From the IMG/VR virus record IMGVR_UViG_3300032038_000003, positions 128,001 to 192,000 of that record: a DNA stretch of 64,000 nt, one strand, 5' to 3'. The position numbers and the translations under genes were made by a program. This stretch comes from a virus (lineage: Duplodnaviria; Caudoviricetes). Positions 1 to 64,000 of the stretch are shown here, piece after piece. Below the pieces are notes generated by a model. The model searched no databases, was not told the origin of the DNA, and was given only the letters and a program-made list of their open reading frames with translations. Every line of letters begins with the position of its first letter. Within the stretch, counting starts at the first letter, position 1.

Positions 1-1319
1 CCAAAATCATATAGTAATATCATTTTGCCAGATGATGTTTTGCCGAATACTGCAAGTTCATCATGTTGGCTACCATGACCACCACCAGATTTGTAATTAT
101 AAGTATATCCTTTGATCCAGCAACCTTTAATAATATCTGTAGAAATCCAGCCACTATCAAAATAAGATACAGTAGGGTTGGTTTCGAATGTCATTGTACC
201 TTCGCCATTCATTCCACCGTTTTCACCAGCAACTTTAATAACGCCAGTAGCTTGTACTTGTTTGTCTTTACGTTTATGAATGACAATAACAGGATAAAAT
301 CCTATCTCTGTAAATTTAAACTGATTGTCATAGCTATTTTGTGTTTCATTTGCAAACTTTGAAATAAAGATTGCATTATCGCATTGTAAATCTCTTTGTA
401 CATTTGAGTATCCAGTAGATAAATTACCACCATGTACAACAACGGTAGCAATTTCTTGACCATTAGATAATTTACCACCATTTTGATAAGTAATATCTAA
501 TGTAATATCTGCAAGATTCATTTCTTCAAGTACAGCATATAAGATATACGCTCCACCTTTATCTGCAAGATTTGTGGTAACTAATTGTCCAGGTTGATAA
601 ACAACTGTTTTAGCATTTGGATCTGGTGACCATCCTTTAAATTCATAATCATCTAATACTGGCTGTGTGCCAATAATAGAGAACTGTTGATCATATTCGA
701 CTTGCTGCTGATAAGCATATTGTTTTAAAACATTAATAACATATATAATGTTGTATTTGGTAAACTCTTCAAGTTCACCAACAACATCAAATATAATAAC
801 ACCTTTACGAATATTTTTAGGAATTAAATCTTCATCACCATCTACAAATACACGACTTAAAACATGATCGTCATCTGGTTCTATGATTAATTCATGAACA
901 CCAGGATGTGCATGTTTTTCTTGAGTTTGTATTCTTACATTGCTTTCTTCGTGATATCCTTTTTCGATAATCTGCTCTGCATGTTCTTCATCAAGAATAA
1001 CATCGCCAATATTAAATATTGGTATACGTCCAACGACTTTTTCTCCTTTTGAATAAGCAATCTTACCTAATAAAATATCATCACTTGTAGCAGTACCGTC
1101 AAAGGTATCTACTATATATTCTATATGAGGAGGATTATCACCATATACCCCCTCATACAGACCAAGTAATCTATAAAGAGCAACTACAAGCTCGTCAAAT
1201 GTCATGTGTTGAATAAAGTAGTAGTCTGGAGCATTAAGGTACTCAAATATTTTATTGATAATATCTTTTGCCTCAAGAAACGAGGTCTTCATGAGATCAT
1301 ATTCTCTATTAAGACTCAT
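1..1319 (-). CDS. Tail fibre-like/structural protein, 3' end runs off the window (not in the ORF track)
   Basis: ATG at 1319 just after the NlpC/P60 stop; the parts I translated by hand (start and end) are open. Translation MSLNREYDLMKTSF...DGTATSDDILLGKIAYSKGEKVVGRIP...DEDLIPKNIRKGVIIFDVVG contains motifs typical of Firmicute phage fibre proteins. Confidence 0.7.
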   Translation of the reverse strand, partial: MSLNREYDLMKTSFLEAKDIINKIFEYLNAPDYYFIQHMTFDELVVALYRLLGLYEGVYGDNPPHIEYIVDTFDGTATSDDILLGKIAYSKGEKVVGRIPIFNIGDVILDEEHAEQIIEKGYHEESNVRIQTQEKHAHPGVHELIIEPDDDHVLSRVFVDGDEDLIPKNIRKGVIIFDVVGELEEFTKYNIIYVINVLKQYAYQQQVEYDQQFSIIGTQPVLDDYEFKGWSPDPNAKTVVYQPGQLVTTNLADKGGAYILYAVLEEMNLADITLDITYQNGGKLSNGQEIATVVVHGGNLSTGYSNVQRDLQCDNAIFISKFANETQNSYDNQFKFTEIGFYPVIVIHKRKDKQVQATGVIKVAGENGGMNGEGTMTFETNPTVSYFDSGWISTDIIKGCWIKGYTYNYKSGGGHGSQHDELAVFGKTSSGKMILLYDF

Positions 1320-1320
1320 A

Positions 1321-1929
1321 TTATTCCACTCCAAAACCTTTTATTCTAAATGCTCTTCCTGTAAAGTATAAACTGCTTTCCTTTACCCCGCCTTTAGGAT
1401 AAGGAGCATTATTAGCTGCATGTATAATCTGATCGTTGCCTTCGTAAATAACTACGTGTGAAAGACTTGAATTACATAATATATCTCCAGGTTGCTTACT
1501 ATCCCAAGGAATCTCATTAAAATATCCAGACCCTGGAATTGTTGAAACCGTAAAACGTGGAGCATTTTGAGGCATTAAACCCATCTCTTTCATGAGATAA
1601 GTAACGAAACCAGAACAATCAAAACACTTACCTTTACTGTCACTAATTTCTCCTTCAGCACCCCATACGTATGTATGACCGATAAAAGTTTTAGCAAGAG
1701 CAATAAAGGCATTTGTTTCTTTAGTTGTCATTGATGTAACGTTTGCTACAGCCATACCAAGTTCACCAACAGCATCAAGGAACTCGTCATTGAATTGTTG
1801 GAAGAGCTTTATATATTCATCTATTTTTTCATCTTCATCCACATCTAATTCATAAAATTCTTTTTTAAGATTCTTGTATGATTCAATGCGGGCTTTTAAA
1901 TCTTGAAATTGTGAAGAGTCATTTGCCAT
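1321..1929 (-). CDS. NlpC/P60 peptidoglycan endopeptidase with N-terminal coiled coil
   Basis: GHTYVWGA...FDCSGFVTY...PGDIL...HVVIYEG..IIHA; the Cys/His/His catalytic residues are intact. Confidence 0.9.
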   Translation of the reverse strand: MANDSSQFQDLKARIESYKNLKKEFYELDVDEDEKIDEYIKLFQQFNDEFLDAVGELGMAVANVTSMTTKETNAFIALAKTFIGHTYVWGAEGEISDSKGKCFDCSGFVTYLMKEMGLMPQNAPRFTVSTIPGSGYFNEIPWDSKQPGDILCNSSLSHVVIYEGNDQIIHAANNAPYPKGGVKESSLYFTGRAFRIKGFGVE

Positions 1930-2759
1930 TATGATTCATCTCCATTTAATTCTGTAGAGCCTTGCATATCTTCTTCTATCGTACTTACGTATCCATCTAC
2001 CTCTTTAATAATATCATAGGCTAAGCATATTTTCATTATTTGTGCGACTTTGAGCTGGGTTGAAATTGAATGATCAGTCTTTTCTGATTCGCTAGTAGCC
2101 TTAGTAAATTCTACGTCGTTACCATAGAATTTAATGTTACCAGTATCTTTGCAGATACGTATACCAGTATTGGCACTAGTAAAGATATCAATGTCTCCAT
2201 TATCTCTTAATTTTATTGTACTCTTATTTTTGAGATTAGTAAGTCCGACTTCGTCGTCTTCGTATTTGTCAAGAGTAGTAATCAAATCCATTGAGGTTTG
2301 ATTGACATCAATATCAGTATAACGAGCACTACTGTTTTCGTATTTGCTTAATTCTCCAGTATCATTAATCCAATCGAGATTCATTGCTATGATATGTTCT
2401 GGAGTACCAGTTTTCCATACGGTATCATCAGCAAGGTATGCTCCTTGGTCAGAGCAACTCCTTGCTGTATAATAACTTTCTGGTATACCAGTAATGACTG
2501 GATTATAAATATTACTGTTAATAAAACTAATAGAACATTTCTGTCCAGCAAAGATACTACCAGATGCCAATCCGCCAGCATGATTCGCAATCGTAACATT
2601 ACCACGATAAAGCCAACCAGAGCCGTTAGGATTAAGATACTTGATTTTACATGTTTCCGTTGTACGGTCATATTCAAGTATCGTACCAGTAGTATCTGAA
2701 AACTGTATACGATTATTATTATTAATTTGTTCTTGTAGACTGTTTTTAATTAAACTCAT
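1929..2759 (-). CDS. Putative baseplate central spike (gpV/gp5-like)
   Basis: N-terminal OB-fold-like strand pattern (GTILEYD...CKIKY...GQKCSISF...PVITG), beta-repeat C-terminal part (STIKLRDNGDIDIF..TGIRI..GNIKF), position after the hub gene. Confidence 0.55.
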   Translation of the reverse strand: MSLIKNSLQEQINNNNRIQFSDTTGTILEYDRTTETCKIKYLNPNGSGWLYRGNVTIANHAGGLASGSIFAGQKCSISFINSNIYNPVITGIPESYYTARSCSDQGAYLADDTVWKTGTPEHIIAMNLDWINDTGELSKYENSSARYTDIDVNQTSMDLITTLDKYEDDEVGLTNLKNKSTIKLRDNGDIDIFTSANTGIRICKDTGNIKFYGNDVEFTKATSESEKTDHSISTQLKVAQIMKICLAYDIIKEVDGYVSTIEEDMQGSTELNGDES

Positions 2760-5700
2760 TAGTTATCCTCTACTGAAATCTCATCGGCATCTGTTTCTTT
2801 ACCATCTTCACCAGTATTTTCTTCAGTACCAGAGTTTTCATCACCTATTAATAATATTTTTTCACCATCTTTAACACCAGCAATAAATGGTTTGCCTTCC
2901 CACCATAATGGCAATAACACACAAACGTTACGGTTTTCGAGCCAAGAAACAATCTCATCTAATACAACATCAATAATTAATGTAATGATAAGCGTAACTG
3001 CTAAAGAAAGTCCTAATGTTTCTGGAGCAGCAGCAACACCTACAGAATTTAAACCAATAGCAACTTTATCTGCTATACCAGATATCTGATTAATGGCTTC
3101 TACGGCTCTTACTATTCCAACAACAGATTTTCCAAATTTAACCGCTTGAGTAGCTGTTTTTGCATATTTCGCAACAGCTCCCAATGTTTGTAATGCGTGT
3201 GTTATAGATTCAAAGCTTCGGAATGTTCTAATTAATGCATAAACTTCCAAAGCAGATGTTGCCATAGCAGTAGTGTGTACAGCACTTTTAAATCCAAGCA
3301 CACCAGCATTAAAAGCTTGGTTTGCATTTAATTTTCTATATGATGACTGTATCAAAGTAACTGCATCTGCATAACGTTCACAATTTTCTTTTAACAATTT
3401 TCTTGATTGAGCATATTCTGTAAATTGTGAATATAATTTTAAGAAACTGGCAATCAGTGTAATATTTCCACTATCTTGTTCTGGACAAAATCCGATAATG
3501 CCAGGAATAATTGAAGTAGTAAAGCCAGTACTTGTACTAAAGGAATGAATGACTTCTCGTGTCATTGCAAGACCATTTAAATTAGTATAAAAATCATTTA
3601 CCATTAGATAATCATCTGGTTTAACTTGTGGTTGTCCTAAACATAGTATCTGTCCTTGATATTGCTGTTGCCAACCGTATAAAAGATTAGAGATACCAAG
3701 TTTTCTTGCAGCCTCTTTGCCATGTTTAGAGATACCAGTAAACTCATAAAAGGCATCCCATCCAAGATAATCTTGTACAATACAAGAATCTATAATATGA
3801 GTAGATTGTTTAGAATTGTCTATCGTATCATCGCTATGAATAATAGCAGTAGCTTTAGGTGTGCTACCACGGGTATAAATAACTTTAGCGTTTGTAAAAC
3901 TTGGTCTTGATGTTACAGACACTTGATTCTCAATAATAGCACTTAATGAATCTATATAATGCATTTGTGTATTAGCCTTACATTCTTGATAGATAGTACC
4001 ATTGATAATATCGTATCTGTATTTGGTTAAATCAAACGGTAAACCAAAATACAATCTTGAATCAAACTGATATTTCTCAGCTTTGATTAAGTATTCTGGC
4101 ATGGTTTGAGCACATAGCTGGAAGACATCCCATGGTGTCATATTATATTGGTTAAATACAATATTAGACTCACCATCACGACCAAAGATAGCCAGCAAGC
4201 TTTCGCTGGTATACATATAACCCCAATGTCTATAAGTTACACCAAACCAGCCATCACTGTTAGATGCTTTATAGACGTTCATCATTAAGTCATATTGCTC
4301 GTATATACCAGTATCAATACCGCCTTGTAAGAAATATTGATCACCACTGTTTATATATAAACCAAAATGTTCAATATTATATTTAGATCCTTCAAACCAG
4401 TTACCACCAAAGAACAAATGATTCATCCAGCTTTCACGCTTAACCATTATCTCTCCGATAATGTTAGACGCTTCTTGAGTAGCACCAAGACCAAATAATC
4501 CTAAAGCACCATTGTTTACGTCTTTAGTCTTGTCTGAAGTAATAGATTGAATCAGTTCGTGTCCATCAGAAGTAACTGTAATACTAATCTGATCTCCTAA
4601 TGTCATACCAGAGATAGTACCGTTTATAATAGGAGCAAGTGACATTGGATCAGATCCATATCCCATTCGTAAATGAACTCTTGCACCTTCTCTTACTTTG
4701 GTATGGTTAAATAAAATACTGTGCATCTGAATTAATCTGTTGGTAATTTTCAAACCACCAGCAATCATACCAAAGTTTTTATATAGCCATCTGTTGAATC
4801 CACAATAGTCTTTGTCGTCTGCAATACTATAATTGATTAAAGCAGCAGAACTTCTGTCAAGATTGTGATATGTATTAGTAACTGTTATTTGAGCAGTTTC
4901 TGTTGGCATATCGTTAGCGGCATGGTATTGAATATCTATAACAGGCTTATAAACATAGAAGTTAGTCCAAAGCTTACGACCGTCATACCATTGTGCCTGG
5001 TCATCTAAGATACAGAATAGGAAAGTAGGGAATGCCTTAACAAGTCTGCCTTTTGATGAATACTGACAGTCATCGACAAATGATGTGTTGATTCTGTTTA
5101 GATCATTATTAAGTTTAGACCATTCTTCTCCTACATTACTATCATGTGTATCAAAATGTTTAGACTTGATATAGATTGGCTTACCAAACGCTAATGTGTC
5201 AGAAATATTTACAGCAGACACTGAATATTGTCTTGCAACAGTAACGGTATTACTTGATGCCTGACTCACACCATATCCTTTAATATTATAACCAACTGTA
5301 TAAGAAGGTTCTTTATATCCATAGAAGATATGCTGATTAACAGTTCCTATTTGAACATATTTAGCATTTCTATGGTTAACTGCATAATTGGAATTGCTCA
5401 TACTTGTAAAAGCAAGCACCTTGTAATTCTTTTTCCAGCGAGCACCAGCTTGGAATACTCTTTGTACGCAAGCTTTTGCCTCATTCATATCTTTCTCTTC
5501 TTGACTGGTTTTATCAGAAGAAAAGTTATTGTTTTTAATATAAGCTGTAATTCCACCACCCTTATAATGGAACTGAATCGAATCATAAATGTATTGAGCC
5601 ATTGCCATTTTACATGCCAATGTTTCTCCTTCACATTCAGTTGCAATAGCAATAGCTAATGCATTAAATTCATCGGTAGTCATTGTCTTATATTCTGATA

Positions 5701-8700
5701 TAGTTACAGAACCGTCTGTCCAAGCAGAACCATCGTCTTCAATATCTGGTAAAGACAATTCACTTATACTTGCTTGATCTAATTCAATAGGAGCAGTTGT
5801 ATCAGCTAATTCTTCTGCGTTAGCTGCTCTATTTCGTCTATTGTATTCATTTAATTTAATAGCATCACTATTATCAATAGAAGCAGATACAGTTGTACTT
5901 GTACCAGCTGGTCCATTAATGCATTGAGCAGATGCATTACGTGGCATTCCATCCATAATTTCAGCAATCTTATTATGCCATTCTGGATCAGTTGCATACT
6001 CATGAACTCCACCATTATTACGCATCTGGTTCAATGTTTTCTGTCCATATGAACTATTGTAATAGTTATTAGATATCCATTTTGCTCCGCCTATAATACC
6101 AGCAGCCAAACCAGAATTAAATGAATACGCTGAGCTATATGGAGAACTATCAAATGCTCCAATACCAAAATAGTTATTCTTATCTCTTGAAATCTTAGAT
6201 GTTCCCCATCCAGATTCAAGTGCTGCATGTGCAAGAATATATCTTGGATCCAGACCAGATTCTTGTCCAGCTTTAATAAACACAGAAGCATTATTTCTAA
6301 ATGGAGAATTAGAAGGAGCTACTGAGTTAATATAAGCGTTTAATTCTGTTTCTGATATTGGAGACCATACACCAAGGTCTTGGTTAATAGTATCTGTATT
6401 TCCGCCTCCACCAGTACCAAACGAAGCATTGCTTGTTTGGTTATAAGCTCTTGATTCAGCACTATCATCACCAAATGGATTATCAGATTCATATCCTTCT
6501 GTTTGTGAAATGACAGTAGCTTTTTTAGGAACAATGTTACCGTTTTCATCTGGATATTGGTTACCATCACTATCATAAGGATTAGATTGTGATGTACCTT
6601 GCATATTGCTATCTTCTTGCAATGGAATGATACGATACACATTTCCAACGCTAAATGGTAATTGTTCTTCTGTTACGCCATCTATTTGATTGACATCTAT
6701 AACAGCAAGGTTCTTTGTTTTGTCATAGCCGAGAGCAACAACATGCCAAGTTTTAGAACTGTCTGATATAATATCTCCTCGTTTTATATCGCTCGACGAT
6801 ACTTGCTGAAAGATATCCATAGAATCTAAATCTCTGGCCTTCAATCTCTGGAAATTATCTGGTAAAATTCCCATAGTTTTTAATGTCCAAGTAATAAGGC
6901 CAAGATTGTCAAACTTTTCGCCTTTCCAATCTCGAACTTCTCCTTCGGCATTCGCTTCGTAATGGCATCCTAATTTAGTTCTTAAGAGATTAATAAAACC
7001 AGTGACTTTGGTATCAGTGTCTTCACCGTCACCATAAGTAGGTTTGAATTGTCTTTCTGTACTACCACTAATTCCATCTGTTTGTACTGGGTTTGAATAT
7101 CCTTGGAAACCAGTAGAACCAGTGCTTTGTTTTTCTTGATTAGCCTGTTCTTGTTCTTCATGATATATAGAAAGATAAGTATTAGGATAAAATACGTAGA
7201 AATCTGGATCTACATATCCTTGGTATATTGGAGAACTTGGAACGTTACCGTTTTTATATACATTATTACCACCTTCATTCAGCCAAGAATTAGGATATCT
7301 TGAGCGAGTATCTCCTTTACCAAATGAAACATTCGATGGTTGTAATGGATAGCTTGTATATGGTAATTGGTCTTTATTATTATATCTTCTGAAAGCATTG
7401 ATATTAGTAATTGCTTCGTTTACTTCAGCATAAGTAGGAAGTCTTAAATCTGGATAGACTTCCATGGTAGTTCTTAATTTCCATTCTGCATAATTGTCTT
7501 GATAAATCTTCGTCATTAAACCAGACAAAGATTGTTCAATACATTGATTTTCGTTAGGTGCAGTTGCTGCTTTTAATGCACTGCCAGTTAATTCAAGTTC
7601 TGACACATTAGATTCATGACCATCAAACGGCAAGAATCCATTTAACTCTTCACGTTTAGACTGAGCAATATCATAAGATACGCATAATAATCTAACTTGA
7701 TATAATCCTGGAATGCCAGGAACCGTATGAGTTTCTACTGATTCAATCGTACAGAACAATGATCCACAGAAAGTTACGAAATCGGCTTCTACTTTAACAA
7801 ATCCGATAGAACCTCTAATCTTTGGATTATTACGAGTCATTAAGTCATTCTTAATTTGGCATTGTTCGATACTACCAACTACGTTTACATCAGTAGTTTC
7901 AAATACAATATTAAACTGAGTATCTAATCCACCAAGATACTGAAGTGTAGGACTACAAGCATCTGACATCTGAATAGAAGTAAGCATGTTTGCATAGCTA
8001 CACTGAAAAGCAGTAATATGTACATCTGAATCATTTGAGTCAATTACTGTTTCATAATTGTCTGGATTAATAACTTTCTGTAATATTGTCTGTTCTTTTG
8101 TTGTACCATCTGTTTTATCTTCAACGGTTGCCAGTACTTTTTCACTTAAAATACTTAATTTAAATGCAGTATGATCTCTATTGACTGGTAACGATTGAAG
8201 ATTTTTATATACATGTTCTTCAGTTAAAATGGACTGTGTATAATATCTAAATAGATCCCAATCAATAGTATGCCTAAACATAATATTTGGCATCTCAATA
8301 TAAGGCATCATATCTACTTCTTGCAAAGTGACATGTGCCGTTAATGCATTTTGGAATCCATCAATTGTAGATATAACAATAGACTGTAAAGCAACGACGT
8401 AGATATTATACGCATCATTCAAAAGTTCATTACGTACTGGTAAGAATGGAGTTAATTTGAATTGTGCTAATAAAGGTCTTAATCCATCAACATAATAAAA
8501 GTTAGAATATTTATCGCCATCTTTATGTGCTGGACCAGGAACTTTATATCCATTGATTTCGTCCATACCATCAAATACCAAATCAATTTGAATGGTACGT
8601 TTATGATAACCAGTCTTTTGCTTTTGAGAGTTCTCTTGTCTTAAAGTTTGGATATTTTGAGAAAATGATTCCGAAGAGACATAAATAAACTCTGGAGGAA

Positions 8701-8875
8701 TCATCATTCTAACATCACCAATCTCTAAGTTAAAATCGTCATATAAATATCTATGATCATAACTTATATAATTGTCTTGGTCTAAAGGTTTGATCTGTCT
8801 CGCACTATTTGTGCGAGACAGAGCATCAAACATTTGTAGACCTTGTTCAGTTGTAAAGTTAATTACATCAGACAT
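2759..8875 (-). CDS. Baseplate hub-like tail lysin with degenerate NlpC/P60, GH73 glucosaminidase and SleB-like hydrolase domains
   Basis: GH73 motifs AHAALESGWG, NNYFGI, YATDP (~5955-6360); SleB-like IATECEGE...QHIFY (~5320-5685); NlpC-like FDNLGLITW (~6625-7010); hub-like C-terminal half (RVHLRMGYGS, GQPQVKPDD); hydrophobic C-terminal helices. Confidence 0.8.
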   Translation of the reverse strand: MSDVINFTTEQGLQMFDALSRTNSARQIKPLDQDNYISYDHRYLYDDFNLEIGDVRMMIPPEFIYVSSESFSQNIQTLRQENSQKQKTGYHKRTIQIDLVFDGMDEINGYKVPGPAHKDGDKYSNFYYVDGLRPLLAQFKLTPFLPVRNELLNDAYNIYVVALQSIVISTIDGFQNALTAHVTLQEVDMMPYIEMPNIMFRHTIDWDLFRYYTQSILTEEHVYKNLQSLPVNRDHTAFKLSILSEKVLATVEDKTDGTTKEQTILQKVINPDNYETVIDSNDSDVHITAFQCSYANMLTSIQMSDACSPTLQYLGGLDTQFNIVFETTDVNVVGSIEQCQIKNDLMTRNNPKIRGSIGFVKVEADFVTFCGSLFCTIESVETHTVPGIPGLYQVRLLCVSYDIAQSKREELNGFLPFDGHESNVSELELTGSALKAATAPNENQCIEQSLSGLMTKIYQDNYAEWKLRTTMEVYPDLRLPTYAEVNEAITNINAFRRYNNKDQLPYTSYPLQPSNVSFGKGDTRSRYPNSWLNEGGNNVYKNGNVPSSPIYQGYVDPDFYVFYPNTYLSIYHEEQEQANQEKQSTGSTGFQGYSNPVQTDGISGSTERQFKPTYGDGEDTDTKVTGFINLLRTKLGCHYEANAEGEVRDWKGEKFDNLGLITWTLKTMGILPDNFQRLKARDLDSMDIFQQVSSSDIKRGDIISDSSKTWHVVALGYDKTKNLAVIDVNQIDGVTEEQLPFSVGNVYRIIPLQEDSNMQGTSQSNPYDSDGNQYPDENGNIVPKKATVISQTEGYESDNPFGDDSAESRAYNQTSNASFGTGGGGNTDTINQDLGVWSPISETELNAYINSVAPSNSPFRNNASVFIKAGQESGLDPRYILAHAALESGWGTSKISRDKNNYFGIGAFDSSPYSSAYSFNSGLAAGIIGGAKWISNNYYNSSYGQKTLNQMRNNGGVHEYATDPEWHNKIAEIMDGMPRNASAQCINGPAGTSTTVSASIDNSDAIKLNEYNRRNRAANAEELADTTAPIELDQASISELSLPDIEDDGSAWTDGSVTISEYKTMTTDEFNALAIAIATECEGETLACKMAMAQYIYDSIQFHYKGGGITAYIKNNNFSSDKTSQEEKDMNEAKACVQRVFQAGARWKKNYKVLAFTSMSNSNYAVNHRNAKYVQIGTVNQHIFYGYKEPSYTVGYNIKGYGVSQASSNTVTVARQYSVSAVNISDTLAFGKPIYIKSKHFDTHDSNVGEEWSKLNNDLNRINTSFVDDCQYSSKGRLVKAFPTFLFCILDDQAQWYDGRKLWTNFYVYKPVIDIQYHAANDMPTETAQITVTNTYHNLDRSSAALINYSIADDKDYCGFNRWLYKNFGMIAGGLKITNRLIQMHSILFNHTKVREGARVHLRMGYGSDPMSLAPIINGTISGMTLGDQISITVTSDGHELIQSITSDKTKDVNNGALGLFGLGATQEASNIIGEIMVKRESWMNHLFFGGNWFEGSKYNIEHFGLYINSGDQYFLQGGIDTGIYEQYDLMMNVYKASNSDGWFGVTYRHWGYMYTSESLLAIFGRDGESNIVFNQYNMTPWDVFQLCAQTMPEYLIKAEKYQFDSRLYFGLPFDLTKYRYDIINGTIYQECKANTQMHYIDSLSAIIENQVSVTSRPSFTNAKVIYTRGSTPKATAIIHSDDTIDNSKQSTHIIDSCIVQDYLGWDAFYEFTGISKHGKEAARKLGISNLLYGWQQQYQGQILCLGQPQVKPDDYLMVNDFYTNLNGLAMTREVIHSFSTSTGFTTSIIPGIIGFCPEQDSGNITLIASFLKLYSQFTEYAQSRKLLKENCERYADAVTLIQSSYRKLNANQAFNAGVLGFKSAVHTTAMATSALEVYALIRTFRSFESITHALQTLGAVAKYAKTATQAVKFGKSVVGIVRAVEAINQISGIADKVAIGLNSVGVAAAPETLGLSLAVTLIITLIIDVVLDEIVSWLENRNVCVLLPLWWEGKPFIAGVKDGEKILLIGDENSGTEENTGEDGKETDADEISVEDN

Positions 8876-8881
8876 ATATTA

Positions 8882-11800
8882 TCACTCCGTTAGTTGTGCA
8901 AATTTATTTTCGAGCCAATTATCAGTAATTTTTGAATTATCTCTGGTAATGTTTACTTGTCCATTATTTACTCCAGATTGATTCATCATTCTCTGATAAG
9001 ATTGTGCTTGTAATTTGTTATAGCTTTGTGCAGAAACTTTAAAGTTAAAACCAGAGGCTGCATCATGGTATATTGTCTTATTCTTTAAAGCAGAAGGTAT
9101 AGATGGAGGAGCAATCTTTTTGTGTGATCGCTGTGTTGTTTGTGCATCACTTGCTTGATTGCGATACTGTAAACCATTTTTATTATTGATTTTAACACCC
9201 TTAACATCTTGTGATGTTAATTGTCTTTCTACAGAATCTGGTACTTCGACGCTGTCATTGTCTTGTTTAGTAAATAATGCATGTCCTACAAGTCCAAGTA
9301 CGGCAGCTCCACCAGCAATAGCTCCACCTATTTTAAGACGTTTTCCAGTTTCTGGAGATATATTTTTAAATGATTCACCAATTTCTTTAAGTAAAGTCTT
9401 TTTCTGTATACCTTCAGATGCTTCTCTTGCAGCTTTAGCAGCATTTTCTTTTGCTTGACTAGCAGCTTCTTCTGTAAAAGTTTTGCTTAAGTTATTAAGT
9501 GCATCTGGATTAAATACTGCCTTATAAGATTCTCTTAATGTATCTGCATTAGTAAAATCTAAGCCTATTGTGGTTGCATTCGTATTTCGATTGACAACTG
9601 ATAATATTTCTTTAGTATTTAATGCAGCTTTATATTCAAGAGAATCAGTAGCAAGTGTATTTAATGCATCGTCAATTTCGGTACGTATAGAATGAATCTG
9701 ATTGCCAGAAAGATCCAAAATTCTTGTTCCTGTAAATTGTCCATAGCCTATTCTGGCATTACTAATTCTCGTATCTAATACATCTTTTATTTTAACATTG
9801 TTTAAGCTAAGAATAAAGTCATCATTTCTGGCAAACTTATCCCATCCGAAACGATATATCATTTCTTCTTCAGCGTTTTTAGCTTGAGATAAAGACTTAA
9901 ATATATCTTTTGTGGTGTTATCAACTTCTGTCTGATATAGCTTTTTAGCATTATCAAATGCTGTAACTTCAGATGTATCAGTATTAGTAATACTATCATA
10001 AAAGTCTTTAGCGATTTTATTAACATTTTCTGTTCTTGTAGCTATTAAATTTTCTATTTCGCTAGAAATTTTATTAGACAGTTTTACTTCGTTTAAATCT
10101 CTGACTAAAAATTCATTGTTTTTAATTTTTATATTACTGTCTCTTAAATATTCAGTAATAGTCTCTTCTGCTGTATTACCAGTAATTCTGTTTTTGTTTT
10201 TATTTGGATTAGCAGCTATTTGCTTATTGATGCTACGTATTAGTTCTTTGGCATCTTTAGAACCTTCAATCATGCCGTTTTCAATGCCAAATTGTAAACG
10301 TTCATTAATATCAGTAATTCTACGTTTTAATGCTACGCTATCAGTACCAACAATATTAGCAAGAGTAGTGCCGAGTTTTATATGTGGATTGTAACCTTGA
10401 ATAATAGTAGAAGCATTAATACTTTCGTTAAATCTAGCTTCAAACGAAGCATCGTTAACGTTATCAAATAACCATTGAAGATTATTTTCTATTGTTAAAG
10501 CACCAATGTGTTTTTGTACTTGTGGTAAGTTTCCTGTTGTAATATTCCTTATGTTTAAGTTCCACTCAGGTGTATCTATATCGGTAACATTTAATAAATT
10601 ACGACCTTTATATTTCTTAATATTTTCATTAAGTTGCCTAATGGTCACTGGATTCCATTTAGGATCTATTTGACTAATAGCCTTACCTTCTTGACCAGTT
10701 AAGAAATCAAATTCGCTTAAGTTAACTTTAATCGGTCCATTTTCTTTGTCTTGAACAAACCCTTTAAAGACTAAACCAATTGGACCGTTTTTGCCAGCAT
10801 ATGTTAAAATATCACCATTTCGTAATGCTCTACCAAAAATGTTAAGTGCGTCATCGGTTTTTGACATACCAGCTTTTAGCATTTTTCTAACTGGCATATC
10901 TAATGTGAAATTACCTTTAATGAGTTCGTTCAATCCATCACTGTCTAAGTCTTGAACACCACTTAATAATTTCGGCAAATACGATGTTCTAAAAGAACTA
11001 TGGTATCCAGCATAAGCGTTTTCGTGTTGAGAAAGGTCATATAATCCGCTTAAGTAAATTTTACCAAGCAAATTAAAATCATCGGTATCTTCAGCAATTT
11101 GTAAAGCAGTTTTAAGTGATTTATTCCATTCTGTAAAAGATTTGCCCATAATTTCTTGAGCAAGTTCTGAATTGGTTTGGCTTGAATCTGCAAAGAATAC
11201 TTTACGAGCACCTTCTACTAAGTCTGTCATTGCTTCTTGTATCTTGTCTTGATTAATTTTTTCTGCACCATTGGCATTGGCAAATAATTGAGCTACACCA
11301 ATTCTCCAAGCACTTGAATTATTTAAAGTAGCAGCATCATGTACATGCTTTGTATCGATACCTTTCTGTTCAAGTAAAGTTAATAAACCGCCTGGTTCAC
11401 CATTTTCAAAAGTAAATAATACTCTTCTAATATCTCTTAATGAATCAAGTTCTTTTTTATCAGTTGCAAGACTCATCATATAAGTCATTGCATCTCTTAT
11501 TTCAAGGTTAGGCTTTGAATAATTACCGATATATTCTTTTGCTATTCTTGCTTGAATGGCAGCTTTAATCATATCTGGATTGTTAATCGAACGCCCAACT
11601 CTTTCATCAAATTGTGCAAACTGCTCTCTAATTTGTTTGGAATGTGCTATTAATAACGATTTAATATCTTTATTATCGTCTTTTAATAACAATTCATAAT
11701 CTTCTGGAGATTCATTTTTGATAGCCATCATAAAATTGTTTTCAGCATTATCATAAGCTGCTTTATCAAGGTCTTTTAATAACGAAGCCTTAAAAGATGC

Positions 11801-14800
11801 TTCATCTCCATAGCGGTAGTCTTTAATAGAATCCTTTAATGATTTCGCAAAAATATTTTTATTATGTAAATTCATATTTTCGAACTGTGTTTTCATTAAA
11901 TTATATTCAGATTCTTTATTAGCATTTTTAGCAAGTAATCCACCATTACCTAAGAATTTAATGAATTCCCGATCGCCATCAAAGTCCAGATTTTGGAGTA
12001 TAGAAAACTGAGGACCAAGAAATCTTACTTCATGTCCTTGCATTAAATCATCGAGATATATTCTTACTGGTAACACACCAGTTTCGTTAAAGAACGGATA
12101 ACGACCAGTGAGTCCAAGGATACCTACTTCTCTGGCATATCTATCTCCAACATTTTCAAATAACGAATTTATTTGCATCAAAAATGTTCTTTGATCTTCT
12201 GATGTAATACTTTTATTTAAACCATTAATACCATCGTCGAGATTAGATAATGCAAATAAATCATTAATATAAGAATTAGTTCTTTGATTAAATGTCTTTA
12301 CAGCCGTTTTTTGCTTAGTAAAATAATCTCCATGACTACTCAATATTTTGTCTATAGCATAAGCTGTATTATTTGCCCATTCTTGATGATTAGTACCATC
12401 GAATGTGGTTCGTAACTGTTGTAATGCATCATACAATTCTTGATTAGTAATATTGAATTTAGAAGCTTCGTATTGTATGCCCTTAGATAAATCATATGTG
12501 ACATTTCCAGGTGTATCTTGATAATGAAATCTGCTGATATCATCATAATGAGTTAATCCAGCACTATCACCACTGAAATAATCTTGTACTATTTGCCATC
12601 CTATATGACCAGTATCCATTTCTGTATCTTTAAACATTTGTTTACTGGTCGTAATAGCACTTTCAATAACGTCACCAATTAATACGCCATTATCATCATA
12701 ATGTCTTAAGTATTGAGCATATTTTTCATTACCAGATGTAATATTCAATAAAGAAACAACATCTGTTTTTTCATTTTTAATTTTTGCAACTCTTTCATTA
12801 AGTAAGTTTTTTCTTTTTTGATATGCTGCTGCAAGACTTTGTAATGATTTACTATTGTAACTACCAGTTTGTTCAAGTGATTTAGATAATGAATATTCTA
12901 AATTACGTATATTAGCTATATCATCAGAAGACATAGGTAAAGTAGGCACAATAGCATCTTTTGCTAAAGCACCATATGAATTAGGCATATTCATTTTGTA
13001 TAATGCTTTTGTTAATAAAGAATTCTTATCAGCAGCATTAAGTTCTTTACCGTACGCCTGAAATAAGTCTTGTAATGCACTACTAATTTTATCAGCGTTT
13101 TTAGAACCATTTACATCTAACTCTTTAAGTGTTCTAAAGAATTTTATAGTTGCTTGAGTAGACTTACCAAGGAACATATCTTCATCAGTAGTTCTTAAAT
13201 ACTGATACGGTAATACAATACCAGTCATTTTTCTGTTATTGAACTTGAATTCGCCATATTTTAATAAGTCTAAATAAAAACTATTGCTTTTATATTCTAA
13301 GCGAACACTATTATTGCCAAGTCCAGCTAATGATTGAATATAAGGAGTGTCTTTACCATCTACCCTAAAGATAAAGTTAGCGTATGCTTCTGTCCCAGCT
13401 CCTTTATGTATTCTTGATAATAAGTCTTGAGCGTCTACTTTAATGATATTTTTAGCGTTAATATCGAATTTACCATTGATGTAATCTATAGCATCAAATG
13501 TACCAGATACCATTCTTGATTCAAATTCTGGAGATAAAGTACCTCTTCTTGAACGTACAATATCAGACCATGTACGGTCTATATTTTTTAAACCAACACC
13601 AGCAATTGTTTTATCATATGTTCCATTTTGAATACTGCTTCTAATATGTTCTGCAAGTTTAGCACCATTACCATTAACATAATCACCAGTATCTTGCATT
13701 ACAAGAGCTTGATACAATCTTTGGTCCATTTTAAATGCTTGACCTTCAAATGTATTCATTTGCTGTCTTTGAATAGACTGTAATGCAATATTGTTCTGTT
13801 CAAAATAATCAATTGTTTTAATAGCTTCTTGTGCAATAGCATTATTACTTTTTCTTAACGAATTAACTAAAGCATCAAGTCGATTAATAGATTCATTATC
13901 CATTGGATTATCGAACATTATTGCTCCAGAAATTTCATCATAAGAAAGATGATCTCTTAATTCTTGATTGATTATTTTATAAAATTCGCTCTTTTCAAAG
14001 CCGTTTTTCTGAATATCATCTTTAAATGTTGAGGCAATAATATTCCATCTTGAATCAATAGATGTATCGCTTAAGTGTTTAAAAATATTATTATCAAAGA
14101 TAGCAACCGTCTTGAATTTTGTTTCATTTGGTGCAATTGCATCCATTACTAAATCTGTATATCTATTAAGTAGCCTAACGTCTTCTTTAAAATCGCCAGT
14201 TGTTTTAAGTCCAACAGACTCTAACGTTTGTTGTATTTCTTTTACTCTTTCGTTAGCATCCATAGACATATAATAAGAAAATGTTTCTGCTGTAGCTTTT
14301 TCTTCGCCAGCCATTATCTTAGTTCCTTCTAATTGACGTTCTACTATAGCTTGTGTTTTACCAGTGCTCATTAATTCAACGGCATTCTTTTGTGTAAATT
14401 CAGGAACAGTTTGGCCTTTATAAATAATATCTGTAAATTTACCATTACGGTTCAATTTTCTACCAATGACAGTACCGTTTTCTAATTTGTTGCCAATCAA
14501 TTGATTTAATACATTAGCAGTTTCTTGTTGTTCTGTTTCAGTACCAATTTCAAAGATAGACTTAATTTGAGGAGAACGAATATTTTTTGGATCTCCAAGA
14601 ACAAAGAATTCTTGGTTGGCTATTGAAGGTCTAATATATGCCTTGCCCTCGTATGTATTAATATCGTTTACCATACGGCGGTAAACTTTTATTGCCGCTT
14701 CTTCATCTAAATCACCAAGATTACGTTTAATATACTCTATGGCTTTAGATTCATTAGCACGAATCTCTGCATCACTAATAGACTGCACAGCACCAATAAT

Positions 14801-17800
14801 ATTTCTACGGGAAATATTTTGTGCGGTTACAGCCTCTCCAGCTTCCTTTAAGACTTGTGTATCCATCATTCTTATACTATCAACTTCTTGTTTGGTAGTA
14901 TAAACATCACCAAAGTTAATACCAAGTCTTGTTTGTAAATAATCTGTGTCTGTAAAAAAATGTTCATCTAAGCGATAAGAACGATAGTTTCCTCTCTGCG
15001 TATATGTAGGACGGATAATTCCAGATGATCCAGAGTTATTCATCATACCAGGATTCCAATTATCTATATGCATCATCATTTTATGAGCAAATGATTCAGA
15101 ACCAACGGCATCTAATCCAGCTTCATAAGCAAGTAAATGTAATGCATTACTTAAGTCTTTAGAAATAATATTATTGTCTTCTGATGCTTTAGATAATATC
15201 TGTAAGAAGCTATCACCTTGTAATGCTTTAATGGCATTTATTTCAACATCTTGTAATCCATGTGTATTTGTGCCATTAATAATACCTTCTATAATATTTC
15301 TATCAGAACCTATACCGTCAGTTTGAGAGGTTAAATATCTTTGATAGAAATGCTTAAATGGTTCAGAATCATAGACAGAATTAATAGCAGATTGATTAAA
15401 AATCTGAGTTTTATCTTCTGCATATATTAAATTATATTCATCATTAAAGGCTTTAAAAATACCTCTTAATGCGTTTTCTGCCTGTACAGATTTTCCATTG
15501 GCAGCATTATATCCAGCATCAGAAGTAAGTTTTTTAGTTAAATCTAATAAACCAAGATTGCCTTCTCCTGGATCAAGAGCAATAGTGTGAGCGTACTCTA
15601 TATCTTTAACAGATACAGAATGACGTTTAACAAAGTTGCCATGCAAATCATAAGTACCATTCATTTGCGGAGAAGCTTCATCCGACATTCTGGCAATATT
15701 AGGATTATTAAGTAAAGAGATTGCCCTTCTGTAATCGCCAACAGAGTTTGCTTCAAGAGCAGGCTGCATTCTTTGTCTAATGCTTGTTAAATAGCTACCA
15801 CCCTGGTCTTTAATTCCCCCTTTGATAACACCATCTTTTTCATACATATTCAAGGATAATGTATCATATCTGTAAAAGTTATCACCTTGTTTAACAAGTA
15901 CCGCTCTTGCTCCATGTCCACCGCTCCACTTACCGTCAGCGTCTTTAACGCCGCCAGTTAATTTACGAATAGTATCATTTTCTTCAAGGTTAAATACTTT
16001 AAGATATGGAATTTCAAGATATGAAGCTTTACCTTCTAACGCTTCTTTAATTCGTCTATTAGATGCGTTGCTATCTAAGTTAGATAGTGTCTCGTAAACG
16101 CTACTATAATCCTTGTCTCTTGTGAAAATAGCAAACGCAGAGCCATCTTTTGTTTGTGACTTAAAGAATAAAGACCGTACTGCGTCTTGCCCGTTTTCAA
16201 GGTTTTTATTATATAAAGCTATATTTGATTTTCCTTTATAATTAGTATAATAAATAGTGCTATATTCATTAATGCTTTCATCGTCATAATTCATAGAACG
16301 CAAAACGTCTCTAATTTTAGAAAAATTATCAACGTCTCGTCCATTGACTTTAGTAATATCAAAATTATCTTTTATTAAAACAGATTTGCTTAAGCGATTA
16401 ATATTTTCTGTCGTTTTTGTTTTAACTTCATCAGATAATTTTCCAGTAACAAAAGCCATATTAGAAGTAGCACTTTCAAGCAATATACTACCTTTGTCTT
16501 TATTTTGAATAAATTGAAGTGTCTCAGGATGAATGCCATAAGTCTGGGCGACTTCATCAATAGAGAATCCGCCATCTAATAATTCTTTAACATCTCCAAC
16601 AGTTTGATATCCCAACTTACGCACAGGCACACTATTAGCACTCATATGCGTAACAATAGATTGAGCAATAGAATATGCTTGGCTGCTTGCTCCATGTGTC
16701 TTTTGAATTACAAATCCATGTGTCTTTTGAATTACAGATAAGTCTTCTGTTGTTAACAAACCGTTTTCTTTTAAGGTTTTGGCTGCACCAAGAAGTTTAT
16801 CTGCTACTTCAGATTCAGACATTCCTTTTTGACGATATGTGTTTAATAACTGTCTTGAACCTTTATTAATATCTTCTACGTTAATTCTGGCATAGCTAGA
16901 ACCGTTAGGGACCATGACAGAATTTAAGTCGTCGATTGTATATGTCTTTCCGATAAAAGGTTTTGTGCTGGTTGCGGTTTTTAAATAATCATCACGCATC
17001 GTACTAAATGCAATAGTACGAGAAAGGTTTGTATCTATTTTAGTAATTTCGCTATTTGCAAATGAAAAGAACTCTTTATTTGCATCAAACATGTTAAAAG
17101 TTTGTTGCATAATTTTACGCTCATCATATCTTCGTATGCCAGCTTGATATGCAGTAAGTGATTGAGCGACTTTAGAGTTTCTAAAATGTGATGTAATGCT
17201 ATCTATTTGATTTTTGTCTGCATAGTCAATAATATTAGTAATATTATTGCCAGTACTAATATTAGAAAGCATTCCAGCAACAGTCTTAATTTCTTTACGG
17301 TTAGTATCTAATAAATGCATAGAAGAAACAGCCTCGTCAGATAACGAAGCTAAATCTTGATACATTTTATAATAATTTTGAAAGCTGGCAAAACCACCAG
17401 CTTGTACTGTTTGACCATTACTACGATACGCAGAAACTTGTCCGACATCAAAGAAACCGTCTATGACACGCCTTGCGATATCTCTGTCATGAATGGTATT
17501 TTGTAAATCAATATTGGCTTCTGTTTGATGCACTAAAGAAGTATGGTTTGTAAGCCATGCTTTAAAATCAGCTTCTCCTTCGAATGCTTTAAATAAAGTA
17601 GCTCCTGAATTGTTAACGGATTCAAATCTTGCAAGGTATTTATTTGATGTTTTTGCAATAGTATGATCGTTCCATTCAAGACCGTCATATTGTGTAGAAC
17701 CGACACCACTGAATTTCCAATATTGATTAGATACTGAATATCCAGTAGTAGCTTGACCATCAATTACTACAACGTCTTGAGAACGAATATTACCTTTAGA

Positions 17801-19057
17801 ATTAATCTTTACATAAGAGTTATTTAAAGTAATACTGTTAGGCTTATTAGTAATTTTATTTAATAAATTTATTGCTCTTTGAACAATATTAAAGTGTGAG
17901 GTGTCATCAACAGATCCTCCAACATGATTAAATAATTGTAATGTAGCTAACGAGTCTTCATAAGCATTATGAGCAAGAGACTGCGTATATCCAATACTAC
18001 TTGTCATTGCTTCTGTAAATGCTTCAAGTGAGCCAAGTCTATTATTAGTAACACTTGGGTTTATCTGTTTTACTAATTCACCAACTGTAGCATTATTAGC
18101 ACTCGCCCATGCTCTTAATGCAAACATAGAATCTGCATATTGAAAGTTGTTTGATAAACCTTTAAAACTATGCATACTAGCATAGCGATTCATTGCATTA
18201 ACATCATATTCAAGATTCTGTCCTATAATGGCTCTATTATTTTTTTTATTTTTAGTAAATCCATTAATATAAGATATTAATTCTTCTATCTGTGTATCTC
18301 TATTAGGATTATAGTGAGAAGCCATATTTTCTATACCAGACTGTATATCTTTAATACTGTCTGGATTAGAAATATTAAGCTGATTTACAAAAGTATAAGT
18401 CTTGCCATTCCATTCTCCCTGAAAAGTTGAAAATCCATGAGATCCAAGCGTACTATGACGAGACGCTCTTTCCATAGCAGATTTTTCTGCATCTGTCAGT
18501 TTTTGACCGTTAATCTTTTTCTGCAATACATCTTCAAGCCACTTTTTCTGCTTAGAGTCTATACCAAAAAAGAAAGACCCTGGTGGATTTGTTACTGTAC
18601 GAGCATTACTATAGTTTTTGCTAATAGCCCCCTTATGATGTTCAACGGCAAAGCCTATTTCTGTAATACCAATATTTTCAACAGCTCTTCTTTCGGCTTC
18701 ATCGTTTGATAATAAATTACCAGCAAAGTCACCTATTGTTTCTGTATCGAAGGCAAGGATATTACCACCATTTTTCATGATTTTATCCAGTGCCCACCAT
18801 GCTTTTCTATTATCGTATAGATTATTTTCTGCTCTGTGTAATACAAAATTAAATGGTTCATTATCCCATTTTGCTTTACCTATATTTGTTAAACGTTGTG
18901 CTACAAATACATCACGAGCAGCCCAATAGTCTTCTGCGTCAGTTGTGCCTGTAACTTCCATAAACTTATCCATTGGCGTCCATTGAAGGTCTGGATTGTT
19001 CATAAAAGCAAATGTATTTGGTGCTGTGTAATTACTTCCAAATAATGTAATTGGCAT
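8882..19057 (-). CDS. Giant putative virion RNA polymerase (single-chain, two-barrel type) with N-terminal DEDDh exonuclease and C-terminal membrane segment
   Basis: GRYP (R2319) and NLDFDGD (aa 2356-2362, nt 11972-11992); DEDDh motifs FDTET (D104/E106), GQNLEYD (D285), HNAYED (H363/D368); hydrophobic IGGAIAGGAAVLGLVGHALF near the C-terminus. Confidence 0.75.
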   Translation of the reverse strand: MPITLFGSNYTAPNTFAFMNNPDLQWTPMDKFMEVTGTTDAEDYWAARDVFVAQRLTNIGKAKWDNEPFNFVLHRAENNLYDNRKAWWALDKIMKNGGNILAFDTETIGDFAGNLLSNDEAERRAVENIGITEIGFAVEHHKGAISKNYSNARTVTNPPGSFFFGIDSKQKKWLEDVLQKKINGQKLTDAEKSAMERASRHSTLGSHGFSTFQGEWNGKTYTFVNQLNISNPDSIKDIQSGIENMASHYNPNRDTQIEELISYINGFTKNKKNNRAIIGQNLEYDVNAMNRYASMHSFKGLSNNFQYADSMFALRAWASANNATVGELVKQINPSVTNNRLGSLEAFTEAMTSSIGYTQSLAHNAYEDSLATLQLFNHVGGSVDDTSHFNIVQRAINLLNKITNKPNSITLNNSYVKINSKGNIRSQDVVVIDGQATTGYSVSNQYWKFSGVGSTQYDGLEWNDHTIAKTSNKYLARFESVNNSGATLFKAFEGEADFKAWLTNHTSLVHQTEANIDLQNTIHDRDIARRVIDGFFDVGQVSAYRSNGQTVQAGGFASFQNYYKMYQDLASLSDEAVSSMHLLDTNRKEIKTVAGMLSNISTGNNITNIIDYADKNQIDSITSHFRNSKVAQSLTAYQAGIRRYDERKIMQQTFNMFDANKEFFSFANSEITKIDTNLSRTIAFSTMRDDYLKTATSTKPFIGKTYTIDDLNSVMVPNGSSYARINVEDINKGSRQLLNTYRQKGMSESEVADKLLGAAKTLKENGLLTTEDLSVIQKTHGFVIQKTHGASSQAYSIAQSIVTHMSANSVPVRKLGYQTVGDVKELLDGGFSIDEVAQTYGIHPETLQFIQNKDKGSILLESATSNMAFVTGKLSDEVKTKTTENINRLSKSVLIKDNFDITKVNGRDVDNFSKIRDVLRSMNYDDESINEYSTIYYTNYKGKSNIALYNKNLENGQDAVRSLFFKSQTKDGSAFAIFTRDKDYSSVYETLSNLDSNASNRRIKEALEGKASYLEIPYLKVFNLEENDTIRKLTGGVKDADGKWSGGHGARAVLVKQGDNFYRYDTLSLNMYEKDGVIKGGIKDQGGSYLTSIRQRMQPALEANSVGDYRRAISLLNNPNIARMSDEASPQMNGTYDLHGNFVKRHSVSVKDIEYAHTIALDPGEGNLGLLDLTKKLTSDAGYNAANGKSVQAENALRGIFKAFNDEYNLIYAEDKTQIFNQSAINSVYDSEPFKHFYQRYLTSQTDGIGSDRNIIEGIINGTNTHGLQDVEINAIKALQGDSFLQILSKASEDNNIISKDLSNALHLLAYEAGLDAVGSESFAHKMMMHIDNWNPGMMNNSGSSGIIRPTYTQRGNYRSYRLDEHFFTDTDYLQTRLGINFGDVYTTKQEVDSIRMMDTQVLKEAGEAVTAQNISRRNIIGAVQSISDAEIRANESKAIEYIKRNLGDLDEEAAIKVYRRMVNDINTYEGKAYIRPSIANQEFFVLGDPKNIRSPQIKSIFEIGTETEQQETANVLNQLIGNKLENGTVIGRKLNRNGKFTDIIYKGQTVPEFTQKNAVELMSTGKTQAIVERQLEGTKIMAGEEKATAETFSYYMSMDANERVKEIQQTLESVGLKTTGDFKEDVRLLNRYTDLVMDAIAPNETKFKTVAIFDNNIFKHLSDTSIDSRWNIIASTFKDDIQKNGFEKSEFYKIINQELRDHLSYDEISGAIMFDNPMDNESINRLDALVNSLRKSNNAIAQEAIKTIDYFEQNNIALQSIQRQQMNTFEGQAFKMDQRLYQALVMQDTGDYVNGNGAKLAEHIRSSIQNGTYDKTIAGVGLKNIDRTWSDIVRSRRGTLSPEFESRMVSGTFDAIDYINGKFDINAKNIIKVDAQDLLSRIHKGAGTEAYANFIFRVDGKDTPYIQSLAGLGNNSVRLEYKSNSFYLDLLKYGEFKFNNRKMTGIVLPYQYLRTTDEDMFLGKSTQATIKFFRTLKELDVNGSKNADKISSALQDLFQAYGKELNAADKNSLLTKALYKMNMPNSYGALAKDAIVPTLPMSSDDIANIRNLEYSLSKSLEQTGSYNSKSLQSLAAAYQKRKNLLNERVAKIKNEKTDVVSLLNITSGNEKYAQYLRHYDDNGVLIGDVIESAITTSKQMFKDTEMDTGHIGWQIVQDYFSGDSAGLTHYDDISRFHYQDTPGNVTYDLSKGIQYEASKFNITNQELYDALQQLRTTFDGTNHQEWANNTAYAIDKILSSHGDYFTKQKTAVKTFNQRTNSYINDLFALSNLDDGINGLNKSITSEDQRTFLMQINSLFENVGDRYAREVGILGLTGRYPFFNETGVLPVRIYLDDLMQGHEVRFLGPQFSILQNLDFDGDREFIKFLGNGGLLAKNANKESEYNLMKTQFENMNLHNKNIFAKSLKDSIKDYRYGDEASFKASLLKDLDKAAYDNAENNFMMAIKNESPEDYELLLKDDNKDIKSLLIAHSKQIREQFAQFDERVGRSINNPDMIKAAIQARIAKEYIGNYSKPNLEIRDAMTYMMSLATDKKELDSLRDIRRVLFTFENGEPGGLLTLLEQKGIDTKHVHDAATLNNSSAWRIGVAQLFANANGAEKINQDKIQEAMTDLVEGARKVFFADSSQTNSELAQEIMGKSFTEWNKSLKTALQIAEDTDDFNLLGKIYLSGLYDLSQHENAYAGYHSSFRTSYLPKLLSGVQDLDSDGLNELIKGNFTLDMPVRKMLKAGMSKTDDALNIFGRALRNGDILTYAGKNGPIGLVFKGFVQDKENGPIKVNLSEFDFLTGQEGKAISQIDPKWNPVTIRQLNENIKKYKGRNLLNVTDIDTPEWNLNIRNITTGNLPQVQKHIGALTIENNLQWLFDNVNDASFEARFNESINASTIIQGYNPHIKLGTTLANIVGTDSVALKRRITDINERLQFGIENGMIEGSKDAKELIRSINKQIAANPNKNKNRITGNTAEETITEYLRDSNIKIKNNEFLVRDLNEVKLSNKISSEIENLIATRTENVNKIAKDFYDSITNTDTSEVTAFDNAKKLYQTEVDNTTKDIFKSLSQAKNAEEEMIYRFGWDKFARNDDFILSLNNVKIKDVLDTRISNARIGYGQFTGTRILDLSGNQIHSIRTEIDDALNTLATDSLEYKAALNTKEILSVVNRNTNATTIGLDFTNADTLRESYKAVFNPDALNNLSKTFTEEAASQAKENAAKAAREASEGIQKKTLLKEIGESFKNISPETGKRLKIGGAIAGGAAVLGLVGHALFTKQDNDSVEVPDSVERQLTSQDVKGVKINNKNGLQYRNQASDAQTTQRSHKKIAPPSIPSALKNKTIYHDAASGFNFKVSAQSYNKLQAQSYQRMMNQSGVNNGQVNITRDNSKITDNWLENKFAQLTE

Positions 19058-19068
19058 GTAAATCTCTC

Positions 19069-22000
19069 CTAACTATAATTAAGATTCTTAATCTGGTAAT
19101 CTACTTCTGATCTGGTATCCTGTCTAATATTAAAGTCAGATGAATCACCATTTATACCATTCATATAAGAGACTTGGACACTATTTAAACCGTTACTGCC
19201 TAATATTCTGGTTAATTGTGCCTGTACTCTTCTTGGGTCATTACGAGTTCTTATTTTTGGAATAGGGATATTAACTTGGTCAGCTTTCCGTTTGTTATCA
19301 GTCCAGATATCAAATTCACCAGGATCTAATCCGTTAGCATTGACCATCTTAATCTTAACATCTTCAAGATCTGTATCTTCTTGCCATCCTACCCAATTTT
19401 CATCTGGTAATGCATGATTTTTAAAGTATTCTGTAAGCTCTGGTTTTTCGTCAACATGCATACCCCAAGAAGCTTGTAATGCCCGTCGTAAATAACTTGG
19501 AGCTATTCTAAGTATCTTTTGCTTTTCTTCTTCTGGTGCTTCTACTAACTTAGAATAATATTGTCTTTCTTTCTTAGGTAAAGCAGCCATTATATTTCTT
19601 ACATCGTCACCAGGATCATATCCGTACATAGTACGTTCTGCGGCCTGTTTATAAGAAATAGCTTTAATAGCATTTAATGGCAATTTTTCTACTTTTCTGT
19701 CATTAGATATCTCAGCAAGTTCTTTATTAATAGCTCTTACAACTTCTTTTTTGGATTGCCCTTTTTCTTCATATTTAGGCTCTCCATACTTAAAATTATA
19801 ATTACCACGATGCTTGAAATCAAGTTTAACAAGGCGTTTGTAGTTGTTTAATTCTTGCTGTCTAGCCTTATTATCTTCGCCTTTTTGCTCTTGTTTTTCG
19901 ATATATGCATCAACATCAAAGTGATCTTTCTTTTTAGCGAGTTCCTTATATTGATTGTAAAGTTTAGTGTTTTTAACATATTTAAGGGTATCAATATAAG
20001 TATTCATTTCTTCTTGCTGTCTACGTCTCTTAGGTCTCCATTCACGATCCTTATTAGAACCAAGATGATGTATAGTAGTTCCTATAGCTGGCACAGCAGC
20101 ACCAAATATGGTAGCGATCATTTTACCGTATGGGCCTTTACCCATCATGCTACCAAGAAATGCACCGCCAACAATAGCACCAATTGGATGTTGAGAAGAC
20201 AAGTCTTCTACAGTAGGAACTACGAAATCTCTAATAGGGTGATTCCAAGATTTGAAATCTTTATTATACACTTCACGTTTACGGTATTGTTCATAAGGAC
20301 TTCTAATCTGGAAGAACTTATCACCTATAAACGGTAATTTAGATGCACTATGAGTTAAGGTCTCCATCATAGAACCAAAAGCTATATCTCCTTTGGAATA
20401 TCTTGCATGGATTCCAGCTGGAGAATCATCGGTTTCTTTCTCTTTAGCAAGACCTTTATCAAGCATACGTCTATTAAGATTAGTACCTTTTGCATTAACG
20501 ATAGCCCTAATTGACTGTGTAGAGTCTTTATTATATTTGTTACGTTCATCAGCATCATATTGAATGGTAATACGTTGACCAGGCTTGAGATACTTTCTCA
20601 ATTCGTCATTTGCAGCTTGGTTCATTGTTTTACCAGTTCTAACTGTACGCTCTCTACCAGTAGCCTTATTAATTTCTTTCTTTTCTTTAACGGTAGGCTT
20701 ATATAACGTACTATTGGACTCTGAAACATTAATGCCAGCAAATTTAATAGCGTGTTCTTTACCATATTCGTTAACAATAATGGTATTATTATCTATTATC
20801 TCTTTAACGGTAACCTTTTCTGATTTTAAGTTTGCTGTCTTAAACTTATAATCATATACTCTTAAAGGTTCTTTTTGCTCCTGCATACGCTCACGAGCAG
20901 CTTTGACTTCTTTCTTTTCTGCTTCTGATAAATGAGCATGAGAAACTTGAGCAGATATATCTTTAAACTCTTGAGAGTACGGAGCAGTATCTGCGAGTAT
21001 TTTGTATTTCTCTACAAGAGAATATAAATCTCCTCTTGAGATTTCGCCTGTCTGTAAACCAGTATATATATCTTTCTTGGCATCATTAAGATTTTGGATA
21101 CTTGAGCGTAAATCTTTTTTATTAAATCTTACTCTTGCTTTATATATATCATCTGGGTTTTCTTTATCATAATAATAAACATAACCTCTGCCCTTGGTAT
21201 TATTTAAAGCATATAAATCATAATTCATTTCGTAATAATCTTGATTACGAATATTATGACCTTGCTGGAGTCTTTTGAATTCGTCAGAACTTACGCCTCG
21301 AATATTAATCAAAGACTCTCCAGTGCGTGAATGATAATCTTTTATTCTTGCATCTACAAGACCAGATATATCATGCTGAGCGTCATTAAATTTAATTCTT
21401 GAACCCAATAAAACATCTGCATCTCTAAAATGGTCTAATATTTTAGAGACAAACTCTTCTACTTGATTAAGATTTTGGATATCATATTGGTCGTTAGTAA
21501 TTTCTTTAGGACGCTTATCACGTTTTAATGATTTGATATCTTCTTCTTGCTGATACGTTAAGTTAGTATCTTGATGCAAGAAATGTCTTACATGTGCAGA
21601 ACGTGAGTTGCCAATCATGCTGGCACTAATATTAAAGCTGAAATCTATATTGTTTAATCGCTCATATCCTTCACCTGGGAGCCTCTCTTCGCCATTCATG
21701 ATTTTAGAATAAGGATCGCCGTGTAAATAATCAGTAAAGTAATTAGATCCTGGCATCCAAGTAGGCATAGTATTCCTGATAGGATTTAAAAACTTTGTAT
21801 CGTTATCTCTTTTATGAATGAAACGACGAGAGATTTCCGAAAGTTCTCCGCCTAAACCACCAAGGTTCTGATTCCAAAATGATCTGTTCGCAGAATAAGC
21901 ATAACTTGATGTCTCTACTTTAGTAGAGCCAATGTTCTGCTCGCCAGTAAACATAGATTGAATCAAGAAACCTTTTAAACCATAGATATTAGCAATATCG

Positions 22001-25000
22001 TTAAACTCTTCTCCGATATTCCATAAAATATCATTATCGGTTTTTTGTGATTCTTCTTCTTGATATCCTTTATCATATTCGTTTATACTAATACGCTGAT
22101 TAGTACCATAAATCTTATTTAAAGAATAATGTTTAATCTCTTCGTTGACTTTATATAAGTTAAGATTTTCTGGCACGTCAACAACAGATATGCTACCAGA
22201 TGGAGTAGTATAAACATCTAATGCAGTATCGTAACGATTATAATCTCTATAAGGTAATGTAGATGATTGTAATGGGCTTGCATATTCTTTTGCTTTAGTA
22301 AATAATCTTTGCTGAAAATTCTCTGCATCTGAATATGGTAATGTTCTTACAACATCTAACTTACCAGGAGTATTAGGATTATAAGCAACGGTATATGTTT
22401 TTAAGGCATTATCGTACAACGGTGTTTGTTTAAACTGAGTAAATGTATTATTAGTTTGTGGTGTACGAGCCTCTGTTAATGTTTTAGCTGTAAATAAGTC
22501 TAACAATCTTTGATTAGCAGCTTTATGATATTGTTCTTGAGTCTTTGTATTAATTTGATTGAATGTGTCTGTATCTATAAAAGCTTTTTCTAATGTCTTT
22601 AAAATATCGTTTATAAAGCCAGTTTTTGCTTTTGCAAAACTAGACTGACCAGTCATTAATAACTGGCTAGGTTTTTCATCTTCTGGATTAACAGTTTTTA
22701 AAGTACCGTCTGGATTCCAATATTCTTTGTGCATCTTATGACGGTATACCTGTCCTACAGTACCAGATACTAATGGACCAATCAAAGGAATATTTTCGCC
22801 TTTGGCAGCAGTTTCTGCATATGGTCTATCGTTATAATGCTTTTTATCCCAATGATTCGGGTCAGTAATAAAATGTCTGATAGGAGCTAATGGACTTACT
22901 AAATTAGGATACCAAGTATTTTGATAATATTCTTTACGAGAACCATACATGGTATCGCTATATTTAACATCAGCCTCTATACGACGATATATATTAGGTC
23001 TCCAGTGGTCAATTTTTGCACCAGTAAAAGGAGTATTAGAAACAGACCAGTAACGATTTTTACGTACTGGATCGTATCCTTTTTCGATATATTCCTTACG
23101 TTCTTCTGCTGTTTGACCAAGACCTAATTGATATATTCCAGGTAACTCATTAAACTGATCAGATCCTGGTGTCATTTCTTGAAGATACTTAAATATCTTT
23201 GTAAATCCTAATGTGTCACCAAGTTTGTGTGCTCCTATATCAATAGGTTTCACAACGTCTCGCATTAATGTTTTACCAAGAGTATCAGTTTTACCTTGTT
23301 CACGTTCCTCTTTACTAGTAAATAATGGCTCAGAGAAATAGTTAATCATACCAGGAATCTGAGTTAACATGAATACTGGCAATGCTCTTTTTACTAATAA
23401 ATTTCCAACTAATGCTCCAGTAGAACGTTTAGATTTAAGACTCAATCCCAATCCAATACTAGCAAGACCAGAATCGAGTACATTAAATACATCGTACAAT
23501 GTAGAAGATTTTTCATTAAAGTATTTCCCCATTGTACCATCTGCTTTGAAACCAGAAAAACGCTGTCCAAAAAATCCTTTAAGATCATCTACGAATTTTT
23601 CTTGATTTTTATCTTTTGTATCTTGTATTAAATCGCTAAAGTTAATACCTTGTTTTGTTAATATTATGTTTTTCCCATGTACTTTTGTACCATTTTTAGT
23701 GATAAAATCATCAAAGCCTTTACCAAATGCCATGTTATATGATTTATCTCTAATATTAGATGCAGCTTCTTCGTAAGTAGCATATTGAAAATTGTCTGTT
23801 TTAAATAAATTAGAATGAGAAACTTTATCTAATAAATCATCAAAAGTATTGTCTGGGTTAAATGAATCACCTATATTTCCAGCACCACCATCACTAAGGC
23901 TTACAAATTCTTGATGTCCAATATCTAATATATCACCAATTCTTTTTCTAATTTTTTGGCTAAATGTTAAGTTAGCAAAAGGAATGTCTTCTCTAACATC
24001 TTTATTAAGATGATAGTTAGCCATTTGACGCATTGTTTCTACGTGATGAGGCATTTTAAATTTTTTATCTACATCTGAAATATCCCAAGCATCAAAACCA
24101 GAACCTATAAACTCTTTAGTACCTCCAGTACCAAGAGCATAAAGGTCTCCATCTGCAAATAATAAATGAAATGTTTCGTCAAAATTATTAAATCTTTTCT
24201 GAAGAGCGGTATTTATATCATCACCTATTCTACCGCCTTTACCAGAAATATATGGTGAATAATTACCAACACCATTGATTAATGCAAATGAAGTATCTCT
24301 ACGGTTAAACATATTGTCTAACGGAGTGACTTTAATAGCACTATCAATAGGGTTAAATCCTAATACTGGTAAACCAAAATCTTTTCTTATAGAGTTAGTA
24401 AAGAATCTTAAGGCATCTTCGCCCATCATATAGTTAATAATATTGTCGCCTTTTGCATTGATGTTTAATGCTGGATCTATAATAAATTTCTTCCAGACAT
24501 CATCAAAGTTACCTAATGCACCTATTTTATCGCCTTGCTGATAAAGATAATTCGTATTAGTAAGAAAGCCTGTCATAGTTTGTAATACAGTTCTTTCGTC
24601 TTTACCAACGGTTTCGTTAAGATTTATTTTAAATTCATCAAAGAGTCTCTTTTCGTTAAAGCCTTCTTTAAAAATTAATTTCTTTTCTTTTTTGTCAATA
24701 CCTTCGAAGATATCTCCAAAGGTGAGCGTCTTATATCCAGTGTGTTTAATCTGATACTGAGCTGCTTCATCAGTTAATGAGATACGACGAATAAAACGCT
24801 CCATTAAATCGGCACTAACACTATTTCCAGACTGATTTAATCCAGCTCTGTCAATACTACGCATAATATCATTCATTTCGTATGTGTGTTTAATAAAGCT
24901 AGATTCTTTAATACTGGCATTACGATGTTTAATTCTTTTTCGTCCATCTTCCATTAAAGCATTTGTACGTTCTTTTATAGTACGTTTAATAACATCTTTT

Positions 25001-25533
25001 GGTTGACCATCCATTTCTTCCATAATGGATTTACGTAACGCTTTAACTTCTGCTGTAGTATAACCTCTTGTGTCTTTTTCAATCATTTGATTGAGAATAT
25101 CTAAGTCTGCAACGGTATCATTAATAATACGTCTGGTATTAGTTGTGTATAATTGACCTCTTGCAAATGATTCTTTTAAATCTTGCCATAAATCATATCC
25201 AAGAGAAGAAGCTTTTTTAGCATTAAATAAGCTATGATCTGGACGCAGAAATTCTCCAGTATGACCATTAGCCCAGTTTTTCATAGCTTTTGAACGATGA
25301 TATCCTTGATTAGAAGACATTTCTGCAAAGGACGCACCTACTTCTTTCATTTTGCTTGCAATAGGGCGTAAAGCACCACTCTTGTATAAAGCTACACCGC
25401 CAGCAATTACAAGGCCAGCAGTAATAGCTTTTCCAAGAGTATCATTTTGATTTGCATCCTGTTTATCATCTATTGTTTGATTAGTAAGCAAATTACTATT
25501 GTTTTGCCTTAGTTTTTTGTTCTCTAAAGCCAT
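19069..25533 (-). CDS. Tape-measure-position/ejection protein with degenerate thermonuclease (SNase) and PD-(D/E)xK-like domains
   Basis: Follows the tail chaperone pair; several Gly/Ala-rich hydrophobic segments; SNase-like VKEIIDNNTIIV...IKFAGINVSE...NLNRRMLDKGLA (~20440-20820); Cas4-like ISGLVDARI...INIRG...MNYDLYAL...GYVYYYDKENP (~21120-21420). Confidence 0.6.
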   Translation of the reverse strand: MALENKKLRQNNSNLLTNQTIDDKQDANQNDTLGKAITAGLVIAGGVALYKSGALRPIASKMKEVGASFAEMSSNQGYHRSKAMKNWANGHTGEFLRPDHSLFNAKKASSLGYDLWQDLKESFARGQLYTTNTRRIINDTVADLDILNQMIEKDTRGYTTAEVKALRKSIMEEMDGQPKDVIKRTIKERTNALMEDGRKRIKHRNASIKESSFIKHTYEMNDIMRSIDRAGLNQSGNSVSADLMERFIRRISLTDEAAQYQIKHTGYKTLTFGDIFEGIDKKEKKLIFKEGFNEKRLFDEFKINLNETVGKDERTVLQTMTGFLTNTNYLYQQGDKIGALGNFDDVWKKFIIDPALNINAKGDNIINYMMGEDALRFFTNSIRKDFGLPVLGFNPIDSAIKVTPLDNMFNRRDTSFALINGVGNYSPYISGKGGRIGDDINTALQKRFNNFDETFHLLFADGDLYALGTGGTKEFIGSGFDAWDISDVDKKFKMPHHVETMRQMANYHLNKDVREDIPFANLTFSQKIRKRIGDILDIGHQEFVSLSDGGAGNIGDSFNPDNTFDDLLDKVSHSNLFKTDNFQYATYEEAASNIRDKSYNMAFGKGFDDFITKNGTKVHGKNIILTKQGINFSDLIQDTKDKNQEKFVDDLKGFFGQRFSGFKADGTMGKYFNEKSSTLYDVFNVLDSGLASIGLGLSLKSKRSTGALVGNLLVKRALPVFMLTQIPGMINYFSEPLFTSKEEREQGKTDTLGKTLMRDVVKPIDIGAHKLGDTLGFTKIFKYLQEMTPGSDQFNELPGIYQLGLGQTAEERKEYIEKGYDPVRKNRYWSVSNTPFTGAKIDHWRPNIYRRIEADVKYSDTMYGSRKEYYQNTWYPNLVSPLAPIRHFITDPNHWDKKHYNDRPYAETAAKGENIPLIGPLVSGTVGQVYRHKMHKEYWNPDGTLKTVNPEDEKPSQLLMTGQSSFAKAKTGFINDILKTLEKAFIDTDTFNQINTKTQEQYHKAANQRLLDLFTAKTLTEARTPQTNNTFTQFKQTPLYDNALKTYTVAYNPNTPGKLDVVRTLPYSDAENFQQRLFTKAKEYASPLQSSTLPYRDYNRYDTALDVYTTPSGSISVVDVPENLNLYKVNEEIKHYSLNKIYGTNQRISINEYDKGYQEEESQKTDNDILWNIGEEFNDIANIYGLKGFLIQSMFTGEQNIGSTKVETSSYAYSANRSFWNQNLGGLGGELSEISRRFIHKRDNDTKFLNPIRNTMPTWMPGSNYFTDYLHGDPYSKIMNGEERLPGEGYERLNNIDFSFNISASMIGNSRSAHVRHFLHQDTNLTYQQEEDIKSLKRDKRPKEITNDQYDIQNLNQVEEFVSKILDHFRDADVLLGSRIKFNDAQHDISGLVDARIKDYHSRTGESLINIRGVSSDEFKRLQQGHNIRNQDYYEMNYDLYALNNTKGRGYVYYYDKENPDDIYKARVRFNKKDLRSSIQNLNDAKKDIYTGLQTGEISRGDLYSLVEKYKILADTAPYSQEFKDISAQVSHAHLSEAEKKEVKAARERMQEQKEPLRVYDYKFKTANLKSEKVTVKEIIDNNTIIVNEYGKEHAIKFAGINVSESNSTLYKPTVKEKKEINKATGRERTVRTGKTMNQAANDELRKYLKPGQRITIQYDADERNKYNKDSTQSIRAIVNAKGTNLNRRMLDKGLAKEKETDDSPAGIHARYSKGDIAFGSMMETLTHSASKLPFIGDKFFQIRSPYEQYRKREVYNKDFKSWNHPIRDFVVPTVEDLSSQHPIGAIVGGAFLGSMMGKGPYGKMIATIFGAAVPAIGTTIHHLGSNKDREWRPKRRRQQEEMNTYIDTLKYVKNTKLYNQYKELAKKKDHFDVDAYIEKQEQKGEDNKARQQELNNYKRLVKLDFKHRGNYNFKYGEPKYEEKGQSKKEVVRAINKELAEISNDRKVEKLPLNAIKAISYKQAAERTMYGYDPGDDVRNIMAALPKKERQYYSKLVEAPEEEKQKILRIAPSYLRRALQASWGMHVDEKPELTEYFKNHALPDENWVGWQEDTDLEDVKIKMVNANGLDPGEFDIWTDNKRKADQVNIPIPKIRTRNDPRRVQAQLTRILGSNGLNSVQVSYMNGINGDSSDFNIRQDTRSEVDYQIKNLNYS

Positions 25534-26206
25534 TTAAAAGCTCCTTATTATTCCATGCCAATCCTATAATAAATGGATTATCAACCATGTTATTATTAGC
25601 ATTGACTTCTTTTTGTATTTCATCTTGAAATAGAATCAATGGGTTAATCTTTTTATTTAACGCATTCTGGATATCATCTTCGTTATGAATACTTGGTTTA
25701 TGTGTTTGCTGTTCTATGTCTTCAGAACGTTCGATATGATAATTATACCCTTGAAGATTAGCTATGTTTTCTGCACGAACAGTCATATCCATAAGTTTTT
25801 GCCATGTCCAGTCTTCCATTTCTTCGTATGTATAATCGCCAATAAATGCTTTGATTAAATCCATACATTGTTGATATAAATTGCTAGATGCTTTAGCGGC
25901 ATCATATTCATCAAAAATATCTTGTGAACTATCAAACGCAGATAGCTTTTTTAAATATCCAGCAATAACAGAAGGCAAGACGCCAAATTCACATTCTGAA
26001 AACTCGTATCCATCTGGATGTACACATGCAATATTACAAATAGCGGTTTCTTGTTTGAACTGATCAGAATACATTTTGAGTATCATTTCGTATTCTTTAA
26101 CAGTAAGTGTTCTGAATACAAAATCTTCGTTCGAAAAACGGACATAAATTAACTTATGTCCGCTGTATTCTTCTTTATAGTATTGTAATTTTTGGTCACT
26201 GATCAT
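25496..26206 (-). CDS. Putative tail assembly chaperone (paralog 2, extended)
   Basis: FVFRTLTVKEYE...IC...CVHP...G matches the upstream 196-aa protein; C-terminal YTYEEMEDWTW-type helix; lies directly before the giant genes. Confidence 0.55.
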   Translation of the reverse strand: MISDQKLQYYKEEYSGHKLIYVRFSNEDFVFRTLTVKEYEMILKMYSDQFKQETAICNIACVHPDGYEFSECEFGVLPSVIAGYLKKLSAFDSSQDIFDEYDAAKASSNLYQQCMDLIKAFIGDYTYEEMEDWTWQKLMDMTVRAENIANLQGYNYHIERSEDIEQQTHKPSIHNEDDIQNALNKKINPLILFQDEIQKEVNANNNMVDNPFIIGLAWNNKELLNGFREQKTKAKQ

Positions 26207-26797
26207 TTATAAAACCTCGATTCCATAATCATTAGTAAAGCCAGAGTTTTCCATTATGATCTGTGCAAGTGTTCCAGGATAACCAGCGTCATCTTTACCC
26301 ATAGCAGCATAATCATAATTGTATGGAAACAGTACACATGTTTTACAAATCAGCTCTTCGTTTGTGAGCGAATCTAATGCAAGAGATGCAATTTGTTCAT
26401 ACTCTGCACGATTTAATGTTCTGAATAAAAAGTGTCTGTCTAAGATTTTAGTATGATAAATTCTTGAAACGCCGTATTGCTTTTTCCAAAGCTGTACTTT
26501 GGATACTCCAGGTCCACCTTCGAAAATTGGTGCATCGTTTGGATCTATAAAGTAATCGTCATCTTTATCATACGTCATTTCTCCAGGATAGATATCTGGT
26601 TTAGAGTCATAGTCAATCTCTCCAGTAATCTCTGGTTTAGCATCAGAATCTTGATTTTCATCATCGATTTCTGCTTCTGCTCTCAGAGATGCGTAGATAT
26701 CATCTGGAGAATCTGGTTGCTCTTCTGTAAGAGTACCGTTCTTTTCAAACTCAAGTTTTTGTTTAGCAGCCTTCATTAAATCATCGTATTCGCTCAT
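26207..26797 (-). CDS. Putative tail assembly chaperone (paralog 1)
   Basis: Acidic N-terminus, then WKKQYG...FLFRTLNRAEYE...ICKTCVLFP...GYPGTLAQIIMENSGF; sits between the tube genes and the tape-measure position. Confidence 0.6.
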   Translation of the reverse strand: MSEYDDLMKAAKQKLEFEKNGTLTEEQPDSPDDIYASLRAEAEIDDENQDSDAKPEITGEIDYDSKPDIYPGEMTYDKDDDYFIDPNDAPIFEGGPGVSKVQLWKKQYGVSRIYHTKILDRHFLFRTLNRAEYEQIASLALDSLTNEELICKTCVLFPYNYDYAAMGKDDAGYPGTLAQIIMENSGFTNDYGIEVL

Positions 26798-26808
26798 GGT
26801 AATCTCCT

Positions 26809-27171
26809 TTAATAGTAGTTATTTGTAAAATCTTGTGTTTCTAGTTCGCTTAATTTGGAATCACAATCTTCAATATCTTTATTGCAATTTTCAATGTCTT
26901 CAGATAATTGTTCTTCTTGATTATAGGTTTCAAGTTGCTTTTTGAGTTTTAATAAGTCCTTTTGCCGATTAGTTTTTTCGATTTCTATATGTTCCCATTT
27001 AGCCATTGTAAGATAGAAACCTACATATACTGCACCAATACCAAATGTTGAAATTAATAATTGCGACAAAGAACTTAGATCGTTCTGATGATGCATTTCG
27101 TACATAGCATATCCAACAATAATGACTAATACGATTGCAATAAAAACGCCTATCCTTTTAGACATCGCCAT
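26809..27171 (-). CDS. Two-TM membrane protein with C-terminal coiled coil (holin-like); true start uncertain
   Basis: TM1 IGVFIAIVLVIIVGYAMY, TM2 LLISTFGIGAVYVGFYLTM. The strong RBS serves an out-of-frame ATG at 27227 (see findings). Confidence 0.55.
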   Translation of the reverse strand: MAMSKRIGVFIAIVLVIIVGYAMYEMHHQNDLSSLSQLLISTFGIGAVYVGFYLTMAKWEHIEIEKTNRQKDLLKLKKQLETYNQEEQLSEDIENCNKDIEDCDSKLSELETQDFTNNYY

Positions 27172-27243
27172 AAATCTTGGCGTAGGTTTAATACGTCTTT
27201 TTTCTTTCTTTGTTTTTGTGGAATCATAAGAATATCTCCTTTA

Positions 27244-27918
27244 TTAAATATCTTTGAAGAGCGTATCATAAGAATATTTAATATCAGAAGATGATGATAA
27301 TTCACTTTCTTCTCCCACGTATTTATTGTAATCTTCAGAGGCATCAGATTCTTTAATGTCTCTGGCGATAAAATTATAAGTTTCAGATATAGGATTGCCT
27401 GACGTATCTACTTGAACAGAAACACTTCTCATAAATACATCTTTAATAGTTTTAGTGTTAGCCCCATCGCCAAAAGATATTATAATATCTTTATGATTCT
27501 TTCTATAAACTTTACTGCTGTTGTTTAAGAAAAATGGATCATAGTGAGCGTCGTATACATCTGAGCTAGTAAAATCATTATTGTCATCATCGCCATTATT
27601 TGATGAATCACTTATCTCATTACTAGCTCCATTATTTGCTCTTTTATAAATGTCATGTAATAGGTTATCGTCAAGAACTCCAGTTTGTGGTAACCCAAAT
27701 TTCTTTTGATAATTTAATATTATATTTCTAAAAGTAGAACCTACAGCACTTACTCTTGTATTAGTAATATCCCCGCCAGCTCTATCTATCAGATTTACAA
27801 CCTCTTGTACGAGAGGACCAGAATAATTATTACCAGTAGAATCATAGCCAAGCGATGAAAATTGTCCATGTGTAAGGTCTCGTATGGAACTACCTTCATT
27901 TATAAACATATTAGCCAT
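27244..27918 (-). CDS. PG-binding domain plus C-terminal half of a tail-tube-like domain
   Basis: ILNYQKKFGLPQTGVLDD (PG_binding_1-like); DIIISFG...TIKDV...SVQVD...ISETYNFIARDI parallels the C-terminus of the tube protein. Confidence 0.6.
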   Translation of the reverse strand: MANMFINEGSSIRDLTHGQFSSLGYDSTGNNYSGPLVQEVVNLIDRAGGDITNTRVSAVGSTFRNIILNYQKKFGLPQTGVLDDNLLHDIYKRANNGASNEISDSSNNGDDDNNDFTSSDVYDAHYDPFFLNNSSKVYRKNHKDIIISFGDGANTKTIKDVFMRSVSVQVDTSGNPISETYNFIARDIKESDASEDYNKYVGEESELSSSSDIKYSYDTLFKDI

Positions 27919-28696
27919 TGATTATCGACCCCTTTACATAATGTCTTTTACCGTTCGAATCCATTACCCAATATGTTATACCATCAAGACCAGGTATTGA
28001 TTCAAGAATCAGACCGTCTCCATATAATTGTTTTCCTCCTCGTGTCATAGCGAGGTCATCATATCCAGTTACACCACTCAAATCAATTGAGGTTGCAGAT
28101 TTCATTTGAAACTGTTCTTCAAGTGCATTTTTTGTAATCTGATTCGGTACACCAGTAGCAGTAATATCGTTATTCTTCTGAAATTCTTTTAATGCCTTTT
28201 GATATTGCTGTGTACTGGAATTAGTATTTACGTCATAACCTAAAGCGATTAGCTTAATTAAAGTATCAGTATCTATATTAGTATTATTGTGTCTATCAAT
28301 ATTACGAGCTGTAGATCCAAACCAATCTGTATTGTATAGATTAGTTTCTTCGTTTAGATTGTATCTGTTATTGCCAGATGTAATTGAGTTATCATAGTCA
28401 CCATAAGGCTCAACTGTAAATACTTGAGGAGCCTTATTTTTAATTGGAACGGTAAAAGTACCAGTAACGATACGATTACCGATAACTACATCGTCAAATG
28501 TTCTTGAATTGTATCCATATACTGGTTTTAACTGTTCTTGGATTTCGTATTGTATGAAGCCAATTTCTGTTTGTTCTTCATCATCCATATAGATTTTAGT
28601 ATCTGTACTTGAGTAATATTCTTCTCTATATAAATTGGCTTCTCTATGATCAACAGTTGGAGTATATGAATAATTAAATGAAGGATCTTTCGCCAT
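27911..28696 (-). CDS. N-terminal half of a tail-tube-like domain plus PG-binding domain
   Basis: YYSSTDTKIY...IQYEIQEQLKPVYGYNSRTF...GNRIVTGTF parallels the tube N-terminus; ALKEFQKNNDITATGVPNQIT is PG_binding_1-like. Confidence 0.6.
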   Translation of the reverse strand: MAKDPSFNYSYTPTVDHREANLYREEYYSSTDTKIYMDDEEQTEIGFIQYEIQEQLKPVYGYNSRTFDDVVIGNRIVTGTFTVPIKNKAPQVFTVEPYGDYDNSITSGNNRYNLNEETNLYNTDWFGSTARNIDRHNNTNIDTDTLIKLIALGYDVNTNSSTQQYQKALKEFQKNNDITATGVPNQITKNALEEQFQMKSATSIDLSGVTGYDDLAMTRGGKQLYGDGLILESIPGLDGITYWVMDSNGKRHYVKGSIING

Positions 28697-28702
28697 AATT
28701 CA

Positions 28703-30325
28703 TTACTCCTTTACTTTAAAATGCCACTTGTATGGTGTACTACCATAAGGATATATAATATAATAAACATCCGTTGGAGTAAGATTCTGTGGATCATCTT
28801 TAAACATATCTTCAAACTCTGAAATAGAATGTGTTTGTGGTCCTTCAAAAACTAATACTTTAGAATCAGTCTTTGTATTACCGTTTTTATAAACAGACAA
28901 AACAGAATATTTCACTTGTTGAGGATTATTATTAGTAATTGTACTTTCAAACTGATCCAAAGTCTGAAGGTCTGTTATATCATATATGCCAGGTTCTTTT
29001 GTTAATTGGACATCAGCATGATTAGAAATATAACCTCGATACATGGTATTTGTCTGAGATTCTAATATATTCCAAGTATAGTTATCACAAATACCAGTCT
29101 CCATTAAATCATTATCTTGCTGAAATCTTTTTACATAGCTTTCCGTTTTTTCATCAAACGTTCCAGAAGTATAGTCTTGAAAATTAGGATACAAAGTAGA
29201 AAGTGCATTTTGTAATACTGTTACTTGTGGACCGCTATCTGCATAACGAAGTTGTTCAAAAGTATAAGCATCTGCTGGATTATCAAGATAATTATATACA
29301 TCATATAATGAAATATAACCATCTTGTGTCTGATAATAAGTTTCTAAGTTATTCATTACTTTATTAAAGACTTCGACAGATGCTAAATATGATAAAGTCT
29401 TTGTAATTGCAGAATTGGAATCTGGAGATTTATAAATATATGCTCCAGACTTATTAATGACTTGTACGAACTTACTATCTACACCATGTTTAGTGTATTG
29501 TAATAATTTCGTATAAACGCCATTATCTACAATACCATCTACGATTAATCCTTGCGTTGATTGAAAATCACGAACAGCTTGGTCAGTGATTCGATCAAAT
29601 TTATATGTAATTGGAATGTCACGATCAAGAGCCATGTTTAATAATTGCTGTACGCCAGCAATATCACTGCCCATCATCGGACTGCCATTAGTAATCAAAT
29701 ATAATGTACGACTTAATGGTCGAATTTCATATTGACTATTTTCAATAGTAGCCTGTCTTTCTTGTTCGTCTACATAATAGTTTCTTAAAACACCAGTGCT
29801 TACTGTGTATAATGTCTTCTGTTTTTGATCAGAAGCAGTAATGATGTTTTCATCAAATACAGAGATTTCTCTTGCAACAAACTTAAATAAGTTTTCTGTA
29901 AATAAATCTTCTACGGAGAGAGTTTGTGATTCATCAGTAAAGTCTACTCCATAAATGAACATACTACATGAACTACCATATTCGTTTGCAGATACGATCA
30001 TAATGTCAAACAATGGTAGTTCGTCAACTTTAAGCGTAGGATAATCCTGTAAATATGGTGCTTGGTCTTGTAATTCTCTTAGCCAATGTTTATTGATAAG
30101 AGTAAAAACCATAGTACCAGCATATATTCTTGAACCTCTGGTAATACCGTTAATATTAGTACGACCAATGTTGATTACTGGTACTTTATTTCTATACATG
30201 GAATAACTAATAGTAGTTAAAGAACCAATAACAATAGGCTTGAGTCCTGGAAACATTAAAAAGGCAATGGTATCTGTACCAGAGAAAGATTTATAAAACC
30301 TAGAAATAGACATACCTTTATCCAT
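28703..30325 (-). CDS. Tail tube paralog (possible tube initiator) with two PG-binding domains and an SH3-like domain
   Basis: SFSGTD...GSLTTISYS...RGSRIYAGTMVF...DELPLFDI...NEYG aligns with the 309-aa tube; AVRDFQSTQGLIVDGIVD and VKRFQQDNDLMETGICD are PG_binding_1 motifs. Confidence 0.75.
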   Translation of the reverse strand: MDKGMSISRFYKSFSGTDTIAFLMFPGLKPIVIGSLTTISYSMYRNKVPVINIGRTNINGITRGSRIYAGTMVFTLINKHWLRELQDQAPYLQDYPTLKVDELPLFDIMIVSANEYGSSCSMFIYGVDFTDESQTLSVEDLFTENLFKFVAREISVFDENIITASDQKQKTLYTVSTGVLRNYYVDEQERQATIENSQYEIRPLSRTLYLITNGSPMMGSDIAGVQQLLNMALDRDIPITYKFDRITDQAVRDFQSTQGLIVDGIVDNGVYTKLLQYTKHGVDSKFVQVINKSGAYIYKSPDSNSAITKTLSYLASVEVFNKVMNNLETYYQTQDGYISLYDVYNYLDNPADAYTFEQLRYADSGPQVTVLQNALSTLYPNFQDYTSGTFDEKTESYVKRFQQDNDLMETGICDNYTWNILESQTNTMYRGYISNHADVQLTKEPGIYDITDLQTLDQFESTITNNNPQQVKYSVLSVYKNGNTKTDSKVLVFEGPQTHSISEFEDMFKDDPQNLTPTDVYYIIYPYGSTPYKWHFKVKE

Positions 30326-30350
30326 TATATCTTTCTCTCCTTTCTTCTAA

Positions 30351-30379
30351 ATTATAGCAAAGGATATTATTTAATACAA
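30351..30379 (-). promoter_or_regulatory. SigA/sigma70-like promoter with extended -10
   Basis: Minus strand TTGTAT (30379-30374), 17 bp spacer, TATAAT (30356-30351) preceded by TGn; upstream of RBS AAGGAG and the ATG at 30325. Confidence 0.6.
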
Positions 30380-30419
30380 GAAATAAGAATGAACCCAGCA
30401 GCATTATAGCATACTGGGT
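30378..30419 (-). terminator. Probable intrinsic terminator after the tail tube gene
   Basis: Stem ACCCAGUA...UGCUGGGU (30419-30393; the G.U pair works only on the minus strand) followed by U-rich UCAUUCUUAUUUCUU. Confidence 0.6.
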
Positions 30420-30462
30420 CCACCCTTATCTATTTTAAGCTATGATTAAATTAGATTCTTGA

Positions 30463-31392
30463 TTAGATAGTAACCATATTGGTATCGCTTGTAACGTCGT
30501 TAACAAGTTTACCAATGATAGTACCGTTCTGATCACGAGTGTAAACACCACGGATCAATGGACTTAATCTACGAGCGATCCATGTTAACTGTCTGCTCAT
30601 GATTACTGTATCAACAGAAGCACCAGAGCTTTCGTTAAGGATATCAACATCGTAAATCTTCTGGAATGCAGTGTGTCCGTACTCAGAACCGAATGTAAGA
30701 GTAATATCGAATGGAGGTAATGTATCTGCATAGATTACATTCTGTCCACGGATTGGAGCGAAGCCAGCTGGAACATTGATTGTATCAGCTGCATTGTCAT
30801 CCCATGCTCCTAATCTCTGATCAACAAAGCCATTGGAATCAATGGTAGGTTTGTTGTTCGAACCCTTTGCTGTCTGAGCAGAAATTGGGTTGCTGTAAGA
30901 ACCAGCACGACCAGTACCCTGTGAAGTAGCTGTATTCGAGAATGAGAATCCGTATCCAGCTCTGTCGTTTGTTGAAACTCCGTTTAAAGCATAGATAGGA
31001 TTGTTAGCATCTGTCTGACCGTTTGCTGTATAGCTAACAGTCTGGTTCCACTTAATCATGTCCATAGCGTTTGTGAAATCTTCTGAACGAGATAACACAT
31101 TGTTTGCAGCAGCAGTAAACATAGCTGAAGGAGCGATGTCTTGCCATACTGTCTGTAAAGCCTCTACTAAAGAATCATGATCGAAAACTGCGAATACCAT
31201 AGATCCAGCGATACCACGTTTTCCACGAGAGAAAGAACGAGCATCAGCAGAACCACAAGTAAACACAGGAGCTTTATCTCTTTGTACAGCCCATGAAATT
31301 TGCTGTAACTCACCAATGGCTTTATTAGCGAACGTAGCAACAAGGTCTGCACCAGAAAAACTAGTTAATGTGCTAATTGTTGGACTTGCCAT
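30463..31392 (-). CDS. Major tail tube protein
   Basis: Directly downstream of the sheath gene; SFSGADLVATF...GELQQISW...RSFSRGKRGIAGSMVF...DTLPPFDITLTF; strong RBS AAGGAGG; high-expression codon style. Confidence 0.75.
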   Translation of the reverse strand: MASPTISTLTSFSGADLVATFANKAIGELQQISWAVQRDKAPVFTCGSADARSFSRGKRGIAGSMVFAVFDHDSLVEALQTVWQDIAPSAMFTAAANNVLSRSEDFTNAMDMIKWNQTVSYTANGQTDANNPIYALNGVSTNDRAGYGFSFSNTATSQGTGRAGSYSNPISAQTAKGSNNKPTIDSNGFVDQRLGAWDDNAADTINVPAGFAPIRGQNVIYADTLPPFDITLTFGSEYGHTAFQKIYDVDILNESSGASVDTVIMSRQLTWIARRLSPLIRGVYTRDQNGTIIGKLVNDVTSDTNMVTI

Positions 31393-31423
31393 ATCTTTTT
31401 CCTCCTTAAATTATTTTATCAAT

Positions 31424-31451
31424 TCCTGGATGGCTGTTATACCACCCAGGA
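31424..31451 (-). promoter_or_regulatory. Intergenic RNA stem-loop between sheath and tube genes (no U-tract)
   Basis: Minus strand UCCUGGGUGGU-AUAACA-GCCAUCCAGGA with G.U pairs valid only on the transcript strand. Confidence 0.6.
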
Positions 31452-31468
31452 TGCTTCATTTACAGTTC

Positions 31469-34150
31469 TTATTCAGCTGCTCTAAGAGCGACTACAGTAG
31501 TGATCTTCTTTAATGTCATTGCTGGGATGATTGTAAGTGCGATACTTGCTTCACCCAGTAACTGCTGCTGAATGGTTGCACTTACTTCGAACTCGTAACT
31601 CTGGATTTCTCCAAGCTCAACCAACTTAGCTAATCTCTTAGAGATTAAAGCTGAAAGAGCGTTACGCTGTTCAACAGTATTCTGCTCACCAATGAATGGA
31701 TCAGCAACCTGTCTGATGTTATCAACTACGTCGGTAACAACCTTAACGATAGCGATATCAGAGTAGTCACATCCAGGAGCACCAGAAGTTACACCGTCAA
31801 CTACATAAGGAGTAGAAGAAGCAGTAGCCATGCCTTCATTCTTAAGCTTGAAGCAAACCATTCTGTTACCGATAAGAGCGTCCATCTGCTTGTTAGAGAA
31901 TTTGAACTTAATACCGTTAACATTGCGGATTGCCTTGTTAAGAGGAGAAGACTGAGGCTGTAATACAGCGTTGAGGGCTGCATAAGCGATAGCTGGTGAA
32001 CCATAGTATGTTCCAAGAACATCAGAGTTCATAACTACCTCTGGACCAACAACAACTGATGTATACCAGCCAATGTCCATAGGTTTGTTATCTGCGTCGT
32101 AGATAACTTCGCCATTCTGATCTACCATGTAGTAGAGGTTTGGATGCTTGCTGATTAACTTAGCAACATAAGCATCGATACCAACGAGTGTAGTGTTGCT
32201 GTTTGGCTTAACATCGATGAAACCATGAGTCATCTTGGTTCTGTATGTTAATACTGCACAAACAAGTGCTAATTCTCTCTGGAAGTCAGAGTAAGGATTA
32301 ACCGTCTGAACAGAGTCAGCATATACACCAGCTGGATAGATATAATCTACGTTGTAGTTCTCAAGAATCTGGTAAGCACCTTGAGTCTTAAGGTAGCCAA
32401 TCATTTCCTCTGTAACGATAGCGTCAGAGTATTCAGATACAGGCTGGCCTACATCGTCGATTGTATATCTTGCACCAGAAAGAGCGATGAACATTTCGTT
32501 AGCTGAAGGCTTAAGTCCATCTTCACCACCATCTGAAAGTTTCTTAGGTCCAACAGCAACGAGCTGGTCAAGAGTATCTGAACTTTCACCCTTAACGATT
32601 TCAACCTCAAACATGTTAAGGTTGTTAATATCGTTCTGCATTGCAAGAATAAGATCGTCAACAGTTGGATAGTACTTAGAAGAGTAAGAGTAAGTCTTTG
32701 CAACTTTCTCTTTAGGTCTTGTAAATACGATTTCGGTATAAGTCTTACCGTCTTCAGAATCTACAACCTTCTTAACCTCAACACTGCCCTCTTTGTATAC
32801 AGAGCCACCCCACTGAGATTTAATCTTCAGTTCAAGGTCTGATACGATAGGCTTCATATATGTATATGTTGCCTTGATAACACCACCAACTGGTAATCCA
32901 ACTGAATCCTTAACAACAAGAGAGTTGCCCTGGACTTCAAACTTGGTGTTGTAATCGCTTGTAGGGTCATCGTTTACAGTAAAGCTTGTAGAAGTTCCAG
33001 TAATGTTATCTGTAACGGTAATGAGCTTAAGAGCTGCATCTTTCTTTCCTTCTAAAGCTGCTAAGCTTAAAGAAGACTCAGGTACATTGTCATTAAATGT
33101 TGTATGGAATGATCTGTTAACATCAACTAATCTATAAGGATAGTAAGTTAATGTGAAAGTATCACCGTTTGCGATACCAGCTGGAGCAGTAGTGAACTCA
33201 ACAGTATACTTAGTTCCATCAGCACTTAATGTACCTGTGTATGTAGAAGGATCAATAGCACCAGAACTATTGGCAAGTTTGAAACCATCTGCATTGTAAT
33301 CTGCACCGATTACTGGTAACAAATCAAGAGTGTCGTGATCATTTACTGTAAAGTTCTGAACTCCAGATGTAAGTGCAATAGAAAGATCGAACTCAATACT
33401 GAAAGTATTTTCAGTTGTATCTTCAACTGCTTGACCAGGATCAGAAATGTGACTTACAAAATCATTATCCTTATACTTCTCTTTGTCACCAAGAAAATTG
33501 AATCCCTTACATTTAACAGAGATATCAGAAACCATAGGATATACATTCTCTTTGATACTAAAACCTTGATATGGGTTCCAAGTGATTTTATCACTGTTTG
33601 TTCCAAGCCCTACAGCGACTCCATCAATAGTCATAGTAATGTTTGGATCGCTTTCACTATAAGCTTTAGAAACGATGATTTTCTCTGGAATTGTTCCATC
33701 ATCACCAGCTTGTGGGTTGGTGAAATCATAACTGAATGCAGGATTACCAAGAATATGACCATCGTTTGCGTCTTCTGCTGGAACGATGCTCTCAGTAACT
33801 TGTTCTTCAGCAATTTGCTGCTCGCCATAGATAGTTGTATAAGCCTGTGAACCAGTGACCCTCATACAACGAACATCATCGAAACCGTTTTTGAATGCTT
33901 GTTTTGCGTATTTAGTAAGAGTAGCACCGTTAGGATAACCAGCTTCGTTAACTTCTTTACCAAATACCTGGGATACAGTAACAGCATCAATCTTAACAGG
34001 CTCATTGATAGGACCATCAGTAGCAGTACCAAGAATTAATAAACTCTTAGTAGAACTTGTGTCTGTTGATTTGGTTGTTAACTGTAATCCGCCGTCCTTG
34101 AACTCTACAAGATGTCCAGGGAGATTAGAGTATAAATTTGTTACAGCCAT
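31469..34150 (-). CDS. Contractile tail sheath protein with large beta-rich insertion
   Basis: N-terminal LPG...LLILGTATDGPINEPV; C-terminal VVDGVT...DYSDIAIVKVV...FIGEQNTVEQRNAL...LTIIPAMTLKKI; ATG at 34150 preceded by RBS AAAGGAGG. Confidence 0.9.
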   Translation of the reverse strand: MAVTNLYSNLPGHLVEFKDGGLQLTTKSTDTSSTKSLLILGTATDGPINEPVKIDAVTVSQVFGKEVNEAGYPNGATLTKYAKQAFKNGFDDVRCMRVTGSQAYTTIYGEQQIAEEQVTESIVPAEDANDGHILGNPAFSYDFTNPQAGDDGTIPEKIIVSKAYSESDPNITMTIDGVAVGLGTNSDKITWNPYQGFSIKENVYPMVSDISVKCKGFNFLGDKEKYKDNDFVSHISDPGQAVEDTTENTFSIEFDLSIALTSGVQNFTVNDHDTLDLLPVIGADYNADGFKLANSSGAIDPSTYTGTLSADGTKYTVEFTTAPAGIANGDTFTLTYYPYRLVDVNRSFHTTFNDNVPESSLSLAALEGKKDAALKLITVTDNITGTSTSFTVNDDPTSDYNTKFEVQGNSLVVKDSVGLPVGGVIKATYTYMKPIVSDLELKIKSQWGGSVYKEGSVEVKKVVDSEDGKTYTEIVFTRPKEKVAKTYSYSSKYYPTVDDLILAMQNDINNLNMFEVEIVKGESSDTLDQLVAVGPKKLSDGGEDGLKPSANEMFIALSGARYTIDDVGQPVSEYSDAIVTEEMIGYLKTQGAYQILENYNVDYIYPAGVYADSVQTVNPYSDFQRELALVCAVLTYRTKMTHGFIDVKPNSNTTLVGIDAYVAKLISKHPNLYYMVDQNGEVIYDADNKPMDIGWYTSVVVGPEVVMNSDVLGTYYGSPAIAYAALNAVLQPQSSPLNKAIRNVNGIKFKFSNKQMDALIGNRMVCFKLKNEGMATASSTPYVVDGVTSGAPGCDYSDIAIVKVVTDVVDNIRQVADPFIGEQNTVEQRNALSALISKRLAKLVELGEIQSYEFEVSATIQQQLLGEASIALTIIPAMTLKKITTVVALRAAE

Positions 34151-34170
34151 CAATTTTTCCTCCTTTATGA

Positions 34171-35007
34171 TTATTTGTAAGTTATTCCGTTGTCTCCATC
34201 AAAGAAATCTAATTCAATCATATCTTTTTCTTCTTTTGATTCTAGCAACGTTTTAACTTCTGTAGAAGTGACTTGATTAGCACCAATTTTAGCATTGATT
34301 TTATTGATTGTGCTTACCTTGATAGGAGTCACACATTCAAACCTTACATAATATAATATACATCGCATAGGGGTGTTTTCGCTAAAGTTTAAAGAACTTT
34401 TTGGAGAAATTTCTCGCAAGAAGAAAATTTCAGCCAACCCCTTACGTTTAAGGTATCCAGAATAGACCATTATAAGATTCTCAAAACGTTGAAGTAGCTC
34501 TCTACATTCTTTATTGTTTTGAGCGTAAATATCGAACTCGATATTTGCGTCGAACCACTGTCTATACATTAAATAAGACTCACCAGTCTCATTTCCTTCT
34601 CCGTCCTTTTCTATTTGGACATCCATAAGAACTGGTTTTAATGGAAAGCCGTCTGTGATATCTCTGGTATTAACATCTACAAGGATTTGGGGAAGGACAA
34701 TTTTAGAACTGTCCTCCCCATTTTTAATGTCCATTGAAAGTTCGCCCCATTCATTGCCCCATGCAGCATTACATAGCTCCTTAAGGATTCGAGCTAAGTC
34801 TTCAACATTAGAGATGTTTCCATCTGCTTTGTTATAATAACTTACTTCATGATCAGTACCCATGACTGTCTCTTTAACATGAACACGAGCACCGTCATCC
34901 TTAAAGACTTTTGTGTTACCAGAGATAATAGCTTGAGAAGCATTCTCATGATCGTTTAAGTCTTTAAAATAGTTATTGTAAATTTCTTCGTTAGATAAAT
35001 TACTCAT
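34171..35007 (-). CDS. Putative tail terminator/tail completion protein
   Basis: Position immediately before the sheath; YRQWFDANIEFDIYAQNNKECRELLQRFENLI strand-helix pattern typical of tail terminators. Confidence 0.5.
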   Translation of the reverse strand: MSNLSNEEIYNNYFKDLNDHENASQAIISGNTKVFKDDGARVHVKETVMGTDHEVSYYNKADGNISNVEDLARILKELCNAAWGNEWGELSMDIKNGEDSSKIVLPQILVDVNTRDITDGFPLKPVLMDVQIEKDGEGNETGESYLMYRQWFDANIEFDIYAQNNKECRELLQRFENLIMVYSGYLKRKGLAEIFFLREISPKSSLNFSENTPMRCILYYVRFECVTPIKVSTINKINAKIGANQVTSTEVKTLLESKEEKDMIELDFFDGDNGITYK

Positions 35008-35156
35008 ATGCTACTTTCTCCACCTTTATCGTAAAAAACATTCATAAAAACATTCATAATAGAAGCAATTAGTGCAAATCCAAACGTTGATATAAAGATT
35101 AGCTCACCTAGTCCAAATATAAAGCCAAACAAGCAAATTAATATACCAACAAGCAT
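35004..35156 (-). CDS. 50-aa hydrophobic membrane peptide (holin-like; not in the ORF track)
   Basis: RBS GAAGGTG; MLVGILICLFGFIFGLGELIFISTFGFALIASIMNVFMNVFYDKGGESSI*; stop overlaps the next start (ATGA). Confidence 0.6.
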   Translation of the reverse strand: MLVGILICLFGFIFGLGELIFISTFGFALIASIMNVFMNVFYDKGGESSI

Positions 35157-35172
35157 AGTTAACACCTTCTTT

Positions 35173-35298
35173 TTATACTTTGGTTACATAATCAAGCGAG
35201 ATCCAACCTACGCCCGATTTTAACTTGCCCCATTTAGTAGCACCCTTTCCATCAGCTTCTTCAACTATAGTATAAACGTTAGGTTCGATAAAACCACC
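35173..35298 (-). pseudogene. Start-less remnant of an endolysin-type SH3b cell-wall-binding domain
   Basis: GGFIEPNVYTIVEEADGKGATKWGKLKSGVGWISLDYVTKV*; an in-frame TAA lies a few codons upstream and there is no start codon. Confidence 0.7.
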
Positions 35299-36908
35299 TA
35301 TTCTTCGGCATTAATATTAATTACCGAGTTTATTTTTAAAGATTTAGTCATATAATTAGTTAATATATCGAGATTAACGATTAATGTACCCTCTCGATAA
35401 TTAGGTTCAAGGCTATATTTGTAGTTCGTAATAACATTCTTCGATTCAAGAATACTAAGAATGTTATCTATATTATTATGAATAATATCTATATTATTAT
35501 GAATAATACGTTTTTCTATTAAATTTCGTAAATTCAATCCTATATAGAATTGGAACAAACGATTTAAATAAGAAATACACATTTGTATCATACGTACATT
35601 ACAATATAGCTTTAGCTGTGAATCTTCTCTTGTAACTGTTGTAATTCCGTCATATACAACGACAGAGTTATATAATGGGCTATGTCTAAAAGTTACAATA
35701 CCATGTGATGCAAGATCTGCTAATACCTCTTCAGAAAATTCATTATATAATCTAATGTTATCTGATACTGGAATATTAGTATTACCAACATTTACTTGTA
35801 TGGATGCATTGAATGCTCCATATGCAAGATAACCATTATCAATAATGATATTCTTATTATAACCAATGTCTCCAGCAACACAAGAGACCAAAAAGCTGTA
35901 TGCTGGATTAGTACACATATGCCTATTGTATTCAAGGCAATGTTTAAACATTTCAGCAACATCATCTGATTCGTATAAATAATCAGTCGTATATGAATTT
36001 ACTGGGTTAAAACCCAATATACCAGTAGTGACACAGCCAAAATTTAACTGTTTCATGCAAAATTCGATTAGCTGATTCATAAATGAACGTGGATTACCAA
36101 GAGTGTCTGGGGTAAGATAATCTTTAGTAGATTGGTAATATTTCATGTTATATTGCCATTGATCATCTTCAGAATCATCTGGATACAAATCATCCAGAAA
36201 GGCATCTACTGGAATAACTATATCTATTGGAAGTGATTCAAGAATATCGTAAGTTCGATTAAGGCAAGTATACAATAAATTCTTTGTATATCCAAGACCA
36301 CATTGTCCACCATATAAAGATACTATGTCTGGATTGCATACATAAAAAGCATCTTTTGTACGTGTACTTGGGTCTACCATATAGTTTGCATTAATAAAAC
36401 TACGTTTATTCTTAGTATCTTTATTAATGGCATTAGCAAGTAATTCTATCGTATAATACTCATTGAAATCATAGGTTAATCTATGTTCTGGTACATTTAA
36501 ATCGTCTGGAAATACAATAGTCATAGAGTCGATATCGATTTCTATTTTAACATCATTATATAATTCATTCGATTCTGAAGCCATTAAGATAAATGCATTG
36601 CTAATGATTTCTTCATCTATGATATTTACGTTAAGATACGCTATTGCATGTTCTCCAGTTGTTTTAACAAGATACACTTCATTATCTTGAGTAGTATATT
36701 TTACTGCATGAAAGGCATCTATAAGAGTACCAGTTTTGCCAAACTTATTATACAAACCTACTGTAGATTTAATTCTTACAGGTTCATTTGTAGGACCATA
36801 TTCTGCTGAACCAATTAAATACAGTTTTTTACCATGAAGTTTATCATTCATAATGGTCTGTATTAAGGTTCTCAGTTGCGAATTTAAGGTTGCAATTTCG
36901 CTGGCCAT
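35298..36908 (-). CDS. Second, compact tail sheath paralog
   Basis: LYLIGSAEYGPTNEPV, YDILESLPIDIVIPVDAFLD, VVVYDGIT...NVRMIQ...FYIG align with the 894-aa sheath without its insertion. Confidence 0.8.
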   Translation of the reverse strand: MASEIATLNSQLRTLIQTIMNDKLHGKKLYLIGSAEYGPTNEPVRIKSTVGLYNKFGKTGTLIDAFHAVKYTTQDNEVYLVKTTGEHAIAYLNVNIIDEEIISNAFILMASESNELYNDVKIEIDIDSMTIVFPDDLNVPEHRLTYDFNEYYTIELLANAINKDTKNKRSFINANYMVDPSTRTKDAFYVCNPDIVSLYGGQCGLGYTKNLLYTCLNRTYDILESLPIDIVIPVDAFLDDLYPDDSEDDQWQYNMKYYQSTKDYLTPDTLGNPRSFMNQLIEFCMKQLNFGCVTTGILGFNPVNSYTTDYLYESDDVAEMFKHCLEYNRHMCTNPAYSFLVSCVAGDIGYNKNIIIDNGYLAYGAFNASIQVNVGNTNIPVSDNIRLYNEFSEEVLADLASHGIVTFRHSPLYNSVVVYDGITTVTREDSQLKLYCNVRMIQMCISYLNRLFQFYIGLNLRNLIEKRIIHNNIDIIHNNIDNILSILESKNVITNYKYSLEPNYREGTLIVNLDILTNYMTKSLKINSVININAEE

Positions 36909-37480
36909 ATATATTTACCTCCTTTCAGTAATTCTTGTATTGCTTTGTGAGGTAAAGATTTAATGGTCTTAGTAAAAGCATCCACTAAATCTGTTCTATT
37001 ATTTGTAAGACAAGCAAAAAATTCTGTTCTGCCATTATCTCCACGAGTATCCCATATATTGATCAGCTCTAATACTTTAACTACATCAACTGGGTTTTGA
37101 TCTTTATCCCAGGTTACTTTAATAACGAAATCTCTTTCTTTTGGAGTATATTTATGTTTAATGTAATAGATTTCGTTTTTCTGATCAGTAACACCGATTT
37201 TAAGTTTATCTATACTATTATTAGAAGAATATGGTGAGTTACTTGATTCAATTGCTGGTATCATCTGAATAGAATTAAAGTATCCAGATCCATGACAATA
37301 CGGACATTTCGAATCTCCAGTTTTATTAAGGTCATCAAAGCATTTGCATTTAACGAATTTATTGTTTCTTACATAAAGCACATTAATCCCAAATTCTTCA
37401 GTGAGAATTTGGGTTTCATGTCGCAGATCAATATCTACGTTACGAAATTCAGTTCCAACTTTATCAGAAAATTTATACAT
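36884..37480 (-). CDS. Neck/head-completion protein with Cys4 zinc-binding motif
   Basis: KCKC...KCPYCHGSGY, as in neck proteins of large Firmicute myoviruses; position before the sheath genes. Confidence 0.6.
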   Translation of the reverse strand: MYKFSDKVGTEFRNVDIDLRHETQILTEEFGINVLYVRNNKFVKCKCFDDLNKTGDSKCPYCHGSGYFNSIQMIPAIESSNSPYSSNNSIDKLKIGVTDQKNEIYYIKHKYTPKERDFVIKVTWDKDQNPVDVVKVLELINIWDTRGDNGRTEFFACLTNNRTDLVDAFTKTIKSLPHKAIQELLKGGKYIWPAKLQP

Positions 37481-37489
37481 TCAATCACC

Positions 37490-38332
37490 TTACCATGTAG
37501 TATCTCTATTCCAGTCGTCATATTTATAATTAGTACCAGCTTTGATAGCAGAAGCAACAACGTTGGTTCCTCTGATGATTTTATCTGCTTCATCCCATTG
37601 CTTTCTTAACATATCAAGCAAGTTATCTATATATGGCAACTTAGTAGTTCTTTCGATTTTAATATCACCAATGTTTTTCAATTCACTACCATAGTGATAA
37701 GAAATCCCAAAATATCTTGCAAGAGTAAGATCAATATCTGTTTTATATCTTACCCAATTATTTACTGCTTTGTATTTAGTAGTATAAAATCCATCATCAT
37801 CTTGCTCATAAGTAACGTTTTCTACAGGAGTTTCTTGAGCAGCTAACGTATCAATTAAATCTATTACTGCAACACTATTATCATAAATTTTAGAATTGAT
37901 ATATTCTTCTGTAAATCCATCTATGAATTCCCCTATGTCTTCATATATCTTTTTGGCAGTAGTAAACATAGGATTCTGTCTTGAATTGAATTCCCATTCG
38001 TAAATGTCTTTGTCGATAGCAATTCCAATTCTGTATTTGTTATTCTCATTTAGTTTAGCATCTGAGCTAAAGCGAGAAATAACTGAATTAGCATTGATTT
38101 TGCCTGGACTAATAAAAGCTTTATTAGTATCAACTGTATGATTTAAAGTAACCTTTGATTCTTCTGGTAAATCAACGGCAAAGACTACTTTGCCGTTTTT
38201 GACAAAGTAGTCTTCATCTGCCGTTAATAATTCGCCATCCAGAAAAACAGACTTAAGATTGGATAAGCCATAATCAGATGATACTTTATTCTTTTGTGTA
38301 ATTCTTGATTCGCTTATCGAATACTGTTTCAT
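37490..38332 (-). CDS. Putative head-tail adaptor/neck protein
   Basis: N-terminal VFLDGELL...DY beta module; helical C-terminus with KNIGDIKIE (adaptor-like beta hairpin); gene order. Confidence 0.45.
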   Translation of the reverse strand: MKQYSISESRITQKNKVSSDYGLSNLKSVFLDGELLTADEDYFVKNGKVVFAVDLPEESKVTLNHTVDTNKAFISPGKINANSVISRFSSDAKLNENNKYRIGIAIDKDIYEWEFNSRQNPMFTTAKKIYEDIGEFIDGFTEEYINSKIYDNSVAVIDLIDTLAAQETPVENVTYEQDDDGFYTTKYKAVNNWVRYKTDIDLTLARYFGISYHYGSELKNIGDIKIERTTKLPYIDNLLDMLRKQWDEADKIIRGTNVVASAIKAGTNYKYDDWNRDTTW

Positions 38333-38343
38333 ATAGTCTCACC

Positions 38344-38949
38344 TTATTTTTTATTATTTTTAATAGCTTCTTCTCTTCGTTTTATCTTGATCATGTCGTC
38401 AAGTTCATTGGCTTTTTCGTCAGAGATTACTTCTAGTTCGATGACATGTTCATAACCAGCTTTCGCATGAGAGTTACCACCCATCTTTTTATATGGAAGA
38501 TAAATACTATCTAATGTAGCTCTTTCCTTTAAGGTGATAAATCCACGTTCTGTTATTTTATCTGTCATATAGACGATTTTATCATGAGCCATTCCGCTGA
38601 GGGTATCACATACATTATTTTGATTATCAAAGATTTGTTGAAGAGTTTTTTCAACACGTTCGTCATTGTCTTTAAGTTGATCAAACGTTTTAAGTAATTG
38701 CTGAAAATCTTCAGAATGTACTTTTATCATTCCTTGAATATTTTTTTCATGCTTCTCAAAACGTTCAGCTCCAGTTTTTTCACGAGCGTCTAATCCTTCT
38801 TGCATTTCTTTATGTAATTGTTCAAATCGTTCATCGATCTTTTTATCTTCTTTAGTGTCTTTTCTTTGTATTAAGAACTGAAGAAAAGAGAACAACGCTC
38901 CTGAGCCAAGAATCGTTAAAAGAATCTGTAAAGCATTAGTTTGATCCAT
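38344..38949 (-). CDS. Membrane-anchored coiled-coil protein (holin-like)
   Basis: N-terminal TM LQILLTILGSGALFSFLQFLI, coiled coil, and IYLPYKKMGGN motif seen in Firmicute phage holin-like proteins. Confidence 0.5.
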   Translation of the reverse strand: MDQTNALQILLTILGSGALFSFLQFLIQRKDTKEDKKIDERFEQLHKEMQEGLDAREKTGAERFEKHEKNIQGMIKVHSEDFQQLLKTFDQLKDNDERVEKTLQQIFDNQNNVCDTLSGMAHDKIVYMTDKITERGFITLKERATLDSIYLPYKKMGGNSHAKAGYEHVIELEVISDEKANELDDMIKIKRREEAIKNNKK

Positions 38950-40154
38950 TAATTATCTTCTCCTTCTTTCATACCTTCTCCGCCACCTTCCATGCCTTCT
39001 CCACTACCCCACATAACTTGTGCGAAGTGATTTAAAGTACTTACGAGAATACCCGCAAGCTGGCTCTCTGAGATAAACTTGTTTGGTGATAAATTATCTC
39101 CGTTTGCGTCGGTAGGATCGTAAGAACTTGCATCTGGACCATCTACAGCAGCAATAGCATCTAATACCATCTGCTCAAATTCAGAGGCTGTCTTTTCTGA
39201 CTGATTGACTTCTACTCTGATTTGTTTTGTGTGACCAGTAGAATCAGCAGAATCATTTACTACAGTTGTAACTGTAGTATCTGATGTACTGCCAGAATAT
39301 AAATTAATTAAACTATGAAGGTTAACAAATACCCATTCATCGTTGCCATCATCGCTTTTAATACCAGTTTGACAGAAAAATACGAGTCCAATATCGCCAG
39401 CATGGTCGTTTGTAGAAATTGTAGCTGTTGCAGTTATAGGATTATGTGTATCTGGATCTTCTCCGACTGTAAAAGTAATTTTTCCAGCTGTAATATCAGC
39501 AGCTGTTAAAGTAACGGTTTTAACATCTTTAAAGAACGAAATACTTAAAATTGTTTTGCTATTCACAACAGCGTTAACTAATGTTGAAACAGCAGCCGAT
39601 GTCATTAAATTAGTATCTGTTCCAGTAAATGTTTCGTCCAGAGAAGCATCGTCTGAGTGAATTGCTTGAGATGCAACATAATTTGTCATATAAGTCGTAA
39701 AGATACTTAATGACAATTCTTGTGGAATTGAGCTGGCATTTGTTACCCATATAGAACCAGTTTTTGCTGTATGAGTAACTGGTGTTGCTTGTCCATCTGT
39801 AATTGTACAATCAGCTGTCACAAAATAGAAACTGTTAGGCTTTAAAACGTCAGCAGTGATATTACTAGAAATCATATTGAATTTACTAGCATCGCCACCG
39901 AATAATGGAGTATCACCAAGATAGCCCACGCCACCTTTGCCAAAAAGGTAAAAAGTATATGGATTGTGCCGATGCGTGGTTGAATCTGCTAAACTATCAT
40001 ATATGGCTTTACAGGCTGCTTCGGTAGCTCCTGTCAGTATTCGAAATTGAAATTTAGCCATTTTGAATACCTCCTTTTTATTTTTCGATACAAATAATTT
40101 GTTATCAAATGTTGTAAGAATTTTTGAGTCGGAGGTTACTATAATTTTGTTCAT
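38949..40154 (-). CDS. Virion structural protein, unknown function; second in-frame start at 40061
   Basis: 401-aa ORF; AAGGAGG RBS before both ATG 40154 and ATG 40061. Confidence 0.55.
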   Translation of the reverse strand: MNKIIVTSDSKILTTFDNKLFVSKNKKEVFKMAKFQFRILTGATEAACKAIYDSLADSTTHRHNPYTFYLFGKGGVGYLGDTPLFGGDASKFNMISSNITADVLKPNSFYFVTADCTITDGQATPVTHTAKTGSIWVTNASSIPQELSLSIFTTYMTNYVASQAIHSDDASLDETFTGTDTNLMTSAAVSTLVNAVVNSKTILSISFFKDVKTVTLTAADITAGKITFTVGEDPDTHNPITATATISTNDHAGDIGLVFFCQTGIKSDDGNDEWVFVNLHSLINLYSGSTSDTTVTTVVNDSADSTGHTKQIRVEVNQSEKTASEFEQMVLDAIAAVDGPDASSYDPTDANGDNLSPNKFISESQLAGILVSTLNHFAQVMWGSGEGMEGGGEGMKEGEDN

Positions 40155-40204
40155 AATAAACCTCCTTCTGTATTATAATATACAGTAAAATATTTAAATA
40201 TGCT

Positions 40205-40244
40205 GATAAAAATCGCCTTTACTAATAATATAAAAGTAAAGGCG
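40205..40244 (-). terminator. Hairpin after the Mtd-like gene (terminator and/or DGR target hairpin)
   Basis: Perfect 10-bp inverted repeat CGCCTTTACT (40214-40223) / AGTAAAGGCG (40235-40244), followed on the minus strand by ATTTTTAT. Confidence 0.65.
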
Positions 40245-40293
40245 TTTAGTTCTATAAATATTTTAAATGATAAAAACTTAAGTTGCAAGCAAG

Positions 40294-41979
40294 TTATTTT
40301 GTCAATATTCGGCTCGACCCACGAGAACCAGAGCCGTCACTCACATAAGAACGGCGGTTAAACGAACTACGCGAACGCGACCCGCAACTAGCACCGCTAG
40401 ACCAGCTACCCCCAGCACGAAGCACATATGGGTCTCCGTATTCTTGTCCAAATGAAGCATTCTGGTCAGTTGTCGTCCATCCATTTCCTCCAACAGAAGA
40501 AGTTTCTTGTAACCATTGCCATAAATATCCACACATTTCTTCACATCCAATGGCAGATATCATACGTCTATTATCAGTATCTTTATGACCACCAACAGTA
40601 CTAGCATCAGCTGTTCCAGCAATACTTGTTTTTTCGTTAGAACCCAGTGCAGCACTTGTAAATTCGTTATCATATAATAACTTTTTACCAACCATACGCA
40701 TATCTTCGGCATGGTTATATGGTTGTCTGGACACCGTATGAGTCTGATTATATTTAGAACGTGTATTATGTCCAGTACCAGACTGTAAATAGATATCTAT
40801 TACTTTATTAATGTCTTTATCATAAACCATTCCATCTTCAAATAAAGTATCTGGATACCAGTTAAGACAGAATACAGATTCTGGTAAAATATCTCCAGCT
40901 TGAAATCCAGAAAGAGGATGGTCTACAGTTACTACATCATATTGAGATTGTGTAGTAACAGTTTTTACTTTTTTATTATAAAAGGCATAAAAATCTGGAT
41001 CTTTTTCTTGTCTATAAGATTTAATTAAATAATCTGTATTTGTGGTATATCCAGAAGAAGCTGGTGCTGGAGCTGTCATAGTAACATTAACTCCAACATC
41101 TACACATAAAGTGTGTAATCTACCTATTTTATTACCAGTAGATTGATAGTCTGTGTAAGCTGAAATATCTCCATTATTGTCTATATATAAATAATAATCA
41201 GCTCCGCCTTGTGTAATATAACTGGTTAAATCTATATGAGTATCTGTAATATAAGATTTAATAGAGCCATTAGGAAGTTTAATATTAGTACCAGCTTTGA
41301 TAATAACACCACGTTTATTTTCTGGATCAAATCTAAGCCATCTATCTATTAAAGCATTTCCAGGTACTTTTTCAGAAGTTCCACTACTACCAGAACCAGA
41401 TGTATCTATTTGAGAAATTAAATTGTCTACTTCTGTTTTTGTATAGTAACTAGTTAATGTATTTTGAAAACTTGTAGTAGATACATAATTAATTAAAGCC
41501 GCATTAAGAGCAGTTAATGTCACATAATCAGACAAATTAATTTTTGTATCACCAATAAGTTCCCATCCTTCAGTTGTACCATCTAAATTAATGTATTCGT
41601 CTTTAATATTCCTAGTTTTAGAAGTAGTACTTGGCACAAGATAAATATGGTTAGTCGAAATATCAGTAGTTGGCAATTCGTTTACTAACAAAAAGCCACC
41701 AGATGTTTGCTGATTAATTAAAGTATTAACCTCGGTTTTTGAATATGTTTCTGTTTTTAAATAATAATTTATTAAATTATTAACAGTATTAGTAATAAAA
41801 CCAGAATCGTTATTTAAATCACTGGTTTTTGTAGGCTGTGACATATTATCGATTTTAGTAAGTAAAGTATTAATTTCAGACTGAGTATACTGAATTGTCT
41901 GCATATCTTGTTTAACTTTGTCGAGCATTGCTTCGATTTCAGTAGAGGTATGTTTAGATATAAATTTTTCTTCAGCCAT
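40294..41979 (-). CDS. Mtd-like receptor-binding protein with C-terminal C-type-lectin (FGE-like) fold; DGR target
   Basis: HPLSG..AGDILPESV, IDIYLQSG, GCEEMCGYLWQW, RAGGSWSSGASCGSRSR...GSRG: the motif series of major-tropism-determinant-like proteins. Confidence 0.85.
   Translation of the reverse strand: MAEEKFISKHTSTEIEAMLDKVKQDMQTIQYTQSEINTLLTKIDNMSQPTKTSDLNNDSGFITNTVNNLINYYLKTETYSKTEVNTLINQQTSGGFLLVNELPTTDISTNHIYLVPSTTSKTRNIKDEYINLDGTTEGWELIGDTKINLSDYVTLTALNAALINYVSTTSFQNTLTSYYTKTEVDNLISQIDTSGSGSSGTSEKVPGNALIDRWLRFDPENKRGVIIKAGTNIKLPNGSIKSYITDTHIDLTSYITQGGADYYLYIDNNGDISAYTDYQSTGNKIGRLHTLCVDVGVNVTMTAPAPASSGYTTNTDYLIKSYRQEKDPDFYAFYNKKVKTVTTQSQYDVVTVDHPLSGFQAGDILPESVFCLNWYPDTLFEDGMVYDKDINKVIDIYLQSGTGHNTRSKYNQTHTVSRQPYNHAEDMRMVGKKLLYDNEFTSAALGSNEKTSIAGTADASTVGGHKDTDNRRMISAIGCEEMCGYLWQWLQETSSVGGNGWTTTDQNASFGQEYGDPYVLRAGGSWSSGASCGSRSRSSFNRRSYVSDGSGSRGSSRILTK
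40312..40425 (-). other. DGR variable region (VR)
   Basis: 38 consecutive codons with no third-position A, only 10 A in 114 nt, about 60% GC in an AT-rich genome; every A-containing codon ends in C/T. Confidence 0.8.
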
Positions 41980-41990
41980 TTTGTTTTCTC

Positions 41991-42272
41991 CTATTTACTA
42001 TAAAATATTTTACCGTCTGCGGTTACTATTAATTTATTATCACTCGTTCTAAAATTAGTATTAGGCTCTATATCATAATTATCAAGCATTTCTTGTATCA
42101 TAGCTTGAATTTCTGCTTTTGTATAGGTCTGTACTTCTGGTATATTATCAATCTGTGTATTTACATATTGTTTTAACGAATCAGTAGCGTCTGATAATAA
42201 AGACTGAAAATATTTTTTAAGTTCTTTATTATTTTCTTCCATGACTCGCTTTATATATTCTTTAGTATTCAT
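41991..42272 (-). CDS. Small fibre adaptor-like protein
   Basis: TGATG overlap with the upstream gene; motifs YTKAEIQAMI and FRTSDNKLIVTADGKIF shared with neighbours. Confidence 0.55.
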   Translation of the reverse strand: MNTKEYIKRVMEENNKELKKYFQSLLSDATDSLKQYVNTQIDNIPEVQTYTKAEIQAMIQEMLDNYDIEPNTNFRTSDNKLIVTADGKIFYSK

Positions 42273-43648
42273 CACGAGTCACCTTCTTTCGCTACGAATA
42301 CTTTATTGTCTTGAGTATTGTCAGCCATAATAAAATTCGTTTTATATTCTGAAGGCCATAAATAGTTAATCAGTTTAGTAACATCTGATTCAGTAAAAGC
42401 TTCTATTAGTTCGTTATTATTATATAGTAATTTTCCGTCATTGTCAGTAGAAAACTTATCTATAACTGATTGATTAGTATGTTTATGACTGTTATCAATA
42501 ACAGTTTGAGTCAAATTATCAAGAGCTAATTTATTAGTATGTTTATGACTATCATCTATTATTTGTTGCGTAACATTATCTAATACAGACTTATTAGTAT
42601 GAGTATGAGAATTATCTATTACTGATTGTGTAAGATTATCTAATACTGATTTATTGCTATGAGTATGAAGATTAGATATATTTGTATTAATATTATCTAT
42701 ATCTTGACCTAACTGGTCCAGCTCATCATTAACATTTTGTTCTAATTGGTCAATTTCGTCATTAATATCTTGAACGTCTTGATCATGTTTATTTTCAAGT
42801 GCATCTATATTATCTTGTAACTCTTTAGCTTTGTCAGTAATAGTTTTATTGATATCAGTATCTAATTGTGTAACAGTATCAGATAAATCAGAAATGTCTT
42901 TTTGTAAATCTTGGACATCTTGATTATGTTTCGCTTCTAAATCAGAAATAGACTTGTTAATAGCTGTTTCTTTTGTAGTAATAGTATTATTGATGGTATC
43001 TACTGCTGATTGTAACATGGTTTTAGTTACATAATCAGATAAGTCAATCCTGGTATTTCCTATTTTTTCCCATTGACCATCAAGGTACATATATTCTTCA
43101 TATAAGTCATCCTGTTCTGGATCTATCTGAAGAAAATATATGGTCATTGTTTTAATATCTTCTGTAGGTAATTCAGTACATTTTATAATCTCAAAACTTG
43201 TTAACTGATCAAATAAAGATTTTGCATATGCTTTTGCATTACCAAGAGTAGCGTTCCATAAATCTTTATCTGCTTGAGTAACGTGAATTGTAAGATTGTC
43301 TGCATGACTTTTAACAGTATCGTCTGTATATTGAGCGGTACTGTTCCATTTATCACGTTCAGCTGCTGTAATATGTATATCAGTATTATTTTTGTGTAAG
43401 TCATAATCATCAGCAAGATTATTAATACGATTAGTAAATTTGGTATCCAATAAAGATATCTGATATGTCATATCAGAATTAAGCTGATCAATATCGTCAT
43501 CAAGAGATTGCAATTTATTATCTATTGTATTATGTAAATCTTTTTGATTTGTAGCAAATTGATTTACGTATGCAATTAACAAATTAATCTCTTGATTAAT
43601 TTTTGCATTATTTAGTTGCAACGCTAATTTTAAATTGTTTAATGTCAT
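42272..43648 (-). CDS. Coiled-coil tail fibre shaft protein with HxHxN repeats
   Basis: Heptad coiled coils; HITAAERDKWN/HVTQADKDLWN; ELPTEDIKTMTIYF...WEKIGNTRIDLSDYVT module; four 20-aa repeats. Confidence 0.7.
   Translation of the reverse strand: MTLNNLKLALQLNNAKINQEINLLIAYVNQFATNQKDLHNTIDNKLQSLDDDIDQLNSDMTYQISLLDTKFTNRINNLADDYDLHKNNTDIHITAAERDKWNSTAQYTDDTVKSHADNLTIHVTQADKDLWNATLGNAKAYAKSLFDQLTSFEIIKCTELPTEDIKTMTIYFLQIDPEQDDLYEEYMYLDGQWEKIGNTRIDLSDYVTKTMLQSAVDTINNTITTKETAINKSISDLEAKHNQDVQDLQKDISDLSDTVTQLDTDINKTITDKAKELQDNIDALENKHDQDVQDINDEIDQLEQNVNDELDQLGQDIDNINTNISNLHTHSNKSVLDNLTQSVIDNSHTHTNKSVLDNVTQQIIDDSHKHTNKLALDNLTQTVIDNSHKHTNQSVIDKFSTDNDGKLLYNNNELIEAFTESDVTKLINYLWPSEYKTNFIMADNTQDNKVFVAKEGDS
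42460..42670 (-). repeat. Coding tandem repeat, 60-bp period, about 3.5-4 copies
   Basis: HTHSNKSVLDNLTQSVIDNS / HTHTNKSVLDNVTQQIIDDS / HKHTNKLALDNLTQTVIDNS / HKHTNQSVID. Confidence 0.9.
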
Positions 43649-43673
43649 TAGCCTACTCCTATTATAATGTATA

Positions 43674-44006
43674 TTAGTTTAATTTTCCTATTTCCAAATA
43701 TGGGTCAGTTGACCATAATGTGTTTATCATTGTAGAAATGTTTTCATCTTTATATTCACGAGATACAATAACGTCGTCAAAATATAGTTCTTGATCATGA
43801 TAATCAAATCTGTCTAAAAAAGTACCATCAACAAATAAACCATCTGATTTTTTTACAAGATGGTTATGCTCTTGTTGTGAAAGTTGGATATTCTGAAATA
43901 AAGGATCGTCTTTATAATATAAGACTCCACTTACTTCAGAAAATGCCTCTAACACATCAAAGTGATTATGATAATGAAGTTTTATTAATCCACCAGCTTC
44001 AAGCAT
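43674..44006 (-). CDS. Small fibre-module protein
   Basis: HYHNHFDVLEAF...LYY, LSQQEHNHLVKKSDGLFV and EYKDENISTMINTLW motifs shared with neighbours. Confidence 0.55.
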   Translation of the reverse strand: MLEAGGLIKLHYHNHFDVLEAFSEVSGVLYYKDDPLFQNIQLSQQEHNHLVKKSDGLFVDGTFLDRFDYHDQELYFDDVIVSREYKDENISTMINTLWSTDPYLEIGKLN

Positions 44007-45211
44007 TATCTCACTCCTATAATTTTATATATACAAACATGATTATAATAAGTTATTTGTAATTTATTACCGTCCATAAATCTTATTTTGGTATTATATG
44101 TACTAATACCGTAATCATGTTCAAGTATATAATCTATATGTTTCTCGTATAATTCTAATAATCCATCTACATCTATCATTTCCATTTTGGCATCGTATGG
44201 ATCCAGGTTAGGATCATCTGGCATTAAATAATAATGAATCATTAGAAAATTAAAATTAGAAATATCTTCTTCAAGTTCGTATATACCAGAATCATTACAG
44301 TTCTGTTCAAGTAATACTACTTTAGAAAGACTAGCTTGTTTTGCTATTGATTCTAATTCAGAACTTAAATCTTTTACGTATAATTTGTTATCGGATCCTC
44401 TAAAAATAGCATTATTAGGATCGTCAGATATTTGCATAACATCAAGAATATCTAAACCATTGTACAAAAGACGATGTGTATTTTCGTCTTCTGTAAACTT
44501 ATCCAGAACATCTTTATTGTCATGATTTTGATAATCTTCTTTTTTAAAGAAAGTATCATCTACATATTCTTTGCGAGCAAATAATTTATACGTTTCTTTT
44601 GTAATGTCTAATGGTATCCAGGTATCCTCTCGATACAAGTATCTTACAAGATATGTCTCTTCTGAATCTGGTATTTGCTCTTGAATACAATACACCGTCG
44701 TAGGTTTAATAAGCGAAGAATCAATTAAATCAAGGTCATCTACGATTGCATAATCATAAATAACAAGTGCTTTTACTAAGTCATCGGCATATTTTTTAGC
44801 AAGTTCTAAGATTTTATCCCAGTTTTCTTTGTCTTGAGCTGTAACGTGGACATCAGCATCATCCAGATGTTCTTGTAATATCTGAGACAAATCTTTTATA
44901 TAAATACCATCTGGTTTAACAACGATAGCATTGCCTTCTTCTTGAGAAGGTTTAATAACAATAGGTTCGCCTTTATAACATAAGACATCATCAACAAGAG
45001 TAAAATTTCTCAGTATGTCAGTTTCTTGATTTGTTGTATGAACATCATCGTTATTTATATGGTCTTGAAATGCTTGATAGAAATCCAGCACGAAAAGACC
45101 ATCTTCTTTTCTTACAAAAGCATTATTAGGCTCTTGAGAGAATTTGAAGAGGGCTTCTAATATGTCTATTAGATCTTCTTTTCGTAATACAGGAGTTTCG
45201 TTATCTATCAT
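44006..45211 (-). CDS. Modular tail fibre protein
   Basis: Three S..xxNA...DG/NxL(F/Y)V repeats, HVTAQDKENWD, HDNKDVLDKF. Confidence 0.6.
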   Translation of the reverse strand: MIDNETPVLRKEDLIDILEALFKFSQEPNNAFVRKEDGLFVLDFYQAFQDHINNDDVHTTNQETDILRNFTLVDDVLCYKGEPIVIKPSQEEGNAIVVKPDGIYIKDLSQILQEHLDDADVHVTAQDKENWDKILELAKKYADDLVKALVIYDYAIVDDLDLIDSSLIKPTTVYCIQEQIPDSEETYLVRYLYREDTWIPLDITKETYKLFARKEYVDDTFFKKEDYQNHDNKDVLDKFTEDENTHRLLYNGLDILDVMQISDDPNNAIFRGSDNKLYVKDLSSELESIAKQASLSKVVLLEQNCNDSGIYELEEDISNFNFLMIHYYLMPDDPNLDPYDAKMEMIDVDGLLELYEKHIDYILEHDYGISTYNTKIRFMDGNKLQITYYNHVCIYKIIGVR

Positions 45212-45219
45212 AATATCTC

Positions 45220-45852
45220 CTAATAAATATCATTTTTTATACGGGTAATAAGGTCTTGTATCTCTTGAGAGGTATAATACCTTAATTTATCCTTTGGTTC
45301 ATAATTTGCATTGTCTCGTAAATTAGTAGCTGTTTTAAATAGTTTATTATCACTATTTACGAATAAATATGGTTCTGCTGAAGCAAAGAATACTTGTGGA
45401 CCAAATCCAACAAAGTATCCACGCTGTATATTTACATATATACCATCATTTGTCGTTACACCTATTATTTTACTTACAATATTAGGTTCGTCTTGAACAA
45501 GCTTGCCAGAAATATTTTGTGATAGATATAACGGAGTATTAAGTGGTATACTACTGTATCTATCTAATATTATACTTCCTTTAAGGGTTAATTCAAAGGA
45601 ATCTTTATCTATGATTTTACTTACAACACCAATAACTTCAGACATTATCTGATTCATCGCTAATGCTCGTCTGTAATGATTTGTTTTATAATCATAATAA
45701 ATAGCATCGCCTAATAGAAAGCCATTATCTAATTCTGTAAGAGAGACGGTTTGCTCTTCGGTTCCATGCATTCCTATATAACTGAAATCTATTAAGTTAT
45801 TATCATCTACGACATCTCTAAAGATAACTGAGTTATTATGCTGTTCTATCAT
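45220..45852 (-). CDS. Structural protein with domain shared with the 672- and 666-aa proteins
   Basis: GFLLGDAIYYD...YRRALA...VIGVVSKIIDKDSFEL...PLYLS...GK. Confidence 0.55.
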   Translation of the reverse strand: MIEQHNNSVIFRDVVDDNNLIDFSYIGMHGTEEQTVSLTELDNGFLLGDAIYYDYKTNHYRRALAMNQIMSEVIGVVSKIIDKDSFELTLKGSIILDRYSSIPLNTPLYLSQNISGKLVQDEPNIVSKIIGVTTNDGIYVNIQRGYFVGFGPQVFFASAEPYLFVNSDNKLFKTATNLRDNANYEPKDKLRYYTSQEIQDLITRIKNDIY

Positions 45853-47867
45853 GCGTTATTAAATACCTCTTGTATAATATTTTGTTTGTCTGTTTCTGTA
45901 ATATGTGGCAAATCCTGTTCATGTTCGTATACTGTATCGCAGTATTTTTTTAATACATCTCCCACTGAAGAGTCTAAAATATTAAGCGTAATAGTATTTC
46001 CAGTATAGAATCCAATTGGAGTATAAAAGTTAGTAGTTAATTCATCATATGTACAGAATTTTCCAGGTTCTGTATCTGATAGATATAAAATACCAGAATC
46101 AGAACTGAAATTATAATTTGTTTCTATTTGACCAAAAGTAAGTAATACAAATTCACTTGCATTAACTATTTTACTTACAATACCAATAACACCATATTGT
46201 TCCTCGTTTGCAAGTCCTTTTTTGTATAGACCATTATTATCTTGATATACTAAATCATATAAGTCAAAATTATGTTTATATTGAAAAATAGTATTTTCTT
46301 GTTTATAAACACCAGTAATATTATTTTGTATTTTATACAAATCAAATAATATATTTTCAAATATATTTTTATAAATATTAGTATTTACTCTATCTTGATT
46401 AGTAGATTCAGCATAAATAGTTATATCTTGTGCTGGCATTTTAAATGTTGTATCTTTTAAAAATGCAGCATATATTTCTACTTGATCATCAGATTTCCAA
46501 TTTTTAAATTTAGATAATGAATCATTAAAATATCCTCTTGTATATTGTAAATTACCCTGTTCTTCAAAAAGATAGGTATATTTTAAGCTTGTACCACCTC
46601 GAACAATGAGATTATAGCTATTTCGTTCGTAATAACAATTTAGAGTAATAATATAATTATCGCTGCTATATTCGATATTTGTAAAATACAAACCACGAAT
46701 ATTTTTAGGTATAAAATTTTCTGTATATAATAATTGTTCAGCTTCTTTAACAACAAATTTATTTGTAGTTAAACTTCTAACAAGATAATTTACTTTAATT
46801 ATTGTATGCTCATTAAGTAATTCAGAAAAATTATCAATTGATAAAGTGCCATCGCCACCAGTACCACCGTTACTCTTTGATGTACCACCTTTTACTGAAC
46901 TTACCAATTGTAATTGTGTAATGATATTCTGACCAGTAAAAATATTGATTGATCCACCACCAGATCCACCACCACCTTTATTACCTCCACCACCTTGACT
47001 TCCATCGGCAGTGTATAAACCGTTACCGTTAATAATACTTGAATAAATAATAAGTAATCCGCCAGTACCAGATTCTCCATCTAAATTTGTGCTCCATCCA
47101 GAAGCATATCTTCCACGTCCACCAGGATTACCAGCACCACCACCAGCATTACGGTTATACCAACTAGAAGACCAACGTGCTCCATATCCGTCTGTACCAG
47201 CACCAGTTCCAGGATTAGGTTTTGGTATAGTAAATGTACCAGGATGATTTAAGTCGCATCCACCAGAGCCTGCTCCACCAGAATAAGAAGATCCTTGACC
47301 TCCTCCTTCATGAATCGTAGTTGACCAATGATCTCCATTACCATGTCCAGATGCACCGTTAGCTCCACCGCCAGTCTGTCTTCCAGTGCCATTATAACCA
47401 GACCCCCTAGCCAATGGACCTTCCCATTTTGCAGTATCTGTTTGAGAATCAGCACCTAAAGCTCCATCTTTTGGAACTATTTGATATTGATCATTTATTT
47501 TACAAAGATATAAATCATTTCCATTACCTTTTGCTCCACGAGCTTTCATGGAAATATTTCCATTATTGGATAATACATTACAATATATGATCATACCTTT
47601 ACACCGATATGGTGGTGTAAAGATTACATCAGAATCAATAGTTATATGTCCGCCTATTATAAGTTGAGTTGCTGCATCTTCTGTATCGCACAAAGAAAAA
47701 ATATTTTGAACTTCTTCATTAGAAGAAAAAGTAAATGAATCTGGTAACTTATATATATTAAAGCTTAATTGCTGTGTATGAATAGTATCAGTAACTGATA
47801 TTTTTTCATCAGCAACTAAACGATCTTTATAATATAAAATTAGATCATAAATAGTATCAAAAGTCAT
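45849..47867 (-). CDS. Glycine-rich putative adhesin/receptor-binding protein (paralog B) with C-terminal shared domain
   Basis: GYNGTGRQTGGG, GGGAGNPGG, SGTGGLLII, GGGGSGGGSINIF; N-terminal half paralogous to the 393-aa protein. Confidence 0.6.
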   Translation of the reverse strand: MTFDTIYDLILYYKDRLVADEKISVTDTIHTQQLSFNIYKLPDSFTFSSNEEVQNIFSLCDTEDAATQLIIGGHITIDSDVIFTPPYRCKGMIIYCNVLSNNGNISMKARGAKGNGNDLYLCKINDQYQIVPKDGALGADSQTDTAKWEGPLARGSGYNGTGRQTGGGANGASGHGNGDHWSTTIHEGGGQGSSYSGGAGSGGCDLNHPGTFTIPKPNPGTGAGTDGYGARWSSSWYNRNAGGGAGNPGGRGRYASGWSTNLDGESGTGGLLIIYSSIINGNGLYTADGSQGGGGNKGGGGSGGGSINIFTGQNIITQLQLVSSVKGGTSKSNGGTGGDGTLSIDNFSELLNEHTIIKVNYLVRSLTTNKFVVKEAEQLLYTENFIPKNIRGLYFTNIEYSSDNYIITLNCYYERNSYNLIVRGGTSLKYTYLFEEQGNLQYTRGYFNDSLSKFKNWKSDDQVEIYAAFLKDTTFKMPAQDITIYAESTNQDRVNTNIYKNIFENILFDLYKIQNNITGVYKQENTIFQYKHNFDLYDLVYQDNNGLYKKGLANEEQYGVIGIVSKIVNASEFVLLTFGQIETNYNFSSDSGILYLSDTEPGKFCTYDELTTNFYTPIGFYTGNTITLNILDSSVGDVLKKYCDTVYEHEQDLPHITETDKQNIIQEVFNNA

Positions 47868-49049
47868 TTATTCACCTTCTATAAACATTAATAGTTTGGT
47901 CAGTTCTCCTACGGCTTGTTGTGTGCTATCTTTATAAATATCAGAATTTAATCTTTTATCGTTATATAAAAAGTAATGTGGAAAATATGATGATGGTATC
48001 ATATCTACAGATATTGTTCCATTACCACCATATCGTCCTCCTTGTCCTCCAATTGCATCGATAGAACCACGGATAAATTGTTTACTGTAAAAAATATTAA
48101 CTGATCCACCGCCAGAACTACCAGCACCACCATGCCAAGAAGCAACTCCATTTGAACTGATAGAACCGTTATTCTGCAAATTAAGAGCAAATATTATCAA
48201 TAATCCACCAGTTCCACTTGCTTGGTTATGGTCTGTACTTGCATTTAATTCTCTTGTAAAACGTCCATCAGTCCATCTTGTGTGTCTACCAGATGGGTTA
48301 CCAACACCACCAGGACAGCCATAATCAGAATAGGCATAATCCCAGTTTTGTGAGCCATGACCACCATGACCACCGTCATCAGTTCCGTTTGGGTCTAATA
48401 TAGGCCCTCCATATTCAGAACTATGTCTATTCCACTGACCAGCTCCAGTACCTCCAGAAAATGATGTACCATTACCACCACGACCAGTCCAAAACCAAAT
48501 ACTGCCCCAAGTCCAAGCTCCACCAGCTATTCCACCGCCACCGCCGCCAGTTTGTCTTCCTGTACCGTTATAACCATTACCACCCCATACCCAAGTACTA
48601 GGGTGTCCTGACCATCCGCTAACAGAAGGAGCACCAGCAGCTCCTACTGCTGGCACATATTCGTTATTATATAGCCATATATTTTGTCCAGTTGCATGTG
48701 CTCCACGAGCAGTCATAGATATAGTGCCATTATTTACAAGATCTTGAACGTCATATATAATTATTCCTTTGCATCTATGCGGAGGAGTAAATATTACATC
48801 ATCTTCTATGGTTAAAGAACATGCCAAAACAATTTGTGTTGCACAATCATCCGTAGTACAAAGAGAAAAAATATTTTTCACGTCGTTACTATTATAAACC
48901 ACAGTTTTAGGTGGTAATTTGTATAAATGCACATTTAAATTTATACCATTGATATTCAAAGTAATGGCTAAAGACGCATTGTTTTTTAGTTTAGTATAAA
49001 AATATTTACAAGCTTTTATTAAATCAGTAAAATGATCTTGATATTGCAT
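47868..49049 (-). CDS. Glycine/tryptophan-rich putative adhesin (paralog A)
   Basis: Poly-Gly segments separated by Trp-rich loops (GGAWTWGSIWFWTGRGGNG). Confidence 0.6.
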   Translation of the reverse strand: MQYQDHFTDLIKACKYFYTKLKNNASLAITLNINGINLNVHLYKLPPKTVVYNSNDVKNIFSLCTTDDCATQIVLACSLTIEDDVIFTPPHRCKGIIIYDVQDLVNNGTISMTARGAHATGQNIWLYNNEYVPAVGAAGAPSVSGWSGHPSTWVWGGNGYNGTGRQTGGGGGGIAGGAWTWGSIWFWTGRGGNGTSFSGGTGAGQWNRHSSEYGGPILDPNGTDDGGHGGHGSQNWDYAYSDYGCPGGVGNPSGRHTRWTDGRFTRELNASTDHNQASGTGGLLIIFALNLQNNGSISSNGVASWHGGAGSSGGGSVNIFYSKQFIRGSIDAIGGQGGRYGGNGTISVDMIPSSYFPHYFLYNDKRLNSDIYKDSTQQAVGELTKLLMFIEGE

Positions 49050-49060
49050 ATAAAGTACTC

Positions 49061-51061
49061 CTAAAATGCTTTAATAAATAAGTTTAAGCCATTTGGCACA
49101 TTACTTGAATCATATAAATCTTTAGTATTAATAAAGTTAAGAATATTATTAGCTTCATCTATTATTAAGTATTCTTCTTTAAAATAATCATCAACTTTAT
49201 CTAATAATTTGCTTACAAGAGAAAGTTTATAATCTACATTTTCTACTATCTTTATAAATCCATCAGAACGGATATTATAATCATTTGCAGAGGCTTTAAA
49301 GTCACCAATTTGAGCTTCTTGATTATATTGAATACCTCTTTCAATACTGATTATTAAACCAATATCAGCTATAGGATATCCAACTGCTTTTGATATATCT
49401 GGTTGTTCCTGTGTTACTTTTCCTGGATTAGTATCTGAAATATATAATGGCATACCTTGAATATAACCATTACTTGTATTAAATAAATCAGTTTCTACAA
49501 ATCCAGAACAAACATATTCGAATTTGTTATCATCATATATATAACTAACCATACCAACAATGTTAATATCAAAGCTGTCTATAGCAGTCGCTTTTTGATA
49601 TAAATTAGTTCTGTTATCGTAGTATATAAAATCGCCAACTATAAATCCATGGTCAGTTTGAGTAACATCTATAAAGCTATGAGATTTATGCACATAATAT
49701 TCACCAGTTGCTGGCTGTTCAAGGCCATTTAATCTTTTGTCTGCAATACTCATTGCAGTAGCTTTAACGAAATAACCATTTTCATGCTGTGTTAACGCAT
49801 TATTTTCATCTGGAGAAATTATAAATTCTTTAACAAATAATCCGTTTTCATTTATTTCAATGGCATTATGTGGTTCATCTTGTACTTTTACGTTAGCAAA
49901 TATTTTTTTTGCTGAATGTTGATCTTTTGAACAAAAGAATACTTTTCCAAAAGATGATGCAGCTTGCGATATATTTGAATAACCATATCTTACTTTTCCA
50001 TTAAAGAAATGACCCCAAGAATAGTCATTTAAGTCTATACTAAGAGTATGCTCAAACGGTAAAAGTTCTGCTTCTTCTATACTGGTAACTGTGTTGTCAT
50101 AATCCCATGCAGTTGCAGAAGCACTAACAAGATTTTTGTCTTTTGTAATGAATAGCGTAATACTTTTACCAGACCACCCACTATTTGAATTGGTAAGTGC
50201 ATAGTTAGCTATTAATGTCTGATTTGGCAGATAAAAATTATAATATAAAGCAAATCTGAAGCTGCCAAAGTCGTTACCTCTTTGTATTACTACAGATAAT
50301 GTATGTGGATAACCATATTCATCAAATGCAAAACCAATAATAACACCGTTAGCATCACTATCTGAATCTGTTGAGTATAGTCTTACTGTATGTTTGTAGT
50401 AATCATAAAAGTTTTGAGTAACAAAACCATTATATGTAACGGTATTTTTTGGTTGTACGAACGACTCTAAAACGTCATCCCAATACCAAGCATTTGCTTC
50501 TGTTGCATTGTACATGTTATTATTAGTTCCGTTATGGCTGAAACGAATACCATCTGCAAACAACTCAGCAAGGGATTCGCCTTGAGAGATAGAATCCCAT
50601 GTAATAGTGTCGGTATCTTTTGTAACTAATTTGGGAACATAAAGACCATCTGATGTACAGACAAGAGAGTTTGTTCCATCTGGATCATCATAAATGATGA
50701 CATCAGCTTTTAAACTATTGGTTATTTGATTGTAAGTTAAATCTATAGATTCAGTATCAATGATTTTATCTATAACATTTAAATCATCGATACGTGCATT
50801 AATTGTATTGCCAAGAACAGTAACTTTTGTATCTGTATATTGCTTGAGATCATTACGAACAGCAATATCGTTTTCATTAATAAGATTAGTAATATTGATT
50901 AAGTTAATCTCTATTGTATTTAAAACTTCTTGAAGTCCTGTAATGGCATAAATAGGGTGCTGATCCACCCAATCACGATGAAGTAAATCATCATGATTAT
51001 GGGTGCCAGTATAATCCATTTCATCTACTTCAAAGTTGTGAATAACAAGTCTGACTCCCAT
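49061..51061 (-). CDS. Tail fibre protein with putative lectin-like domain
   Basis: DQHPIYAITGL fibre motif; NA(I/L)..NENG(L/Y)FV repeats; beta-sandwich region with STDSDSDANGVIIGF; C-terminal shared domain. Confidence 0.55.
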   Translation of the reverse strand: MGVRLVIHNFEVDEMDYTGTHNHDDLLHRDWVDQHPIYAITGLQEVLNTIEINLINITNLINENDIAVRNDLKQYTDTKVTVLGNTINARIDDLNVIDKIIDTESIDLTYNQITNSLKADVIIYDDPDGTNSLVCTSDGLYVPKLVTKDTDTITWDSISQGESLAELFADGIRFSHNGTNNNMYNATEANAWYWDDVLESFVQPKNTVTYNGFVTQNFYDYYKHTVRLYSTDSDSDANGVIIGFAFDEYGYPHTLSVVIQRGNDFGSFRFALYYNFYLPNQTLIANYALTNSNSGWSGKSITLFITKDKNLVSASATAWDYDNTVTSIEEAELLPFEHTLSIDLNDYSWGHFFNGKVRYGYSNISQAASSFGKVFFCSKDQHSAKKIFANVKVQDEPHNAIEINENGLFVKEFIISPDENNALTQHENGYFVKATAMSIADKRLNGLEQPATGEYYVHKSHSFIDVTQTDHGFIVGDFIYYDNRTNLYQKATAIDSFDINIVGMVSYIYDDNKFEYVCSGFVETDLFNTSNGYIQGMPLYISDTNPGKVTQEQPDISKAVGYPIADIGLIISIERGIQYNQEAQIGDFKASANDYNIRSDGFIKIVENVDYKLSLVSKLLDKVDDYFKEEYLIIDEANNILNFINTKDLYDSSNVPNGLNLFIKAF

Positions 51062-51079
51062 ATATCTTTACCTTTCGTT

Positions 51080-52429
51080 TTATTCTATTATAAGTTTAAA
51101 TCTATACTTATTCGCTACAGAATAAAATTCTTGCTTAGGAACATCAGACAATTTCATTACTAACTCTACACCAGTATGTGCCTCCAGTTTCGGAATCATA
51201 AGTGATTGTTTATATGTATATGGTGGTACAGATTGATATTCCATATTCTCTTTATAGAAATCAAGCTGCACAACTTCTTCACCATTATAATATTCCGAAA
51301 ATGCAGTAATTGAGACTGTAATATTAGCAAGGTCTATATCTTCGTTATTATAAATAACGATATTTTTTCTGAATGTATCAGTAAATAATGTTCCTAAATC
51401 ATATGGTTCTCCGTTTGGTACGATTTCGTTATCAATACGCAATTGAATATCATAGCTAATTGTAAAGATATCACCACCAAAAGTAAGATTATCCATATCA
51501 AATTGAGCCACTGTATCATTATAATGACCCTTTGTATATATTCTAATCCAGGCATCTGTTAATGGTAATACCATATGGGTAGTGTCTATTTGAACACGAT
51601 TGCCATGATGACTAACCATTAACTGTCCGTGAAGAGTATCATCTGAACGTAAAATAGTTTTATTTAAACGTCTATCAAAGATTTCAAACTCCTGTAAAAT
51701 ATTTATACCGTTGATAGTAATGTATCTGTTTTTGTATAAAGCAAATTCATGAACGATAAATTTACCTCTTTGAAGAGTTCGTGCATCTTTAGTGCCGTAC
51801 AAAAAGAATCCTATGCTATTACGTCTTATTGTATCAAAGTTTCCTACTTCGATCCAGTTAAATCCATCCGAACTAGCAAAGAACTGATATGTATATCCTA
51901 TAGCATTATTATATTTGATGACTTTAAGTATTTTATAGATAGTATCTACAAATCCAGTAGAAGTGTTTACAATTGTCTCTTCATCGGAAGAAGACGAACC
52001 CCCTTCATGAGATTCGTCTTCTTCGTCATCAAATCTATAACTTACATAGTGAGCACCTAAGTCATAGCCAGCATTTACATTCTCTCCATTATTTCCAATG
52101 GTTGATGGCGAAGTTGCTAGATATGTTTGAAATTCAGCATAATTATTAGTATCTGACATCACTATCAGTCCAGCAATATCTTCTTCTGTTATTGGCGTAT
52201 GATCAAGATGCATGATTAAGCAATAACATTCTTTTCCTTGACCACTTCCTCTAGCTTCTGGTTCTTGAAGCATATATGTTACATATTGATTCGTATGTAA
52301 TATTCTTAATCCATCTTCACCATATCTTAAACAGTCTGTTTCGGAAGGAGTTAATGACCAAATCAAAGGATTCTCATGGAAGTATTCGTTGTATAAAATT
52401 CCTTCTTCTTCTTTGATTAGTGTCGCCAT
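51080..52429 (-). CDS. Structural protein with concanavalin-A-like beta-sandwich
   Basis: AGLIVMSDTNNY...YQFFASSDGFNWIEVG resembles GH43 C-terminal lectin-like domains. Confidence 0.45.
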   Translation of the reverse strand: MATLIKEEEGILYNEYFHENPLIWSLTPSETDCLRYGEDGLRILHTNQYVTYMLQEPEARGSGQGKECYCLIMHLDHTPITEEDIAGLIVMSDTNNYAEFQTYLATSPSTIGNNGENVNAGYDLGAHYVSYRFDDEEDESHEGGSSSSDEETIVNTSTGFVDTIYKILKVIKYNNAIGYTYQFFASSDGFNWIEVGNFDTIRRNSIGFFLYGTKDARTLQRGKFIVHEFALYKNRYITINGINILQEFEIFDRRLNKTILRSDDTLHGQLMVSHHGNRVQIDTTHMVLPLTDAWIRIYTKGHYNDTVAQFDMDNLTFGGDIFTISYDIQLRIDNEIVPNGEPYDLGTLFTDTFRKNIVIYNNEDIDLANITVSITAFSEYYNGEEVVQLDFYKENMEYQSVPPYTYKQSLMIPKLEAHTGVELVMKLSDVPKQEFYSVANKYRFKLIIE

Positions 52430-52438
52430 AATTTCTCC

Positions 52439-52996
52439 TTATACAATGTCGATATATTGTGTTAAGTCTACTTCTTTACCTACCAGGATATTCTCTTTTC
52501 CAAATAAATCTACTAACATTTCTGCTTTTGACATTGCCGCTCTTAAAGAATGATATGTAGAGTGGAAAAACCATGGTTTGATATTAACACGCTTCATCTT
52601 ATCAAAGTAAAGTTGTGTCTTTTGAGCATAGTCACTACTGGTATCGTTAACACCCTTTTGGTCTTTATAATTAAAATATCCAATACCATCGTAAACAAAA
52701 AGCATATCGTATTTTGGATTATTTACTCTTGTAGATTCAAGAATATACTTTTCATAGTCTCCAGTAGTTTCAGCAGTATCAGTAGTTTCGTTTGAGATAC
52801 GTATAATCTCAACGGTTTCCTGATCTTTAGCTACTAATGTAGGGTCGAGATCTGTAATATCAATGTATTTATCATCAAGAGATTTTCCTTTATAGGTTGT
52901 CTCTAAGGCAGAATACCATTTACATTGACTAGTATTACTAACGGCTTTACCAATTGCATCGTTATAGTAATGCATGAAAACTGTATATGTAGTCAT
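52439..52996 (-). CDS. Hypothetical virion protein (short paralog of the 513-aa protein)
   Basis: RBS AAGGAGG; C-terminus PWFFHSTYHSLRAAMSKAEMLVDLFGKENI matches the neighbour. Confidence 0.6.
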   Translation of the reverse strand: MTTYTVFMHYYNDAIGKAVSNTSQCKWYSALETTYKGKSLDDKYIDITDLDPTLVAKDQETVEIIRISNETTDTAETTGDYEKYILESTRVNNPKYDMLFVYDGIGYFNYKDQKGVNDTSSDYAQKTQLYFDKMKRVNIKPWFFHSTYHSLRAAMSKAEMLVDLFGKENILVGKEVDLTQYIDIV

Positions 52997-53009
52997 GTGA
53001 TTTTCCTCC

Positions 53010-54551
53010 TTATTTTATTTTAACAAACTGATCAAATGGTACAGTCTTAATAAGCTTAACATTATCAATACCAATCATTGATACTAATGTTCTTGCTTTT
53101 TCAAGACCAGACTCTAACGAATTATGTACAGAATGTAAGATCCATGGTGATAAAGGAATCTTTTTATAATTATCCTTAATCAGATAAGGAGTCTTACCAC
53201 TTGGTTCATAATGTGCTGGAATTGGATATCTGGTAATATTAGATTGGACAACAGTAAGAGAAGCAATAAAATTGCCCATATTTGCAGCTTCGAGATCAGA
53301 TATTTTCCATCCCTTATACCATAATAAATGAGGGTGTGTAGATTGGCTCATACATTGATTACGGTTATCTGTTTCTGTATATCCTTTAGCATCAGTGGAA
53401 GTATTTCCAGCACTTCTATTATTTAAAGATGCCGTATATTGAGCAAATGCATCATATACATCATCGCCAACTGTTGAACTTTGTGCTGAAGGTAAAATGG
53501 TACTTGCATCGGCTAATGTAGTACCGTCTTCAGATGCAAATGTAATTTCTTTAGGAATAACAGTACCACAATTGAAGAATAATGTTCCGAACGTTACTCT
53601 TTTACCACCAGAACCAGCTGTCGTTAACATACTTTCATGCACAGTACCATCGAAAGCACAGTCATAATAACGAGCTTGTATTTCTCCCCATTCATTAGTA
53701 TCTCTTCTTGTTTGACTAAACTTAATATTAGACCAATATTCAACAGCTTCTGTAATAAGATAATCATCACCATCAAGGTTAACAATTCTGTATCCGTTAG
53801 GACTAAGTAATGTATTAATTGTCTGTTTCGTAACTGGATCTAACTCTGCTGGAGTCTCGCCATATCTTGGAACATAACTATCATCTTGTGGATTGTACCA
53901 GTCAAAGATTAAGTTATTAGCGAATTTTTCTCCAGATAATACTATCTGTCCTTTTTTGGAGTTAAATTCAGAATACTTAGTCTTATCCTTATAAGCCTCT
54001 ATATATTCTGATTTACATACGAGAAAAGCTCCGTCAATACCTGGTTTTGAGCCACCAAGCATTACGAAGTGTTTAGAGTAATCATCTGGACCAGTTGGCA
54101 TCTGTCTTGCTGGTATACCAGCTACATTTGCTACTTTATATCCTATTGATTCTGGAACAAAGGTTTTATGATATTCTTTAGTAGTACCAGAATATACGTA
54201 GAAGTTATTAGACTTATTAGCGTTAGCCATTTCATTAAGAATAATAGCTTCTCTTTCAGATTCTGCTTCGCCAGTAATTGATGCTACATAATCAGTGCCA
54301 GCAGTACCAGTGTAAATTGCACCAGTTGCAGCATCTGGATCGCTCTTATTATCAAACCAAAACTGAAGATCCATTTTGTTTTTGGAATTTTTACTATCCC
54401 AACCAAAGTTTTTCAGCTGTGTTGTAGTAAAATACAACTTATGATCTGGTGTGTAAAATTCTTTAGTTTCGGTATAATCGTATTCGTCAGTAATAGCAGT
54501 ATTAGTAGTTTCGTTAACATATCTGTATAGTAACTGATATTGTGTCTGCAT
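53010..54551 (-). CDS. Hypothetical virion protein (long paralog with inserted domain)
   Basis: RBS AAGGAGG; C-terminus PWILHSVHNSLESGLEKARTLVSMIGIDNV. Confidence 0.6.
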   Translation of the reverse strand: MQTQYQLLYRYVNETTNTAITDEYDYTETKEFYTPDHKLYFTTTQLKNFGWDSKNSKNKMDLQFWFDNKSDPDAATGAIYTGTAGTDYVASITGEAESEREAIILNEMANANKSNNFYVYSGTTKEYHKTFVPESIGYKVANVAGIPARQMPTGPDDYSKHFVMLGGSKPGIDGAFLVCKSEYIEAYKDKTKYSEFNSKKGQIVLSGEKFANNLIFDWYNPQDDSYVPRYGETPAELDPVTKQTINTLLSPNGYRIVNLDGDDYLITEAVEYWSNIKFSQTRRDTNEWGEIQARYYDCAFDGTVHESMLTTAGSGGKRVTFGTLFFNCGTVIPKEITFASEDGTTLADASTILPSAQSSTVGDDVYDAFAQYTASLNNRSAGNTSTDAKGYTETDNRNQCMSQSTHPHLLWYKGWKISDLEAANMGNFIASLTVVQSNITRYPIPAHYEPSGKTPYLIKDNYKKIPLSPWILHSVHNSLESGLEKARTLVSMIGIDNVKLIKTVPFDQFVKIK

Positions 54552-54564
54552 ATCTTTGACCTCC

Positions 54565-57500
54565 TTATGTTCTTTTAATTGTCAGACGCTTACCCTTATC
54601 TTTATCTTGCCAGTGCAAATCCCAGTAAGTTAATAATGTTTCATACACTTCACTAAGATGTACATTGCCTCGTACTAACTGACGCATGATTTCTTCGTTG
54701 TCATTATAAAGATTCATGTAAGCAATGACCTTTTGTGAAACATGATTAAGTACCTTGTTTCCTTGAATTTTCGGGTTAAAATTTATTTCAAGATTACCAT
54801 TAGAACCCATTCCTACAATAACAATATTTCCTATAAAGAAGTCGTTATCGTGGTTGTCCGCACCTAGCTTCTTAATGGTAAAAATATTAGTATCTCCTGT
54901 ATATGGGATATTATAAACCATTTTTCCCGTTGTTGGAAGAGTAATGGTATCCAGTATAGTTTCATTAGGTAATCCCTCATTTAATATTATATATACTGGA
55001 GTCAATGTATGCAAACTAAAACTTATTGTAGTATCTCTGTTATTGTCAATATAGAATGTGATATGAGCCTCATGTCCTAGTGTGTTTGGATTATTAGTAA
55101 TAATATGACGATTCGTATCAATGTACATTGTGTTATTAGGTATCGAATCATCTGGAGGCATTAAATCACTTGGAATCGCTAAATTAGTGTTATCAAGTTT
55201 GCCAGATGTTAAATCGTCTGGCTCATAAGTAATATAATATTCAGAACATTCTATAATACCACGTTCAAGATACCATCTGACTTGTCTAAATACCCTTAAA
55301 GCTTCTGGTATATCTTCTTCAGCAAAAGACATTAAAATCCATACATATAAATAATCAAGTATTGTCTTTGCAGATTGTGGAATAGTCATTCTTGAAAATT
55401 CAAAAATATGGTCTTGCCATAATTTATAATATCCAATAAAGACTTTTCTCATAATACTTGTACGTACATCCAGGTATTCTACTGCTATATTTTTATAGGC
55501 ATTTTCTCCATTCTCGTCTTTAATAGGATAATGATTAGGATATTTTGCTATAAATGTATAATCGTCAATAATTTGTACTGGATTACGTGGTTTTAATGTT
55601 TTACGGTTAAATAATATATCTTCAAAATCTTCATATCGAGAATCATTTTCTGGAAGTAACAATTCATCAATTTTAAATGGATCGTCAAAGCCTTCATCCT
55701 CTTGATATACCCATGCCCAATCTATTTCGTCATTTGTAAGGACATCAAGATCTTTAGCGATTTTATGAATTTCATCCAAAGATGGTAATGTATTTACAAT
55801 AATATCTTTGGATAAAAAATACTGGTCATAAAATGCAGCTGGAAAGTTATTAGTACGTACAACGCTTAATGCCTCATACATTTTCATATGTTTATCAATA
55901 GTATGTTTATCAATAGTAGCAAATTCTTGATCAAATTCATCTACAAGATTCTGTTTAAAAGTCCATATACCAGTATCATCTGCATATGTCTCTTGTAAAT
56001 TTCTAAAAGTAGTAATGTCTTGATGCATAAAAGCATATCTCATTGTTGTAATCCATTCTTGAGAAAAGGCATCAAGAGCTGAACTATCACGAGTTACATA
56101 TACATTACTACTAATAAATGCTTGAAGATACTTATTTAAAAATAAATTGTTTTCATAGCATATTTGTTTAGTATTACGATATACGGATATATTACTTTCT
56201 TGTAAAATCTGATAACGCATTTTATTGATAAACAATGTTTCATTAACAAGTGTACCACTTGGTAATTTATCAATGAAAATGTCGTTATTAAAAAATGACG
56301 TTTGAATACGTTTCTTAATAACCATGGTATTAAGTAACGAAATAAAGTCAGCGTTATGCATTAATTTATCACAGATTAGATTTTCCTGTATAAACGTACT
56401 TTTTATAAGTTTATTCAATAAAGAATCGGTATTAAATACTTCTGTTTCTTTAGCGTGTTTCATAATTCGATCTATGATTTCCGAAGTAAACATTGGTTTG
56501 TTTACTTTGTTAATACTAATCACAGACTGTTGATTGTCAACGTTAAAATATTCTTTAAAAATATCAGAAACGTAGTCGGTATTTAATGATGTTTCTTTAT
56601 ATTCTTTATACAAGAATCCAGCCGTATTATCTAAGAAAAGATTTTTATAGTATTTGTTGCTGAAGATAAGATCAAATGTACCTTGTAAAAAATGGTTAAT
56701 CTTATCCAGTTCAAACATAGTTAATTTATGATTAGTAAGTTTAGATTGTTTATTAATGCTGGTATGAGTATTTGTAATGTATATTCCTTTACTGATTTTT
56801 GTAAAAAAGTCTTTATTTTGATTTAAATACATTTTATTCGACTTTTTTTCAAAAAAATTCGTATTTAAAACGATTTGAAATGCTTTTTTAGACTTTTGAA
56901 CTGAATTTATTCCATTATATATTTTAATCCAATGGTATCCTTTATCAGCAAAATCTTGCTTAAAAAGAGTATAAATATGTTTTTTGCTCATGTTTGCAAA
57001 CATATTATTCTCGTCTATAAACATAAATCTATATACATCTTTAAAAAAGTTAAAGCCTGTATGTAAGGACAAATCTTTATAAGAAAGTGTAAAACTTTCT
57101 ATTTCAGACATATACATATTTGCATTATATTTCATTGCAAATTCTATATTGATAGTATCAAATAAGAGTTTTGCAGATGACGTACTGAACGAGTCTGTAT
57201 TATTAAGATATAAATATTTTATGTCTTTAGTAAATGGTATAATATCATATACTGATAATGAAGTATGAACATTTTTATTAACAGCTTCGTATAGGTCTTG
57301 CACGTTAAGAGTTTTATTAGAATTTTGTACAAAGCTTGAGTACTGATCAGTATATAATGTTTTGTTATCTTTATTAAAAGCTTCTATCTGATTAGCAATT
57401 AATCCTTTACCATTCATAGAGAATGCGGCATACGTATTAAAGTAATTTAGATATGTTAATGCATTCTTATTAAAGGCACTGATATTATTAATATACAGTG

Positions 57501-58521
57501 TCTTAATAGGGATTCTGAATGGATCTATTTTATTAACGGTTAATTGTCCAGTATAGACCTTATGTGCATTATTATTCTCAAAATGATTAAGTATATAACC
57601 TTGTCGTACTCCCATATTGTTTTCAAAAGTATTGAGTATGCGATTAAAGTTTTCTTCGACGAAATCATTAGAATAATATCGTGCAGCAATTTCTTCAGAT
57701 TGAGCAAATGTGTTTTCGAATCTATATAATGCACGATCATTTTCTTGTCCAGTAACTATTTCGTTAAAGATATTAATAATCATACTATAAGAAATTTTTG
57801 CAAATATGTTTTCGTATAGTATTATATCTTTATCTTGTAATTGCATTGATAAAGCATTTTGAAGATACATATTTTTATCGTCTTGTTCAAGAAACATTTC
57901 ACCTTCTACAAATAAGAAATTGTCTCTATGTGTAAAGATGTCTTCAAAAATGTTTAAATACGGCTTGATTCTATAATGAACAAGAGGAACATGTTCATAT
58001 ATATTTAAAATAAAGTCTTTATGAGTAAAATAAGACTTTAAAATAGTCATGTTATCGTCACTTACTCTATCAAGACTAATGTTTTCTAATTTACTGAGAA
58101 AGTCGTCGTAATATCTCTCTAAAGATAAATTTTCAAATTTAGCGGTATAATGTTTAAATGTAGGGTACGCCATAAAAGATGTAGTAAATATATTAAGTAA
58201 TGGCAGATATTTAGTTAGATTGATAATAGTATAAAGACGTATCGGTTTTTGCATTTTGATACATATTAAATCATTTTGTAATTCAATATTTTCTTGATGA
58301 TGCTCAATAGGTAAATATGAGCATAATAAAGAAGACCTGGTAGCCTTCTTTGAGAGGAATACCAGGTCTTTGAAATACTCTACGTCTAAAGATATACCAT
58401 CTCTTTGATATATAAACTGATATTTATCTATAATAGAGTAGTTACGATATTCAAATAAAAATTCTTCGTATCGCTTCTTTTGTTGGTTGTCAAAAGATAG
58501 TATAAACTCTTGTTTCGACAT
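54565..58521 (-). CDS. Large structural protein with long degenerate repeat region
   Basis: 1318-aa ORF; roughly 900 aa of F/Y/N/K-rich quasi-periodic sequence almost free of Gly/Pro, then globular C-terminal domains. Confidence 0.55.
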   Translation of the reverse strand: MSKQEFILSFDNQQKKRYEEFLFEYRNYSIIDKYQFIYQRDGISLDVEYFKDLVFLSKKATRSSLLCSYLPIEHHQENIELQNDLICIKMQKPIRLYTIINLTKYLPLLNIFTTSFMAYPTFKHYTAKFENLSLERYYDDFLSKLENISLDRVSDDNMTILKSYFTHKDFILNIYEHVPLVHYRIKPYLNIFEDIFTHRDNFLFVEGEMFLEQDDKNMYLQNALSMQLQDKDIILYENIFAKISYSMIINIFNEIVTGQENDRALYRFENTFAQSEEIAARYYSNDFVEENFNRILNTFENNMGVRQGYILNHFENNNAHKVYTGQLTVNKIDPFRIPIKTLYINNISAFNKNALTYLNYFNTYAAFSMNGKGLIANQIEAFNKDNKTLYTDQYSSFVQNSNKTLNVQDLYEAVNKNVHTSLSVYDIIPFTKDIKYLYLNNTDSFSTSSAKLLFDTINIEFAMKYNANMYMSEIESFTLSYKDLSLHTGFNFFKDVYRFMFIDENNMFANMSKKHIYTLFKQDFADKGYHWIKIYNGINSVQKSKKAFQIVLNTNFFEKKSNKMYLNQNKDFFTKISKGIYITNTHTSINKQSKLTNHKLTMFELDKINHFLQGTFDLIFSNKYYKNLFLDNTAGFLYKEYKETSLNTDYVSDIFKEYFNVDNQQSVISINKVNKPMFTSEIIDRIMKHAKETEVFNTDSLLNKLIKSTFIQENLICDKLMHNADFISLLNTMVIKKRIQTSFFNNDIFIDKLPSGTLVNETLFINKMRYQILQESNISVYRNTKQICYENNLFLNKYLQAFISSNVYVTRDSSALDAFSQEWITTMRYAFMHQDITTFRNLQETYADDTGIWTFKQNLVDEFDQEFATIDKHTIDKHMKMYEALSVVRTNNFPAAFYDQYFLSKDIIVNTLPSLDEIHKIAKDLDVLTNDEIDWAWVYQEDEGFDDPFKIDELLLPENDSRYEDFEDILFNRKTLKPRNPVQIIDDYTFIAKYPNHYPIKDENGENAYKNIAVEYLDVRTSIMRKVFIGYYKLWQDHIFEFSRMTIPQSAKTILDYLYVWILMSFAEEDIPEALRVFRQVRWYLERGIIECSEYYITYEPDDLTSGKLDNTNLAIPSDLMPPDDSIPNNTMYIDTNRHIITNNPNTLGHEAHITFYIDNNRDTTISFSLHTLTPVYIILNEGLPNETILDTITLPTTGKMVYNIPYTGDTNIFTIKKLGADNHDNDFFIGNIVIVGMGSNGNLEINFNPKIQGNKVLNHVSQKVIAYMNLYNDNEEIMRQLVRGNVHLSEVYETLLTYWDLHWQDKDKGKRLTIKRT

Positions 58522-58537
58522 TTAATATCTCCATTTA

Positions 58538-60115
58538 TTATGATCCAATTTGTATGCTGAAGTAAACAGTAACATTGCTACCAGCACCAAGAGCGTTTTC
58601 ATTCAATGTTAACGTAAGTGAACCATTGAATGGAACAGCCTCTGATGTATTCAAGTACAGATACTTAGTATTGTTAAGATCTGCTGTGAACTCTGTGTTA
58701 TCCCCGATTGTACTTGTCGGATCTGCATCTGAGGCACTATTAACATCAATAGCACTATATGAACTATGTAATGGTTGAGTAAAGTTAATTTCCATAGCAG
58801 AGAACATATTATCAGTAAAGCCAACTGGGTTACCTTCTACTGGTGAGTAAGAATAACCAATCTTTGTTTCATCAACAACAGGATTGGTATCAGTTGTAAT
58901 CATTGTGCTAAACTTAGATGGTAATTGTAATACAACATGTTTACCAGCTGGAATTGTAATATTTTTTCTATTGTTCTGAGAATTGTTAGTTCCAATGGTC
59001 GTATCATCAACTCCATAACTTGCAAGTGCTGTTGGTGGAATAAACCATCCAAGTGAGAATGATTGTGCAATGTTTTCACGAATATCTTCAAGTCTTACAA
59101 GCTGGCTTAAAAAGCTAATGCCAGAAATATCTTTGGTGATATTGACTGATCCGTTGTCATATGACCATTTAGTTGTAATTTTGTTCTGATCTGTATTCTT
59201 AGAAGCAAATCTATAAAGGACAACTTCACCTTTAGATTTAGAGTTCTGAATACCATATGAAGAACAATCTTCATTACTTAAATCTCTACTTGCTAAGCCA
59301 GTCACAGTATAAAGATCACGATCCATCTGCCATGCTTCTGTGGCTGGTATTGTAGTTACTTCTCCAGTTGCAGAAACTAATGAAGCTGAATCGTTTGGAG
59401 TATAGTATGAAGGGAATGTAAACTCTAATGTTGGAACATTATCGTCATTTGTCGAATCAATAATACTATCAATTCCAATTGCTGTTAAAACATTTAAAGC
59501 TGAAGGAACCGTTAAATTAGAATGAATTGCATTCTTATTCGTATTGTTGTTCTTGATAAGATCCCAAATCTTTGTTTCTGTCCAGTACTCAGTAATAGTA
59601 CCAAGAACCTCTGCTTTAGTGTACATAGGTACAGTAAAAGGTCGTCTAATGATTTCTACTTCATCACCGCTTTTAACAGACATCTGTAATGTTGCTGTAA
59701 ATCCAGAAGAAGTAGAAGATGCATTATATGGTGGTCTTTTAATAACTTCACCATTGTTAACATTAACGATACGATTATGATTTACGTCTTCACCGCTATC
59801 AATTAATGAAGAATTACCACTTGGAGAAGTAATATCACCATAAAATACATTACAGTATGTAGCAGCTTTAGAAGCTTCTACAACGCCTCTAATCTTGTCA
59901 GTAATACGTGTCCAGTCTGGATTATTACTATCAAGAATGGACGCAATCGTTTGTGCATCTCTGATTACTTTTTCTTTGTCCGATAAGCTTTGCGGTTGCA
60001 CAACGATAGAAAAATCTTGATAATCATAAGCTGATTTATCTGGACTTACAATTTTGGCTGTGATTATAGTACCAGATTCTACTTTACGATTATTAGTTTT
60101 TAATTTAAAGCCCAT
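58538..60115 (-). CDS. Ig-like domain virion protein
   Basis: S/T/N-rich beta pattern; GEVIKRP...ATLQMSV...PFTV resembles bacterial Ig-like repeats; RBS AAAGGAGG. Confidence 0.5.
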   Translation of the reverse strand: MGFKLKTNNRKVESGTIITAKIVSPDKSAYDYQDFSIVVQPQSLSDKEKVIRDAQTIASILDSNNPDWTRITDKIRGVVEASKAATYCNVFYGDITSPSGNSSLIDSGEDVNHNRIVNVNNGEVIKRPPYNASSTSSGFTATLQMSVKSGDEVEIIRRPFTVPMYTKAEVLGTITEYWTETKIWDLIKNNNTNKNAIHSNLTVPSALNVLTAIGIDSIIDSTNDDNVPTLEFTFPSYYTPNDSASLVSATGEVTTIPATEAWQMDRDLYTVTGLASRDLSNEDCSSYGIQNSKSKGEVVLYRFASKNTDQNKITTKWSYDNGSVNITKDISGISFLSQLVRLEDIRENIAQSFSLGWFIPPTALASYGVDDTTIGTNNSQNNRKNITIPAGKHVVLQLPSKFSTMITTDTNPVVDETKIGYSYSPVEGNPVGFTDNMFSAMEINFTQPLHSSYSAIDVNSASDADPTSTIGDNTEFTADLNNTKYLYLNTSEAVPFNGSLTLTLNENALGAGSNVTVYFSIQIGS

Positions 60116-60139
60116 GAGTTTTCCTCCTTTAATTTTTAG

Positions 60140-60167
60140 CTGCGGGTAATGTTTCCACTACCCGCAG
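60140..60167 (-). promoter_or_regulatory. Intergenic RNA stem-loop with GAAA tetraloop (no U-tract on the sense strand)
   Basis: CUGCGGGUAGUG-GAAA-CAUUACCCGCAG: 12-bp stem with one G.U pair. Confidence 0.7.
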
Positions 60168-60181
60168 TTTGAATTATTTTA

Positions 60182-63100
60182 TTACGCTCTTTCTGCAACG
60201 CTTATGAACAAATCATCAAGCATTTTGGCAGCTGGAATGTTTACTGTAGTTCCACTGATAGTAACATCGGTATCAATATTAGAATAGTGGCTCTTAGTAA
60301 TCTTAACTTGACCAGTAAGATTCTTTACAGTAAACGATAATGCTTCGTTGTAAGGATAGTATTGATATTCCTCTCTTTGCTTAATAGCACCATCGATATA
60401 AATACCATTATTAGCATTTGTTGTATCAGATGCATATACAGTAACTGAGCAAGGATACTGTAACAGATCAAAATATGCCTGTCCAAGAGCATATTGAGTA
60501 TTATCTGTCTTGTCATAATCTGGATTATGTAAAGGAACAGATACATAGCTCTTGATTAACTGGTCATATACTTCTGTTTCGGTGTTGTTCTCTGCATCGT
60601 AGATTACTCCAGCTACGCTTGACATATCATCTTTTGTAAAGAAGATATTTAAGTATTTATCTGGATGTGCATTGAACAGTTCTTGTGTCCAACGACTTGT
60701 AATCTTACCAGCATCAGTTCCGCTTTGTTTAGCAATATCTTCAAGAGAAATAGGATAACCAACGATAGTAATGAATTTATCATTATCATATGCATACCGA
60801 TGGATGTTATCGATATGAGTACCGTCATCCATAGTTTCGAATGCTTTTGTACCGCCAGTTAATCCAGTTAATACTGTATCACTGTAAGCGTAGTATACAT
60901 GAGTAACTTCGCTTGAAGGATCGAATCCACCAGTAGGAGGAGTAACTACGATTTCTGATTTGAAATCATCTGTTTTTGCAGTACCCTTCGCAATAGTGAA
61001 GTCAATAGCTGCTGGAGTATATGAAGTGTCTGTACCAGGGTGATAAGTATCTGATAATGCAATATAAACGTTATCAGCATCATAACCTTTAACGATCTTA
61101 TGAAGTACAGTGCCGTCTGCAAGAACAATTTCTCTGTTTTCACCATCAGATGCTGCGATCCAGTTAGAACCTTCTTTTACAGACCAATATACTTTACAGC
61201 CATTAGATAACTCATGAGGAAGATTGATATCGTCATTAATAATTAAGCTGTTGCCCATAACTGCGATAAGTTCGTTCTTACCAATTTGGATAAGTTTAGA
61301 ACTATCTTTGTATTCTGGTTCTCTTTCTGATTTCTTTAATGCGATACCATAACGAGCATTAGGTCCATCAGATAAAGGAGAGTAAGGAGCAGTTACAGGG
61401 AAGTATGTGAATGTCTCTTCAAGTTCTTCAGAAGACTTGCTGAAGTCTTTATTAATAACCAATTCGTCCTTTGGATAAAGTGAGCTACTATCAATTACAA
61501 GAGTATCACATAACACACCACGAGGACCGTCATTACCATGAGTAATTTTGATACGATCTGCATAGTATTCTCCAGTATAAGAAGATTTACCATACATAGC
61601 CTTACTCATATACTCTTCAGTAGTTGCAAATAAGAAGTGATGCTTCTGATAGAACGCTTTTGATCTTGTATGATACATAGATACACTAGTAACACCATCA
61701 GAAGTGTTTTTACCAAAGTCATCAATTGTTTCGATATCTATTACATTACCGAAAGTATCTCTGGTAATACCAGAAGTAATTACGAACTTCTCTTCATAGT
61801 AACCAAAGTTGAAGTATACTTTATAATCAGACTTGTTCTTTCCCTCAAAAGTTTTAGGGTTAATGTAAACAGCAACCTGGTTAGAACGTGTATCGCTAAC
61901 TCCATAGATAAATGTACGATACGCAACAGTATCATAATATACTGGACGGCCTAACGAGTCTACGTTATTACCAAGAGGTAATGGTTCGTTGGTGTTTTTA
62001 TTAATAACCATATAACGAGGGAATTCATTTTCGTTAAAGAACTTATTACCAGTTAATGTAATATAGTAAACATCAAGACCAAGATCAGAAATCTGAGAAC
62101 ATTCTTGTTCTCCACCAATCTTATGCGAATACTCTTTATATGCTTCGATATTACCGCTGCGTCCAGTTGCTTTTGGATATTTACTAGCGTATTCTGGGTG
62201 TTTTGTATTATTAGCCATACCAATAGCACCATCAACAAAGCAATCGTTAACAAAATCTGCGTTGATATGATATTGAGTAGCATAAGAATCCATTACTGTC
62301 TTACATGGAGTAGTACTTGATGATGTATATAATGCAAAGTTACCAGAAACGTCGTTAATTGAATTCTCGAAAGAATCAATACGACCAATATAGCAACTTG
62401 AGATTAAATGTCTGTCTCTTTCATAATCAAGAGCTGGGTTACCCATAACAACGAGAGAAACTCTATCGTTATTGGTATTAACCCAATAAGAAATACGAGT
62501 ATCAGATGTAAGACCAGCAGTTTCTAATGGAACTAACAGTGTACCATCTGTAATACTTGTAACACTAACATCTTCATCGATATGATCCATCATGATCTCT
62601 TCAAAATCTTGATACCAAGACAACTTTGACCATGGTGAAGTATGAGAATTAGTAACAGTAATATTACCCTTGTTATCCTGGATATTAGGTTCTGGACCAG
62701 AGAAATCAGCGTTTGGATTATCAAACATACGGATTAAACAATAGTGATTGTTCTCAAGAGCAACACTATCTGTTATCTGTAAAGAGTTTAAGTCAGTATA
62801 ATCAAGATGTTTATCATAGTTGAAACGAATTACAATTGTTCCGTAAAGAATATTTTCATCACTGACTCTATCTAAACAAAATTGTAATTTTTCATCAGAG
62901 AAAGCAACATTATCACTTTCTAAACCACCACCAGAAAGATTAAGATATTTATCTGGTAATGGAACATAACGTCCTTCGGAATATAACTCTGGTTTTATTA
63001 CATCAAGAGCCTCATGACCATATTCATCTTTAACATTAAGTAACCCATTTGATTTAATGGTATAAATATCAACAGTCTTCTCAAATGTAAGAGTGACTCC

Positions 63101-64000
63101 ATAATTGTAAGAAGTTTCTGTTTCAATATATGTTACCTTAATGTTCATCTCTTTGATAAGATCATAATCTGTTTCAGTAAATGAAGTTTTATTTCCGCAT
63201 ACATCACAGATAAACTTATAAAGAGTAGGCTCTGTTTGTTTAATCTGGTTCAACTGAGAGCGTTGTAAAACACAAAAAGTTTCACGATTCGTAGCTGTTG
63301 GTGCCTGGATGACATTTAAGATAGATGTTTCGGCAAAGATATTTTTTAATCCGCTTAAATATCCATCATTCGTTTCATTAGAGTCACCAAGATTAGAACC
63401 AAAGAGTAAATGAGGAATAATATCATCAGATACAGCATCAACTCTTTCTTCTCTAGAAGTCTTTATAACAAGATCCTTGTGAACTTCCTGTTTAACGTTG
63501 CTAGGATCAGCTAATGCTGCAAGATCGTATATAACAGAAGCAGTTGATTTTCTAGCTTCTTTATACATTTCTTTTGTGATTAACTGAGGTACAATACCTT
63601 TCAATTCAGCATCAAGAGGATATTCTTCTGGATTTGCTAAATATTTAGGTTTGTAAATTTGCACATACATTGTAGTCTGTGCAAGATCAGAATCACCACT
63701 AACAGAAAGATCGTCGTTATCTAAGTTAGCATCTCTTGCAGTGGTTGTTGTTTTTAAAACAACGTTATTAGTAATTTGAGCAATCTGGTTTTCGAGTTTT
63801 TCAGTAAAACGAGTATAGTATTTATCAATACCATCATTGGGATCGTTAGTATTGCCAAAATACTTATCTCTTGTATTGATATGTTCATATCCATCAAATG
63901 ACGAATCAACAGTAGGATACACAATATCCCAGTTTTTAACACGCATTGGGATAGTCTGTTTCTGACCGTTGCTGTCAATGTATGTTTCTTTTACACCAAG
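60182..64000 (-). CDS. Large abundant virion structural protein, 5' end outside the window
   Basis: The frame stays open from ATG 63946 to the window edge (LGVKETYIDSNGQKQTIPM) and no RBS precedes 63946; high-expression codon style; Ig-like C-terminal region. Confidence 0.65.
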   Translation of the reverse strand, partial: LGVKETYIDSNGQKQTIPMRVKNWDIVYPTVDSSFDGYEHINTRDKYFGNTNDPNDGIDKYYTRFTEKLENQIAQITNNVVLKTTTTARDANLDNDDLSVSGDSDLAQTTMYVQIYKPKYLANPEEYPLDAELKGIVPQLITKEMYKEARKSTASVIYDLAALADPSNVKQEVHKDLVIKTSREERVDAVSDDIIPHLLFGSNLGDSNETNDGYLSGLKNIFAETSILNVIQAPTATNRETFCVLQRSQLNQIKQTEPTLYKFICDVCGNKTSFTETDYDLIKEMNIKVTYIETETSYNYGVTLTFEKTVDIYTIKSNGLLNVKDEYGHEALDVIKPELYSEGRYVPLPDKYLNLSGGGLESDNVAFSDEKLQFCLDRVSDENILYGTIVIRFNYDKHLDYTDLNSLQITDSVALENNHYCLIRMFDNPNADFSGPEPNIQDNKGNITVTNSHTSPWSKLSWYQDFEEIMMDHIDEDVSVTSITDGTLLVPLETAGLTSDTRISYWVNTNNDRVSLVVMGNPALDYERDRHLISSCYIGRIDSFENSINDVSGNFALYTSSSTTPCKTVMDSYATQYHINADFVNDCFVDGAIGMANNTKHPEYASKYPKATGRSGNIEAYKEYSHKIGGEQECSQISDLGLDVYYITLTGNKFFNENEFPRYMVINKNTNEPLPLGNNVDSLGRPVYYDTVAYRTFIYGVSDTRSNQVAVYINPKTFEGKNKSDYKVYFNFGYYEEKFVITSGITRDTFGNVIDIETIDDFGKNTSDGVTSVSMYHTRSKAFYQKHHFLFATTEEYMSKAMYGKSSYTGEYYADRIKITHGNDGPRGVLCDTLVIDSSSLYPKDELVINKDFSKSSEELEETFTYFPVTAPYSPLSDGPNARYGIALKKSEREPEYKDSSKLIQIGKNELIAVMGNSLIINDDINLPHELSNGCKVYWSVKEGSNWIAASDGENREIVLADGTVLHKIVKGYDADNVYIALSDTYHPGTDTSYTPAAIDFTIAKGTAKTDDFKSEIVVTPPTGGFDPSSEVTHVYYAYSDTVLTGLTGGTKAFETMDDGTHIDNIHRYAYDNDKFITIVGYPISLEDIAKQSGTDAGKITSRWTQELFNAHPDKYLNIFFTKDDMSSVAGVIYDAENNTETEVYDQLIKSYVSVPLHNPDYDKTDNTQYALGQAYFDLLQYPCSVTVYASDTTNANNGIYIDGAIKQREEYQYYPYNEALSFTVKNLTGQVKITKSHYSNIDTDVTISGTTVNIPAAKMLDDLFISVAERA

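Follow-up and report, generated by a model that had tools for sequence, protein, structure and literature searches.

A DEDDh exonuclease-like domain at the head of a giant tail-module protein with a two-barrel RNA polymerase-like core in an uncultured contractile-tailed phage

Virion RNA polymerases (RNAPs) are known from phage N4, the crAss-like phages, the phiKZ-like phages and phage P23-45, and in the last of these the polymerase is fused to the tape measure. To our knowledge, no exonuclease has been reported on any of these virion RNAPs, and our literature search turned up no published case in which an exonuclease is joined to a virion RNAP or to a tape measure. The fusion of virion RNAP and tape measure established in the Thermus phage P23-45, in the protein gp96, provides a precedent for delivery of such multidomain proteins (PMC10770324).

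The window analysed here is a stretch of 64,000 nucleotides (positions 128,001 to 192,000 of the IMG/VR record IMGVR_UViG_3300032038_000003) from an uncultured phage of ~210 kb with a contractile tail, tail sheath genes being present. It encodes a giant protein, P0001, for which we recovered 34 full-length homologs of 3306-3648 aa:

8882..19057, minus strand: gene for the 3391-aa giant tail-module protein P0001, a single ORF, translated
9272..9328, minus strand: putative membrane helix, Gly/Ala-rich and hydrophobic, aa ~3244-3262, read from the sequence
8885..9160, minus strand: conserved C-terminal tail, aa ~3300-3391, with invariant residues and the motif NWL..F

The P0001 gene lies between genes for a 2154-aa protein on one side and a 2038-aa hub/lysin protein on the other; tail tube and chaperone genes precede it, the hub gene follows, and this order is kept in distant homolog contigs. 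The locus is the position that gp146, the 'tape measure' of Bacillus phage 0305phi8-36, occupies in a contractile-tail (myovirus) module. The gene order matches that of 0305phi8-36 (sheath, tube, chaperones, gp145, gp146, gp147), with synteny across gp143-gp147, and is syntenic with Moorella phage MTATph1 as well, gp146 and MTATph1 CDS0027 both being preceded, like P0001, by sheath, tube and chaperone genes and followed by the hub/lysin gene. In MTATph1 a transposase gene comes after the CDS0027 gene. A crAss-like identity had been our first guess for the phage and was dropped on the strength of the tail sheath genes and the synteny with 0305phi8-36. The GenBank record of 0305phi8-36 lists gp146 as a 'hypothetical tape measure protein' found in virions by mass spectrometry, and gp146 and P0001 have a C-terminal tail in common: aa 3257-3387 of P0001, which include this tail, are the only stretch that resembles gp146 (BLASTP E=0.006). 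By analogy with such proteins, P0001 is probably packaged in the virion and ejected.

A preliminary description, made from the DNA alone, had proposed an apparently intact DnaQ-like exonuclease at the N-terminus of a putative RNAP at this locus. We located the following elements:

17852..18808, minus strand: DEDDh (DnaQ-like) 3'-5' exonuclease domain, aa ~84-402, from an AlphaFold (AF2) model and fold searches
18731..18760, minus strand: ExoI, ILAFDTETIG, aa 100-109 (D104, E106), on strand beta1, from motif and model
18650..18670, minus strand: GITEIGF, aa 130-136, a beta2 element typical of epsilon/PolC-type DnaQ domains
18248..18634, minus strand: insert of ~125 aa specific to this family, aa ~142-270, separating beta2/beta3 from helix A, from the secondary structure of the model
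18200..18229, minus strand: ExoII, IIGQNLEYDV, aa 277-286 (D285), at a helix start
17954..17974, minus strand: ExoIII, AHNAYED, aa 362-368 (H363, D368), the H-x4-D pattern by which the DEDDh subtype is defined

All five catalytic residues are present exactly where that description had placed them (D104/E106, D285 and H363/D368), and they are invariant in the 34 homologs, the four acidic residues among them; its extent for the domain, 17940-18770, was right in location but slightly too narrow for the folded domain at 17852-18808. In ExoI, T107 and G109 are invariant along with the two catalytic residues, and DTE (aa 104-106) falls inside a predicted strand at 98-108. ExoII consists in the model of a strand (275-279) followed by a helix (282-295), with G279, N281, L282 and D285 invariant, and in ExoIII the invariant residues are H363, A365 and D368, so that His, not Tyr, would serve as the general base. 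The GITEIGF element keeps T132 and E133 in every homolog, YADSM at aa 307-311 is a further DnaQ-type element, and the insert has invariant residues of its own (S161, G165, R197, S199, S202 and G241).

Invariance is rare in this domain: among the 34 homologs, whose lowest pairwise identity there is 29%, only 20 of 319 positions (~6%) are invariant, and the chance that all five catalytic residues would be among them is ~6e-7 (hypergeometric). In the five most distant homologs the exonuclease domain is 34-45% identical, compared with 30-37% for the whole protein. This pattern bears on whether the domain might be a non-catalytic remnant, its fold retained only for structure or for gripping DNA ends. 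Such a remnant would fit a domain so divergent that it escapes Pfam and PDB sequence profiles, but the five metal- or water-activating residues and their motif neighbours are invariant where only 6% of positions are, and DEDD domains, once inactivated, usually lose their catalytic residues. We therefore regard a remnant as improbable. From motifs, conservation and fold together, the domain is very probably catalytically active.

The predicted structure points the same way. The AF2 model of the domain has a pLDDT of 84, and in an exhaustive fold search of 48,161 PDB representatives the best 50 matches were all DEDD exonucleases (Z 8.0-11.7), in line with the RNase H-like DEDD fold that the preliminary description had expected. 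VIA-align matched the model to the Cas2-DnaQ domain, Pol III epsilon, TREX1/2, ExoI and the DinG exonuclease at Z 10.6-12.6, covering whole DnaQ domains. With DnaQ/epsilon-type DEDDh enzymes (E. coli Pol III epsilon, PolC, Cas2-DEDDh, DinG, TREX1/2, ExoI) the P0001 domain has in common the RNase H-like DEDD fold, aligned at Z 10.5-12.6 and an rmsd of 3.0-4.0 A over 164-196 residues, together with the ExoI D-x-E, the ExoII D, the ExoIII H-x4-D and the 'ITEIG' and 'xDS/T' elements. It differs from them in its low sequence identity (9-19%), in the ~125-aa insert with its own invariant residues, which is reflected in alignments that cover only those 164-196 residues within a 300-residue span, and in that no standalone form was found, only the head of a ~3400-aa virion-module protein. 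On the model, aa ~84-402 of P0001 form a genuine DEDDh (DnaQ/epsilon-like) exonuclease fold, a deep branch with an insert of ~125 aa.

Sequence profiles capture this branch poorly. The preliminary description had suggested a search against RNase_T/DnaQ families: Pfam gave no family for P0001 aa 1-480, with RNase_T (PF00929) absent even at E<=1, and a six-frame scan of the genome found no PF00929 match at E<=10, but PHROG 192 ('DNA polymerase exonuclease subunit') matched the domain with a weak signal (E=1.6e-4). Profile signals in the homologs were likewise weak (DEDDh_C at E=2.5e-5 in two, RNase_T at E=0.034 in two). The domain thus belongs to the DEDD superfamily by fold and motifs and lies outside the Pfam RNase_T family because the PF00929 cut-off is not reached. 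Searches of PDB sequences by phmmer and profiles returned chance-level rows only, and tblastn found neither the exonuclease region nor the DFDGD region in 50,697 phage records. Among 1.84 billion representatives, phmmer recovered only the giant-protein family and its fragments, and when profiles were used to look for proteins of 158-643 aa (standalone forms) or 644-2000 aa (other architectures), nothing but fragments on short contigs came up. Judged from these sequence searches, the branch appears only as the N-terminal module of the giant-protein family.

The closest structural neighbours of the domain are mostly DNA exonucleases, but this ranking does not separate a DNA from an RNA substrate because the RNA-specific DEDD enzymes 3'hExo, REXO2, RNase T and ISG20 score only 1-2 Z units lower. 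The oligonucleotide degraders Orn/REXO2 and the CBASS-linked Cap18 are also among the fold matches. Since the domain is fused to a late, structural-module protein, we rejected as a main reading that it supplies the epsilon subunit which the DnaE-type polymerase of the phage is missing.

The second module of interest occupies the centre of P0001, ~1000 residues away from the exonuclease:

11198..14797, minus strand: two-barrel RNAP-like core, aa 1421-2620 (AF2 model, pLDDT 80, pTM 0.78)
11972..11986, minus strand: DFDGD metal-binding motif, aa 2358-2362, within NLDFDGD (aa 2356-2362)

NLDFDGD is invariant in the 34 homologs (D2358, D2360, G2361 and D2362 included), as is R2319-x-P upstream of it. 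Single-chain two-barrel RNAPs have a second barrel that contributes two basic residues; here K1580 and E1586-K1587, also upstream, are invariant. Each of the best 50 Foldseek matches of the core is either an RNAP beta' chain or QDE-1, though the E-values are weak (6e-3 to 3e-2), and VIA-align gave Z 10.2 for maize RDR2 and Z 9.3-9.8 for beta' chains over 276-432 residues; the RDR2 alignment spans core-model residues 1-1175, and NLDFDGD falls in the region aligned to beta' and RDR2, as expected of a DxDxD motif in a beta'-like double-psi beta-barrel. No sequence-profile match was found for the core. The genome has a second, RdRP/YonO-like gene (PF05183, E=5e-20), and a BLASTP comparison of the core with the product of this gene found only the DFDGD pentapeptide in common. 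With moderate confidence, the centre of P0001 can be said to resemble single-chain two-barrel RNA polymerases in its predicted fold, which, with the invariant NLDFDGD, agrees with the proposed placing of the exonuclease N-terminal to an RNAP.

The comparison with P23-45 gp96 (PMC10770324) can now be drawn more closely. Both are giant proteins of a tape-measure locus with an N-terminally placed two-barrel RNAP that carries DFDGD and with membrane segments, putative in P0001, toward the C-terminus, and both phages have a second, non-virion two-barrel RNAP elsewhere, here the RdRP/YonO-like gene. However, P23-45 is a siphovirus whose gp96 has a metallopeptidase and no reported exonuclease, whereas the P0001 phage has a contractile tail, and in P0001 a DEDDh domain precedes the RNAP core, which lies at aa ~1420-2620. 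The likeness is one of architecture, without established sequence similarity.

Exonuclease and RNAP core occur in one chain in 34 of 34 homologs and are never split, as might be expected if the exonuclease were an accessory of the polymerase, cutting back nascent RNA from its 3' end so that backtracked complexes are rescued or misincorporated nucleotides removed. Single-chain two-barrel RNAPs lack such a cleavage activity, and the domain would provide it in cis. The preliminary description had held that two-barrel RNAPs normally proofread at their own active site; this is true of multisubunit RNAPs but not of the single-chain relative YonO, which is error-prone and in which no RNA hydrolysis was detected (PMC5467207). 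The RNA-acting DEDDh enzymes among the close fold matches would also suit an accessory, and a stalled polymerase would be lethal if transcription helps to pull in the 210-kb genome. On the other hand, the ~1000 residues between the modules do not favour it, unrelated cargo domains are often strung together in tape-measure-type proteins, the fidelity of mRNA is seldom limiting, and the virion RNAPs of P23-45, N4 and the crAss-like phages, as said, have no reported exonuclease.

The cultured relatives provide a further test of this reading. MTATph1 CDS0027, the positional equivalent of P0001, has an RNase_T domain (PF00929, 24.2 bits, E=5.4e-5) that is barely above the 24-bit cut-off, and it aligns to the ExoI region, the following helices and the start of the insert of the P0001 family (hhalign E=5e-4). 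In 0305phi8-36 gp146 the exonuclease profile gave no significant match by hhalign or hmmsearch, and the link is a single ExoI-like motif at aa ~1215. These exonuclease-like segments lie in mid-protein (aa ~850-1070 in MTATph1, ~1215 in gp146), while that of P0001 is N-terminal. No DxDxD motif is present in CDS0027 or in 0305phi8-36 gp145/gp146, and the RNAP-core profile has no match in CDS0027 or gp146. An RNase_T-type domain in a counterpart without DxDxD argues that the exonuclease is not simply an RNAP accessory, so that transcript trimming, which the preliminary description had listed first, is still conceivable but weakened, and we consider an accessory role rather unlikely.

Only slightly less likely is that exonuclease and polymerase form a proofreading pair, in which the 3' end of the nascent strand is trimmed by a cis-linked DEDDh nuclease. 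Coronavirus nsp14 ExoN is a DEDDh exonuclease serving an RNA polymerase that is unable to cleave its own product, and such a pair, if true, would be its counterpart in a DNA virus. For the accessory role, too, the likeness is a functional analogy only, as nsp14 serves a polymerase of palm RdRp fold on an RNA genome where fidelity matters, and the two are separate subunits. In its radical form, which we regard as extremely improbable, the two-barrel core would make DNA like archaeal PolD, with DnaQ-type proofreading.

The presence of the module in a relative that lacks the RNAP, MTATph1, is also what a nuclease for counter-defence or host takeover would predict. Here the ejected domain would play a part comparable to that of an enzymatic module in the injected 'polyvalent' proteins, destroying nucleic acids of the host or of its defences that offer a free 3' end, for example oligonucleotides that serve as guides or signals, retron-type ssDNA, or the ends of host DNA. 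The injection of large multidomain proteins that bear counter-defence enzymes is documented (PMC5512222, PMC7824862), and the DEDDh enzymes include the oligonucleotide degraders Orn/REXO2 and the CBASS-linked Cap18, all of which are fold matches of the domain. The polyvalent-protein survey, however, lists no DnaQ-type exonucleases ('DnaQ' does not occur in it, and 'exonuclease' occurs once, in the reference list), nothing links the domain to a known defence system within the window, and a few copies per virion would be a poor stoichiometry for bulk targets. We judge this role unlikely, and below both transcript trimming and proofreading.

We tentatively favour a role of the exonuclease in processing the 3' ends of the entering phage DNA, a possibility that we rank first, above transcript rescue or proofreading and, after these, an action on host or defence nucleic acids. 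If P0001 behaves as tape-measure and pilot proteins do, a few copies of it per virion would exit through the tail with the C-terminal membrane end leading, and the N-terminal exonuclease would enter last, beside the leading end of the DNA. There, working in cis, it would trim or resect the 3' ends of the genome as this comes in; complementary terminal repeats could, for example, be laid bare in this way and then serve in annealing, in circularisation or in replication primed by recombination. It would then be neither an accessory of the RNAP nor a degrader of bulk host nucleic acid, and a few ejected molecules would suit two DNA ends better than bulk degradation.

The gene map sets limits on what end processing could achieve. 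QDE-1 and the unrelated N4 virion RNAP prefer single-stranded or hairpin templates, and the preliminary description had offered resection of the genome ends to expose a single-stranded template, to which hairpin promoters for the virion RNAP may be added. The genes of the phage diverge from one point and run inward on both arms (plus strand 86-80431, minus strand 80644-207504), and the ends of the IMG/VR record share ~105 bp, as those of a circular assembly would. In 0305phi8-36 the inward gene plan is identical and the genome ends lie at the divergence point (PMC2147016). The template strand of inward-reading genes would thus have its 3' end at the terminus, where a 3'-5' exonuclease would remove it instead of exposing it; template exposure fits this polarity poorly and is very improbable. 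The same polarity is a counterpoint to end processing as we favour it, since a 3'-5' attack at the leading end would hit the template strand of inward early genes and could be harmful.

The likeness to the MTATph1 and 0305phi8-36 proteins suggests that exonuclease modules recur in the tape-measure-locus proteins of little-studied 0305phi8-36-like Bacillota phages, a kind of ejected cargo that is missing from current surveys of injected multidomain proteins. Sitting at the DNA-proximal end of a giant protein that is ejected, a conserved and apparently active nuclease of the DnaQ type would introduce a new enzymatic step into the first seconds of infection, and this step could be the processing of incoming genome ends, the rescue of a cleavage-deficient polymerase or the destruction of defence nucleic acids.

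A single ORF (window 8882-19057, minus strand) encodes the 3391-aa giant protein and holds the exonuclease domain, on a virus record of 210,314 bp with a completeness of 100% (CheckV), of which bases 128001-192000 form the window. The ExoI, ExoII and ExoIII motifs lie in this protein exactly where the preliminary description had placed them, and are listed here with the other elements to which we refer. Antisense to the exonuclease-coding region is a 90-codon ORF (window 18437-18709, plus strand) that shows no sign of being a gene.

Features of the 3391-aa protein (encoded on the minus strand)
aa 100-109: ExoI motif, ILAFDTETIG
aa 130-136: GITEIGF element
aa 277-286: ExoII motif, IIGQNLEYDV
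aa 362-368: ExoIII motif, AHNAYED
aa 2358-2362: DFDGD motif
near aa 3244: Gly/Ala-rich hydrophobic segment

Word-seeded and exhaustive searches found relatives of the protein only among metagenomic giant proteins (3306-3648 aa), together with a few short-contig fragments. When 34 full-length homologs were aligned, pairwise identity in the exonuclease region went down to 29%, and 20 of its 319 positions were invariant. These include D104, E106, D285, H363 and D368, five positions named beforehand whose joint invariance has a chance probability of ~6e-7, as well as T107, G109, T132, E133, G279, N281, L282, D309 and A365, which sit at typical DnaQ motif positions. The domain is slightly better conserved than the protein overall and is therefore under purifying selection. 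Invariance of the acidic residues in the 34 homologs upholds the original claim of an intact DnaQ-like exonuclease; that the domain is an inactive remnant strikes us as very improbable, among the least likely of the readings considered.

An AlphaFold2 model of aa 1-480 (22 homologs as input) had a mean pLDDT of 84, with averages above 85 in most 10-residue blocks of aa 81-400, and in secondary structure it conforms to the DEDD topology. ExoI is placed on strand 98-108, ExoII where helix 282-295 begins after strand 275-279, and ExoIII immediately before and inside helix 365-376; an insert of ~125 residues (aa ~142-270) breaks into the fold. Foldseek ranked TREX1/2, RNase T, Orn, the DnaQ domain of Cas2-DEDDh and the Pol epsilon exonuclease at the top, with probabilities mostly of 0.8-0.99 though weak E-values, and VIA-align gave Z of 10.6-12.6 at rmsd 3.0-4.2 A, with small DnaQ domains fully covered (172/172 for 8h18, 173/175 for Pol III epsilon 2ido). 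Further, in an exhaustive alignment to 48,161 PDB representatives, independent of Foldseek, all 50 of the best 50 matches were DEDD exonucleases (Z 8.0-11.7). Model and fold searches thus agree on the DEDD fold that the assignment called for. The match to RNase_T/DnaQ profiles was borne out only in part: PHROG 192 ('DNA polymerase exonuclease subunit') matched the domain at E=1.6e-4, and DEDDh_C (2.5e-5), DNA_pol_A_exo1 (0.011) and RNase_T (0.034) matched weakly in two homologs each, but the domain of the 3391-aa protein itself had no match in Pfam or against PDB sequences. Because a faint sequence-level signal accompanies a DEDD fold match, we conclude that the domain forms a deep branch of the DEDDh superfamily that is private to this protein family.

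The same chain carries, at aa 1421-2620, what is probably a two-barrel RNAP, a moderately supported reading. The best 50 Foldseek matches to the model of this segment (pLDDT 80, pTM 0.78) were exclusively RNAP beta' chains and QDE-1, VIA-align superposed 276-432 residues on maize RDR2 (Z 10.2) and on beta' chains (Z 9.3-9.8), and NLDFDGD, R2319-x-P and the upstream K1580...E-K1587 are invariant. A separate RdRP/YonO-like RNAP of 904 aa is encoded in another part of the genome (3147-5861, plus strand; Pfam RdRP PF05183, E=5e-20); it has an N-terminal Rho_N domain (E=1.9e-7) and is related to 0305phi8-36 ORF99 and Enterocloster phage proteins, and the 359-aa ORF directly upstream of its gene (genome 1977-3056) has no Pfam match. 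DEDDh domains are known, as are virion or tape-measure-fused RNAPs, each separately. In the literature we found neither a published report of their fusion nor a DnaQ-type nuclease in tape-measure-locus proteins, and DnaQ-type exonucleases go unmentioned in a survey of the polyvalent proteins that phages inject. In having both a virion-module and a non-virion two-barrel RNAP, the virus resembles Thermus phage P23-45, whose tape measure gp96 bears the virion RNAP (PMC10770324); a nuclease is mentioned neither in that paper nor in a recent N4 vRNAP structure paper.

The closest cultured relatives of the virus are Bacillus phage 0305phi8-36 and Moorella phage MTATph1; a crAss-like phage was ruled out, the window coding for two tail sheath paralogues, tube paralogues and a 2038-aa hub/lysin. 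The products of window 28703-30325 and 30463-31392 (minus strand) are labelled 'major head protein' by PHROGs, but their homologs gp140/gp141 appear in the 0305phi8-36 record as a tail tube and its paralogue; the 540-aa protein of the two in the window also matches endolysin and peptidoglycan-binding PHROGs in a C-terminal segment. Gene order agrees with 0305phi8-36 gp137-gp147, the 3391-aa protein occupying the slot of gp146, whose annotation reads 'hypothetical tape measure protein' and lists it as identified in virions by mass spectrometry. Similarity to gp146 is confined to the C-terminal ~130 residues (E=0.006), and a 2007 comparative paper reported conservation in the gp146 gene limited to the last ~60 residues (PMC2147016). 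Distant homolog contigs preserve the order of the three giant genes. The giant protein encoded upstream, P0002 (2154 aa, window 19069-25533, minus strand), is hydrophobic in an N-terminal segment and gave a weak glycine-zipper 2TM match (aa 1785-1814); by eye its aa ~1500-1530 (VKEIIDNNTI...FAGINVSE) resemble staphylococcal-nuclease OB-fold motifs, without Pfam support. The genome also codes for a DnaE-type Pol III alpha with PHP domain as its replicative polymerase (genome 50817-54284), UvrD and SNF2 helicases, an Mre11-Rad50 fusion and an anaerobic ribonucleotide reductase, and a six-frame RNase_T scan of the whole genome turned up no canonical epsilon-type exonuclease. From NrdD, 33% G+C and the relatives, we infer an anaerobic Bacillota host.

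At the tape-measure locus of MTATph1, the 1309-aa 'hypothetical protein' CDS0027 (30512-34441 of OR602862.1) contains, at aa ~850-1070, an RNase_T-type DEDDh domain that is missing from its annotation (PF00929, 24.2 bits against a gathering cut-off of 24, E=5.4e-5). It contains LDLETT, GVTEIA and AHEALTD in that order and aligns with the giant-protein family over ExoI and the insert's first helices (hhalign E=5e-4); its gene may be interrupted, since a transposase gene directly adjoins downstream. In 0305phi8-36, gp146 (32736-40349) has at aa 1223 the canonical-looking ExoI sequence YLDIETTGLS, with AGQNVADAD and LDTL after it; this segment gave no significant profile comparison and H-x4-D was not seen, and it may be a degenerate or very divergent exonuclease module. 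The DxDxD motif is absent from CDS0027, its neighbouring fragments, and gp145 and gp146. Because CDS0027 has an RNase_T-type domain at the same position without DxDxD, the exonuclease module, as judged from sequence, is not tied to the RNAP within this lineage, which argues against a role in rescuing or proofreading for the RNAP. It had been held that two-barrel RNAPs proofread at their own active site; this fails for the single-chain branch, where YonO lacks RNA hydrolysis activity (PMC5467207), so a helper nuclease is conceivable, and we rank this doubtful role second.

Finally, the genes of both genome arms are oriented inward, away from a point of divergence near coordinate 0/208 kb; 0305phi8-36 shares this plan and has its physical ends at that point (PMC2147016). 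For inward genes it is the template strand whose 3' end lies at the terminus. A 3'-5' resection would thus destroy template instead of exposing it, and the earlier proposal that the exonuclease resects genome ends to expose a single-stranded template is scarcely credible, again among the least likely readings. The record ends (1-208 and 210149-210314) overlap by ~105-108 bp at 99-100% identity, with two matches offset by ~42 bp, consistent with an assembly that is circular (a permuted or collapsed terminal repeat) and contains a short tandem element. The analysis shows the domain's identity, conservation, fusion and context, and each role ranked here is a proposal. Attack on host nucleic acids or counter-defence ranks third and seems unlikely. 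Rather, we tentatively favour action in cis on the entering genome, because the N-terminus would be DNA-adjacent and only a few copies would be present per virion. If it behaves as tape-measure proteins do, the protein would leave with its C-terminal membrane end in front and its N-terminal exonuclease behind, next to the DNA, where the exonuclease may act on the 3' ends of the entering genome, either trimming them or resecting them so that complementary terminal repeats are exposed.

Follow-up and report, generated by a model that had tools for sequence, protein, structure and literature searches.

Does an adenine-poor, GC-rich tract at the 3′ end of a phage tail gene mark a DGR target when no retroelement accompanies it, and is such a tract still being rewritten? 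The window analyzed here is a stretch of 64,000 nt of phage DNA contained in the 210,314-bp IMG/VR record IMGVR_UViG_3300032038_000003 (G000). An initial annotation, made from the letters alone, had described an orphan DGR variable region (VR) in an Mtd-like receptor-binding gene and had quoted its codons. These are the exact minus-strand reading of positions 40425->40312, which comprises 38 sense codons, continues into the tail R-I-L-T-K-stop, and is in frame with the 561-aa open reading frame (ORF; Table 1). Codon counts against the other 518 codons of the gene confirmed every compositional feature that had been listed: no VR codon ends in A (0/38 compared with 177/518 in the rest of the gene; Fisher p = 3e-7), all six Arg codons are CGY (6/6, with AGR making up 7/11 elsewhere in the gene), and 10/10 VR adenines occupy codon position 1 or 2 of NNY codons (AGC, AGT, AAC, TAT, GAC). 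A content is 8.8% in the VR and 36.6% in the other 518 codons, and the corresponding GC contents are 59.6% and 31.3%. Across the 210,314-bp record, no other 114-nt segment is as GC rich: the tract has 69 G+C, ~5 sd above the average for the record (39; sd 6). An A-depleted, GC-rich NNY tract can flag a past DGR target even without a retroelement, which is useful for annotation. Other GC-rich islands of the genome were considered as additional VRs and rejected, as they are Gly/Ala-rich coding segments; the second strongest, at window positions 48420-48660 (minus strand), encodes a glycine-rich part (GGNGYNGTG...GGGGGG...) of a large protein of the tail cluster and is no VR.

Table 1. Features of the target locus and the DNA downstream of it (window positions)
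Feature	Position	Strand	Basis
Tail/receptor-binding (predicted) protein gene, 561 aa	40294..41979	-	ORF, PHROG and fold match
DGR variable region (VR) proper, ~112 nt	40314..40425	-	Homology to sister TRs, hypervariability, composition outlier
IMH-like 3′ VR boundary, GCCGAATATTGACAAAA	40297..40313	-	VR and TR diverge here in all relatives
Scar: last five codons and stop of deleted RT gene (AACTTGCTTGCAACTTAA = N L L A T *)	40278..40295	-	Collinearity with relatives' RT 3′ ends
Intergenic region: hairpin, TATAAT, RBS of next gene	40155..40277	-	Alignment to L019 3553-3829 at 74%
Next gene, 401 aa	38949..40154	-	Synteny; directly after RT gene in DGR-positive L024, L026, and L019

The 561-aa product matches phrog_11262, annotated as "tail protein" (E 3.4e-30), and a tail sheath gene identified by PHROG lies 3.4 kb away. 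Pfam yields only a sub-threshold match to PF03781 (FGE-sulfatase) at residues 472-543. Residues 206-561 constitute an Mtd-like body of 356 residues. An AlphaFold2 model of this portion, which drew on 61 homologs, has a pLDDT of 90.9 and a pTM of 0.91, and its top Foldseek matches are the five BPP-1 Mtd structures 1YU0-1YU4 (E 3e-18, TM 0.71/0.67), aligned over ~385 columns at 23% sequence identity. The next matches are TaqVP (5VF4) and then formylglycine-generating enzymes (FGE). Model and Foldseek matches together display the Mtd architecture of β-prism, β-sandwich, and C-type-lectin (CLec) domain, with the VR on the C-terminal CLec surface, and the tract is accordingly modeled as encoding the predicted ligand-binding face of a C-type-lectin tip in an Mtd-like tail (receptor-binding) protein. 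The tail context, with a PHROG tail protein and a nearby tail sheath, is consistent with a fiber-tip trimer and with binding of a host receptor. Residues 1 to ~200 form a separate, modular fiber N terminus, which is common to the relatives L009-L016 (L0xx labels denote contigs of relatives) and to the neighboring 458-aa gene. Residues 80-162 of the target recur at 41% identity in this 458-aa fiber gene (42272..43648; the recurrence is at window 43001-43237, minus strand), which fits a modular fiber cluster. GenBank phages returned zero DNA matches, and their sole protein match is distant. The phage itself is jumbo-sized (~210 kb), contractile-tailed, and myovirus-like.

A search of 5.8 billion proteins detected >1,500 relatives. 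Among them, 24 form a same-species cluster, and outside the VR their sequences share 93-98% identity with the window's protein. Within the VR, each same-species strain differs at the same ~14 codons, and nucleotide identity among strains falls from 93-100% to 73-81% over the last 150 nt of the gene. Intact cassettes are present among relatives of the window phage. In the IMG/VR contigs L001, L002, L003, and L007, an Asn-rich second copy of the tract, the template repeat (TR), lies tens to hundreds of bases past the stop codon and is followed by an RVT_1 reverse transcriptase (RT). Target, TR, and RT also stand in a row in L019 (protein 96% identical; TR at 2325-2436, RVT_1 RT at 2554-3570) and in L024, L025, and L026 (contigs of 200.9-212.7 kb), and the relatives' RTs bear the DGR motif IGxxxSQ together with YCDD. 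In L001, 22/22 VR/TR mismatches before the boundary fall at TR adenines, by which we mean the A positions of the template repeat, and comparison of each contig's own VR with its own TR gave 0 non-A mismatches for L017 and L001 (counted) and for L024 (read from the codon alignment). The window VR matches the VR and TR of L019, L024, L017, and L001 column for column, with 23-24 mismatches at TR adenines and 9-10 non-A mismatches to the sampled TRs. In a set of 11 VRs, each of the four bases occurs at AAY-derived positions, with the rest of the gene 93-100% identical. The reading of the tract as a DGR variable region bearing the footprint of adenine-specific retrohoming from AAY codons is thereby upheld, through the hypervariability between strains and through homology to sister VR/TR pairs that mismatch only at TR adenines; the Mtd-like assignment of its gene holds by fold.

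VR/TR identity ends at a common boundary in L001, L019, L024, and L017, where the VR reads ...TCGAGCCG or ...TCAGGCCG and the TR reads ...TCGATACG or ...TCAATATG. The window sequence at this boundary is identical to that of L001, so that an L001-type version of an IMH-type boundary is kept at the 3′ end of the VR. By analogy to the BPP-1 IMH (PMC3240598, PMC12875486), the boundary would act as an IMH. Two DGR-positive contigs, L024 and L026, have 0 differences in 700 nt of flank and eight differences in the VR, all at TR adenines, a pattern that on sequence grounds reads as the signature of current DGR activity. The differences between these two VRs (4555-4686) are found only in the 5′ third, the 3′ two-thirds being identical, variable codons included, and this suggests partial-tract rewriting or intra-VR recombination.

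The initial annotation had seen no RT, Avd, or TR in the 64 kb and had proposed that the target would be served from a distant locus or in trans. The absence holds, and it extends to the entire genome, which is complete because the ends of the contig overlap: the first 208 nt (1-208) overlap the last ~166 nt (210149-210314), and the sole difference is one 42-nt tandem-repeat unit. This unit lies in a coding repeat (EEPVV...), and the difference is probably the reason for the IMG/VR label "linear." CheckV completeness is 100, and the genome is ~2.4 kb shorter than DGR-positive sister contigs (212.66-212.73 kb), 1.27 kb of which is accounted for by a deletion at the target locus. Within G000 we detected no RT using Pfam RVT_1, and tblastn with the cognate RTs gave a best E of 1.7; neither Pfam PF05635 nor tblastn with the 102-aa accessory ORF of L002 detected an Avd; and blastn-short and an A-tolerant sliding scan for a TR returned only the VR, the best non-self match having 26 non-A mismatches. 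The window VR is thus an orphan without a cognate TR in its own genome, and all that is left there of a DGR-clade RT is the last 18 nt of its ORF. A near copy next to an RT, which the initial annotation had suggested seeking beyond the window, does not occur in G000; sister strains have a homologous TR and RT cassette. The same annotation had held that the VR would be a fossil if there were no TR or RT anywhere and no variation between strains; the former is the case, yet variation between strains is strong.

The 18-nt RT remnant overlaps the stop codon of the target gene by two bases. RT genes end in NLLAT* in L001, as does the window scar, and in NLLAS* in L019 and L024. Past the scar, the window is collinear with the post-RT DNA of DGR-positive strains, and this collinearity extends into the first part of the next gene. 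Relative to L024, the window lacks ~1,267 bp that make up the TR, the spacer, and the RT gene apart from 18 nt, and the deletion junction sits in the short repeat ATAAC(T). The RT 3′ remnant and the collinear post-RT DNA together show that a TR-RT cassette once adjoined the target and was then lost in cis. The identical junction is found in four more metagenome contigs from four different runs (L021, L027, L028, and L029), and the ~300 nt past the junction are 96-100% identical among the five junction contigs. The exact junction pattern gave 0 matches in IMG/VR and JGI metagenome contigs. The intergenic region downstream of the scar is 96-100% identical to that of the DGR-minus contigs and contains a GC-stem hairpin (AAACGCCTTTAC...GTAAAGGCG) followed by Ts; the hairpin may be a terminator and the TATAAT a promoter. 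No Pfam or PHROG match was obtained for the product of the 401-aa gene that follows.

These observations bear on two explanations in which the cassette was never lost. According to one, the phage does have a TR and an RT, but far from the target, or else in a portion of the genome that the contig lacks. IMG/VR does label the record "linear," some DGRs are known to have targets that are not adjacent (PMC5758913), and the homologous cassette of L001 occupies another locus. However, a closed genome without RT, Avd, or TR excludes a distant locus within G000, and the ~1.27-kb loss in cis is at odds with service from such a locus; the overlap of the contig ends to within one 42-nt unit, the CheckV value, and a length within 2.4 kb of the sister genomes leave little room for missing DNA, and the L001-type cassette site is empty in G000 (genome 102,897-102,940). 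This explanation is already contradicted, and we regard it as very improbable. According to the other, the tract is unrelated to DGRs, being a GC-rich tail produced by chance or selection, or else an assembler skipped the TR-RT. Low-complexity Gly/Ala-rich GC islands do occur elsewhere in the genome, and VR and TR are repeats that are able to confuse assemblers. A chance or selected Ser/Gly/Arg-rich GC tail was nevertheless rejected on the column-by-column homology to relatives' VR/TR pairs with A-only mismatches, and misassembly was rejected on the position of the junction, which falls not between repeats but where the stop codon meets the RT 3′ end, and on its recurrence in five assemblies made with different pipelines (the window from JGI/ENA, the other four from Logan). 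We give this explanation almost no credence. The L001 cassette (380-aa target, TR, and RT) is located at 1358-3782 of its contig, between homologs of two neighboring genes that are ~45 bp apart in G000, at a site 65 kb from the window's target gene. This difference in locus indicates that the cassette, or its Mtd-like module, has moved between loci in this phage group.

The window is not the only member of the clade with a damaged cassette. In L017 (11684-12150) the TR is intact and the VR has 0 non-A mismatches, and the RT is reduced to an inverted 37-aa fragment. L020 (3944-4410) has an intact TR and the gene layout of L017, with no RT among its called genes. L018 (11684-12049) has lost both TR and RT; its junction is a different one, and a 60-aa ORF now occupies the site. 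These three contigs are further independent decay states, and DGR decay appears to recur in this phage clade. Alleles with the DGR intact, alleles with a TR but a destroyed RT, and alleles with the whole cassette deleted co-circulate in a single species. Together with the exact scar and a closed genome without RT, these same-species strains at three stages provide a clean natural example of DGR loss.

We consider that the window VR is probably a locked-in relic of past mutagenic homing in a phage whose TR-RT was deleted. The ancestral order, kept in same-species strains, was target gene, 112-nt template repeat, and DGR-type RT, with TR RNA copied with adenine-specific errors and the resulting cDNA overwriting the VR up to the IMH. 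A ~1.27-kb deletion, bounded by a pair of short ATAAC(T) repeats, then took the TR and the RT gene except for its last 18 nt. With TR and RT deleted, the phage can no longer diversify its tip by itself, and its VR, the product of past mutagenic homing, is most likely static in its lineage, still intact and presumably functional as a receptor binder of fixed specificity. We infer that this VR is frozen rather than serviced in trans. As the 3′ end of the VR, the IMH, and the RT scar are all L001-like and not L019/L024-like, the window VR may well be the allele that the gene bore at the moment of cassette loss, the cassette having been of an unsampled type. Between the DGR-minus contigs L021 and L027, which come from different runs, there are two differences in the flanks and 0 in the VR, the opposite of the DGR-positive pair L024/L026, each side of this frozen-versus-active contrast being one contig pair. 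In addition, DGR-minus VRs have scaffold (non-A) changes relative to the species TR that are absent from DGR-positive VRs and that homing from a TR would have erased, among them a Cys->Trp change in the conserved ASCGSR block of L029 and a Gly->Asp change at the conserved NG/GG position of L021 and L027. These changes possibly represent early decay of unserviced VRs. If the VR is indeed frozen, the consequence for the phage is a (predicted) receptor-binding tip locked to one specificity.

The principal evidence against a frozen VR is that the five contigs with the identical junction bear four very different VRs, L021 and L027 sharing one allele and the window, L028, and L029 each having a distinct one. 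If there was a single deletion, the VRs must have changed afterwards at least three times. Point mutation as the source of the four alleles is excluded, the flanks differing by only 1-3%. What could have changed them is either recombination among frozen VRs or rewriting in trans during co-infection, in which the TR-RNA/RT complex of DGR-positive relatives would recognize the IMH and VR flanks retained by RT-less strains. Rewriting of this kind would account for one scar with four VRs that differ mainly at TR-adenine positions; the VRs of L021/L027 and L029 depart from the TR of same-species DGR-positive strains at just 1-2 non-A positions, the IMH-like boundary of the window is intact, the bodies of the target genes are >96% identical between DGR-positive and DGR-minus strains, and BPP-1 DGR components act in trans from plasmids (PMC5758913, PMC12875486). 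Recombination, for its part, needs crossovers within the 17-38 nt from the last variable codon to the junction. Yet the DGR-minus strains differ in the IMH itself (TCGAGCCGA, TCAGGCCGC, TCAAGCTGC), and since homing leaves the IMH unrewritten, recombination with other VR alleles is the likely source of this difference. The flanking haplotypes of junction and sister strains are mosaic, which is compatible with either process; the mosaic blocks are a few hundred bases in size, so recombination is frequent. L021 and L027 share an identical VR despite coming from different runs, and each sampled TR differs from the window VR by 9-10 non-A mismatches. When IMG/VR, GTDB species genomes, and JGI metagenome contigs were searched for a window-type TR with an exact, A-tolerant pattern, there were 0 matches; a diverged TR would escape this search. 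The L001 TR was rejected as the donor of the window VR, with 10-11 non-A mismatches; in IMG/VR the only true match to an L001-type TR end is L001 itself, the other five being chance matches. We therefore favor recombination of frozen VRs over rewriting by co-infecting DGR-positive kin as the source of VR turnover after the loss, and hold rewriting in trans to be a tentative possibility. The reading that the RT-less strains are DGR free-riders that shed the cassette, kept a competent VR and IMH, and have the tip re-diversified upon co-infection with kin is in our view doubtful; if true, it would explain why a single deletion haplotype bears four VR alleles. The identical scar, found with several VR alleles in public metagenomes, offers a phage-population system for directly testing whether a DGR can act upon targets in genomes that co-infect the same cell.

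Taken with its relatives, the tract is a former DGR target and not a complete DGR: its own genome holds neither the cognate TR nor an RT, but hypervariability, boundary, and fold all identify it by comparison. Among known systems, BPP-1 Mtd and its DGR (avd-TR-brt) come closest; action of this DGR in trans has been shown experimentally (PMC5758913; PMC12875486). The likeness extends over the whole length of the fold and to the location of the VR at the extreme C terminus on a C-type-lectin fold, the AAY template codons in the relatives' TRs, the end of the VR at an IMH-like boundary, and, in sister strains, the order target, TR, and RT. The two differ in that sequence identity to BPP-1 Mtd is only 23%, that BPP-1 is a 42-kb podovirus and the phage here a ~210-kb contractile-tailed one, that same-species cassettes have no recognizable Avd gene (L002, L003, and L007 having an unrelated 102-aa ORF), and that TR and RT are deleted in G000. 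Remote DGR targets, such as those of Treponema denticola, Legionella, and others (PMC5758913), likewise have a VR without adjacent TR and RT and share the concept of machinery working in trans; however, their cognate TR and RT lie elsewhere in the same genome, whereas closed G000 has none and bears a scar that marks a formerly adjacent cassette. As in DGR-encoding gut phages (hankyphage, PMC12135933; crAss-like phages, PMC7290462), the target is a tail fiber whose VRs vary from strain to strain while the TR stays identical. Every hankyphage prophage examined had a predicted intact DGR (PMC12135933), in contrast to the intact, TR-only, and fully deleted alleles that co-circulate within one species here. 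A CLec/FGE fold at the VR is also shared with TaqVP, TvpA, and FGE-sulfatase-type variable proteins (Foldseek 5VF4 and FGE; weak PF03781), but these are cellular proteins, the protein here is a phage tail protein, and the similarity is far weaker than that to Mtd.

Two further features of the relatives' cassettes were observed. In the more distantly related cassettes of L002 (3785-4093), L003 (11098-11391), and L007 (763-1059), a conserved ORF of ~100 aa without a Pfam match lies between target and TR; it is absent from the same-species cassettes and is possibly a candidate non-Avd accessory factor. When the L024 TR was aligned with 11 VRs (window 40314-40425 and L017-L029), the TR adenines outside AAY codons (GCA, GGA, AGG twice, and TCA twice) corresponded to G in 10-11/11 VRs. 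These adenines are never A in the 11 VRs, even at synonymous third positions, whereas AAY adenines often stay A. A context-dependent A->G outcome, selection on the VR nucleic acid, or patchy rewriting could each produce G at these sites.
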